The position numbers were made by a program, and so were the translations under genes. The notes below the pieces were generated by a model. That model saw only the letters and a program-made list of their open reading frames with translations, was not told where the DNA came from and did no database searches. Positions 1-64,000 of a stretch of 64,000 nt of DNA are shown here, piece by piece. The stretch's first letter is position 1, and every line of letters begins with the position of its first letter. Origin of the DNA: Dimorphilus gyrociliatus (lineage: Eukaryota; Animalia; Annelida); contig CAJFCJ010000005.1 in assembly GCA_904063045.1 (NCBI GenBank), positions 3,280,165 to 3,344,164 of the forward strand, given 5' to 3'.

Positions 1-3000
1 CTATTCCAATTCTTCAACAACTTTACTATCCGAACAACTTAAATTATGCTTTAACAGAGTGAATTATGATAGAATAACAATATTACCAAATTTCCATTCA
101 ACACCATATACATTTTATAAATTTGACGAAATCAACTTATGCATGTTTGAAACAATAGCTGAAATGACTTTAAAGTTATTACCGGAAGAAATTGATATTC
201 AAATTAAGAGTGTAGCTGAAGAGAATATAACTTTAGCCGTTATGTCTTCGTCACTTTATGGTCTTGTTTATCAACAGGATAAGTTTAAAAAATTAAATCA
301 TTGCGTTCCCAAAAAATCTTCTATATTCAACATAATTAAGGGATCAATTACAAAGCAGAAAGCGGATGTTATTGCTAATATATCTAACAAACAAAATTTG
401 ATTTCAACGCCTATTTCTAAGAAGTTAATAAAGAGGACAAAAGAATTAAAAAACCGTCTGATAAATCATCAAAATGGTTGTTATAATTTTCATAAAAAGC
501 ATGAAGTACTATTAACAAAAGGATTTGGTTTAAACTGCAAGTTTATATTCCATTCCGCTTTGAAACAGTACTCGGGTAAAGGGGATGAAAAGGTAAGATC
601 TCTACGAGAATCTTTCAATTTTGATGTAAGAAAGAAACTCTATCTATTTCCTTTTTGAACAGAATTTAATAGATCTGCTTGTTTTATGCTTTGATAAAAT
701 GAGATATAAGAATTCAAAGAGTATTTGTTTCCCGTCATTTTTCGAAGATGATTTAAACTATCCACCGGAAGTGGTTGCAAGATGTATAGAAGAAATAGGT
801 TCAAGTTATGGTAAGGAAATGGGTCTTGAAAATATAACGCTTGTAATCTCAAATATTGATATTTTTGAGGTACGTAGTTCTGAAATAAGAAACTAATTGA
901 TCATTTAATACTAACTATTAGTTATTTAATTAGAAATTTGAGGATTACTTTTACGGTAAACCTTGGAAATATGAATCTGGAAAGTTTAAACTTTATGGAA
1001 ATATACAAATTAATTTGTCTACTAAAACTCTATCAGACACAAAAGCTCAAGCTATAATATGTCCAATTGAATCCTCTCTAGCTCTGGGTGATAATCCCAT
1101 AACCAAAGATCTTGTAGAAAAATATAGTCATTTACAAGATAAAATCAATAAAATAGCCTGTAATGGTGACGTATTTTCCTATAGATTTAATGAAATGAAT
1201 AATACATTATTAATCTTTTGTAAAATTACAAATGGAGGCATAAAAAATCAAATTTTTAAAACTTTATCATATGTTGATGAATTAAATATCAGTTCAATCG
1301 CAATTCCAACAATCAAAGGTTATAATATATTTAAATACGTTTGCTGGACAAACTTTTTAACTTGATTTTTAATTTTTCTTCTCTTTTCTTTATATAGAAA
1401 ACTTTCAAATTAGTTTGTCAGAGTATGAAATATTTTTAATGATTATTGAATCGTACTTTTATGGAATAAAACCTAAAAATCTTCGAAATATTACAATATT
1501 TATGAAAGAAAATGAAAGAAACATTTATAAAGATACTCTTTTAAAAAAGTGTAGTACGTGTTATTATGTAATAATTTAATTGCTTAAATATTAATGTAGT
1601 TCTATTATAGATAATCTAAATTACGTAAATATTTCTGGTTTTAAACAATCGAATATAGTAAAAGCATTTCATGATTTTACATCTGGATTAGAATCTCTTG
1701 TTACTGCATCATCGATGAATTTACCTTACAAATACGATTCCCTTAACGTTAGTTGAATATTGAATGAATAAATTTGCATATTTAATTAATATTTTAATTT
1801 TATTTCAATTAGCCAATCATTAAATCTACTTGCGTATTTTTTCCTGACATAATAACTCAAGTTTATGGAAACGAATTATTCTTTTTTGGCTTTGAAAAGA
1901 GTGTTAAAAACTTAAAAAAGTCTCTTGACTGTATTATTAAACATCACGAACAGAAGAGAATACAAAAAGAACATAGGAATTTATTGCAAGATTGCGTAAC
2001 TATCTAACATTAATAAGTATTTATATTTCCTTAATATTTACTTTAAATGAATAGGTTCAATGGAAATATTTAAAAGATTCAATATGGATAGATTTTTCTC
2101 CGCAAGATAATATTTTAATTGAACGAAACTATTCAGAATATTTGGCGAATAATTATAATAAATGTAAATTTGGAAATGATAAATCAGAGATAAGTATCTT
2201 CTTCCAGTGTAATGAAAATCATTTATGTACAATATTTTATGGGAAAAGCGTAAATTATCCAATAAAACGTCATGATAAAGGTAAATCAATAAAAAATTAT
2301 GACGATAAATAATCATATATATTAATTTTTAGCAAGTCTTTTACCATTTACCTGGCAAAATCCTAAAAGTGAAGAATTCTCAATTTATTCAATTGATCCT
2401 TGTTCTGAAGAGTATTCTACAGTTGTCCGTTATTTAGATAAAACTGCTCAATCAAGTTATAAAAGCGTAATTAAGGTCTAATATATATATATATATATAT
2501 ATATCTGTTGTCGACGGAGCGAAGTTGATTAATAAACGCCCTCTTTCTTGTTTTATAGATAGAAAAAATTCAAAATCCTCCTCTCTATAAAAAATATCAA
2601 ACATATAAACAATCAGTAATAAAACGAATTGGTAATCCAGACTTTGATATTGAAACCTACCCCGTTTGGCACGGAACGTCAAAATCATCAATAGATGCTA
2701 TTTGTAAAGGTCATTTTGATAGAAATTTTGCTGGTAAACACGGTATATATCATAATTTTATACAAGTCTTAAAATGTAAGTGTCCTTATCTTTATCAGCT
2801 GTTCGATTTGGAATTGGTTCATATTTCGCAAAAAATGCTAGCTATCCAATAAATAATGGATACGCTTCTAGAGATGAGCAAGGTCAAAAAAGATTATTTT
2901 TATGTCGTATTATAACTGGAAAATATTGCAAAGGTTCCGACAAAATGCCCATACCGAAAGTTAAAAATAAACCTTCAGAGAATTTCGATTCAACAGTGAA

Positions 3001-3079
3001 TAACGTTGAATTTCCAACCATTTATGTTATTTTTCACGACGATGCAGCTTATCCTGAATATTTAGTAACTTTAATATAG
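1..3079 (+). CDS. PARP (mono-ART, PARP14/15-like) gene 1, 5'-partial, multi-exon: degenerate macro-like domains and C-terminal catalytic domain
   Basis: Frame is open from base 2. Macro-like segments GFGLNCKFIFH and SSIAIPTIKG. Catalytic motifs PVWHGTSKSSIDAICKGHFDRNFAGKH (about 2658-2741), GIGSYFAKNASY and PTIYVIFHDDAAYPEY up to the stop at 3079. Short GT-AG introns. Confidence 0.88.
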
Positions 3080-3308
3080 CAATTTACAAGTACCATTAAG
3101 CTTATTTTCAACTATTGATATATTTATTATACTATGAAGCTATGCCTAATGATTAACACTGAATAACGAAGTTTCAAAACTCGGTTGTTCTTTGCTAAAT
3201 ACATTAATTTTATATATTAATATTTTAGCTTAATAAAAAGTATTCGAACTTTCTTAATTAATAGAAATAGCAACACGCATTTTTAAACAAACTATTCTAA
3301 TTTACAAT

Positions 3309-4246
3309 TTATTGAGCAGCAATCGTTAGAACATATTCTGGTAAAGCCCCAAAATCATTAAAAACAACATAAATTTCCGGATTTTCAAGATTATCAACTA
3401 CAGTCTCATATCTGCTTAATGGAAACGACATGGGATTAATTAAAGGGCTCTTCAAATGTGGTTCTCCCAAACATGAAGAACCTTGGACGATACGACACAT
3501 AATTAATTTTTTATAGTTGTTTGACCCTCGCCGAGATAAACGGTCGTTTAAGGCATAACTTACATGTCTAGCGAAATATGTTCCCATACCAAATCTGTTG
3601 CCTGAAATAGAATATTTAATTGAAAATATTTTCTATTTTCATCATAAGCATCAATAAATATAACCATTTCTCCCTTGGTAACTTCTGTTAAAATGGTCGC
3701 GACATATTTCTTCAACAGAGTTTTCATCTGTACCGTGCCAGACAGGACGAACTTCTACATTTCTGTTATTATATCTCTTTTCAATGTTCTTTTTATAAGA
3801 TTCATAAAGATCCTTTAACAAGATATTTTTTATTCTCTCAATCTGCAAAATGAATAGAATACTTAGTTCGAAACCTTTTTATTATTAAAGTGTTTACCAT
3901 AACAATTCTGTATTGGCTATTATCTCCGAGAGATCTAAAAAATAACGTTTCAACTGATTTGTATTCATCTGACCAACTGCAAACTTTGTCAAGTACTGTT
4001 TCTGCTTGAACCTCTTTTATATTGTAGAAATTTTCAGGAGTGTTTTCATTGCTCAAAGATGTAAACCAATCGCCATAATCATTCTCTGGTTGCATTATAA
4101 GCGGCTTTTCATCATTGCCATAATACATAACCTGTGAGTATAAATGAATATAGAAAATTGTATTAATTGATGTTATTATAAATATATGTTGAAATAGGAT
4201 AAAAATTATTAAAAAATACAATAACCTTTTCATATGGTTTGCGCAT
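3309..4246 (-). CDS. PARP gene 2: short, essentially catalytic-domain-only mono-ART
   Basis: Exons encode QIERIKN...PVWHGTDENSVEEICRDHFNRSYQGRNG, GTYFARHVSY and PEIYVVFNDFGALPEY. The start is either the ATG at 4246 (MRKPYEK, spliced in phase 0 to VMYYG) or the ATG at 4128. Confidence 0.85.
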
Positions 4247-4251
4247 GCGCA
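4240..4251. promoter_or_regulatory. Perfect NRF1/Ewg-type palindrome TGCGCATGCGCA between divergent PARP genes 2 and 3
   Basis: Exact 12-bp consensus in otherwise AT-rich DNA. A related TGCGCATGCGTA lies at 52194-52205 between another divergent pair. Confidence 0.6.
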
Positions 4252-4440
4252 CTTCGATCGCTATTTTTTATTTACAGAGAAGTAAATATAATAAATATAT
4301 CATTAATATTTTTCGTTATAAATTAAAAGACAAAATTTTATAATTTAAAAAAATTTTTTACAAGAATTTTGTTAAAGTTATTTTCGTACAAATTCAAAGA
4401 ATTTTCCGATGACTTGTAACTCTAAGCGAAAGTAGGAATA

Positions 4441-7400
4441 ATGTCAACGGAAATGTCCCTTGTACGTCTAAATTTAGAAGATAGTTTGGATATTAAAGAA
4501 GATAAACTCTTGTCTTTTCTGAATAATAATCTATGTAACTATGTGGATAAAATTATAGACTGTGTTGAACCATTGAGTTCAACTATTCTTTTGAAACTTG
4601 ACCGTAATTCTAGTAAGTATCATACGTAAAAATTTAGCAAATCTTTTTACTATTTGTAATTAATACATTAACTGATATTTTTAATATAAAGGCAAAAAAC
4701 TTTTATCTCTTTTTTCATTTTTTCGGTTTCGGTTTCCGTTTCGGTTTATTAGTATTATCTGCTAGCAATGTGTACCGATAAATTATACCATAAAGGTATA
4801 AAAATACAATACATACATATATGATTTTAGATTTAGAGAAACTATTACGACCAAACGAACATATTTTATTGAAAACACCTGATGAAAGAACAATTAAAGT
4901 ATTAGATGCTTCCCTTCTAAAACCAGGTTCGAATTGGGAAAGACACTTTGATCCCCAAATGAAGGAGGCTGGTAAAAAACGTTCATTTATTATATATTTA
5001 ATTGTTTCTTATCATTAGACAATCATATTGTAGATATCAAAACTACTGACATGAAGATACAAGATAATGTAAATAAACGCAGTGATTCAAACTACGATTC
5101 ATCAATGGGAGAAAATATAAATGGTATTGTTCTAATAACAACCTTAAATATTGCGATCTATTATTATAAAACATAATTTTCAGAGAAAGCTATTCATATT
5201 GAAATTAAACCTAAAAAGGATGAGAAACTTGATCTTAATCTTGTTTCTTCGTATGTCAAGTCAAGATTTACTTTTGAAGGGGAATATAACATAAAAACAG
5301 TTGAAGATTCGATTATATTACTTTGTGATTCGCTGAAAGGTATTTAAACTTGTTCTATAAAATTACTCGTCTTTAAAAGTAAATTAATAACGTTATAGAT
5401 TCCAAAACTATACTTAAAAACTGTACCAAAGATACGGTTATTTATGGAACAGATGTTATAGTTGTTGAAACAGACAACACCTTCGTATATGTAGAATGGG
5501 AGTCTGAGGAAAATATTACCGATTTAGAAATAATTTTGATATTTGGAGTACCAAAAGACATAGAAAAAGGAAGTAAGAACTTCGGTATTAAAGAGATCTA
5601 CTTTTTGAATGAAAAGCAAGCTGTAATAGAATTTGAAAAAGCTAAATGTATTTAATTAAATATTCGATAAATTCAAAGATTACTAATACTTATCTGTATT
5701 CCTATAAAGTTGCTAAAAACTGCATAGGAAAAGGAGATATTGAATCAGATGGTACCAAATTTAAAGTATTCACACCTGGTCGGATAAATCTAATAAAAGA
5801 TTGCCTTGCAAGAACAATACAAGTTATAGATTTATCAGATGAAATGTCAAAGCGCATCAAAAGCATTCTAAAGTTATGCTGTTCCGAAATCGTTGCTGAG
5901 GAGTGTCTTTACAATATTGAAGGACAAGAATGCTACGTTATTCTGAGTGATGAAAAAGGTAAACTTATCTCATTTTTAATAAAAACGTTCTAGTTCAGAC
6001 AACTTTCTAGATGCTTCATTGGTTTTGGAAAATTATCCAAAGGGAAAAGAATTCACTTTTCAAAAACTAAATTTGGAAGCTTATTTAAAATACTTGCTTA
6101 AGACGAGCCAGACAAACATTCTATCTAAAGATGATTCTATTAAAAATAATAACAGTTCAAATGAGACAAATGCCTTAACAAGCAATGGCAATAATACTCA
6201 GCAAAATAAGGACACTGATAAGGATAAATGTTTTGAAGATGGAAATAGTTCCGATGATAATTGTGAGAGTAGGGATGATAGCAATGATAAGAATAGTTAT
6301 TCTGATTGTTACGAAAATACTCACTCTGAAAACAGTGACACTAATAATAGTGATTTTGAACAAGAAATAGTATTAGATCATTGTAAAGATACAAAAAGTT
6401 TGTTCTCGATATTCAATTTATTTTAACCTTAATAACTTACTTTTTCATTGAAGATACAGTAACATTAATTGCTTTTCTTCAAAACGATCAAGTACTTGAA
6501 GAAAAGAATTATAGAGAAATATTTACAAACCCTGACAAGTCTGGTGGGAGTGAACCTTTGGATATAATCGTCAAAAATTCATACGCAACTTTAACATACA
6601 AGTCATTAGAAAGTAAAAAATACTGTTTCAGTATAAAAAAAACATATTAATAATTTTCAATAACAGCTTCAATGAAAGTCCTTAAACAATGTTTTGAAGG
6701 CATCTTTTACAACAATAATCGGATATTTGTTACTGAAGAAGATAATCGTTTCATATGCATCAAGTGTATATCGGATAAAAAAGTATCAGATCTCGATTTT
6801 CAATTATGCTCTTCAATTCCTAGGAATGAGGCAGGTGAAAATTATGGTGTTGCAAACAAATATCTTCTAAATAAAGATTCTCGTTTAATCGAATATGAAA
6901 AATCAGAATGTAAGTATCAAAATAGATAAAATAACACAAGTATTATATCTATTTCCTATTCGATACAGATGCTAAACAATTTATTAAAAATGGATATTTG
7001 GAAAAGAAAGATATAGTGTTTAAAGTATACACACCAGGATTTATTAATTTATCTCATGCTTTTCTAAATCGTACACTTCAATTACAAGATTTAACTGAAG
7101 ATGACGCAAGTTTTGATAAAATTGATGGTATTTTGAAGATTAATAATAATGAAATAAGATTGATAGATTTTTTATATTATCCAAAAATTAAACTTGGATT
7201 TCTAACTTTTGAGAATCCTGAACGTAAGTGATATTGTGATACATATATAACAAAGTTTTATAGCAAAGTTTAGTTTCTTTCTAATTTTAGATGTTAAATA
7301 CTTGCTAAAGGTTAAAAGTATAACTTTTTCCCATGTAACTTATAACTTTCAAGAGCTGGACTTTAAGACATATCTACGTTGTAAATTTGACCAAGATAAA

Positions 7401-10400
7401 CAAGAGTTAGACACTCTCAGGAAAATGAATAAGATTTTATCACATGGAAGCATTTCGTTGCCACCCGACTTTAAAATGAAATCTGTTTTTATTTATTTTC
7501 TTAAGCAGTCAAAAAAATGGATGAACGAATTATCTAATTATATGATAGAGAAGAGTGCAAAAGTTTCGGTGGAAGAAGATGCTAAAGAACTAACTGTTTG
7601 TTTTCACAGCAATAATGACACAAATGTAGAGCTACGCAATTGGAATTTCAGATCTAAAAAGAGTATAGATTCATTTTTGAATAAGAATTTAGAATTTCAA
7701 GAAGTCTCCATAGGGAAGAAGTCTAATATAAAATTCAACGAATTCAAGGATACTGACGATATTATTTATAAATGGAAACCATCATGTGTTACTATAGTAG
7801 GAACAAAAGCTTCCGTAAAGAGAGCCGTTGACCTTATTCGCATCAGAGCAATGGATACAATAACTATAGACTTGCAAACTGAGTTATTTAAAGAATATTT
7901 AGAAAATGCGAAGACTATATCAAAATTAAAAGAGAAGCATGAAAGAGTTACTTTTAATATGGCAAAAGAGTTAAAAATAATTGTTAAAGGCCCTGAAAAC
8001 ATTCTTAAAAATGTAAAAATGGAAATACTTCAAGATATTGTCAACACAAGTGAAGAAACTGTGAAATTTTCTCCGAAGATAATAAAAATATGGAAGAACG
8101 AAATTAAGTTTAAAGAAGATGTTAAAAGCCTTATTAAATCAAGGTCAAATATTGTAGTTGTTTTCGAATGGATTGATTTGAATACGATCAAATTTATTTC
8201 TAATTCTGAAGCAGATTTACTACTAATTGCTAAAGAGTTAAAAACTAGTCTTCAAACAAGTTCAATTGATATTGACAATCATAGAAGTCAATTATTAAAG
8301 AGCAATGAGTGGAAAACTTTTTATGAAAACTTGAAAAAGGAATGTAGACAAACTTTCTATATAAGAACTGAGAATAACAAAATCAACATAGGGGCTGTCA
8401 AATGTATCGATTTCGTAAGCAGAAGGATGAACACATTTTTTCAAGTCAATGAAAAGGCAAAAATAAAGATACAAATAACTGACAGCGATATGTTTCATCT
8501 TAAGAATGGTCTAAAGCCAAAATTACTGGAATGTATAAAAGTAGGATGTTTTTTTGAGGATTCTTCTATCATTGCAAACTGTAGGAAATCTGAAGAGAAT
8601 GCACTTGAAACGAAGATAAAAGCCTTTCTAAAAGATAATATTTTCTCCGAGATCATCGAGTTTACCAGAAAGAATGATATCTTTGTATTGAAATTTGATA
8701 ATATAAAATCTAAAATTATCAGGATGATTGGTCAATCTGAAAAAGTCTTTTTCAAAACCATTTCAGTTCCATCCAACGTTAAGACAAATATATCAATATT
8801 ACACATAGTCGAAGGAAAACTATCTGATCAAAATACTGATGTTTTTTTAAATACTATTTCCGAAAAGTTTGACCTTAGAATTGGAGTAGTCTCAAGATCT
8901 CTTCTTGAAACTGCGGGCTCTAGTTTACAAGAGGAATGCCAAAGTAAATATCCAAACGGAGTTGCAGCAGGCGAAGTTGCAGTAACTGGTGGACATGATC
9001 TTAAATGTAAATATATTCTGCACCGAACTCTTGCTAAGAATCCACCTAACAATAATGATCAGGTTAGCATATATTTAAATTTAATAATCTTAAATTCTAC
9101 TGTAAAAGTAAAAACAATCTTTTATTGAAATAGCCAATCATTGAATATCTAAAAGATTGCCTAAACAAAGTATCATCACTTAGTAATGTCAAATCTGTAT
9201 CAATGCCGGCTATTGGAACAGGAAAATTAGGCTATAGTCCTGAGTTAGTTGCGAGAAGCATTCAAACGATAGCCAATACAACAGGTGTTAAAATTGGATT
9301 ACAGAGAATAAATGTTGTCATTTACCCAGGCGAAAGCAACATATTATCAGTAAGAAACTTAAATAATATGTAACTTACACTGCAGTACCTTTTGTGTTGA
9401 ATTTTCTGTAGTCTTTCCAAAAAGTATTCAAGTCTGCACCAAACAATACAGGAAATCGTAAGTTTACCTTTTAGTTTAATAATCGTAAATAACACAGATG
9501 AAAATAAACAGCAAATAGTATAAATATCCAATGTAGCAGTCTCAGTTTATCCAATGTAAAAAAAGGAGTTACTGAGTTTAGGAGCAAAGTTTCGGAATTT
9601 TATGAAACCTCTACTATAAAAAGTTCTTTTAAATTGAATTCATCCGAGGTAGGTATACGCTGAACATATATATATATATTCCTAACTTCAATATACATAA
9701 GTTAAAATATTAAATAGGGAAAAGAACTGGAAAAATTAACCGAATTTGGAGCACACATTGAAATTTCTGATTCCAAAGAAATTATAGTTTCTGGTTTAAA
9801 GTCAGGCGTTTCCTCGTTAAAATACAAAATTAAAAGTAAACTAGAAAATTTTGAAGAAAGGAGGAAAACTCAGCAACTTCGAAAAATCGTTCAAGTAAAT
9901 AAGATTAATAAAACTAAAAATTTCAATGTTTAAATGTTTAATTATTAATTTTTTTTTGCTAGTTTCAATGGCAGTTTGATATAAATGGAAAATATAAAGA
10001 TTTTGCAGATGATAGAAATATTGAAGTTGAAACACATTATCAAAGATTTTTACAGCAGCCTAGTGAAGATACAATGACTATTCGGTCAAGGAAAACAAAA
10101 ATGAAATATACTATACACTTCCAGCAAAACGAATCGCACTATCAACTTGACGAATCAAATAATAAAATTAAACTAAAAAGAATTGACAAAAGTAAGTGAG
10201 ATTTAATTTTTATCTCTTTATATTTATGTCGTCAAATAGAATCGAGAAATGAATATCCAAAAACTTGGAGTGAATCTGAAAAAGAAATGGAACGAATGGT
10301 TGAAGTTGATCAAAACACAACCGAATACGCGACAGTCGTCAACCATCTAAGCTCGGGAAGGTCAAATTACACAAGAATTTTAAAGGTTCAGGCTTTTCTG

Positions 10401-10950
10401 TTTTTATTTAGATTGTTATATAAATGTAGAAGTTTTGATTTTAATTAGATTGAAAGAGTGCAAAATCCTACTTTATATAAACAATATCAACTGTACAAGA
10501 ACAAGCTTTCTAAAGATATTAATAGAGATGCAGAATTTTATCCTGCTTGGCATGGTACAGATTCTGCAACAGTTAAAAGTATCGTGAAAGGAAATTTTGA
10601 TAGAAGTTTCGCTGGGAGACATGGTTCGTTTCTTGAATAATATATAATGTCTAAATTGTGATATTAATCTCTTTTGTCCAATACATTTAGCTGTGGCTTA
10701 TGGTCAAGGAGTTTATTTCGCTCGGAATGCGAGCTATTCTTTACAAGGCTTTTCAAAGCCGGATCAGTCGGGTATAAGGAAATTAATTCTTTGTAGAATA
10801 GTTGTTGGAAATTATTGCCCAGGCAATTCTAGTATGAAAACTCCGGGACCAAATTACAATTCAACAGTTGATAACGTCAACAATCCTTCAATGTTCGTCG
10901 TTTATAATGATAGTGCAGCATACCCAGAATATGTTATATCTTTACAATAA
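4441..10950 (+). CDS. PARP14-like protein (gene 3): repeated RRM-like N-terminus, KH-like region, macro domain, WWE, PARP catalytic domain
   Basis: ATG at 4441. Long exon 7302-9061 leads into a macro domain (DVFLNT...SRSLLETAGSSLQEEC...GEVAVTGGHDLKCKYILH, then MPAIGTGKLGY). WWE (FQWQFDINGKYKDF) near 9960-10190. Catalytic AWHGT...NFDRSFAGRHG, GQGVYFARNASY and PSMFVVYNDSAAYPEY; stop at 10950. Confidence 0.9.
4721..4747 (-). promoter_or_regulatory. Tandem ISRE/IRF-type array (GAAANN repeats) in intron 1 of the PARP14-like gene
   Basis: The minus strand reads AAACCGAAACGGAAACCGAAACCGAAA, i.e. four GAAA cores at 6-bp spacing. Confidence 0.6.
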
Positions 10951-11434
10951 ACTATTATGTTTAACTGTAATAAAGGAATGCTATGATCGACGAAAATTTA
11001 ATAAAATACATGATAAGATATTGAAGAAATTGCGAAAACAATTGTTTCTATTTTAATTATTATTAGTTGTATTAGTTAGAAAACAGGCTTAGCACTGTTG
11101 ACGTTCTTTTAAGAATTAGATATTGATAATTATGTAATAGTATGTCATTATTAAATATTATTTATAGCATAAGAGAACAAATATAATTATCCCTTTGTTG
11201 TTATTTTGTTGTTTTTTAAATCTATACTTATTCATTTTAAAATACCTTTTTATAGACAATATTATAAAAAATAGGCTATGAGAGATCATAATTTATCAAT
11301 TAATTTAAATATTGAGATTATCATTAGAGATAGGTTATAATATCTATAATATTTAAGAATAACAGCATTATTCTAAATTCAATTGGTACAACATCTGTTT
11401 ATTGGAAAGGGCCCTTTGCTGCTAAATCCGCCAC

Positions 11435-11445
11435 TTGGCGCGAAA
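11435..11445 (-). promoter_or_regulatory. E2F-type site TTTCGCGCCAA upstream of the ATP13A gene
   Basis: Exact consensus in a GC-richer patch about 120 bp before the ATG. Motif match only. Confidence 0.3.
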
Positions 11446-11567
11446 TCATTTTACCAGTTTTCACTGCATGTAAACTGGATCGTTATTTTATGCCATGGTT
11501 GTATGTAGTATGTTCTATCGAATACTTATTCAACATTTATCTCATCTTTTCGGATAAAACGTCTAAT

Positions 11568-14500
11568 ATGGGTAAATTTGAAGACGTAAAGTGTAAATAT
11601 TAATTTTTGTTATATTATTCTAACAAATTTGATGTTAAACTATAAGCGATTCGATAGAAATTTCGATAAAAATGACTAAACCTCGTGTTGCAGCTGTGTA
11701 TGCAACCTTATAATTTAAATTTTCCCCCAAATCTGTAGACTTTACTGGACGGCAGATATCAGAGGATTTAGAAAAGCCTGTCTGTATAAATCTTAATGCT
11801 GAAAAGCATGAAAAATTGGTAAATAATATTTACAATTTTTCTTATCTATTAAAAAAGACATTATAAATAATCTAAACTGTGTTTTTCCAGTCCTTTACCG
11901 GGTATGCTCCTGTAAAATGGCGTATAATCTGTTTGTGGATACTTACAGTATTGACTGTTGGTTTAATAAGATTGGTTTTCTATTGGAAACCGGATTGGTC
12001 TTTGAAATTTACTCATTCCATTGTCGCACTATCTGATGCTAAGAACATGCTTATCAAGGTAATATTTGAAATTCCTTTCTCCGCTTTTTTGTTTAAATTT
12101 ATCTTCATAAAAGGGATATTTAATTTTATTATACTTACCAATGCAGTCTTAGAGTTAAAAATGCTATTGAATGAATGACCTATTCGAATGAGTATTCATA
12201 ATTTTTGTCAGTGTATATTGACAGAATACTTTAAAGAGAGAGATTAGAACAATGTTCTAGGTACAACTTATATATAATATATAAACTTTGATCCGTTCAA
12301 GTTCATTAGGATATCATGAACTTAGTACATAATTCTTTTCACTATTACAAATCTTTGTTTGTTTAACTAAGAGTAAAATTTCGTTTGTTTGAAACAAAAG
12401 GATCGTTATCGACGGAATTACGTAGCAAGGATAAAGGAAGAGTATATCTTCGAAAGGTTGTTTAATGCTTATATTTTTTTTATTATCTAAAACAGTTTAT
12501 TTTTATTTTTTATTTACTTTTTTTTTCCATTTTCTAGTTCCGACGAGAAAACAAATACTAAAGACAAAGTAAATATCTCTTTACTCTATCAATCTTTAGA
12601 TTATTTGTTTTTTGTTTCAAGGTTATCAGAAGATTTTTTAAACACGAAAAAGTTAAATTTATCTGGGATACAGAGTCCTTAAAATTCTCCAAAGTCAAGT
12701 ACGAATTTTTTTTGATAATATACTAATATACTGTATATATTATAATTATTTACATCTATCTATCTGTATAAATTTATATAGATGGCTTAAAAAGGATGTT
12801 AAATGTTCAGAATTTTATGATCTAAAACCTATAAAACCTATTGAAACTATTGAACGGCAGAAGTTATTTGGCATAAATGCCATTGATGTTCACGTGACAC
12901 CTATTTTTAAACTCTTTTATACTCAGGTTACTTTAATTAGCAATTTAAAATTAATTTAAAATAATATTATTCATTCCTTTAGATATTTAATCCGTTCTAC
13001 GTTTTTCAAATATTCAGTGTTATATTATGGTATAATGATGAATATTATTATTATGCAACATGTATTATTCTTATATCGGCCATATCCATAATTGCTTTTA
13101 TAAGGCAGACTAGACAGGTAACTCATTTATTGTGCAATATAGATTAAAATTTCATATTAATATTGCTACTTCCTAATTGAATGGTCTCTACAGCAAAAAA
13201 ATTACGTTGAGATAATCACATTTAAAATATTCCTTTCAGATTGAACGACGTCTAAAAAATATGATCTCTCCCATGAGCGTAGTAACTGTCTGTCGAGGTG
13301 ATGATATACAATTTCAAGAAGTCATGTCCGACGATCTAGTTCCAGGGGATATAATTGAAATACCTAAAGGTGGATTCATTGTGCCATGTGATGCAGTATT
13401 ATTAAACGGAAACTGTATAGTTAATGAAAGTATGTTAACTGGTGAAAGTGTTCCTGTAATGAAGACACCGTTACCTAATTTGAATTCTCAAAGTTTCAAC
13501 ATGAAAGATCATTCTAAACATGCACTTTTTAGCGGCACAAAAGTTGTACAAGCTAGATATTTCTGTGAGGGTAAAGTTAGAGCTGTTGTCCTAAAAACAG
13601 GTTAGAGCAATAAGTCTAATTTAAATATAATAAATTTTTACATCTTCCTTAATTTATTCGTAATCAGGGTTTTCAACTATGAAAGGAAAACTAATTCGCT
13701 CTATAATGTTTCCAAAACCAATTAATTTCAAATTTACCCAAGATTCTTTTAAGTTTGTTGGATTTTTAGCTATTCTAGCTGCTTGTGGCATGATATTCAC
13801 ATTAGTCATAATGGTATGTTATTAAATACATGTGCTATCCAGATAGACCTATAATTAATTGATATATGAAATTATCGGTGCTTAATTCTTATTATTAATA
13901 GATTCGGAGAGGAGAAACCGTTAAAAGAACTATACTACGGACATTGGATTTGATAACTATTGTTATTCCACCAGCATTGCCTGCCGCTTTGACAATTGGA
14001 ATTAGTTTTGCCCAAAGTAGATTGAAAAAGTTTAATATATTTTGTATATCTCCAACGAACATTAACATGTCTGGATCAGTAGATTGTTGTTGTTTCGATA
14101 AGGTATATAGAAATTGATAAAATGTATATAAAATTATTTTAGAGATGAACTCAATTTCTGAGTGTTATTACTGATAAAATTTTTTTTCTCGAAATAGACG
14201 GGAACACTTACCGAAGACGGTATGGATTTAAAAGGTGTACTACCCTGTAAAAACTCCAAGTTTGTTATCAATTTTCCCAATTAATTCTTTAACTATTGTT
14301 ATATTTTTCTATTAACTGTCCAGATTTAGCCCTACTCTACATCATACTCCATCTTCGTTAGAAAGATCCCCTCTATTAAGTGCCTTAGCTACGTGCCACT
14401 CTTTAACTATTATAAATAAAGAGCTATGTGGAGATCCAATGGATCTCAAAATGTTCGAATCAATTAAATGGGATTTAGAGGAAGTCGGAGAAGACAATGA

Positions 14501-16945
14501 GAAATACGACATGTTAGTTCCAACTATTGTCAAACCAAGAGCAACTGATAAAGAAGCAAAAGATGAATATAACGATACTCCATATGAAATAGGTATTGTA
14601 AGACAAATGGTCTTTTCTTCTCGTTTACAAAGAATGAGCGTGGTAACTAGAACATTAGGTGAGATTTATTAATTATTTACACTAATAGTTAAGTTTATGG
14701 GCAATATATCTTTTAACAGGCGAAAATCATTTTAACTTATTCACTAAAGGATCACCAGAAATGCTTTATAGTTTATGCAATGTAAAATCCCTACCACAGG
14801 ATTTTTACGATATACTCTACTTTTACACTAAAAGAGGATATCGTGTCCTTGCTCTCGGATACAAGGATCTTGGTAGAATGAGTTATGTCAAAGTACAAAA
14901 ATGTGCTAGGGAGGATATGGAAAAAGATCTACACTTTCTTGGCTTTCTTATTATGGAAAATCGATTAAAAATTGAAACGGAAGAAGTTATCAGGGAACTT
15001 CAATTTGCAAACTTTAAGACACTTATGATTACTGGTGATAATATGCTAACGGCTCTGAGCGTTGCTAGAGATTGCTCCATGATATCAGATTTAGATGAAG
15101 TGTATATGGTTCACGTAACCGATTTTAATGGAGATGTTAAAGTTGAACTTGCTCCTATCGATGAAAATAAAGAAGAAAATAAAGATGTATGAATTATTTT
15201 TAATTAATTTTCATAACAACATAAATATTATATAATCAAAAATTTATTACACAGCAAATCATATCAAATCTACGCAAAAATGTACGGTTAGCAATAACAG
15301 GAAAATCATGGAATTTGGCACGTATCTATTGCCCAGAATTGTTAGATTCTGTGTGCGTGAGAGGTGTCGTCTTTGCAAGAATGCTACCAGAGCAAAAAGT
15401 AGAGGTTATAGAAACTTTACAAAAGCTAGATTATTACGTATCAATGTGTGGTGATGGTGCAAACGATTCATCCGCTTTAAAAATGGCTCATGCGGGAATA
15501 TCTTTGTCAGAAGGAGCAGAAGCGTCTGTAGCAGCTCCGTTTACTTCTAGAGAGATGAATATAAAATGTGTACCAAACGTAATAAAGTAAGAAACATCTC
15601 ACTCTTTTAGTTAAAAGACTTTAATAAATTTGATATTATTGCAGACAAGGACGAGCAGCTCTGGTAACTTCTTTTGGCATATTCAAATTTATGGCTTGTT
15701 ATAGTTTAACTCAGTTTACATCAGTAACAATTTTATATTGGGTAAATTTAGACTTGCCACATTTCTTTGACATCATTTAAAGTAACCGTTTATTCTTAAT
15801 ATAACCCTGACAGATTGGAGCGAACTTTTCTGACTTTCAATTTTTATACATTGATCTTGGATTGTTGACAACACTCAGTATTACATGTAAATTCAAACAT
15901 TTCTCCTTTAGTCCATTTAATTAATAACCTTTCTCTATTTATTTGTTGTTTCTTTTTAGATGGTTATACGAAAGCGTATACAGCACTTGTTCGCGAAAAA
16001 CCCGATATTTCATTATTTGCACTCACACCCATATTATCAATTGTTGTTCAAATTATAGTTATAATTAGTACTCAAATATTAGTTTGGTTCTATATAAAAG
16101 GCCAACCATGGTAAGTTTGAAATTATATTTGATTTATGATTACTTGAATTTATTAATAATAAATTTCCGTATTCTTTCAAATGAAGGTTTACTGCATATA
16201 AATTTCAAGATGAGGCTGATTATGTTTGTGATGAAAATACAGCAGTTTTCCTCATTTCAAGCTTCCAGTATGTTTCAAGCGCAATTGTATTTTCAAAGAG
16301 CCGACCTTTCCGACAACCCATTTATACGAATTATATATTTGTAACGAATATTTTGCTGGTATTAGCCTTAAATGCATTTTTTACTCTCTTCCCTCCTAAA
16401 TCTGTTCAAGAATTTATGGGAGTAAGTATATTTTTTAAATAATCCATACCTTTTTCATGAATAATATATTAATATATTCATTTTAAAACGAATTCTTTCA
16501 GCTCCAAATTCCTCCTACACTCTCATTTAGATTTTTATACGTTGGAATTGCTTTGGCGTCATTTTTACTGTGTTATCTGCTTGAGGTAAGTATTTTTTTT
16601 TTAATATCCGTTCAATTTGAACTGGTAATTGAACTATTTCCTGATTTATAGGCTTTTGTGGTGAATTCTGAATTATTATGCAAAAGAATCGAGAAGAAAG
16701 TTGAGGAAAAGTTGAGTAAACCAACTGAATATACAATCGTTGAAAATAAATTTGACAAAGAGTTAAAAAAGCTACCTCTTTCTACTGATACGTTAGTAAA
16801 TGTATTGAACAGCGAATTATCTACAAGACAAAGGCATGCTTCCAATTTCTCTAGCGAAAGATCCGAGAGTTACCGTTATGCAGTTGAAAGAGAAAAATTT
16901 ACTGTTGATGTTATTGACTCTCGAATTGATAGCACATTGTTATAA
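11568..16945 (+). CDS. ATP13A3: P5B-type ATPase (polyamine transporter), ATP13A3-like
   Basis: Spliced exons give [10 protein letters not shown] (A-domain), VIPPALP (TM4, P5B signature), DK|TGTLTEDG (phosphorylation site split by intron 14102-14197), MITGDN and MCGDGAND. Exons 1 and 2 join in frame. Paralog assignment is by overall similarity. Confidence 0.92.
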
Positions 16946-17263
16946 ATGAACAAAGAACGTTTGAACATACTGAAGAAACATCTCCGTAGTTTAAGGTGCA
17001 TCTTTTACTTTTCTTAAAAACTAAAGAAAGTTTTCATACTGTTATACAGTAAATCAGATGCATTTCTAAAGTAGTTTATTAATGAAATCTCTAAAATTGT
17101 TGATAAAGATAATTTATTAAAATAAACATATCAAAAAGTTCAAACTGATAACTCTATTAATTAACGAATTGTTAGTTAATTGGGGTTTACAGATGTTATG
17201 TTATATTCTATTTATTTTGTTTTAGTGATTATTGTTTAGATCATGTTTAGTGTTTAGTGATTA

Positions 17264-19516
17264 TTATTTAAACTGGCTTTTGTCAACAGAATATGGTACC
17301 GTTATCTTAAATTTGCTGTTTTCTTTTACAAGTCTTCTTATTGTATCAACAGCGTTTTCATTTCCGCACCAACTCCTTCGAGCAACACCGTTTGCTACAT
17401 CCCAGCCAATAGCATTTCTTACTTTCTCTGCAGCATCGTTTGAGCCATCTAGAATCAATCCAAATCCACCATTTATTACTTCTCCCCATCCAACACCACC
17501 GCCGTTATGCAAAGCTACCCAGGTAGCACCTCTGAATCCAAGACCAATAGCATTTTGAACGGCCATATCAGCACATAAAGCTGAACCATCGTAAATGTTT
17601 GATGTTTCCCTAAATGGACTATCTGTACCAGAAACATCATGATGATCTCTAGATAGAATTACAGGCGCCTTTAATCTACCATTGGCAACAGCTTCATTAA
17701 AAGCCAAGGCAATTCCAATTCTTCCCTGTTGATCGGAATATAAAATTCTTGCCTGGGATCCAACAACCATTTTATGTTTTTGAGCTTCTTGAATCCATTT
17801 AATATTGTCCTTGTATTGTTGTTCAGCCCTGGTACCAGTATTCTTTTCCATCAGTTTATGTAAAACATCTTCAGCTATCTTATCTGTTATTTCTAAGTCT
17901 TGAGGATCAGCTGAAGAACAAACCCAACGGAAAGGACCAAATCCCAATGAGAAAATATCTCCCATAATGTGTTGAACGTATGATGGATATCTAAACACGT
18001 GAATTTTTTCTCCTGGAAGTCGAACTTCAGCTCCAGCTCGAGAAGCTTCCAACAAAAAGGCATTTCCATAATCCCAAAACTTTAATCCTTGTTCATTTAA
18101 GAAATTAATGGCATCAATCTGACGAACAAGAGATTGTTCAACTAGTTTTCTAAATTTGATAGGATCAGAACTTAAAAGTTCTCGTGAGTCATTAAAAGAT
18201 AACTGTTGAAAAAAATTCTCTCTTAAAATTGTCCCACATACCACATTTCAAACTTTTGTATTTTGTTACTTACACCTGCCGGGTAATAACCGCCTGAAAA
18301 AGGATTGTGACAGGAAGTTTGATCCGATCCGAGATCGCAGAGTAGTTCTCCTGTAGATCTATACTCTTCAACCAATCTTTCCCATAAGTCGACAATATTC
18401 CCAAGATAAGCTATGCTAGTTGCTTTTTTCTCTTTTCTATATTGTCTGATTTTAGCAATAACTACGTCTAAGTCGTCAGTCTTTTCAAGAACCCATCCCT
18501 GATTCTTTCTTTTGTCAACAGCCTCTGCGCTAACCTCAGCAACCACACCAATACAACCGGAAATAACGGCGGCTTTGGCCTGAGCGCCACTCATACCTCC
18601 CAAGCCGGAAGTAATAAAAACTTTGCCGCGTAGATCCTTTTCAAATACGAGTAGAGGGTTTACAAACAATCATCGTATATCAATAAAATGAAATTGGAAC
18701 TTACCTCTAGACCTAGATATTTCCTTCCAGCGTTTAAAATGGTTAACGTTGTTCCATGAACAATACCTTGTGGTCCAATGTAGCAATAAGACCCAGCCGT
18801 CATTTGTCCATACATGGTTACCCCAAGAGCGAATAATTTCTCGTAATCTTCTCGATTAGAATAATTGGGCACCATCATCCCATTAGTAATAACTAAGCGA
18901 GGAGCAGAGGAAGATGATGGAAAAACTCCCAAAGGATGTCCCGAATAGAGGACCAGAGTTTCATCGTCCTCTAATTCGGATAAATATTTCAAAACAAGCC
19001 AAAATTGTGCCCAATTGGAGAGTACTTGACCATTTCCTTTATTTAAGAAATGCTTTTATAAGATATGGTACAGACTTTAAATAAAAAGAGATAATTATTG
19101 ATAAGAAAAAAACAAATACCTCCGTAGGTTACTAATTCTTCCGGAAATTGAGCGACTCTTGGGTCTAAATTGTTCATTAGCATATGCATTATAGCCGCAG
19201 CTTTTTGAGTTTTAACAGGATAAAGGTTGATAGGGTAAGCCTTTATTGAGAATTGTGGCTTCAATCTATACATGTAAATATGTCCATACTCATTTAATTC
19301 TTGGAGGAACTCTTTCCCTAGTTCAAGATGAGTCTCCGGTGGAAAATATCTTAAAGCGTTTGAAATAGCTTGAACGGTATCATCCTCATTCAAATTAGGA
19401 CTGAGCTTTGGTGCATGAGCAATAAGCGGATCTCTTTCGTATTTCGGAGGTAGAGGATCCACAGGTAGACCAGAGCAGATTATTTTCAAAAAGTTTTTAA
19501 TATCAGATTCTTCCAT
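17264..19516 (-). CDS. UROC1: Urocanate hydratase (eukaryotic type), 4 exons
   Basis: YGHIYMYR, QFPEELVTYG, GQMTAGSYCYIGPQGIVHGT, GLGGMSGAQAKA, DLGSDQTSCHN, ILSRDHHDVSG, LHNGGGVGWG. The three introns are GT-AG and restore the frame. Start ATG at 19516 is inferred. Confidence 0.96.
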
Positions 19517-20276
19517 CTCCGATGTTGGTTTAAAAATGAAAGGATACGGCGAAAAACAGTGCAATTTTATACTTCATTGTAATCCTCCCAACACAATCGA
19601 GGACTTGGATTGCACATTATCGTCTTTATTGTATTTTTTTTCACTAACCCTTTTGATTTATTATCAACTAAAATGTTTCTAAGTTTACACAATCAAACAA
19701 TAGGATAGTTAGTGAGTATTTTAACAGTTTACTCTGCAAAAACAATGGTTGTCTAAAAGAATAAATTCACGTCTTATTTATGTATATCATTAAAAAACTG
19801 TCTACTTTAAGAGAAAAAACAAAAGAGAACACATATAGGACTAAATCTTTTTCTGCCAGATGACAATAGAGACATATGTATGTTCTTTTAAAAGAATGTT
19901 CGCTTCTATTGATAATGAGAAGTAATCTTTTTATATTTACATATGCTATTCGGAAATTGAAGTAAATTTCAGATAAGTTATCAATGGAATTAATAGAAAT
20001 AGAAGGTTTCTTTTATCGATATTGGATAATTTTAGGTGAAATATGACCTGATTAGAGAAAGAGACAGACAGCGAGGACTGATGACGTGTAAAGAATCATA
20101 GGTTCTAAAATATCGTGCATTAATTCTTTTATCTTTGTATAAAGATGTCAAATTATAAAACAATAAATTAACATTATTGTCTATTGACAATTTGGGCCTA
20201 TTTTATTCAGTTTTTGAACAATTCAAATCCCTATATCTATTATGAAACGACACTAGTAATATGTTTTTATTGTATT

Positions 20277-20310
<34 letters not shown>

Positions 20311-20436
20311 TATACATGTAATATAGTTTATTTCTTCAATACTTATAAATAAAGTTATTGAATAAGTTAAGGAAATTGTTCAGACCGGAAACTAATGTTG
20401 TGGTTATTTAAATGACGCGTCGTTCATTTTCTTTTT

Positions 20437-20515
20437 TGCACACGAGCGGAAAATACCGTCAGTAGAGAGTAAACTAGAAATTTGCGCACGAAACATACAA
20501 TCTTTAGTATATAAA
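20437..20515 (+). promoter_or_regulatory. Metallothionein promoter: two metal-response elements and a TATA box
   Basis: TGCACAC (20437-20443) and TGCGCAC (20483-20489) match the MRE core TGCRCNC; TATATAAA at 20508-20515. Confidence 0.8.
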
Positions 20516-20603
20516 GCGTCGACTCGTTCCTTTCAACGCCACATCCCAACAGAAAGGAATTGCTTTATCACATCTACAGTTGAAATTCATTACAACAAAA
20601 AAT

Positions 20604-20947
20604 ATGTCTGACGCTGCCTGTATCTGTGACGTTTGTAAGTGTTGAAAAAAAAACATCATTATTCTATAGCTCAGTAAAAATCTTTTTAAAAAACAGCTTG
20701 CAAATGCCTACCAGAAATTCCCGAAAACGAACGTTGCCCTGCAACAAGCGGATGTAAATGTACATCTTGTGGAGCAGCTTGTAAAAGTAAGAACAAATGT
20801 GGAAGTAAGTTATTATAAATAAATAAAAATCACGATATTCTAATACTTTCTATCATGTTAGATTTGAATTGCAAATGTGCACCTGGAACTTGTAAATGCT
20901 CTCCCGGCGAATGTAGCGAAGGCTGTCCCTCGGCATGTTGTAATTAG
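20604..20947 (+). CDS. Metallothionein, 74 aa, 18 Cys, 3 exons (not in ORF track)
   Basis: Exons 20604-20634, 20697-20804 and 20862-20947 splice (GTAAGT...AG) to MSDAACICDVSCKCLPEIPENERCPATSGCKCTSCGAACKSKNKCGNLNCKCAPGTCKCSPGECSEGCPSACCN. CxC motifs, no aromatic residues, MREs upstream. Confidence 0.92.
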
Positions 20948-21469
20948 ACGTTTAAATAGTTTAAAGCATCTTTAAAAAAAAAAAGAGTTTACTACCACCA
21001 TCTACACTCTATCTCCATTCTGTCAAACAGATTATTTATTTAAATACAGAAAATAATTTTAAAGAAAACTACCATCCAATGTCTTTCTTCTTATTAGGTT
21101 ACTAAGTATTTTTATACTAGTTATAGGCTAAATGAAACAAATGACTAGGTTTGTTGTTAACATGATTTTCTTTGTAAATACTATAAAAAATAATGAGTGC
21201 AATTTAAAAAACAGAGTATCTTTAAACTTCTTGACAGACTGTTTTAAAAAAGTGACTCTTTCCTTATTTTATTAAAATTAATAACACCAATACATACATA
21301 TAGTGTACTGGATTATTTGTCACTTATATTAGTACGAAAAGTTCGTAACAAAACTCATGATAAATAGATAACTTTGTTCCTTTCAATGGAATTTTACAAA
21401 AAGTGGTTTTTAAAATATTAAATTATTCTCAAAAATTCTTAGTATTGAATCCTATGAAGATTCTTCTTA

Positions 21470-22236
21470 TTAGTCCCTTAGAGGTTTAAAAGGTTCGAGG
21501 TAGAAGTCGTCCTGTCTACTTAAGGGAGCAAAGAGTTTAATACGGTTTTCGGTATAGACCTATTAAGAATGTTGAAACACATAAACATCATGTATTGTTT
21601 TTGTTGAGGGAAAAGTACGAAATCAGTATACCTCTATCCAAGGATGAGCGCAGAGATTCTTCTCATAGCAATATTCCTTAACTTTGCCATAGCATTTCCA
21701 AATAGCCAAGTAAATGGATAAGAATGTTGTGAACGGGAAGCTTGTAATAACAGCATAGTCAACCTGGGGAACAACGCCAATTTTACAGCCTTTCTGTAAC
21801 ATAGCTTCCTCTAAAGAGATATCACATTTTTCATCATCCTTTGCGAGGATTGCACCAACAATATAACTGTTCAAGTATAGAAATATTCGTTATAATTGAT
21901 AACAAGAATTTTTAAAAATACTAGCAATTTCAAATCTTAGACTAACCGTTGTTCATTTGCATTTGTTGTACTCGGGCAGTCATAATAGATTCCTAACGTA
22001 TGAAAAGTCTTATCGCTAGGTAAATAAGACATAATTCTTGTAAATATTGGTCCCACATCTTTATAACTCCCTTTACCATGCAAATAAGCTATGGTAACTT
22101 TTCCTATGGGTGGATTACCCGAATCAACAACAACGCTTTCTAAAGCTCCCGAATAAATGAAAAGTCCAAAAATAGTTGCTAAAAGGATTAGAGTAATAAT
22201 GACTAAACCTATTAAACTAAAAGTGAATAATTCCAT
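21470..22236 (-). CDS. TEX264: TEX264-like protein (N-terminal TM plus GyrI-like domain), 3 exons
   Basis: Hydrophobic N-terminus, then IAYLHGKGSYKDVG, GIYYDCP, YIVGAIL, FPFTTFLSIYLAI and CAHPWIE|VYTENRIKLFAPLSRQDDFYL; stop at 21470-21472. Confidence 0.85.
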
Positions 22237-23019
22237 AGTTTAATAAATCAGATTTTTAGATGAATGAAACAATAGCCAAATAGGAGAAGTATCCAAAATC
22301 AACCGGTACCGGAAATAGATCTATTTTGAATACCGTTAGATGTCGCAAGTAGTCATCTAAAAAACATTAATATTCTATAGAGTGAGCTAAAATCAGTTCA
22401 AAATAATGTAATTATATATAATCAACAAAATATAAACTCATTTTGAACTTTTTACTATCGATTTTATTCAACGTTCAAATAATATAATTAATTATAATTA
22501 TAAGATATAAAAAAGAAGCTTTTCTACGCGAATTCTTTTGATGCTATAAAGACATAGGTTTCTAAAAATTTCTTCTTACTACCATTGTCTTAAAAAAAAT
22601 ATCTAATATATTAATAAATAGAATAAAAAGTCGCATTCTACAAAAAAATACAACAAGCTTGTTAATTCTTTACAAAATACACATTCTGTATATATATATA
22701 TATACATGTATATATGTAGCATACAGCAAAGAACCAAAAGGCTAAATCCATTTTTCATTAGTTTAAATGTCATAAAACTTAATGTACAGAAGTATATATT
22801 CGATATATTTATATAGTTTTAAAGGTATATGACATCATAAATCATTCACTTCTAATGAGTGTTCAAATAAAATAAATTAATGAATTTCTCAATTATATTA
22901 TTGAATAGTTCATGTATTTTAACAATTCATTCAAAATATACTAAGTATATTATATTTCATCTTTCAAGCATCTCTTTTTTACTTATTATGGGACGAAAAA
23001 CAATGGAAGAAAGGGAGAA

Positions 23020-23050
<31 letters not shown>

Positions 23051-23187
23051 AAGGGGAGGGGGTGTGGGGCGGAGGAAGAGAATAAAAGAAAATAAGATCA
23101 GTAATAAATATTAGATATTAACGCTAATGAATAGGTTTTTTACAACGTAAAATCTAATTTATTATCTTTGTAATGAGATAATTATGA

Positions 23188-26100
23188 TTATTTATTCTTT
23201 TCAAGAATGTGCAGGAACATTGCCTCCAAGCCTGTCCACGTTTCTTTTCCAGTTTGTTGAATTTGTTCGGGCGGGAGGAGAAAGCCGTACTTTCCCTTAT
23301 CTCGGAGTTCGACTGTATATACGTATCTGATTTTCGGTACACCTTTGGCCCAATCACGCGACGTTCCAGACGATCGATCTATTTTTAAATAAGCGATTGA
23401 CAATGGAAAAACTAAAAGTTTAATGGGTTGTCTGAATGGGATAAATGATTGATACTTGTCTTAACTCCTTGTATTTTATATTCAAATTTAATATAGTTCA
23501 TATAAATATCTATATTTAGGCTATGCATGTTATTTTATGCTTATTCAACTTTTATAATATATACAAGACGCCTTCACCATATCTTCCGACTCAAATAACA
23601 TTCTGAAGTACAGCACTCTACAACTATAATTTCTTTTTATGTAATAATAGACGATTCTTTTCAACTTGGACTATTAACTGATATCAAAAAGTGGAAAGTT
23701 TAAGCACTTTTGTAAAAATTCTAGCCTGGAACAAAAGATATAAATATCTTTTCGGTGAATTTTCTATGATTAAACGCTTTTTTATGCTAATGAATTAACC
23801 TCTTTTGTGAGAAATATAAAAACGGAATGAAAGGGAAAAAACTCCGCAATACTTACATAAGACATGGGAAGATGATCCATAAGTATAATGCGTTCCATAC
23901 AATCTTGAAATTGCTGATGTAGCTACTTTTGAAGCTTTCAACTAAAATGTGCAAGTTATTGATCAGCAATCACTATTACAAAAAATAAGATAAAGGCGAA
24001 ATTAAAACTTACCAGTTCGTCATAATTATCTGGGAAATTGTATGAATAACCCCATGGACTCATCCATAACTGACCGTACGAGTGTAAAGTTATGAACACT
24101 TGAAAAGAATTACCACCACCATTCTTCATTATATAATTAACTTCGTTCCTTGTTTCAATTTCTGAATGAGGCTTTGATCCACTATAAGTATCAGAGCATG
24201 GATCTGAGCTTGATCCAATAGCTAATGAAAACATATAGTTTAATATAAAACATTTAAAAGAAAAACATCTATCTGATGACGTACTTCCCCAACTATAATT
24301 GAAGTTTCTATTAATATCGGCTCCGATGCAGGAGTTACCTCTAACTTTTGATCTTGATTTTCTCCATAAACGATTCTTGAACAAGATATTGAAATTAATT
24401 TATTTCATTTTTAATTGAAACTAAATAGTAATTTACAGTTGTAAATGTGTATACGTAGCCATCCGGATTAACAATCGATAAAATGAAAATATCGTAGCTG
24501 CTTAATATGCGTCGAATATTCTTATTTCCATTTAAGAAACCATCTATTAGCGATTCTATAGAGAATAAAGCGACTGCGGGTGATATCCATTCCCTGGCAT
24601 GAATGCCAGCATCAATCCAGATTTTCTTTTTCTCTTTTTGACTTAAACTGTCTTCCCTTATCTAATTTTAAATAGTGATTAAATAGGCTGTTCTCTCGCC
24701 TCTTTCTTTATATAATGTTATATATAGTATATACATATCATTAGTTTAAATTGAAGTTTTTTCGTTTAACCTTAAATACCCAAATATCTCTTCCTTCGAA
24801 AGATTTACCGATACTTTCCAGATTACAGACTAAGTTTTTCGTACATTTTCTTGCTGTTCTTACCATCCATTCTTCTATCTAAATGGAGATTAGATTATAT
24901 TAATAGTTAATAAATTCTTTACTCTAATAAGTTAATGTATTAATCCACAAGAATTGTAATAATAAAAAGAATGAAGATTGACCTCGGAATATTCCAAATA
25001 TCTTTCAAAATTATAATTCTGATCAAGGAATTTATTCTTAGAAGTAGCTTTATGTGCATTCCAAAAAGCGTCTAATTTGACCTGAGCGTCGTCCTTATCG
25101 ATTGAGTATGGAATACCCAACCTATTCAATTCGTATCGTACAATTTCTCCCATTTCAGGTTTCAAACGGAGATTAACTCCCTGCGAAGTTTGTCCAATAT
25201 GATTCCAAAAATCAACATTCTCCAACTGGTATAAGTATCTTAAGTGATTATCGGAAGTGGGTCGAACAGTTAATATTTGATGACTGTTGGAAAAATTTTA
25301 TTATTTAATATAGGTTAAAGTAAGGTCTTAAGTAGCGCTTTATTTATTGACTGGAAGCCTATTTTATTGCCTTTTCTATTAAGTGTTTCTTAGGTCTTAC
25401 TTTATTAGAAATAAAAGAGATTCGACTACGTATAACAGTTTCTTAATATATATTTTAAGAACGTTATTTATCATGTAGTTCTTTTCTATTCGGACTAAGA
25501 TTATTAACTGAAAATATATTTGAGGGAGAGAGAAAGAGGACCGAAAAAATAATCTTTAATCTTCAATCTATGAAATCCCCTAAAGAGTGAATTTAATCAA
25601 TTAAAAGATTATTTTATTAACTTATAAACACAGCAAAATATCAAAACGTCAAATACTAAAATATCTAGCCTTTCTTTGTATGTTACTAAGTAAAAAAAGA
25701 AAATGCTATTACAATATTACGTCATGAAAGGCTTTTCCCTGAAGGTTTTGCAATGACTCTTTCTTTTTTTTTTTTACTGAAATTTACTTAAATTTTGTAT
25801 AAACATATGACTTTTCCCCTCTATCGTTCAACTTGAATATTTATAATAAATTTCCCTTATATATTTTAAAGATTATCTTTCATCATCTACCATTATAAAA
25901 AATCAAAAGGGAAAGAAAGTAACTTAAATTGAATATATCAGAATTGCTAATTAAACTAAAAGAACCCAAAGATTTAAATATCTTTCTATTGGATAAAGTT
26001 TATCGATTTACATGTTCTCTTTCTCTTTCAAATTTACACTACTATTCTCTCTATGATTATTACAGAAAAAAACATCGCGATAGTACGTATTAACTTACAT

Positions 26101-26419
26101 TTTTTGAACAATTATGAACAGTCATAATAACCCTTAATTTTGTCTATATTCAATCGATTTATTAGGTATGATATCAACTTTCGATAATGGTATGACTAAG
26201 AGTATTAAAAGAGTTTCTAATTAGTTTTCGGTGTGTTCGTAAAAGGACATGAGAGTATTGGAAAGAAGAGAGAAGTTCGCTATTTACCTCCGGCTGTTAT
26301 AGCTAAATATCAGATATAATAATTATTATAAGATTGTATACCTACCCATCGAAACGCTCTTCTGCCGACGACCAAATAGTCAAATATGTAATAAAAGGAA
26401 CAGCAAATACAATCTTCAT
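23188..26419 (-). CDS. Secreted M14A metallocarboxypeptidase (CPA/CPB/CPO family) with signal peptide and activation prodomain
   Basis: Exon 1 (26419-26346) MKIVFAVPFITYLTIWSSAEERFDG joins HQILTV in phase 2. Zn ligands DAGIHAREW and TLHSYGQ; RLWRKSR, DINRNF, Y-RSSGTSRDW and catalytic VELRD. Confidence 0.93.
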
Positions 26420-27956
26420 CTTATCCATTTATCCCTCAGCTTATTTTCTTCTTTTTTTTACAGTTTTACTCCTTCAAAATTTTCTTTCTCCTCCTTCCCC
26501 CTCTCTTTTCGTTTTGTATTTTCTGCTAGTAATCTTCTTTCGCCTTATTCCATTCACATATTTCAACGTCACTAGTACTACTACTCCACTATGGAAAATC
26601 GAGTAAGAAAACTATCGCTTTCTCCAGGTGGCGTTCTCCTCCTTCTCCAACATGAATTATGCATAAACAGTTTTAAGTTTATCTGTACAAATTTTGGCGC
26701 ATTGAGCTTAATAAAAAGACTATGTAAGAAATGGCATAGATTATTTAAGCCTATTTTTTAAAAATTAATATTTAGCTCATAACTTAAACATTAACTTAAT
26801 GATAAACTCTGAATATATACAGTATACTGTTTAGAAATATTTTTACTCTTTGTATATATACAGTATAAATTTATATATATATATATAAGTAAATTTTAAA
26901 TGCAATTTTACTGCTAAAGAGTCTAATTAGCGTCATATTCATCAAACTAAGGTACCAGAGGAGTATACTTTCTGCTAATGAATCATAAATTGATTTTTCT
27001 CCTAATTTAGTCTTGAATAAATACAACGATACTTAAATATGCCGGAGTGATGGTAAAACAAACTAATTTACATCGGCGTAGCCTAAAACTAGACGCCTAG
27101 CTAAAAATTAGTCAAAACAAAAAGAGAAAAAAAATAAATTCCTCTTTTTTTTTTATCCTGTAACAGCGTTGTTGTGTTACTACTCTAAGTCACACAGTTT
27201 GTGCTATTTTTTTTCTTAATGCTACAATCATCAGGATAGGAACAGGTGGAAGGAAGGATGAAGGGAAGAGAGATATAGAATATCTAAAATCTTTTTGATT
27301 TCTTATCCTTAATCACGTTAAACTAACTTTTGTGAAAAATATTATACATATATAGTATTCTTTTATTCGTATATATACTGTATATTCTATCTCCTCCCTG
27401 ACATAAAGCATAAACAAAATTTTCTTCAGCTTTAAAAACCTTATCTAATATATTTAATACTTTTAAAAGGATTTTCATTAGATTCGCTATTGTTGTTTAT
27501 TAATATTGCTAATAATCCATTTTTTCTAGCAGAATATACGCCTAATTGTTTATTAATTTATAGACTGAGTAGTTTGTTGATATTGCTAAAATATTTTTTA
27601 TTCATTTAAATTAGTGGCAAAGGAGTAAAATATAAATTTTACCAGTTTTCTTTACGAATAAAAAACAAAATGGAGTAGTTGGACAACATACATCATATCT
27701 ACGTAGAGATCATTTTCATTAGTATACAACATATCAATTGTTGATTTAATGAAATAATTGAAAAATCTGAATCGTTTACATACAATTTACAAAAGCAGAT
27801 GTAAACTAAGAAGAAAAGCTTAAGATTTGTAAGTATTTAATCAATGTACTTTCACCAACCAAATTCTTCTGGAATTTACTATTTATAAAAGTTCTTAGGG
27901 GCACATAGTTGGAAAATTTCAGTTCATTTCCGCGAAATCTTTAACCGCCTTAAGAA

Positions 27957-28736
27957 ATGAGTAGTGTTATGGAAAAGGATGGATTTACACTTGTAAAGAA
28001 AGGCCGAAAGCATAAAAGAAAATATAAGCCAATCCCAGCAGATATTTCAGCTCAAGAACTAGACGAATTGGAAATAAAGAAATTTCTCGAAAATTTTACT
28101 CATTGTCTTATTGAAATGGAACAAAGCGAATTATTACACTTTATCAAATCGAAATACGAGAAAAATGACGTTGAAATGATAGAAAAAATAGAATGTTTAG
28201 GATTAGGATCAATAACAAATAATAAACAAGCTAGATCTCAACTGGCTCTACTCGTTCAATTAAAGTTATTTTTTAACTGTCCAGTTCTAGCCTATGATCC
28301 CATTTTTACCGAAGCTGATAAGATAGTGTTATCAGAGTTTAATATTCTTGTTGACGAAGAAAATACAGAAGGTATGAAGGAGACGACTGGAAAAACACTC
28401 TTCTTCATGCCCCATTGCTCGAAACCTCTCGTAAACAACATACTTTACTCGAATTGGTCGAGAAAACTACTTGGGAATGTGCAAATATTCGGGAATTCAT
28501 TCGAAAATATGATTGTTCGACACACGTTTCAAGATATGGAAAAATATGCTGGATACGTACTATTGTCACAGAAATTTGTTAAAGAAATTTCGATTCCTAA
28601 CAATATAATCATCGATAACGTTTTCAACGATACATCATTACACTACTTCGATAATATTGATAAATTAAATGTATCATTTTCCAAAGCTATCCAACCTATA
28701 TATGATAATGATGAATTAGACTTTATAAAGAAGTGA
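27957..28736 (+). CDS. SRRD: SRR1-like protein, intronless CDS
   Basis: CLGLGS...ARSQLALL, YDPIFTEAD, TLFFMPHC..L.NNILYSNW, GNSF: the SRR1 domain pattern. Confidence 0.88.
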   Translation: MSSVMEKDGFTLVKKGRKHKRKYKPIPADISAQELDELEIKKFLENFTHCLIEMEQSELLHFIKSKYEKNDVEMIEKIECLGLGSITNNKQARSQLALLVQLKLFFNCPVLAYDPIFTEADKIVLSEFNILVDEENTEGMKETTGKTLFFMPHCSKPLVNNILYSNWSRKLLGNVQIFGNSFENMIVRHTFQDMEKYAGYVLLSQKFVKEISIPNNIIIDNVFNDTSLHYFDNIDKLNVSFSKAIQPIYDNDELDFIKK

Positions 28737-28769
28737 AATTGTATGCTCTATATTTTCAGATATTCAACA

Positions 28770-29102
28770 ATGACTACATCCGACAATGCAAGCTGTTATT
28801 GTTGTGTTGATAATATGAAAAAACAAGACGACGATGATCTTCATTTAAATAAGGCTTTGGATGAACTTGGTATGCTTTCAACATCCGTTAAAGATAAACG
28901 CGATTATATAAAGAAAGTGGAACGAAGCGAATCCAAAATATGTTTACTAATTAAAAAAGAAGAGTCAATTGTTACGGGCAGAAAAATGAGAAGACAGCGT
29001 GTACACTTTCAAATAGAACCTTATCCAACTCGATCTTCCAAAACAAAGATTGAAGATAAACTTAAATCGCTAAGTTTAAGTGACACTGACAAAAAAAACT
29101 GA
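28770..29102 (+). CDS. Small unknown protein (110 aa) with an RVxF-like motif
   Basis: Open frame MTTSDNASCYCC...RRQRVHFQ...DKKN, preceded by a TTTTCAG acceptor at 28753-28759 and followed by a pyrimidine/AT-rich 3' region. No family recognised. Confidence 0.55.
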   Translation: MTTSDNASCYCCVDNMKKQDDDDLHLNKALDELGMLSTSVKDKRDYIKKVERSESKICLLIKKEESIVTGRKMRRQRVHFQIEPYPTRSSKTKIEDKLKSLSLSDTDKKN

Positions 29103-29557
29103 AAATAATAATTCTGAAAACGAACTGAAGGTTTTTCTTGTTTATTCTTTTTTTAATATTGTTAATCAACCTCTAATGGGTTTTATCTCATTGTTTATTT
29201 TTTCTCTCTTCCATTCTCTTCTCTATCACAATGGTCAGATACAATTGTAAATTATTTATTTAAATATCATATTTATAGCTAATTATGTCATGTCGAAAAT
29301 GAATATCTATGTGCTCGTTCGTTCCGAAATCATTTGTGAAACAAAAAACTAGCTTTCAGAGCTATCTCGTTGTTGTCATATCGAATATAAACAATAGATG
29401 TCACTATACATCTTTAGCCATATTCCAATTATTCTATACGTAAACGAACATACCGGAAGTAAACATTTACTACTCGTGATGAATTTAAAAAAGATGAGCT
29501 AAACTGGCTTTAAACATTAAATACTTTGTAGCTCAACTCGTACCTTCAGTGAACGAA

Positions 29558-30408
29558 ATGGAGTTTATAAAAACACCAAAGGTTAGTCGAAACATTATTT
29601 AGGACAAAATCTATTTGCAAATTATATTGTAAAATCTAGGGAGGAGATAAATGTCAGCAGATTTATCACTTTTTTAAAATAAAAGCAATACGCCAGCCAT
29701 TGACAAAGATATTAGAACGTATTAATGACCAAGTTAATCACAAATCTGCTGATGATTACATTAAAGCACGCCCCCTAATTAATTCTATGTCTGAAAAATC
29801 ACAACACAATAGATGGCAGTAAGATGCCGTTGCAGTCTCGATTGCAGAGCCAAGCGGCTTTTTAAGTCTTGCTGGGCGATGAGTAGCGATGCAAAATTTG
29901 CAGTGAGAGCACTTATGAATAACGCACACGTTCAGAGAGCAATAAATGCTATCAAAAATGGTACAATTCAGGATATCATGCCTCTTCAAGAAATTTGGAT
30001 ATTTGAAGATGGAACTTTGAAGGTTTTAGCTAGTTTAAATAAAGAAAAAACTACTAATATATGTATACTATATTAAAATTTAGGTTTAAGATTGATAATA
30101 AAAGATAGAGAGTGAGAGAGAGAGAGTGAGAAAAAGACAGAAAGAGATAGAGAATGAGAGAATAAATGAAAAAATTAGGAAAAAACAACTTTTTATTTAT
30201 ATAGTAAAGAATCTAATCAGACTGCTATTCGGAAGATGTCATCTAAGTAGTGAAAAAAACTTTTTTCTCTAACTCTTTTCAACGCATGATTTTCTAAGGC
30301 CGAATAAAAAGTAGGCCTGAAAACTCTTCAATACTTGATAAAATTTTCTCAATAGACTATCTACATACGCTGAAAAGAGGCCAAATTAATTGATTATTCT
30401 TTCGAAAT

Positions 30409-30478
<70 letters not shown>

Positions 30479-33400
30479 ATAGTGAGTGTTTTACTTAAGA
30501 GGAACTGTACGAAAATTACTTCCAATAGCATTAATAGTTAAAACAATAATATTAACTGTTTCATTCCTCAATTGGAGTAATAGCCTATTTCTTACAAAGA
30601 TCGCTATATCATCTATAATTTCTTCGATTTTTTTTAACGTTTATTATTAAAAATGTCAGAAAATGATGAAAAATCTTTAGATCTTGCTACCAAGTGGCAT
30701 TTAGAATTACCAATTTTGGTTTGTTTCCTATTAATATATTAAGAGAAAAAAATAAAATAAACATTAATAAGTGTGTTTATAAAGGGTTGATGTATAATGT
30801 AATATTGATAAGCGTTGGATAGATAAACCCCTTATATCGATTTAACATTAACCGTATAGAGAAAGAATCATAAATGGGAGGAGACAGAGAGAGACAGTGA
30901 TATTAATGCACATCCTATATATATATATTCTCTATATTTATATTACCACACAATATATAGTAATAAGCATAATAAACGCCATTCTATTCGTTTTTCTTTT
31001 AAATAAGTTATTTTGTTTATCACTCTTTATAAATTATTAAATCATTTTCCTATGTTATTATTTTTCATATTTTCTAGGTTGATAATGTCAAACTTATTGA
31101 CGGTGTTAAGAACAAAAATCTGCAAAACTCTCCAGTTGGAACTCTTTATCTAACAGCAACGCACTTAATTTTTGTTGACTGCACAGGAAAGAAGGAAACA
31201 TGGGTAAGTAGAGAAAGAAAAAGGAAAATAATATTTTCTTTCTTTACATTTAGTTATATCTTTGTTCTATTTTTAATTATTAGTAGAATTCCTTTATATA
31301 TACCTTCCCTTGTATTTCTTTTTTATCATCTAACGAGTGGGCAGTAACGTCTACTTTGTACCTATAGATGTATATATATACATATATATATACTTAAACT
31401 CATATACATTGTAAATATTTTTCTGTGCTATATAGTTCACTTTATTTTATTTTAAGGAGATAAAACGGCATCAGATGCCTATTAATTAAAACTTTAGTAC
31501 CTCTTAGTCTTTGCAATTAAATAGACGTTTTTAAGGTATTTTTGTTTAATATATGCTTTTGAGATGAAGAAATATAAATATACTTAAATAAGCAAATAAA
31601 TAATTAATGATGATATTTTTTGACAGATTTTGCATATGCACGTTTCGAGCGTTAGTAAACAGTCACTGAGCACTACTGGATGCCCATTGGTTATCCGTTG
31701 CAAAACCTTTCAAGTCGTCACATTCATCATTCCGAAAGAAAGAGATTGCCACGATATTTACACTTCTCTCCTTAAACTTTCTAAACCCGGTAAGTAAGAA
31801 TCAGAGAAAAAATTGTGAAGAAATTGAGATAGAAATGGAAACATATAAATGTAGATAGAGATCGAGATAGAAATAGGGTGGGGAATTGAAAGAAAGATAT
31901 CGAAGAAAGGGAGAAAAATAGTAGGAAATAACAACTATTCGACCCAAAATACGCTTACTAGTGCATTAAACCTGTTTAATTAATTTACTCTATAACTTCT
32001 CTATCTTAAGAGAAAAGAGGGTAAAATTGTTCTCTAAAGCGGAAATGTAAGAAAGTGTTAGAGGTACTTGGTGCGTGTTAAGTTAAGAAGAAGGTTGTCG
32101 TTATTTTCTTTCCTGCTTTGGGAATACATTCTGAGAGGGCGCCTTCTTTCCTAATTTGTTTCGAAGTCAGCTGTCTCGGTCGTTAATAAAAAGAAAATAT
32201 GGAAATAAAATTCCCTTTCCCTTTACCAGTTTTGTAATTTGTACACGTAGTGGCGTTTGATGGTCTGGAAAAAAATTTTATACTATGCCTTCCTACCCCT
32301 GTCTCAATCTATCTATCTCCCTATCTCGTCTACATTCCATTACTTGCCTAAATATATATATGGCATACATACATACTGTCTCCCATTCTCTCTCTCTCTC
32401 TCTCTCTCTATCTCTATCTCTTTTCCTCAATATAAAATCATTAAATCTTTTAATAGGTTTTTATTTATCTAATCTTTGTTTATTCCCTCAACAAAACAAA
32501 TATTCGACAACAACCACAACAAAAATAACAACAGCCGAATATTCTCAGTTGTTTGCCTTCCACTATACACCATCTAATGATTTGGCAAACGAATCGAAAA
32601 CGATTGGATGGGACGCGATCGATTTACGGAGCGAATATTTGCGAATGGGAGTACCGAATAAGAACTGGATCGAATACGATGTAAGCGTAAACCAAAGTAA
32701 ATTATATGGGAAATTTTTCAATTTTTCTTTTTCTTTGTCTCTTCCATCACTTCCTTACCGACTCCGCAACTACTTTTACCTCATATCCATACTATAAATA
32801 GCAAACTAATGACTACGAACTGTGCGATACATATCCAAGATTCTTGTACATGCCATCAGGCGTTTCTAAAACGCTTATAAAAGGAACGTCCAAGTTTAGA
32901 AGTCGAGGACGCTTGCCAGTTTTATCCTATCTACATGTCGATCAAAGCCAATCGTTAGCCGCTATTTGTAGGTGTGCTCAACCACTTTCGGGCTTAACGG
33001 CTAGATGCAATGAAGACGAAGATTTCCTACAGTGTATTATTACAGCAAATCCTAATTCGAATTGCATGTACGTTGTGGATAATAGGCCGATGGTAAGTGT
33101 ACTTTCCCTCTTTTTATCTATTATATTTTTCATATTTATATAAAAGTACAAGTGAAAAATTCCTTATCAAATTTCTCTTTTTTTTATTTTCCTTGTAAAG
33201 AATACAATCATTGATCTTTAATTTATTCTCTTAGATTAACGCTCTTGCTAACCGCGCCAAGGGAAAAGGATACGAAAACGAAAGCAATTATCAGAATATC
33301 AAATTTCATTTTGCGGGTATTGAAAATATTCATGTAATGAGAAATTCTTTAAATTCTCTTAGAGAAGGTATATGATCTATTATTAATAGTTTACTTAATA

Positions 33401-35374
33401 TATCTACATATTCTGTTTCATACATATTTATAGCTTGTGAGAAGAACCTATCTATGAGTGGTTGGTTGAAAGCACTAAAGGAAAGCGGCTGGCTTAAGCA
33501 CGTGAAAGATGTCCTTGACGCTTCGAAATTTGTTGCCGACGCTATAAAATCTGGAACAAGCGTTCTAGTTCACTGCTCAGATGGCTGGGATAGAACAGCT
33601 CAAACCTGCGCATTGGCCAGTCTTATTTTAGATCCTTATTATAGGACTATAGAAGGTTTCCAAGTAAGAATGAATACGCTCTGGCTTATTTAATCTATAA
33701 ATATCTTTTTACAAAAAAGAACCTTTAACCCTTCTCCCATTTTCCTTCTCTACCTATAGGCCTTAATCTACAAAGAATGGATATCATTTGGCCATAAATT
33801 TGCAGACCGTTGCGGCCATTTATTCTCGAATGATTCAAATGAGGTTTCGCCAGTCTTCTCACAATTTTTAGATTGTACTTGGCAATTACTCAATCAATTT
33901 CCTTATGCCTTTCAAGTATAAATTTACTTTATTTAATATTAGTATAAATTTATTATTATTTTAAATAAGATTCACTTAATTAGCTAGTTATTCTATTTAG
34001 TTGCTTTATATTCATTAATTCTCTTATTGTCTTTCTCTTTCAACAGTTTAACGAACGTCTTTTATTCGAGTTACATGATCATGCATATTCCTGTCAATTT
34101 GGAACATTTATAGGGAATTGTGAGAAAGATCGGATTGATTTAAGACTCAGAGAGAAGACTTATTCGCTATGGAGCGAGATTCGTAGCAAATTTAACGATT
34201 TCATAAATCCGTTTTACGAGAAAGAACATGAAACGTGTCTGGAATTACGTGCTCTTAAGCCAGATACTTCTCCATCTGTAATAAAGTAAGATTGATAATA
34301 AATAGACACAATTTAGCCTCTTATCCCATTCCGATTAATACCTCTTCTCCGTATTCGTTACTTTCTTCTTTTTCTCTTTTTATAAGTAATTTACTAATGT
34401 AAATAATATATAATATGTATAGATTTTGGAAGGAACTTTATCTTCGATATGATTTTGGAGCACAACCGAGAGAAAGCGTATCGGATACTGTTAGCACCCT
34501 GAAAGATCATATTATATCTTTAAAAGTTTGTTATCTTTAACACTCATAAATGAGCATATAATCAAGTATTTATATACTTAAACTTTCCCCTAGGAGCACG
34601 CCAATCTTTTAGAAAATCGTATTGGAACACTTTGTCGCTTATTAAATAAAGAAGAGGAAACAGTCAAGGCTTCCATATCTATGATTTCTTCGTCAGAATC
34701 AATGGATTTCAGTACATTGCAGGTCATATTATATAGAATTAACCGCTGTGCAACACGACTATATAATTATACGTATAAACTCAATTATTACTCTTTCCTT
34801 TTTTTTCAACATATAGATATTAGACGATACCATCACTAGTCCTACATCATCATCTGTAACTAGTCCTGGCGATAACGAATCTGGATTTGAGGATTCTTCA
34901 ATTAGTCGCTCATCTTCATTCGATTGTTTGCAAGTAATATATACTATTTATCTATCAATCTCTCTCTCTCGTCCAATCATTTTCTACTCTTGAATTTATT
35001 TTCCTTTTTGTCTATTCAGGTAGGAAATTTAATACAAGAATTGCGTTCCGTTGCGGTCGACTGGAAATCATTACGGAATACGAATTGTAATAGTTGCTCA
35101 ATACCATTTCAGCATGGTAGTAAAAAAGTTAGTATACACATACAGTATATTATTATATATAGTTTATTTAATATTTATTTTATCATTGCTATAGAATCAT
35201 TGTTGGCGTTGTGGAGGATTGTTTTGCAATCGTTGCGTTACAAGAAATATTAGCTTACCCGGTCACGCAACTCAAACTTTAGTTCCAGTTTGTAAAGGAT
35301 GCTCTAAGCAGCTAAGACAAACGAAAAGTTTAAACGATATACCAATAACGGTACCTTCCGAACAGCCATTGTAA
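29558..35374 (+). CDS. Myotubularin-related phosphatase of the MTMR6/7/8 group with a C-terminal FYVE-like domain
   Basis: Exon 1 MEFIKTPK (29558-29581) joins VDNVKLID...GTLYLTATHLIF (31078). PH-GRAM, FRSRGRLPVL, catalytic VHCSDGWDRT, KEWISFGHKF, then a C..C/HCW.CG..FC..C/PVC..C zinc finger; stop at 35372-35374. Confidence 0.94.
30413..30474. repeat. (TA)31 microsatellite in the first MTMR intron
   Basis: Uninterrupted TA run of about 62 bp. Confidence 0.95.
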
Positions 35375-36018
35375 TATATATTCTTCATACCTGCAGTATG
35401 TGTACTCAATTCGTACGGCATGACTGGGAGTTTTAACGGATTGATTGGCGTTTATTTTAATATTTTTTTTTCTTTTCTTCTTTTTTTTTACTGCATGTTT
35501 TTCTTTGCCAATTACTTCTCTTCCTATTCTTTATTTTACATTAATTATGATAATAAGGAAATTGAATAGGCAAGAGAAAGGATTGATTTATTAGTCTTTA
35601 TCTATAATTTTTCTCTTTTTTTTAAAAAAAAAAAGGATCATATTAATAATAAAGAGTTTTTTTTCTCTTTTTCTTTCTACTATTCATTTTTCTTTTTATT
35701 ATTATTCTTCTCCTTTAATTCGTCCATTACCTATCTCGTCTCTATTCACCCTAATCTCATCTTTGTCCTTACTATTTCCCTATATACCTTGTAGCTTATT
35801 ATTAAATGTTGGTTGTTTCTTTTTTTTGTAAAGAATCTTGTCATAATTGATAAGCTTTTATGACTTTTCAACCAAAATATGAAAACAAAGAATAAAGAAA
35901 CATGGATAGAATTTGTTCGTTTTTATTAAATATTGTATTTAGTCATTGAAAAAGAGGAAGAGATAATTTAATAATGATGCAGAAAGATATAATCTTTTAG
36001 GATCGTTTCTTATCGTGT

Positions 36019-36651
36019 TTACATTACAGTCACTTCATAACCTTCATTAGTGTATGAAGCATTATTAGTTTCTTCTTTTATGGATCCAGTATCGTTGTCT
36101 GGCTGAATTTCATTGTCCTTGTCCTCAAACTTTAGAGTGTAAATTATAGAACATACTATTAAGATTAGTGCCATACTACCACCCGCAATACCTCCAATCA
36201 TGGTATTTTTTTTATAAGTCGACCATAAATTACCAAAGTAAGCTCCATGATAGTTGAGAGCTTTTTTCACAATTATCTTTTTACCGTCATTTCCAACTTT
36301 AACAACGCAGTGGTAAAATCCAAAGTGCCTTTCCTGAACTAAGCCAATATTTAAAATAAAACCGTTATTTGTTACATTCCAATAAGCAATTCCATCAAGA
36401 GTTGGAAATAAAACACTATCGCCATCCTCTAATATAGTCAGATCCGGTAATATCCAATATTCAAAACTAGTCGATTCAGCTATACCACTAACTCTTGAAT
36501 CATTGCAAACTAGTTGTTTATACTCATTGTATTTTGATTTAATATTAAAATCGTTATCATTTTTATAAGGTGTTCTATACCATTCTTTCATCTCAGTTAA
36601 ACAAATGAAGCAACTAAAAATGAACAAATTATTAAAAATATTTAATTGCAT
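36019..36651 (-). CDS. Type I membrane protein with a single Ig-like domain, intronless
   Basis: Hydrophobic N-terminus; Ig pattern LVC...W.LPD...L.I..V...HFGFYHCVV; TM segment MIGGIAGGSMALILIVCSIIY; acidic tail ending YTNEGYEVTVM. Confidence 0.75.
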   Translation of the reverse strand: MQLNIFNNLFIFSCFICLTEMKEWYRTPYKNDNDFNIKSKYNEYKQLVCNDSRVSGIAESTSFEYWILPDLTILEDGDSVLFPTLDGIAYWNVTNNGFILNIGLVQERHFGFYHCVVKVGNDGKKIIVKKALNYHGAYFGNLWSTYKKNTMIGGIAGGSMALILIVCSIIYTLKFEDKDNEIQPDNDTGSIKEETNNASYTNEGYEVTVM

Positions 36652-36860
36652 AGTTAACTTATTTTTTATTGTATTTGTTTTAATTTAAGGAAAAATATGA
36701 TATTCTTTGTTTTTTTCTATTCCTTTCCTTTGTTAATATTTATAAAAAAAATTATATTTCAGCTTGTACATCAATTTTATCAATACTCGTTCAAAGTTCG
36801 ATCAGATTTAATAAAACTTTTGTTATTTATCAATATTCTATAATACTTTTTCATTTTTTC

Positions 36861-36892
<32 letters not shown>

Positions 36893-37091
36893 CTTCTCTC
36901 TGTTCTCTTATTCAATCATATCGGTTATATTGAAATAGTACAAATGATATACATATTGAATTTATGACATTTGCGGGAAAGGTCATCAGTTTACCCTTGA
37001 ATATTTACCGTATTTATATTATATATAAATATATGTATATATATACTGGATAAAGTATCTTTATCTTACTGAGTCATTCTCTGTCTCTCCG

Positions 37092-37094
<3 letters not shown>

Positions 37095-37141
<47 letters not shown>
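37095..37141. repeat. Compound (CT)n(AT)n microsatellite
   Basis: Visible directly; it runs into a TACTGTA motif. Confidence 0.9.
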
Positions 37142-37142
<1 letters not shown>

Positions 37143-37563
37143 TGTATATAACCCTTTCATCCTCTCTACTTCGATTTCCCAATTTCACTGATTTATTTTT
37201 ATTAGCTGTTTATTAAACTGTAACTTTTGCAATATAATATATCTGCATACAACCTATATACAAAATGATTCACATAGTTTTTAATGAAAGTTACGACAAC
37301 AATGACACGTTCTTCGTTGTATCGTTATTTTTCTATTAAAAAATAAAGATAAAACAACAAATCCATTAGTTTATTTAGGATTTATATACTGTATATACAC
37401 TGCAGGTGTATTTGATGAATAGTTATTTACATGCTTGCCAGTTTGTCTTGATGTTCTCTATATGGAGGGGGAAAATTGAATCATTAATAAAATTCACTAA
37501 AATAAACCTTTTCTTTTAAAAAAAAAAGCAAAATCAATTAACATTAAAGATAAAATAAGCTAA

Positions 37564-38590
37564 CTAACCGCAATTTCTTAGAAAACTAATTAGATCATAA
37601 TCTCCAGTTGATTTGGCAAAATCTAGTGCAATCCTACCCTTTTTAGTTGTCGCCTTGATATCTCCACCATTGTTTACCAGCCACTTTACTGTAGCTAAAA
37701 TAAAGAGGAAATGTAACGATTTTTGATCTTTATGGGCCTATAAAAGTTATTAAAACCGTAATTATTTAAACAGAAAGCAGAGTATAACATAATAAAAATA
37801 ATAAAAAAATTAACAAGGGTTAATATTTAATTAGTTATTTAATGAATAATGTTACCCAGGTGTCCATTTTTGGCTGCCAGATGAACTGCTGTGCAGCCAG
37901 TAACGTCCGCTCTGTTTATACCAGATTTATCTTTTAATAATATCTATTTAATCAAGAAACAATTTGTTAAATACAAACTATTTAAAAATCTCACTATATA
38001 CAGTATAATATGTATAACATACCTCCAGAACTGCTATTCGACCATTTGCAGCTGCCTTATGTACTGCATTGCTTCCGTTGTCGTCTAATTCCAAAGGATC
38101 CTTTTGTTTTGTTTGTTTTAAATATAAAATAACATTAACAAATTAGAAGAGAAATTTTTTTTGTTAGTGAGAATGAAAGAAGAGAGAAGAAAGAGAGAAG
38201 AAGAAAAAAAACATTATGAAAACAAATATGAGCATAAAAATTGCCTTTTTTTAATTTGTATTTTATTTTATTTGAATGAAATGATAAAGGAAATGTAGGA
38301 TTTGAAAGATTACCTGACCATTCTCAAGGGCTGATGTTAATTCTTCAATATCACCAAAAAATGCTGTAAAACGAAGTATTAGTATCTATATATAGTCTAC
38401 TTATACAATATACTAATACTTTTATACGTATATACAGTATATACTATATATATATATATATAAAATAGTAAGAATGGCGTTTATATATAAGTTCCTTCTA
38501 ATATCCTCTTTAAAGAAACCGAGTAAAAAATAACACTATCTTCATTCTCTTACCAGCTTCGTTTATATTAATATCTTCGGCAACAAGCAT
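37564..38590 (-). CDS. Small ankyrin-repeat-only protein, 5 exons (not in ORF track)
   Basis: Spliced: MLVAEDININEA|AFFGDIEELTSALENGQ|DPLELDDNGSNAVHKAAANGRIAVLE|ILLKDKSGINRADVTGCTAVHLAAKNGHL|ATVKWLVNNGGDIKATTKKGRIALDFAKSTGDYDLISFLRNCG. All junctions are GT-AG and in frame. Confidence 0.88.
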
Positions 38591-38690
38591 ATTTATTTCA
38601 ACGCGCTGTAGATGAATTTATGGTTGCTAATACGAAGACGTCGTGCGTTTTTATTGACTCGGTACACTATATATGAAGATCAATTTCATA

Positions 38691-38704
38691 GTAACCATAG
38701 AAAC
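38691..38704. promoter_or_regulatory. RFX X-box between the divergent ankyrin and Mieap-like genes
   Basis: GTAACCATAGAAAC matches the 14-bp consensus GTHNYYATRRNAAC. Confidence 0.6.
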
Positions 38705-39164
38705 AGATGTGGCGCGGGAAACTTAGCTGTTTTGATTAGTTAAATGCGTATAGAAAATAAATAGTTGTTTAAATATCGGTGAATTTGTTACGCAATAATC
38801 AAAAATCATCATTAAATAATCTATTAAAAACAAATAAACAGAAGCAATTAACGTGCTCAGTCAGTAGAAAATTGACTGAAAGAAAGTGTCTCTCTTTCGT
38901 TTCATTCATCGGAGGGACTACTTTCATGAAAGGAGAAAAAAGGAAATTATGAATAAGAGGGAAGGTAGTACTTTTCTAGAACATAGAATAGTTTAAGCCA
39001 ACGAGAATTGATATGAGTCGGTTCTTGATTGATAAGATAAGATAAGACTCTTGTGTAAGCTACTGCCTGCTAATAAACCTCAAAAAGAATTCAATTGTTA
39101 GTATATAGCTGAAATTCATACCGAAAACATCTCAAGACAACATTAAATAACTTTCTAAGAAGTT

Positions 39165-41719
39165 ATGGGAAATAAATCAAGTAAGACAAAGAAGAACAGA
39201 GATCAAGAAGAACCAGTTAAAAAGAGAGATAAAAAAGGGATTAAGAAAGAACGACCTTTAAGCGAATCTGCAGTATCAGAAGTTGTATTCCGCAGGCCTG
39301 ATTCTTCCTTAACAGGAAGGCGATCACACTACGAGGATGTTATCTCTGAAATGGTGTTGTACCGTATTTTCTTTTCAATATTATTTAGTGCTAAGAATTA
39401 TTAAATTATTAACAAATGTCGTAAATATAAATCTATACAAGTGTATATACATGTAAATAGAGTAATCCTTCAAGAAGAAACCCTATCGTAAAGGAAGAAC
39501 CAGCGCCTGATTATAATGGAATGAATAGAAAAGATATAGAAGATTTATATGAACAAAGTATAAAAAAAGTAAGAATTTTCATCGATTGTTTATTTGTTTC
39601 TTTCTTTCTTGTCCTCCCTCCCTCCTTTCCTTTTTCTTTCTCGAATAATAATTGTTGTCATTATCACATTTACTATCAAAACGATTAGTCAGTTTTGTTT
39701 TGTATTATGCAAGTAACAAGAACAAAATATGAAAGAAAAAGAAAGAAAGAAATAACGATCCTATCCAATTTGTTTGAACAAATATAATATATAAATCATT
39801 TTATTCTCTGCTATCAAAAGGTGTTAGCCATATGGCCCGAGTACGATTGCCTTATGGATATCAATACGTCGGCTTTAGATTTGAGTTTAGTGAAAACTAT
39901 GCAACAAATATTTAATCGGTTAGTATATTAGACATAATATATGTACAGAATATATATATATATATAGTATATATAAGCAAATAACAAAGAGTTCTTTTTT
40001 TTTTAACAAGTGTCCTGTATCTAATTTCTAAAAATAAGTATTTTTCTCAATTAGTCAGACCTGGTGATAATAAATAATTGTCAGTTGTATTCTCCTCTAT
40101 TTTCTACTCTTCTTATCGCGCTCCTTTTTTCTAATAATATAACTTTTTCTCTTTTTTTTTGAAGTCTCTTCCAACAACATCATTCTTTTGAAAAGTTATC
40201 GAGGGATAAACATTCTTTGGAACAAAAGATAGAAGATCTCGATAGAATAGCTGAAAAACGTCGAAGATATATTCAATACTATAAAGAAGACATTGCCTTA
40301 TTACAGGATGATATCGTTAAACATGGTTATAGTCTGCCCAAAAACTTTGAACCTATTCAAGAAGATGATCTACTACACAATGACGATTCTGAAGAGGATA
40401 TTCAAAAGGAGGAAGTTCTTCGTAGATTAAGAGATAAAAAAATTTTTAAACCGACCTTTTCTCCAATTGAATCGGATGTAAGAGATGTAAAGAGGACACC
40501 GAGTCTTAAAGTTTCGATGGCAGCCCAGGCAGCTGCTGTAGCCAGACATTCTACATCCGGTAAAATTGAAATGAACTTACACGAAAAGATTAAAAGATTG
40601 CAAATGGAATTAGATAGGGAAAAGGATGAAAATAAAATATTAAACGAAAAGTAAGCATAATTTATTTTTACAAAACTCTTTTCCTATTCTTCCATCTTGT
40701 TTTATATATTAATTAAATCGTTTTTAATAATCTATTGATTTATCTAAAACATAAAAACAATCTCTTAATTTTTTCGTTAACAGATTAGAAACTATGAGGA
40801 GTTATCATTCTCCGAAAAAGAATATAGATAATAATAATTTAACGAAATTGAAAGCGAAATATGATCAACTACAAGAGTTTTCCAATAAGGTTTTTTCCCT
40901 TTTACGGCGGGAGGCTCACAATCTGGATTACGACCTCAAATGCCAATTTATATGCTCGGTTATAGAGGTTATTTAGATTTTTTCTATTAATGTTACTATC
41001 TAATTTGATATGAAGAAGTGTAAATATCTTTTTGTTTAGGAATCTTATTTTACGTCGGAAAAAGCCTTCAACAAGTTTAACACGAACTTGAAGTACCTTC
41101 TACACAATCCAACTGCTATCTTAAACTCTAGGGTGGGGATATTTTAGATTTAAAACATTATATATTCAAAATTAATAGAAATTTTTCTCCCAATTTCTCC
41201 CTGTCCCCCTTCCCTTCCCTCACTACTACAGTTTAATGACTCAAAGGCTTCCCAAATGAAACAGTATCCACCTGTCGAAGTTTTAGAGGAAGCAGCCCGT
41301 TTTCTCAAGGAAACAGCTCACAATATTCAAATTTCTACTCTAGCCGAGGATACCATAGATATACTTCTCAAAAGTCATCCAGAATGCATGATATCACCAA
41401 TAATGAACCATTCATCGTTTACCGATTTGTTACACAACTCTGTTCGCCTAACATGGCAGATGGTTACATCCGATCCACCATTGTAAAATTAACTTATAAA
41501 TAATTGATCTATTCATTCGACAATAACGCCTAGTATTTCTTACATAATAGATATATTGATGCCTCTAAGAGACGCTACGACCCTGAAGGACACATATCTA
41601 TCAATGATCTCGACAATCCGGATAGAGAATACTACGTCGATTTTTACCAATGGCCTATTCTACTTAGTCATAAGTATGGACGAGTTCTGAGTAAAGGTCG
41701 AGTTGTTCTAAGCGATTAA
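39165..41719 (+). CDS. Coiled-coil protein with a C-terminal Mieap/SPATA18-like domain
   Basis: MGNKSSK start; coiled-coil exons; C-terminal SVRLTWQMVTSDPPL...QWPILL....GRVLSKGRVV resembles the Mieap C-terminal domain. Orthology to SPATA18 is not established. Confidence 0.65.
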
Positions 41720-41915
41720 AAACACAGCTATTACTATTAAAAAAATAACCTTTTCTTTCAAGAACTTTTTCAATTAGAATACAAAAAATTTTTTTTCAAC
41801 TTTTACAAACTATACATTTATTTCTTTTTGTATTTATGATTTCCTATACTTAACAAAGGGAGAGGGAAAAAAGGCCTCTCCGCTTTTTTAGCTTATCCGA
41901 AAAGCAGAAATGGAC

Positions 41916-41946
<31 letters not shown>

Positions 41947-42621
41947 GAGAATAAATTCTTTTTCCACATTAATCTACGCCTATTTAAATCATAGTTGTAT
42001 ATAAAATAAAAGATGGCATTTGCACAATAAAAAAGAGAGAGAAACAAAATACTATCACTCTTACCTTTAACATGAATGATTCATTTACATTTCTTTCTAT
42101 TTATTTCTACACTTGTTTAAGCAAAAAGTTATTTTATTGAAGGACAAACACAAGCTTATTTTACCTTTTTGTTTGTAACATTTTATTCCTTGTCTTTTTT
42201 ATTGTTTGTAAAAAAATAAAAAACAATTATTTAAAGCACAAAAAAATACAACAAAACAATAGAATTATATTATAAATACATATATTTATGTAAATATATA
42301 TATATATACATATAATATATTCTTTTAAGTATTGAATAAAATATAGACCTAGTGATTTTTATTATTCGAAAAAAGATTCTGTAGAAAGCCAACTAGACAC
42401 GCCGCTGCTCGATCGATCTTTATCCTCGCTGTTAATTAGTAAATTCAATTAATTAGAGAATTTTTTTTCCTTCTTTTTATTAAACTATAAATAGAATAGA
42501 AAATGAGATAAAATAAGTAAATAGAGAATAAAGAAGGTGAAAATAAGAAAAAAAAAGTTATATTCTTTTTTTCTATTAAAATAATACGACCGTTTTCATT
42601 ATCAGATAAAGTCAGACAAGG

Positions 42622-44263
42622 TTATTGATAATGGGCTGATCTAATTTCATAGACAGTATATTTCTTTTTTAAAAAATTTACCAATGACTTACCTATTAAT
42701 AAAGCCTTTTCCGGTTGTATTCTGATAATAATTTGGCTATATAAAGAACACAAATGACATTAATAAATGAAATGAGCAGTATTCCTATCAGCAGAAAAAC
42801 ACATACCGTTGAATTGTGAAAATTTTTGAGAAGAGTCAGAGGAATATGGCGTCTCTTTTTAAAATCTGAAAGATTAGTTTTTAATTAAGTATCTATATTG
42901 TTATTGTTTTCTTTGGATTAATGGTATTACCGCACTTATGGTGATTTTCTCTTATTAGTTTATTTCTATAGGCTATATATTTGCTTTCATCTATGCTCAC
43001 TGAAATCTTCCATCTTGGTTCAGTTTTACAAAATATTCTCGTTAATCTTTCAGACCAGTAACCTAGTTTGGAATATCAATAATTTATATAAAGCTCTCAC
43101 TAATGAAGAATTATCTTGCCCGTTTTGCATTTAAGCCACAAATCATCCACTGCATTTAAAGTGCAGCAATGCAAAAGTAAAATTAGACTGCCACTATATG
43201 CGTCTGCTAAATGACGCTCCTTTTTGCATAGAGTATCTACAAGTTCTCGGATCTCTCTGAGATGAGACGTGTTGTGAGGTGTTGCCGGTTTAGTTTGAAT
43301 AAAATCTGTAGCAACTTGAGCTAACTCTATATATCAAAAAACAACAGAAAGGTTTAACAGTTGGAACAAAAGCCAATAGCTGTAAAGTAGTGTTTTTACC
43401 AGTAATTTGATCCAGTAATTGTAGGCGTTTGCTTTCAATGTTCTCTTCAAAAGACAATTCATGCTTCGTGCGTGATCTCGTTGCGGGCGGAGTTCGGTAG
43501 GGAGTAGTTCTATGTTGTGTTCGTGAACGTTTCATTGGTTCAGCACTAGATGGGGTACTATGATATTGCGGCTCACCGGGAGGAGTTTCAAAAAAGTCCG
43601 TTCTAGGCTCAGGATTTAAACGTAGGGGAACACCATCTATAAGAATTATCCAGCTAATTTTAGCCTATTTAATACTTCGAAAATCGATATAGAAAACCTG
43701 TTTGAGAGGGGTGAATTGGAGTAGGTATTGGCTGAATTTTAGGGGTCTCATCTAATCTTGGCTCGTTTTCAATTACATTTTCATCTCCTCGAAACCAAAT
43801 TTCTAGATGTAACAAATAGATTTCAATTATTTTTATATTTCAGGTAGCAGTTCATTACTTAATTCTTCGACAATGTGTCCCTGATCGAATCTTTCTAGCA
43901 CGTTGCAAAATTTTAGGAAATGAAGGTTTGATCTTTTTTGCAAGTGAGTTAACAATGATCGAATTTTTTCCGCTTCTGAACCCGAATCTCTATCGCATAG
44001 TCTTTCATATTGTCTCCCAGATATCACATCGTCCACTTTAAGATCAGATATAATATCCTCGAGACTAATACATTGGACTAATTTATCCTGATTATTCTGC
44101 AAAAGTTTATTAATTTCAGCTTTCAGTGGTCTTCTATCTGCAAATATTTATATTTATAAATAAATCAATCTATTAAACAGATATTATTTACTGTAAACTT
44201 ACGATCTTTAGACTCTATGTTAAAATGATAATTTAAATTTTCCAATATAGGTATATTAGCCAT
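42622..44263 (-). CDS. CARD-containing adaptor: CARD, Pro-rich linker and TRADD-N/DEDD-like alpha/beta domain; multi-exon, one GC-AG intron
   Basis: Exon 1 is 44263-44203. CARD LLQNNQDKLVQCI...LKVDDVIS...AEKIRSLLTHLQKR...FLKFCNVLERFDQGHIVEEL; intron 43858-43803 removes the apparent stop. Later exons give YSGSLILLLHCCTLNAVDDLWLKCKTG|YWSERLTRIF...ISVSIDESKY; stop at 42622-42624. Confidence 0.72.
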
Positions 44264-45219
44264 CCAATATGTCAAACGATTAAGATTTGCATCAGGTCTA
44301 ATCCTATTTGTAACTACTCAATAAAAATTCCCTAGGATCTTCAATAATTAACATTAACTTAATAACGCGGCAAACTCAAACCAATTTGGAAAAACATACA
44401 AATTTCAATTTTCTTGATATGTCGAGGCGCCCCCTACCCAGTTATCATTCACAGAATAAGAAAAGAGAACAAGAGAAAAGATAGAACAACTATTGTTAAA
44501 AGAATCTAGTTAAAAATAGCTTTCTTTTAAGGTAGAAAGTACAATACATAAAAAACTAAGAAAGAAAACATATATAAAAACCGCATAAAAGCTAAATGAA
44601 AGCAAAAAAGAATAAACTATTCAATTACGTTTTAAAAAAAGGTAACAATTTCTATTGATCCTTCTAAATTTCGATTAGTAAGGAAATTCTTTATGATAAA
44701 ATTCACTATCAAAGATCTTATAACGTTGGATTTAATCAATAAAAAAACTCGTTATTTGATGTTTAAAAATAGAAGATTTGCAGAGTTTAATTATAATATA
44801 AAGAAAATTTAAGGGAAGAGCTAACCCTTATCTTCATTGAGTGTTTAAGTAATTAGCACTACACGTGTTTCCCAAATGCTATTCTGTCCTCATTAAAGGA
44901 GATATAAGTTTCCTAATGTTATGCATTAGGTGGCGTTGTAAGTTCAAAGTAAAAGAAAAAATGTTTATGAATATAGTTCAGAAATAAGAATGGTAGAAAT
45001 TGAACAAAAACAAAGGTTATATAATAAATTCTACATTTAAAATAAATATAGGCTTTTATTTAAATAAATTGTATTTTATTAAACGATATATTATAAAATA
45101 GTCTTAAAAGTGTGATAAATGATTTATATGTCGGCAAAAAATTTCGTTTATTCACTAATAAAACAAAATTTATGGGTAAGTAGCATATTATATGGACGGA
45201 AAAGAACATATGAAACACC

Positions 45220-47014
45220 TGTTGCCAAGTCATTGAAGTAGTTCTGCTATCTCTGGTTGAGGATTCTCTCCGTACGAAGCTCCCCAGTAGTAATAAGGTC
45301 TTATTGTATTGCTAAGTCGCGATAAAATCGTTTTTCCATCGACGATGTACGGTTCAAAATCGACATTCTTACTTTCTAAACGTCCACTATCGAGTAGTCT
45401 ACAGAAGGCCTATAAAAGGAGAGAGGGAAAAAAGAAGGAATAATTGTTTACTCAAGTTTTACTTCAATGCCATTAATGGATAGTGATAAAATGGCGTAAA
45501 ATTTCTATATTTAGGCAGAAGATATAAAAAACAGGAAGGAAACTAACGATTGCAGCGGATTGTTCCAGTTTGTTGCCCCAAATATAAACGTTCGCTAAAG
45601 TTGTATTGATCCGTAAGCAATCGGCGAGAGCGCAAAGACCTTCTCCGCTTATTTGATTGTAGGTCACATCCAAACTGAAAGATTAAAGACACGAGTTAAA
45701 CACTATAGCATAAAAAAAGAGATTGGGGGAGGTTTTCGAATATCCCTCCGTAATTCTTTCCCTTCTTCTTCTTTCAGTGGGCAAAGGTCTATTAATAGAA
45801 AAAAGAACTTACGTTGTCAAATTTGTATTCAGACCAGCCAAGGTCTGAGATAAGGCGACGGCTCCGGCATCCTTAATTTCGTTTGACGACAAATCGAGTA
45901 CCTTTAAGTGTGTATTGTTTCTCAGCACGTTTGTCAAATGTTTGACGCCGTCTTGACTTATACGATTGCTGGATAATTATAAATTCAGTTTCTTTTTTTG
46001 GTTATTTTCCATACTATTTTTATACATTGTATATAGAACTTTAATATTTATACTTACCAGCTCAAATTCAAGTACGTAATTGTGTAATTAGTTTGCAAGC
46101 TTTCCGACAACCACAAAGCCCCGTGATCTCGCATATCGAATTTTGCCATATGCAATTCGGTCAAAGTTTTATTTATCTTCAACATTTTAGCAAAGTGTAT
46201 AGTATGTTCTTCCTGTTTGGTAAACAGTAGAGGCCTATTCACAACAAGCGACTTCAGAGTAAAATTTTGCAGAAGGACAGTTGAGAAAGCTATTAGACTT
46301 TGAATTTCTAAATCCGTATCTCCTAAGTCCAAGCAGGCTAAACGGGTATTAACTTGGAGCATCTGAGCGAAGGCCATTCCGCCAGTATTACCAATTTTAT
46401 TACCAGTTAAACGCAATGTAGTGATCGTATCATTTTTCTGTAAGTATTTTTAGTATTAATTATCATATATTAGCCACTCAAAATAGATTTTCTTTACCTC
46501 CATGCAACTGGCAATAATGATGGCTCCAATTTTAGTTATATCATTGAACATTAAATTTAGGTCTTGGAGCGTAACCGTCTCCTGAACAAGAGCTCCTATA
46601 GCCTGTGCTCCTTCATCTGTAATATTATTATAACGTAGATCCAACCCGGTGATAAAAAGATTGTTTCTCAGCGTTAGATATAAGATTTGAGCATCCTATT
46701 CAACGATTTTTAGGAATTAATTTAGAGTGTGGAATACTGATTCCATTATAAGCAAGAACAAACCTTATCGCCTAATCGATGGTCTGTATAGTGATGATTA
46801 TTACCCGCTAAATACAGAAGTAAACCATCTTTCTGGTTTCTGATGGGGATAAAAAGCTCTTATTTATTTATTTATTGCAGAACACCAATAAAACATACTT
46901 TTTTAACAAAGCTTCTTCCTTTTTAAGTACTTTGATAATATGGGAATCAGGTTTTTCGCTTTGAGAAGAACAAACTTCATTATACCTTGACAACGTTTCA
47001 ACAATATTCGACAT
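45220..47014 (-). CDS. LRRC34: Leucine-rich repeat protein 34 (RNase-inhibitor-like LRRs)
   Basis: LYLAGNN, GLDLRYNNITDEGA, LRLTGNKIGNTGGMAFAQMLQVN, LVVNRPLLFTKQEEHTIHFAKML, LANVYIWGN and VDFEPYIVDG...YYYWGASYG. The exact C-terminal end is uncertain. Confidence 0.88.
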
Positions 47015-47328
47015 GTTACTAGCTATACGCTGACGTATTTTCTATTAGTTATTTTTAAATATATCCAATTTTCAAACAGCTTTAATTATTGTTCTATCAA
47101 TGAAAATTTTACTATTTTACTTTATTCATTAACAATATTTGCTATCCTTGCTTTGATTTATCATATACTTCAATTATTTTCGTATCATAATACAAAACCG
47201 CGGTTTCTATAAACAAATCGACTGTGCCAAATTGAGTTCCAATTTAGGACACCGTAGGAACTGAGGGGGCTGTGTTTCCTGGAAAATTTTCTAATATTTT
47301 GACAACTCTATCTTTCTTATCAATAAGA

Positions 47329-48789
47329 ATGAGCCTAACTGACTTAAATGAATTAGATGAGAAGGTTATTAAAAATTTTCGTCAATTACTTTTTTATCCC
47401 AATACCAAGCGATATATTTACAATTTTGTTAAAGAAAGAGCGATAAAATATTGAATTTAATTTTTGCAGGGCTATACTTCTTTAATATCTGCTGTTGTAG
47501 CCTATTTAAAGAATCAAAAGGTATTTATTGAGATAATAAGTTGTCCCAGAAATTATGATAATATCAGCAATTTTTTAGACGGAGCCTTTGACGGCAACCG
47601 TATCTTCCATCTCGTCAGAGTTTGGAGTTCCACTTAAAAAACTAAAGTTATGTACCAAGCATATAGTTACCATACTGTCAGGTAAACTTTTCCATTATAA
47701 CCCTGAACTTTCGTAACACAGTTAATCGCTATCAAAACAGAAACCCACGAAGAGACTGCCATTCTTACTTCCCTCACTGAACAAGGTAGGCCTACAGACA
47801 ACGAGCTAAAAAAAATACCCCGCGTTCTTTGATTGTAGCCCTCATCATTAGTATATCTTTAAAATTGTAATTAAAGAATTAATAGAATTTCAATATTAAA
47901 CGTACACAAAGAAAAAGAGTTCGATACGCTAATTAATTGTTTAGTTTTGTTTAAACAAATTACTTACAAATTGTCTTCAGAAGATGTTTTCAATTGTTGA
48001 AATAACATTTAATGTTTTAAAACGTTATTTATTTTACAATTTCAGGTTTGAACGATGACCAGGCTAAGACAATCCTAAAAAAAGTAAATTGCACGTTTTT
48101 CCGTTTAGTTAAAATGTTATGCTATATTTTTGTGTGCTTGTTCAGTTGAACGCGAGCGAGGACAATGCTAAGGAGCCGTTAATGCTGAACAAATTAGTAA
48201 ATATTGACTGGAAGTTTGGAAGTACGTCTTATAACTAGTTCCTACCTTATTAAAACATTGAAAAAGGAAAAGAATTATATATAAATACAGTATACTGTAT
48301 ATCTATGCTTAAATACATATATATATATATATATAGTATATATATTTATATGAACTAAATGTTTGTATAATACTAAATATCAGCCTATATTTCAGTAACG
48401 GCATCTTCAAGTCAGTGTGAAAAATTTGGTTCAGCATTTTTTCAGGTAAATTTATAAATCTAAACCAATAGATTAATTAATTTATTTAACTTTTCTTCCT
48501 TAATCTTATTTAAAAGATAAAGCTTTATTTCTTGTTTAATATCTCTTTCTTTTATTTAACTTTTAGATGAAATTATCGATTGAAAATGATGGAGCAGTTA
48601 AACATGTTCCAGTAGGTTAGTAATATTACATAACCTACCTTAAGTATACAAAATATATAAATATATATTGCATAACCTTTAAACGTTTCTTTTTTGTGTT
48701 TTTTAGAAATGAATGTATCGCAATTTTACAATTTACTTCACGAATTGGAGAAAGCTAAAAGTTGCGTCGAAAGTGTTTCAAAAACTTAA
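47329..48789 (+). CDS. COMMD7: COMM domain protein 7 (only its 5' end appears in the ORF track)
   Basis: Small exons join in frame, ending LMLNKLVNIDWKFG|.TASSSQCEKFGSAFFQ|MKLSIENDGAVKHVPVE|MNVSQFYNLLHELEKAK, which matches the COMMD7 COMM domain. Confidence 0.85.
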
Positions 48790-49612
48790 ACAACGTGACA
48801 TTAAATGTTTTATATATAGGTGCAGTAAGAAAAAGGAAAAGGACTTTGACACTGTAATTAATTAAGAGGTCAATTTAACCTGTAAAGTCAAACTGTTAGG
48901 TATCGCTGCGTCATACGCGGCGTCACACTCATCTATTGTCTAAATAAAGAAGGTCTTGCGTAGGCGTTACAGCGAATTGATTCTTATATAGTAAATCTCA
49001 ATATAGCATACGAAAAGAGCAAACTTCAACAAACTCGTATCGTTCTAATATCCTGAACTATTTGTTAGTTTCGTTCAGAAAGGATTTAATGAAAATTCTT
49101 TTCAGTCTTTTACGCGGCAGGTCGCCAATTGCGTAAGGCTATCCTACGCTACTTGTAAAAGAGACTTTCGCGTTGAACTTACGTAACTTGTTGGCTATTA
49201 TTCATAACGTTTATCACATCTGGGAGTGCGGGTAAAAAAACGATAGCGAAGCCAAGTAAAACAAAAACAATGTACAGTTATGAAGGAAAAAAAGGGCGTG
49301 CTTTGATAAATATCTGCTGCATGCGCTTAGGTGCAAACAGTTTGTTTGTATGAAGACGTCAAAAGCGGCCAATTTCCTCTCACGTTTCGTGTGGATTAAT
49401 GAAATTGCTAAACGCCGAAAGAGGAGGAGCTAACGGTCAAAATGCTAATGAGCGTTTAATTGTAATTGGCCGCCTTCAGGCGCTCGCGTGTAAATAGTTG
49501 GAACACAAGAGCCTTGGCGCCAGTGTGGTGCTGAATGTGTTCTTTCACAGGTGTTAAGTACTCATCGAGCTAAGATTGCGGCTTTCTTCTTTTATGCAGC
49601 TAGCGAAATGCG

Positions 49613-49627
49613 GGCGCCGCTCTGTCT
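49613..49627 (+). promoter_or_regulatory. BMP-response element GGCGCC-N5-GTCT upstream of noggin
   Basis: GGCGCC GCTCT GTCT with exact 5-bp spacing; a second TGGCGCCA at 49515-49522. Confidence 0.6.
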
Positions 49628-49688
49628 CGGAAAACTTTGAACTGCACGGATTTTGCAGCTCTATCCACCTTGTTTATTATATTTTCGA

Positions 49689-50285
49689 ATGATGGCTGTT
49701 CCCGTCTTCTTTTGCCTCATATTCCTCCTCTTGCCGTTCGTAGTGCGATCTGGAACACCTATTCTCCCTCTACCTGACCTTCTCCAACCGAAAAGGCTGG
49801 ACAAATATCCGTCACCTACCGATTCCGATTTGCATATTCCTTCTCTTCGAAAGAAGTTGGGTGAATACTACGAGCCAGCACTTATGTCGATACAACCCAA
49901 GTTTTCTGTTAGGTGGAAGAAAAGTATGATAGTAGCTCATAGAATCGGAAGTAGATTACGGAGAGCCGTACTGAACATACGAGGTCTAAACGGAAAGAAG
50001 AAACGGAAATTGTTGAAAAGTCTGGCAAGGATTACTCGTTGCCAGTTATACGAACGATGGGAAGATTTGGGCGAACGCTACTGGCCAAGGTGGGTTAAAC
50101 AGACAACTTGCGAACGTACAAGGAAAAAGTCATGTTCTATTCCAACTGGAATGTATTGTACTGACGGAAAGACGGTTTCGTACAAATTATTGTATTGGTA
50201 TTGCGAAACCACAAAAGTTTGCAATTGGGTGAAAATTATTTGGCCCGTTACTACAAAGTGCACATGCGCTTGCTCGAATTATTAG
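49689..50285 (+). CDS. NOG: Noggin (secreted BMP antagonist), intronless
   Basis: Signal peptide MMAVPVFFCLIFLLLPF; LPLPDL...DL..LRKKLGEYYEP; cystine knot CQLYERWEDLGERYWPRWVK..C...SCSIPTGMYC...WYC...C.W...PVTTKCTCAC. Confidence 0.92.
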   Translation: MMAVPVFFCLIFLLLPFVVRSGTPILPLPDLLQPKRLDKYPSPTDSDLHIPSLRKKLGEYYEPALMSIQPKFSVRWKKSMIVAHRIGSRLRRAVLNIRGLNGKKKRKLLKSLARITRCQLYERWEDLGERYWPRWVKQTTCERTRKKSCSIPTGMYCTDGKTVSYKLLYWYCETTKVCNWVKIIWPVTTKCTCACSNY

Positions 50286-50547
50286 ACTACAAAGAAGAAA
50301 AAAAATAAATGAATAGCACGAATTTCAATGTCGTTTTCTGTCAATCGCTTGAAAACTGTACAATATGTATATACCTATTAAAGTACATATATTATTATTG
50401 TCTATGTATACCTTTCTTTACTGTGTTTATATAGATATATACAGTATATATAGATATGTAAATATATATATATATTTTTAAAAACGCATATATTTATGCA
50501 AATAATAAGATATATATATTATATATTTATATATTTACAAAAATACA

Positions 50548-50582
<35 letters not shown>

Positions 50583-50708
50583 GTGCGTGGCATGCGTATA
50601 TACAAATTATAAGAAGCGTTTAATATGGCCTAAATGATTTTCAAAAGCAAGACTTCCTGTACCTTTATACAAACTTTATTTCCAAACATGATATAAGGTA
50701 TATATACA

Positions 50709-50739
<31 letters not shown>

Positions 50740-50922
50740 TTTTTAGATATTTTTATCAAATATATTGAACTACGTCATATGTGAAAGGAACAAGAAAGTA
50801 AACAAAAAAGCAATGAAACCATGCAATTGACGAGTCTTATACTAGCATCATCAAGTAGCCAGTAGCCTGTGAGAACGAGCAACGTTTATTTTATGATCAG
50901 ATAAAGCTTTCTTTCGTCGTCT

Positions 50923-52069
50923 TTACATTTCCCCGCATTCTGATATGATAATCGGAATTTTCGGTTTATTGTTCGGTCCTGTAGGGACATTTTCTATTTT
51001 TCTAAGTACTAATAGTCCTTCTATAACTCTTCCAAAAACAACATGTTTTCCGTCTAAAAATTCACATTGGGTGCAAGTTATGAAAAATTGGCATCCATTC
51101 GTGTCAGGACCGCTGTTTGCCTAAAAGAAAAGGTGTCATTATTCATTGTTCGTCATACTTTTTAGTCAAGCTATTCCCACCATGGAAAGTATCCCCGGGC
51201 CGGAATGTTTTAGCATAAAATTTTCGTCTGAAAAAGCCCCGCTATAAATACTCGCAACTCCGGTTCCGTCATGCTGCAATTAATTTTTGGTTATTCAAGG
51301 TAAATAAGGTATTAGACAGCCACTTACGTTAATATAATCGCCACCTTGAACCATAAAATCCTTAATCACTCTGTGGAACTGGCAATTTTTATAACCCTGG
51401 GGTACTCCGTCTGTTTTTGCAATTAATCGAAAGGATTTAACAACATTTGAATCAAAACAAAGTTTTTTTTTCTAAGGTAGACAAGTTTAAGTTGAACAAA
51501 TAATAACAGAAGCCTTTTTTCAACATTATGAATGTATAATATTGGAATATTAAACTTTAGCTACTGTATATTGCTGACTTATTAAAAAAGATATTTTCCT
51601 CAGCTCTAAAACACTCGATTGTGCGGATAAATGTATCTTTGTAAGTAACTTTAAACATACCTCTTTTGTATTCTCCTGTACATAGTTGTCTAAACAAACA
51701 TCAATTTGTTAAAACTTCATTACAATTAGCTACAAAAGTAATAGTAATAGTTTACCTAAAATTTTCAGCTGTTTTTGGAACCACGTTAGCGAATAATTCA
51801 AACTTTATTCTACCAATGTTCTGTATTATTGATATGAAAAATTTTATTAGATAAAAATTCCAATTTACATCTGTAGTTTATAAAAACGGTATTGTCTAGG
51901 CATTATCGCTCAGCACCGGAAATATTTTCCGCTCTCTTTGTTAAGCAAAAAATCCCAATATTTTCAATAAACTAATGGTTACCGTATTTCCAACACTTAT
52001 ATCTAGAAATACTATTGGATTTTTAGGATCAGGTTTGTCAGTAATTTGAATAGGTTTTTGTCCCTCCAT
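50923..52069 (-). CDS. PPIH: Cyclophilin H (U4/U6 snRNP PPIase), 6 exons (not in ORF track)
   Basis: Spliced [13 protein letters not shown]|[22 protein letters not shown]|[10 protein letters not shown]|[24 protein letters not shown]...GVASIY...[16 protein letters not shown]...[24 protein letters not shown] and the C-terminus are PPIH-specific. Confidence 0.93.
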
Positions 52070-52193
52070 ACGATCTCTTTAAAAACGAATGCTATTCCAA
52101 TATAAATCGGTATCCAAAATAGAATAAACTTCTTTAAATCGAAAATGTTTCACGTTAAATTTTTCACCTTTGAACGTCCTTATTAAGCTGCAT

Positions 52194-52205
52194 TGCGCAT
52201 GCGTA
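52194..52205. promoter_or_regulatory. NRF1-type motif TGCGCATGCGTA in the PPIH/CLK bidirectional promoter
   Basis: One mismatch to the consensus, in the 386-bp gap between divergent start codons. Confidence 0.5.
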
Positions 52206-52455
52206 GAGTGGAGGGTACATGCAGCACATCGTATATTCTTAGGTTCTGCCGCATAGTCTTATTGTTTACTTGTTAGAATTACGTCTAAATGTAAGTTGAA
52301 TTATTTTATCATCATCTTAGACAAGTGAGGATTACTTTCCAGAGTAAAAAAACGCCTACGCTTTTTTTTATTAACCTCCAAGGCCATTAATTGAACGTAC
52401 GTATAAAAAATGTTCGAGAAGCTTTTGCTTATATAAGCTTTTTCTTCTAGAATCA

Positions 52456-54855
52456 ATGCCTTATTCAACACGTCGTCGACGAAGGCGCTCTTCTAGTGAA
52501 GACCGTTATATGAGGAAACGACGGCGATACGAAGATGAAGACAGAGAAAGGGAAAGGGAAAGAGAAAAAGAGAGGGAACGAGACAGAGATAGACATCGAG
52601 ATCGTAGGAGAGACCGGTAACTAATTTCTTTTTATTTCATAATACTTTTAGGCTTAAAATACTTAAATTTGTAAGTTAAATGACTATTATTTTGTAACAA
52701 TCATCTGTAATTAATTAATTGATCGTGATTCACAATTATAGCAGAAATCGAATCAATACTGAATCATCATTTCTCTTACAGATCAAGGAAACACGGTCAT
52801 AGACGGCATTGTCTTCATCATTATAACTCAACAACCAGTGAGTCAAGTTATAGGAAGGTCAGTATTTATTTTTCTTGTTTATAGAAATTCTCACTGCGTT
52901 ACTCTTCGACATGTAAGTAGTCGCTTTTCTGAGTCAGGGCTTAGTTTAAAATCTCATCATCATATGGCTTACTGATGTATGAGTTATTATTTCACCGAAT
53001 AATAGAGGGTGATAGTTACATGATGCTAGACTGAGTATCTTATACATATATTAATATTATATAAAACAGCTCTTAAAATAAATTAAACCTTGACTCAGTT
53101 GAAGTTGGAAAAGCGGTAGGTATTTATAAAAAGATTAGGACTGACGTAGTGAAAATTTTTGCATACAAAAAATTGCTGTCATTCTGCAAAATGCGGCAAA
53201 CGTATGTCTCTGTCCCCATGTATTCGCCTTCGACGAATCACCGAATTTGAATGTGCGAATATTTCAACAATACTGAATTTGAACAAAAATCGTTGGAACC
53301 GAAATAGAGTGAGGATAAGAAAAGAGCCGCCAGTATAGAGGACGACGAGGACGGACATCTGAAATATAATCCAGGAGATAGCATTCAAGCAAGATGTACT
53401 GATCACTTTCGTAAAATCTCGCACGTACAGTATGAGAGTAATAGATGTTTGGCTTATATAAATTTGTAGATAAAACATCATTTATTTACAAAAATATTTT
53501 TGAAATGTAGGGCAGTGATTGAGACTGGCATGAATCTGTAATTAAATTTAGTGATATTTATCTTAACTGGACATTTTCAATAGCTGCACTTTTATAACAG
53601 ATGATATTGTTAAAACACTGGGAGAAGGAACATTTGGAAAAGTTGCAGAGTGTAAAGATAAAAAGTACGGCTTAAATTCAATATGTTTATAAAATACTTA
53701 AATTGTTTCTTTCAGGAACCAGAAGCGTATTGCTTTAAAGATTATTAAGAACGTTGAAAAGTATAGGGAAGCTGCTCGTTTAGAGATCAATGTATTAAGA
53801 TCTATCAGTAATTGGAGGGGTGAGGGAAAAGAGTAAGTTTTAAGAGACATCAGCTGGAACGAAGAAAAATTTAATAAACTATTATTATTTATAGGCTATG
53901 TGTAACAATGCTCGATTGGTTTGATTATCACGGCCATATGTGTATAGCTTTTCAAGTATTAGGACTGAGTGTTTTCGACTTTTTGAAAGAAAACAGCTAT
54001 ACACCTTACCCAATTAGCCAAGTAGCACATATCAGTTATCAATTAAGCGAAGCAGTCGCCTTCTTACATAGAAATAAGTTGACGCATACGGATTTGAAAC
54101 CTGAAAATATTCTCTTTGTTAATAGTAGCTACGACTTAATATTCAACGAAAAAAAGAATAAAACCTGGAAACGAGTTAAAGATTCTACAATTCGTCTTAT
54201 TGATTTTGGATCTGCAACTTTCAACGACGAACATCATAGCACTATTGTATCGACTAGACATTACAGAGCTCCGGAAGTAATATTAGAATTGGGTTGGGCT
54301 CAGCCATGCGATGTATGGAGTATTGGATGTATTATGTTTGAGTTATATACAGGTTATACACTCTTTCAAACGCATGACAATCGAGAGCATTTGGCAATGA
54401 TGGAACGAATATTAGGGTCTATTCCAGTTAAAATGATCCGTAAAACAAAGTAAGTAAACTATTATTCCAACAAGTGAAGCTAAAATTAATTAAATTCTGT
54501 TACATTTAGAAAAACCAGATTTTTTGAAGGCGATAAATTAGTATGGAATGGATCACAATCCAGCGAAAGTTATGTAAGAAATAATTGTAAGCCTATTAAA
54601 GTTAGTATATTTTTATTTCGAGAAAACTCTTTCTAAATAATCCTCTTATTTTATGAACAGCGGCACATGTCAGAGACTTCTCAAGAACATCGACTTCTAT
54701 TTGATATCATTGAAAAAATGTTGAAATTTGAACCCAATCTTAGAATAACACTACAAGTTGCTTTGGGTCATTCTTTTTTCAACACAGTCGCTCCAAAAGA
54801 GAAAAACTGTGTTACTAGAAGTAGATTACAGACATCTCACAGTCTAAGTCGATAA
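52456..54855 (+). CDS. CLK2: CDC-like (LAMMER) kinase, CLK2/Doa-like
   Basis: Arg/Ser- and RE/RD-rich N-terminus, [46 protein letters not shown] and [11 protein letters not shown]. The paralog label is tentative. Confidence 0.94.
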
Positions 54856-55809
54856 CTCTGTTGTAATATAGACGTTTCTTAAAAACATACTTTTCTTTAT
54901 CTTTGTATAGATGTTTTCATAAAAAAGTATTAATACCTTAAACCTGTTAGGAGACAGCGATCAAAATTTTCTCTTACTATATTTTGATTTTGAATATAAT
55001 CATAATCTAGAATTACTTTATTGAAGGCTAAACTTGTGATGTGGTGAAACAAAAGTCTTTTTAATCACATGAGTTACTACTCTCAGTCATCTATGAAAAA
55101 CAATACAAAAAGATGTACTATTATATGTAGTATATGAAAAATTTTATGTTTTTAATGTAAACGCTGTTGAAATTTGTTAAAAGAGATTATAAACATTTTC
55201 CATCCTGAAGATAGGATAAACTATTTTTTTTGGGGAGCTTACGTAAAAATATGCCTCATTAATTTATGGTTTTTGTTGAATTTCATTCGTCTTTTCAACT
55301 TGAATAAAGGACTTTTAATATTTAGTAAAGATGTACACTTTTGTGTATATAAAACTCATTTATTTTTAATCTTGACATTTTTGGCTGCCAAACTGATAAA
55401 GAACAGTACAATTGTGAATATATATTTAATTACTACAGGAGCTATTGTCGGTTGTCACGTTGTATATTTATTAATTATTTATTGCTGATTGTTAGCCTTA
55501 CTTTTTTTTGTTTGATAGCAAAAAGGACAAAAATAATATAATTTTGATAATTATTATCTTACGAATAAATAAGTAATTCTGCATCAGTGACGCATACTAT
55601 CTTATGCAATTGCACGTCGACAACACGCTTGAAATATCGATAAGATCGTCAATTTATCATAAATAAGCTTTTGACATTTTTTTTCAAATTATATCTAAGA
55701 GCAAATTTACAGATAAAGCTTATTTTATGTATTGAATAAATAGTATATAAATTTAATGAAAAAGAATTTATATTAGTATGGAAAAAATAAGTGTCGATAA
55801 CTACATTCT

Positions 55810-58800
55810 TTAAATTCCGAGAATATGAAAACTGACTTCGGATAAGTCAAAAGGTTTATGCACGGTTTTTGCACTTAGTAAAGAGGCCACAAAATTCCTT
55901 GAAGTTGATAATTCTGAAAGCCTTTTAATTTCTTCCTGCCTTTGAATGCGACTCTCTGAGTCAATCAAATCAAACACAGGCAGAGAAGCAGAATGATAAA
56001 GAGGATAAACGTTTTCCATAAATGTGTCGTAAAACATTTTTTTCATAAAGTCGAAATCTTTCTTTTGATTTCGGGATGTTTGCTTAAATTTATTTAACCA
56101 AGCTCTCCTAAGTGTGTCCATCAAATCTGGATCATTTACAGCCAGTGGAAAAGTCACCAGTAGGGGATTATGAATTAGTTCTGAAAAATAGAAATGTCTC
56201 ATTAATCTTAATTGTCTTATCGTTTAATTAATATGTTATCTGATCCTAACTTTTGTAAATAAGACCTATCACAGTTACGCAAGAGTGATCAAACTTTTAT
56301 CGTTAAATTTTTAACTAGATAATAAAATGCTTGAAACTTACCTATTGACTGCACGTCAGAACAATCCCTAATGAGTTGATCACATAACAATTCTCTATAG
56401 AAAGATAGATATGTTATGTAAGTAGTGCTTGCAATACAGGTATCAGGCAATGTACTGAAATGAAAGAGAATATTCTTTTGTGATTTTGCTCATGCAATTG
56501 AAGCTTAAAGGAAACTTACTCTAACAGTTGCTTTTGGTCTTTACTCGGTTGGGTGATTTTAACCGAAAAAACTGGTTGCTTGTTCATTAACGACCTGAAG
56601 ATTCCAGTGTTTGCTATAGGAAATATTTGCAAATTGCAGTTTTGCTATTCATATGTGTAAAGCATGTGGTACGTCTGGTTTATAAACGTGCAAGGGTTTT
56701 TAATTAATAAACTGCATTTTATATAACTAATTCATTCCCTAAACGTATTTAAAAAATATGTTTTTTAAATGTAAAAATGGTATGGGCTTCACTTCATACT
56801 GTTACTCTTACCTACATCACTTTCTGATAAAAAAATTGTAAAAATTATTAGTGAAAATGAAGAATGAAATATATAACAGAAAAGAGGAATATATGATACT
56901 ATTTCAGTATTACAATTTACCTTTTCTGCTTATTTGAGGGTCCACTTCAACTCCTCTTTCATAAATGGTACCACCATTTAGCGTTTTATCATAAACTCTA
57001 AGAAATATTACAATATGTTTTTGTCAAGGCAATTTTTAAATGGAACAACAAACCTGTTAGCCAACGGAACTTTTTCAGTGTCACATAATGGAATAGTTGT
57101 CCAACCACAGGATAATTCCCCTTTTTCTCCGGAACTCTGAAAATGATATATACAATACTTAATCTGTACAAGAGTACTTGTCAGTAAACTAGATTACTTA
57201 CTTGTCTTATGTAACCCACAGAAAGTTCGAACAAAATACCTATGTTTTACAGATAAACAGTCATATAATATTTAGATAATAAAATAAACGAACTGATATT
57301 TTCCGTAAAGTTTGTTCGTAAGAAGACTTCTCCGAAATCTATACATTTCATATTATCAGTCAGCTGCAATTTAGAATATTCATAATTAAAATTTTGTAGA
57401 GAAGTTATTCTATTTACAATTTCCTTTACACTTTTATAAGATTATCGCATACTGCTTTCTAGATGGTTTTGTACTTACTTTTGTATTAAAATTCCAGGTG
57501 CGATTATCTTTGTCAATTGAACCAATTCTTACAGTAAAAATATTGCTAGCAACCTGAGGAATAAAATTAATTTAGTTTATTTACAACAAATAATTCTACT
57601 GGGAATTTACATTTCTCCCATCAAATAGGCAAATTCGAACATGCCGGCTTAGTATATCGACACCTGTGTCAAAATTTGTGATTATCTTTGAGTAATAATT
57701 ATTCTACAAATTGAAAGAGAAGCTCTAGGGATTAGTAGGTAAGAGGCTATTAACTATCCGAAATTTATTTTAGTATTAGCTTTAGACGTTACGATGTGAT
57801 TCTCACCTTCTCCTTTTTTAATAATAAAATTGTCAAATCACAATTAAAATTTATATCAATTTATACAATTAAACAGAATTTCATTACCTTTTCCTGGAGG
57901 AGGAATATTTTTCGCGACTTGTAATTGAATAATGCGCTGGATCGCTACAGGCCTCGTCGTAATCTAATAATCATTATTATAATAATGAAACTTTATATAT
58001 TTCATATATTTTAATGCTACTTACTTTTTCTGTGGTAAGGTCAAAGGCCAAGTCTTTATAAGACAAGGCAGAGTCACTGAGCTTTGGATGCAGGATGGGT
58101 AATAAAGAATATTTTTCTGAATATTTAAAAGAAAATTAATTAATAAATGAAGTACAAGAAAAAGTGTAACAATATTAGCGACTTAATAATCATTATAGAA
58201 TCATTTTGAAAAATAATAGAAAGAGTGAATAACTAGAAACTAATCATAATTAAACCTTTGTGAAAAGAACACTGAGAATAAGTGTGTAGGTAAAAAGCAG
58301 GATCGTGCAACATTGTGCATTTAGATTTCAGTCTGAATTAGAAATTATTATTAGAGTTAATTCCTTAGACATGGAAAAAGATACGGAAAATTATGAGTAA
58401 ACACAAAAAAAGTGTTTTCTAGATAAAGACTACAGAAAAAGAGCACAACAGCGTTTCAGAATGTTCGGAATAAATTTTAGAAGCTTTTAAAATACCACAG
58501 AGAACCACAAATTTACTACATTTGTAGCTTTAATAACCTGAGTTTTGTAATTTAGCTAAGGTACTTGGTCTAAAACCAGCTGGTACGGCTCCAAAAGCGT
58601 GTAGAACATCAGTAACAGATTTCTACAACACGATTATTTATATTATATTTGCACTTTATTATTATTAATGAAGGTATTTAGAGATAAACCTCTTTCAATG
58701 ATGACTGTATCTTATTCCACATGAGTTTGCTGCATTTATGAATAAAATGTTTAGATAACCGAAAAATATAGGTAAAAATATAATAGGTTGCTCAAATATA

Positions 58801-60368
58801 AACCATTTTCAAAAATAAATTGTCTTCAAGGCGTAACAACTCGTCTATAGTATATATAATCTATCATTAATAGGCTTAATAAAAATATAAATCAAATTAA
58901 AATATTCCATGAAATATTTCTCTCTTAATTCAGCTTAAACCTATTATATTTATAGAAAACTACGAAAAACCTGGCGAATTTTAATACACACCCTTTAGGA
59001 GATTTCACAGCTTCTTCTTCAGATTCGTCATCAGCTGCTTGCTGAACGCCTTCATAAATATTGACGTGTTCAAAAAAATTTATTGGAACAAGACCTGTCA
59101 CATTATCACTATTTTCTCCAAGATACCAGCCCTTACCAATGTACCTTACAAGAGTTAATCGTTCACCCTCACTAAATGGTAGGTAGTTTTCTTTTTCTGC
59201 GTCATAATCACTTATCGCTTCAACAACGACTGGCTACAAAATTTTACAACATTTCAGGAAAAGAAGCGCATTAATAAATTAGTTACTTTAAAGTTTTCTA
59301 TTTTGGCTCTCTCATCTTCGTCAATTTCTTCCTCTTCATCATCAGAGCCTGTATAAGTCTCGTATTCGCTACTTCCTTCATCTTCTTCCCCAGTGTCAGT
59401 TTCATATTCACTAGATTCATCCTCGGGAACTGACTTTCCTCGAGGAGCTGGTGTTACTGCTTTATTTTCCTTCGATTCTACCTCAACTTTACTTTTTGTA
59501 TCTTCTTTCTTTGTATCCTTGGAACTAGTATCTTTCTTAGATTGTTCACTTAGCTCTGTCTTTTTATCTGTGCTTTTTTCGTCTTTTTTGGCTATTTGTT
59601 CTGATTCTTTATCATTTTTTTTGCCAGAAGCCACAGCTGCTTTTGGCGGAGCAGATTCTGTTTTGCCAGATGAGGTTGTAGCTCTAATTGGAGCACTTGG
59701 TTTAGATTCTTCTTCCTCAGAATCTGTTTCATATTCCGAATCTGTTTCATACTCACTATCTGTTTCATATTCGCTCTCTGTTTGTCTATAAAGAAACCGA
59801 ATGATAATGTCCTTAAATATTGACTAGAATGGAATAAAATGTAGCTTACTCTTTTTTTTCTTCTTTTGGAAGTTCTTTACCTTCTAATAGTAATTTTCGT
59901 TTGTTTACTTCAGATTTGAAGTTATTAACCCTCTTTACTTCACTTTCTTTTCTCTGATCAAAATCCTCAATTTTTTCTTTTTCATTTTTCTATAAAAGAA
60001 ATCTTTTATGCAAATAAATACGGAAGATATTTTATGTACATACATGCAGTAATTTCTCTACAGTTGTAATATGTTTATCAATTTCTTTAAATATGTTTTC
60101 ACATCTGAAAGTTTTATAATAGACATTGAAAAATGAAACAATTAATTTATTTATTTGAACTGAAAATTTTTAATTTAGTGCAAATTGAGTTATAAATTTA
60201 AGAAAAGATTTACTTTGTTATTAATGATTTAGTTTGCTTTTCATCATGCTTTGTTTTATTATCTTCTAGTCTTTTTTCGCATTGCTCCAAAAGAGCATCA
60301 ACTTTCGATTTTATAGTGTCTCCAGCTCGTTCAGTCTTTTCTAACGGTCCTAAACGTTTGATAGGCAT
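55810..60368 (-). CDS. NPHP1: Nephrocystin-1 (ciliary transition-zone protein)
   Basis: N-terminal coiled coil (PLEK...KSKVDALLEQ), acidic tracts, SH3 (VEAISDYDAEKENYLPFSEGE...GWYLG...GLVPINF, about 59050-59240) and C-terminal LLSAKTVHKPFDLSEVSFHILG as in NPHP1. Confidence 0.88.
59716..59787 (-). repeat. Coding 18-bp tandem repeat encoding (SEYETD)x3 in NPHP1
   Basis: Plus-strand TCTGTTTCATA units recur at 18-bp spacing; translation QTESEYETDSEYETDSEYETDSEEE. Confidence 0.85.
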
Positions 60369-61093
60369 ACTATCCTCTTAATTCATTCAAAATTTGCAGA
60401 TAACAATGTATATATTTTTAAAATATTAATAAGTTATTTATTTTCGATATTTTCGGAATGGAACGCGTTCTGTCTCGTTTCATTCGAAAATCGTTCTAAT
60501 TTAGTCTTTTTTGCAGTATCCACAGTATTCGAAAAAATATCATTCTGCGTTGAATTAGCAATGTCCTTAAAGTAGTTTACAGAATTTCAGAGAGAGGATG
60601 TAAAGTTAATTATTTCATCTTTTCAACAGACAAAAACTGTTTCTATAGACTACTATTTTTATTATTTAAAAGTTTAAGTCACTTAAATTATTATTATTAA
60701 TACTATTTAAAGTTGTACAAGATAGTATGAAATAATATTCATATTATTAATTTAGAATTAAAAAATTGATAAAGACAAATAATTTATCTTTGCAAGGACA
60801 GGCTTAATAGTCTTTAATATTTTAATTTTTGTAAGTTTTACTGAAAATTCTATGAGAACATTATGAGAATAAAAAGTAATGAGTTCTTAACTTTTGCTTT
60901 ATCGAAAGGAATTTAGAGGTAAGCCTACATTTTTAGTAGCGGATATAAGCATGTTGAGTAAATAATGGGAGATGTTGTATACTTTAATGTTTGTGTAAAA
61001 AAATATAGTGCGAACCTACTCTAGGTGTAGTCTCGTATGCCTATTGAACGATAATAAGCACTCATTCATTTTGAACTGCAATTATAAACGAAA

Positions 61094-61993
61094 ATGGCTA
61101 CAAATGTTTCTGAAGGTAATGATCCATAGCAAATATATATATATTTATATCTTTTTATACTTTTCAGAATCTTTATATAAAAAATTACACATTTCAAGGG
61201 AAGAAATGGAAGAATTAAATCTTGACCACGGAGTTTGTTTCTCTTTTTTCCTATCATAAAACATTCAATTTGACAAAATAGTGTTTTTAAGATTCATTAT
61301 ATTTAATAATGATTAATATCAAAAAACAGATGGAGCCAAAAAAGGTTGTAAAGAATCTTTTAGCCAGTGGCAATACAACTAATGCAGAAAAACTTATAAG
61401 AGATGGCGCATACGCTACCGTCTTCCTATCGGCAGCAAGCAAATATAAACACTTTAATAAAAAGAAAAACAAAAAGAAAGTACTAACATGTAAAGAAAAA
61501 AAGAATCTTCATTTATTTAAATTGAATAATGAAGAACAAAAGTATAGTACTGCAAAACTTATACATAAATTATGGAAATCTTATATAAAAGATTTATTAA
61601 ATTTAAATGATAACCAAAGGTATTTAAATTCTGTTATAAGTTTAATACCATATTATATAGCTAAATAAGTTTTTCAGGTTAGACAATAGTAGATTGCAAA
61701 ATATTCAAACAACATTATGTAAAGCCGATATGCATGGAGCTAGATTAAAAGTTACGAAATCTCCATGTAATACTCATATTGGTATTTGTGGTATAGTTAT
61801 TATGGAGAAGAAAAATCATTTTCATATTGTTACTAAAGAAGATAAGGTAAAAGTTATTCCGAAGAAACATGTTCAATTTACATGTAAAATTGAACAGCTT
61901 TTAGTAACAATATTTGGTAGTCAATTTTGCTATAGAGCAAGTGAAAGGGCTACGAAAAGATTCAAAAGTAACGTTGTTATTGATTTTAGTTAG
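61094..61993 (+). CDS. POP4: RNase P/MRP subunit p29
   Basis: IHKLWKSYIKDL, LCKADMHGARLKVTKSPC..HIGICGIV..E.KN.F.IVTKED.VKVIPK and SERATKRFK. Small 5' exons join in frame. Confidence 0.92.
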
Positions 61994-62177
61994 AATGATT
62001 TTTTTTCTATATTTGAATATAAAATGAAAAAGTTGATAATAAGAGAATATTCTTTTCATTTATAAAATTTCGGTCACTAACCGGTTATCCTATTAGCAGA
62101 CGACGCTTTGTGAGTTTTGCTCACTTTCGCTAGCATTATGAATTATATAAGTTTAAAAACTGTTTATTAGGATAAAT

Positions 62178-63251
62178 ATGGCAGTTATTAAAAAATTGAA
62201 AAGTGGATGGTTAGTTGATCATAAAGATTTCATAAACAATTCCTACACCAACGAGACATTTGTTGATAAAAGAAGCAGAGAGTATAAAATCGTATTTAAC
62301 GAGGATCTTTTTCGAATTGATGGTGAATTTCTTATGGATAGTGAATTTACTGCTAGAAATAATCAAAAATTAAGTACAATAAGAAAAAGGAAGAGAAAAG
62401 CTATTGCTGATGTAAATAATTTTAAAGAGTTAGTAATAATAGATTCATTCTTAAAGGAATTAGAAGAATCGAAAGATTGTCAAACTTATTTTGAAAATTT
62501 ACCAAAATCAATATTAAAAGATAATAATAAATTGGCGAGAAATTTATCGACTGATTTAACCAAGCGTCTTTCTGAGCTATCGCTACCTAATAAGCTTATT
62601 CAAGATAGGCCCAACGATAATAACGAATTAATTCTTGAAGAACAAACATTTTTTATACCAAGAGGAAGTAAATATGTTCTTGGAGATGTTTTAGATGGAT
62701 TTGATATTAAAGAAAAATATAATCTAATTGTTATGGATCCACCTTGGTCAAATAAGTCTGCTAAACGTTTGAAATGTTACAATCAGCTAACGTCTGATGC
62801 TATTCTAAACATAGATATAGAATCTATGTCAGAAGATAATTGCTTTCTAATTGTTTGGACAACAGAGAGATGGCATAGTTGGGTTATTGATGAGCTATTG
62901 CCAAAAAATGGTTTCAAGCATTCAGCTTCCTGGTTATGGTTGAAAGTTACCAATGCAGGAAAACCTGTTCGACCACTAAATGATATTCAAAATAAAGCTT
63001 ATGAATGGCTAGTTATTGGTAGAAGAGGCTTTGAAGAGATAAAAATTGACGACTGTAATGTAATATGCAGCGTCCCTTGTGCGTTACATTCGTCTAAGCC
63101 TCCCATTTATCAATTGTTTACAGATTATATAGAAACAGAACTCAATACATTAGAAGTATTTGCAAGAAATTTAAATATGAATTGTACAAGCTGGGGAAAC
63201 CAAGTTCTCAATTTTCAACATGAGCTGCTTTATAAAAAGAATTTTTTATAG
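62178..63251 (+). CDS. METTL4: MT-A70 family N6-adenine methyltransferase METTL4, intronless
   Basis: IVMDPPWSNKSAKR, LIVWTT, WLWLKVT..G.PV, KAYEWLVIG, CSVPCALHSSKPP and LEVFARNL...TSWGNQVL.FQ. Confidence 0.92.
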   Translation: MAVIKKLKSGWLVDHKDFINNSYTNETFVDKRSREYKIVFNEDLFRIDGEFLMDSEFTARNNQKLSTIRKRKRKAIADVNNFKELVIIDSFLKELEESKDCQTYFENLPKSILKDNNKLARNLSTDLTKRLSELSLPNKLIQDRPNDNNELILEEQTFFIPRGSKYVLGDVLDGFDIKEKYNLIVMDPPWSNKSAKRLKCYNQLTSDAILNIDIESMSEDNCFLIVWTTERWHSWVIDELLPKNGFKHSASWLWLKVTNAGKPVRPLNDIQNKAYEWLVIGRRGFEEIKIDDCNVICSVPCALHSSKPPIYQLFTDYIETELNTLEVFARNLNMNCTSWGNQVLNFQHELLYKKNFL

Positions 63252-63300
63252 CAAAACTTTTCTTAAACACAATTAAACGACAGAGAAATGGCGTTGTTTT

Positions 63301-64000
<700 letters not shown>

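Follow-up and report, generated by a model that had tools for sequence, protein, structure and literature searches.

The window (the whole stretch of DNA that was analysed, 64 kb) comes from the annelid Dimorphilus gyrociliatus, a tiny marine worm, record CAJFCJ010000005.1, and carries on its plus strand the macro-PARP (PARP14/15/9-like) gene 3, at positions 4821–10950. This gene is annotated as DgyrCDS3860 (CAD5114820.1), with 18 coding exons and a product of 1698 aa; DgyrCDS3861 and DgyrCDS3862 are shorter isoforms of it, and in each of the three public models translation begins at the ATG at 4821 with MILDLEKLL. Macro (PF01661) and PARP (PF00644) domains were identified by Pfam on the exons and on the annotated product. 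Protein searches with the spliced model, run exon by exon, identified the nearest named relatives as PARP14/15/9-like proteins of molluscs; a word search with the 608-aa exon returned no match in its length band. For the N-terminal RRM and KH domains of the PARP14 type, no Pfam match was obtained in residues 1–650 or in any N-terminal exon (E ≤ 1), while a Mytilus PARP14-like protein has both RRM_PARP14 and KH_PARP14. The original prediction had called gene 3 PARP14-like; its domains and its mollusc relatives agree with that name but the missing RRM and KH domains do not, so the term is best read as "macro-PARP".

Gene 2, on the minus strand at 3309–4128, is divergent to gene 3 and encodes 233 aa with a PARP catalytic domain only. 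A distance of 593 bp separates its ATG from the array described below, and the expected divergent PARP gene on the other side of that array is thus present. Gene 1 is a tandem macro-PARP paralogue of 1548 aa on the plus strand, of which the 3' part occupies positions 1–3079, the 5' end being 2.7 kb before the window start. Ten candidates for further D. gyrociliatus macro-PARP paralogues, picked by amino-acid composition from 150 representatives, were all molluscan or unnamed. The few expanded gene families of this species are locally duplicated immune genes (PMC7854359).

Candidate First Exon and Intron of Gene 3

An open reading frame on the plus strand at 4441–4612, absent from the public annotation, may serve as first coding exon of gene 3. 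Its GTAAGT donor, together with a TTTTAG acceptor, gives an in-frame join across a candidate first intron of 218 nt (4613–4830, plus strand, GT...AG, phase 1) that contains the array. Its codon-usage score was 0.145 in frame, the two other frames giving −0.65 and −0.99; GC content was 0.297 in the exon versus 0.21–0.24 in the flanks. Judged by codon usage and splice sites, the unannotated exon is plausible. It gave no Pfam match and no homology to exons of the relative considered below. A likeness of candidate exon 1 or exon 2 to the N-terminal exons of that relative, or to gene 1, was rejected, as BLASTP, tblastn and Pfam were all null.

In the public annotation the same interval, 4613–4830, is sequence upstream of the ATG at 4821 except for its last 10 nt, which are coding, and since the public isoforms start at this ATG, the array lies 74–100 bp 5' of the annotated initiation codon. 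Its placement in a first intron, as first proposed, therefore depends on the gene model: the annotation puts it 74 bp upstream of the ATG, while the exon/intron model is plausible on the grounds just given. The proposed fourfold excess in intron length is approached by the candidate intron, about 3.5 times the usual length (about 51–71 nt in the 17 annotated introns of gene 3; genome median 66 bp, PMC7854359), but the intron itself is unannotated. Either location, 5' region or candidate first intron, fits that of an ISRE/IRF-E. Open chromatin in D. gyrociliatus is found at promoters and at unusually long (first) introns (PMC7854359).

Sequence and Statistics of the Array

The GAAACC/GAAACG hexamer array occupies positions 4721–4747 on the minus strand (3284885–3284911 of the record). 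The plus strand reads TTTCGGTTTCGGTTTCCGTTTCGGTTT, i.e. (TTTCGG)4.5, and the minus strand AAACCGAAACGGAAACCGAAACCGAAA, with four GAAA cores, a 6-bp period and 2-bp C/G spacers. Tandem Repeats Finder reported period 6, 4.5 copies, 90% matches, a score of 47 and the unit TTTCGG; both the sequence and this program confirm the four-core array that had been predicted. Its head-to-tail copies of a unit within the 1–6 bp range, one of them variant, are those of a microsatellite. The unit, with its C/G spacers, gives four CpGs within a stretch of 24% GC, and the variant unit yields one CGGAAAC (GGAA/GGAAA core) and one AACGG.

Three overlapping matches to GAAANNGAAA lie on the minus strand at 4721–4742. 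This is the canonical IRF dimer site, with GAAA as half-site (PMC6954429), and IRF dimers tolerate spacers of 2 bp and 3 bp (PMC5861432); the array thus has the make-up of an ISRE/IRF-E, at least two GAAA half-sites separated by a 2-bp (or 3-bp) spacer (PMC6954429, PMC5861432). GAAANNGAAANNGAAA was counted five times in the 64-kb window, where dinucleotide shuffles predict 0.10 occurrences, an excess that overstates the significance of the array because such shuffles contain no model of slippage. The IRF-E consensus is G(A)AAA(G/C)(T/C)GAAA(G/C)(T/C); the IRF-E-type pattern GAAA[GC][TC]GAAA[GC][TC] has a single match in the window, GAAACCGAAACC at 4725–4736. The extended ISGF3-type consensus (A/G)NGAAANNGAAACT has no match in the window.

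Other Repeats and Motifs in the Window

Tandem Repeats Finder gave 121 short tandem-repeat rows for the window, with about 13 period-6 arrays, and GAAA occurs in phase in five of these (TTTCGG, TTTTTC twice, GAAAGG and AAAAAG). The statement that no comparable array exists elsewhere in the window is contradicted by further multi-core arrays at 52546–52567 (four cores) and 40844–40859 (three cores). Read in frame, by inspection of the letters and not from an annotated gene model, these seem to be coding, the first for a run rich in Arg/Glu and the second for one rich in Asn/Lys; if this reading is right, 4721–4747 is the only non-coding array of its kind in the window. The array sequence was not found as a repeat elsewhere in the window, and an origin of the candidate intron or promoter as dispersed-repeat copies was rejected, as no copies exist within the window. 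No Rfam families or tRNAs were detected in it.

An IRF-E-like site had also been proposed just 5' of the first ATG. A single IRF-type half-site, AAGCGAAAGT, is indeed present on the plus strand at 4424–4433, 8 nt 5' of the ATG at 4441, but it carries no weight alone, being a single half-site in a window in which AANNGAAA occurs 229 times. In the motif scan GAS, NF-kB and ETS motifs were at background rates; no NF-kB or conserved GAS site was seen to accompany the array, nor were flanking ATF/Jun sites. The gene 3 promoter carries an NRF1-like palindrome, of a type typical of housekeeping promoters. GAAANNGAAA does not occur within 1 kb 5' of the start annotated for gene 1.

Syntenic Locus in a Diverged Relative

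The interspecies comparison was made with the syntenic gene 2–gene 3 locus of one diverged relative. Its intergenic region between these genes, 1659 bp in length, contains two ISRE-like clusters, GAAACTGAAACTTGAAA on the plus strand and GAAAGCAGAAACCGAAAC on the minus strand, each with three GAAA cores that are 2 and 3 bp apart; they are of the GAAAC[CT]GAAAC type and are not microsatellites. By shuffling, 0.003 sites were expected in this region, and two were reached in 0 of 2000 shuffles. An 11-mer, GTTTCGGTTTC, is common to the array and one of the clusters (p = 0.0014). A scan of D. gyrociliatus sequence (69 kb) and of the relative (25.5 kb) placed every match to the stringent pattern in the gene 2–gene 3 intergenic regions, with no occurrence in the remaining approximately 92 kb of these two AT-rich genomes. 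In addition, CAGAAACTGAAACT of the relative matches (A/G)NGAAANNGAAACT except at its first base, and AAGCGAAAAA, similar to AAGCGAAAGT, is found about 95 bp upstream of the ATG of the relative.

The flanks of the array cannot be aligned with the intergenic region of the relative, and the fact that only the motif survives alignment argues for constraint on the motif itself. Its position differs between the species, on opposite sides of the first candidate exon, so that conservation is at the level of the motif and not of position. The sites are nearer to gene 3 (74–630 bp) than to gene 2 (0.6–1.45 kb) in both species. Two independent assemblies of the relative were identical across 7.3 kb and thus provide no population information. 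A search for more relatives through the last exon of gene 1 yielded only the same relative, in short contigs, and one entry without DNA.

Mollusc Loci and IRF Literature

Around the coding start of two mollusc PARP14-like loci, from Mytilus and Saccostrea, no ISRE cluster was found, so that this comparison does not show deep conservation of an IRF–PARP module. IRFs are not mentioned in the D. gyrociliatus genome paper and its supplements (PMC7854359), and nothing specific on IRFs in annelids or Dimorphilus was found in the published literature. The IRF family is of ancient origin within the animals; Lophotrochozoa, including molluscs, have it, and insects and nematodes have lost it. In Nematostella, IRF and STAT motifs mark genes induced by poly(I:C), and in Aplysia the orthologues of PARP12, PARP14, DTX3L and IRF1 belong to immune co-expression modules. 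Since IRF-driven antiviral gene sets older than interferon have already been proposed for oysters, Aplysia and Nematostella, the concept of pre-interferon antiviral control by IRFs is not new; it is of a kind known from molluscs, cnidarians and vertebrates.

Interpretation of the Array

The explanation that we prefer, tentatively and at close to an even chance, is that the array may serve the macro-PARP gene 3 as a cis-regulatory response element of ISRE/IRF-E type. IRF-type control of this gene, as originally envisaged, is favoured by the dimer-site matches, the 5' position and the clusters of the relative, and is weakened by the uncertain intron placement and by the lack of such sites in the 1 kb upstream of gene 1 and near the coding start of the two mollusc loci. 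One or two IRF-family dimers would bind the tandem half-sites, and an IRF activated by the sensing of nucleic acids or pathogens would then induce gene 3, possibly together with the divergent PARP-only gene 2. The number of half-sites would probably be set by replication slippage of the GAAACC unit. Invertebrates are not known to have interferon or ISGF3, so the array would be bound by IRFs directly and would not be an ISGF3 target.

The strongest alternative, although we regard it as unlikely, is a neutral hexanucleotide microsatellite produced by replication slippage, which would owe its ISRE likeness to the commonness of GAAA/TTTC units in a genome of 28% GC. Its near-perfect period-6 structure, one among the many short tandem repeats of the window, the in-phase GAAA of other period-6 arrays, the inflation of the shuffle excess by slippage and the paralogous gene 1 without such a site are all in agreement with this. 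Against it, the two three-core clusters of the relative are not microsatellites, lie in the same intergenic region and show a pattern that is absent from the rest of the sequence compared; moreover, the C/G spacers and CpGs of the array differ from the A/T-only or purine-only hexamers found elsewhere in the window.

Less probable still is a real cis-element that is recognised by a non-IRF factor, such as a GAAAC or GGAAA binder of NFAT/Rel-like, ETS-like, Myb-like or other type, with a role that might be constitutive or developmental instead of pathogen-induced. Motif-level conservation points to constraint without naming the binding protein, the variant unit supplies CGGAAAC and AACGG, and the NRF1-like palindrome gives the promoter a housekeeping feature. 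However, the array has ETS, NFAT and Myb cores at a single place, its variant unit, and the sites of the relative have none, while the tandem GAAA with 2–3 bp spacing common to both species is the IRF signature; the lack of an accompanying NF-kB or conserved GAS site also speaks against this possibility. Finally, a U-rich UUUCGG repeat in a 5'UTR or retained intron, affecting translation or splicing if transcription starts upstream, is very improbable, since the clusters of the relative are on opposite strands, an arrangement that suits an element of the DNA but not one of the RNA, and neither an Rfam match nor another copy of the array was found in the window, even though the public models have no intron upstream of 4821, so that the array could be transcribed, and the candidate intron is long for this genome, in which splicing is adapted to short introns.

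Under the preferred reading as an IRF-type element, a broader proposal, possible but rather doubtful, is that an IRF-to-macro-PARP antiviral regulon predating interferon may have been kept in annelids. The strength of the enhancer would be tuned by slippage of the GAAACC microsatellite, and the element would be maintained among dinophilids by motif turnover and not by positional conservation. The antiviral transcriptional wiring of annelids is essentially undescribed. If functional, the array would be, for an annelid, a concrete cis-element between a factor of IRF type and a macro-PARP effector, would carry the pre-interferon IRF-driven antiviral gene set that has been proposed in molluscs and cnidarians into a third lineage of protostomes, and would be a case of a microsatellite turned regulatory element; as a mere microsatellite, it would be just a caution on motif matches in AT-rich genomes. 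The claim is directly checkable, as the very compact genome of D. gyrociliatus has published ATAC-seq and CAGE data.

Comparison with Known Systems

The vertebrate ISRE/IRF-E (GAAANNGAAA) shares with the array the core, the 2-bp spacing and the C/G-pyrimidine spacers, and the array has three overlapping dimer sites of this kind near the 5' end of a gene; the extended ISGF3-type form (A/G)NGAAANNGAAACT, in contrast, is not represented in the window. The vertebrate counterparts of this gene, PARP9, PARP12 and PARP14, are interferon-stimulated genes. The human PARP9–DTX3L pair has a bidirectional interferon-gamma-responsive promoter between divergent genes, with IRF/STAT-type sites. Similarly, the sites described here lie in an intergenic region between divergent genes of a macro-PARP system, but the partner is the PARP-only gene 2 and the sites are much nearer to gene 3. 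Synthetic (GAAANN)4 "tetrahexamers" were reportedly virus- and IRF-responsive in work of the Weissmann and Taniguchi laboratories of about 1987–1991, with artificial constructs in mammalian cells. The array has the same architecture of four tandem GAAANN hexamers, with the unit GAAACC and in natural DNA.

PRDIII-I of the IFN-beta enhancer consists of consecutive GAAA-type half-sites occupied by two IRF dimers (IRF3/7), with a 2-bp spacer in PRDIII and a 3-bp spacer in PRDI (PMC5861432). The several tandem half-sites of the array resemble it, as do the mixed 2- and 3-bp spacers in the clusters of the relative; the D. gyrociliatus array differs in being a perfect-period microsatellite with no flanking NF-kB or ATF/Jun sites found, and is not a composite enhancer. 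The interferon-less IRF gene sets of oyster, Aplysia and Nematostella are alike in their lophotrochozoan or cnidarian setting, in the presence of IRFs, in co-regulated orthologues of PARP12, PARP14 and DTX3L and in IRF/STAT motifs, but none of them concerns annelids or gene 3. Compared with an ordinary hexanucleotide microsatellite, the array has the same period of 6, with 4.5 copies and one variant unit, but it differs in its CpG-containing unit in very AT-rich DNA and in that the relative has the same type of motif, not as a repeat, at the syntenic site.

The PARP Gene Cluster

The assembly GCA_904063045.1 is that of Dimorphilus gyrociliatus, a miniature annelid (PMC10212961), and positions on contig CAJFCJ010000005.1 are obtained by adding 3280164 to the window position. 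The intronless SRR1 ORF (27957-28733) had one exact match in the public collection, on this contig. The window starts within a tandem macro-PARP pair, with a small PARP-only gene between the two. Gene 1 (plus strand, macro-PARP, 1548 aa) starts 2.7 kb ahead of the window and runs to 3079, gene 2 (minus strand, PARP-only, 233 aa) lies at 3309-4128, and gene 3 (plus strand, macro-PARP, 1698 aa) at 4821-10950, the last annotated as DgyrCDS3860 with the shorter isoforms DgyrCDS3861 and DgyrCDS3862.

With the 608-aa exon of gene 3 as query, a word search gave no match in its length band, and an exhaustive search recovered the protein itself, a single relative of full length (P0002, 31% identity) and numerous macro-domain matches. 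Gene 3 had been called PARP14-like; its top named matches were indeed mollusc PARP14/15/9-like proteins, but no PARP14-type RRM or KH domain was detectable in the N-terminal 650 residues, and macro-PARP is thus the safer name. Two of the three annotated isoforms (P0001 and P0152; window 10386-10445) stop short of the PARP catalytic exons: DgyrCDS3861 (P0001) appears to run on into an intron past 10385 and DgyrCDS3862 ends earlier. They would either be products with macro domains alone or artefacts of the annotation.

Neighbouring genes at 11879-19564, 27957-28736, 49653-50285 and 62178-63251 were unremarkable: a P5-type ATPase, urocanase, SRR1, Noggin and an MT-A70-family methyltransferase. 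The Noggin ORF contained one relaxed three-core match, at 49993; the others did not overlap GAAANN arrays and are informal negative controls.

The GAAA Array

The plus strand of 4721-4747 reads TTTCGGTTTCGGTTTCCGTTTCGGTTT and the minus strand AAACCGAAACGGAAACCGAAACCGAAA. Tandem Repeats Finder returned the unit TTTCGG with period 6, 4.5 copies and 90% matches, confirming the predicted four-core array of 6-bp period. The four GAAA cores form three overlapping GAAANNGAAA sites, where GAAANNGAAA is the canonical site for an IRF dimer and GAAA its half-site (PMC6954429). The three-core pattern was found five times in the window (0.10 expected from dinucleotide shuffles) and the two-core pattern 23 times (8.8 expected). 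The IRF-E-type pattern GAAA[GC][TC]GAAA[GC][TC] had a single match in the window, GAAACCGAAACC, and the extended ISGF3-type consensus none; GAS, NF-kB and ETS sites occurred at background rates only. Neither the candidate intron nor the promoter is a repeat dispersed within the window. A second element predicted just before the upstream ATG, AAGCGAAAGT, is present at 4424-4433 but holds only one half-site, and the window has 229 copies of AANNGAAA.

Contrary to what had been claimed, the array is not alone in the window: a four-core array lies at 52546-52567 (GAAAGGGAAAGGGAAAGAGAAA) and a three-core array at 40844-40859. Read in frame, these look like coding sequence (an Arg/Glu-rich and an Asn/Lys-rich run, respectively), in our own reading of the sequence rather than by an annotated gene model; if so, 4721-4747 is the sole non-coding array of this type in the 64 kb.

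The wider GAAAGG/GAGA purine repeat at 52520-52610, which precedes a protein-kinase-domain ORF (53908-54453) by about 1.3 kb, reads in frame as an Arg/Glu/Asp-rich run (RERERE...RDRDRHRDR), a reminder that coding low-complexity regions can generate GAAANN arrays. Long TA/AT dinucleotide tracts were located at 30412-30474 (31 perfect copies) and 50428-50582 (about 78 imperfect copies, directly downstream of the Noggin ORF).

Position Relative to Gene 3

All three public isoforms of gene 3 begin with MILDLEKLL at ATG 4821, so that by these models the array is non-intronic and precedes the start codon by 74 bp. The original prediction placed it in a first intron (4613-4830) of about four times the usual length, following an exon with ATG 4441 and ending at 4612; this model is absent from the annotation, and no homologue of it was detected. 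The model is favoured by a GTAAGT donor, a TTTTAG acceptor and an in-frame join, by the codon-usage score of the exon (0.145 in frame versus -0.65 and -0.99 out of frame; 0.15-0.16 in confirmed exons) and by its GC of 0.30 against 0.21-0.24 in the flanks. Also in its favour, ATG 4441 has A at -3, whereas ATG 4821 lies just 10 nt before the acceptor. We judge the upstream exon somewhat likelier real than spurious. Gene 3 has 17 annotated introns of about 51-71 nt, and introns across the genome have a median of 66 bp (genome paper), so the 218-nt candidate would be about 3.5 times the usual length. Open chromatin in D. gyrociliatus lies mainly in promoters and (first) introns, and introns with ATAC peaks are unusually long (genome paper).

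The DgyrCDS3860-3862 models may be 5'-truncated, as the unannotated upstream ORF has 57 codons whose usage resembles that of exons, ends in a GTAAGT donor and joins the annotated first exon in frame.

The Syntenic Locus in a Relative

The coding sequence of P0002 lies in the Logan assemblies of two runs, SRR23372229 and SRR23372216 (loci L002, L003 and L005). The exact SRR1 protein was present only in the NCBI assembly, and the relative is therefore not D. gyrociliatus itself. Its locus (26% GC) is syntenic, with an extra macro-PARP, gene 1, gene 2 on the opposite strand and gene 3. Identity between the species is 73% in the last, catalytic exon of gene 1 and just 31% in the large exon of gene 3, so the non-catalytic part evolves fast. 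The additional macro-PARP copy lies upstream of the cluster on L005 1-20468 (SRR23372229 contig 18593, AT-rich), a sequence also found in runs SRR23372216, SRR23372232, SRR23372215 and SRR31984834.

The relative's 1659-bp gene 2-gene 3 intergenic region did not align with its counterpart in the window. Within it lie two GAAA clusters with three cores each, GAAACTGAAACTTGAAA (L002 7698-7714, plus strand) and GAAAGCAGAAACCGAAAC (L002 8122-8139, minus strand), the latter 190 bp upstream of gene 3's first ATG and sharing with the array, on the same strand, the 11-mer GTTTCGGTTTC, the rarest k-mer common to both intergenic regions. Because the array had been specified before this locus was seen, the locus is a fair independent test. 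Shuffles of the region gave 0.003 expected matches to the stringent pattern, at least one match in 0.3% and two in 0 of 2000; an 11-mer shared with the array arose in 0.14%. No other match to the stringent pattern was found in 69 kb of D. gyrociliatus and 25.5 kb of the relative. The comparison, which favours selective retention of the GAAA motif, concerns one species and motif-level rather than positional conservation, on a contig where nearly all intergenic DNA flanks PARP genes.

Under the relaxed three-core pattern, one more cluster occurs upstream of the relative's gene 1 (L005 9214). No GAAANNGAAA was present within 1 kb upstream of the annotated start of gene 1 in D. gyrociliatus. Two mollusc PARP14-like loci, examined relative to the coding rather than the transcription start, had no ISRE cluster close to it.

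Two further motifs were recorded between genes 2 and 3. An NRF1-type perfect palindrome, TGCGCATGCGCA, lies at 4240-4251, about 115 bp from the gene 2 ATG; GCGCANGCGC occurs once in the 64-kb window, at this position, and was not found in the relative's locus. The 14-mer ATTTTCGTACAAAT at 4380-4393, 48-61 bp before ATG 4441, recurs inverted between the relative's genes 2 and 3 (L002 7609-7622), where it precedes the plus-strand ISRE-like cluster by 76 bp; with a rough chance expectation of about 0.09, this recurrence is marginal.

Interpretation

We tentatively regard the array, with confidence a little under even, as a response element of IRF type that serves gene 3 and possibly also gene 2. 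Putative IRF dimers on the tandem half-sites would drive the response, and slippage may set the number of half-sites. A neutral microsatellite would fit the tandem structure, with the relative's clusters speaking against it, and we consider it less likely. Retention of the motif would equally suit a functional element read by a factor other than IRF, a reading we hold slightly less probable again. Action of the array at the RNA level is very improbable.

No mention of an IRF in D. gyrociliatus was found in the accessible literature; Nehyba et al. reportedly described IRFs in annelid genomes in 2009. If the IRF-type reading is true, the array would be an annelid example of an IRF-driven antiviral element, with slippage-set half-site number as a possible twist; ATAC and CAGE data are already published for D. 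gyrociliatus, so the claim can be checked at little cost.

That IRF-driven antiviral gene sets are older than interferon is established in outline. Animal IRFs are of ancient origin; molluscs have expanded the family, and insects and nematodes have lost it (PMC3308963, PMC6723221). In Nematostella, poly(I:C)-induced genes are marked by IRF and STAT motifs, and in Aplysia orthologues of PARP12, PARP14, DTX3L and IRF1 belong to immune co-expression modules. Few gene families have expanded in D. gyrociliatus, and those that have are immune genes duplicated locally, a pattern that the PARP cluster fits. IRF dimers tolerate 2-bp and 3-bp spacers alike, and in the IFN-beta PRDIII-I element two dimers occupy a run of half-sites (PMC5861432); both the array, with four tandem half-sites, and the relative's clusters, with three at mixed 2-/3-bp spacing, fit a PRDIII-I-like architecture.
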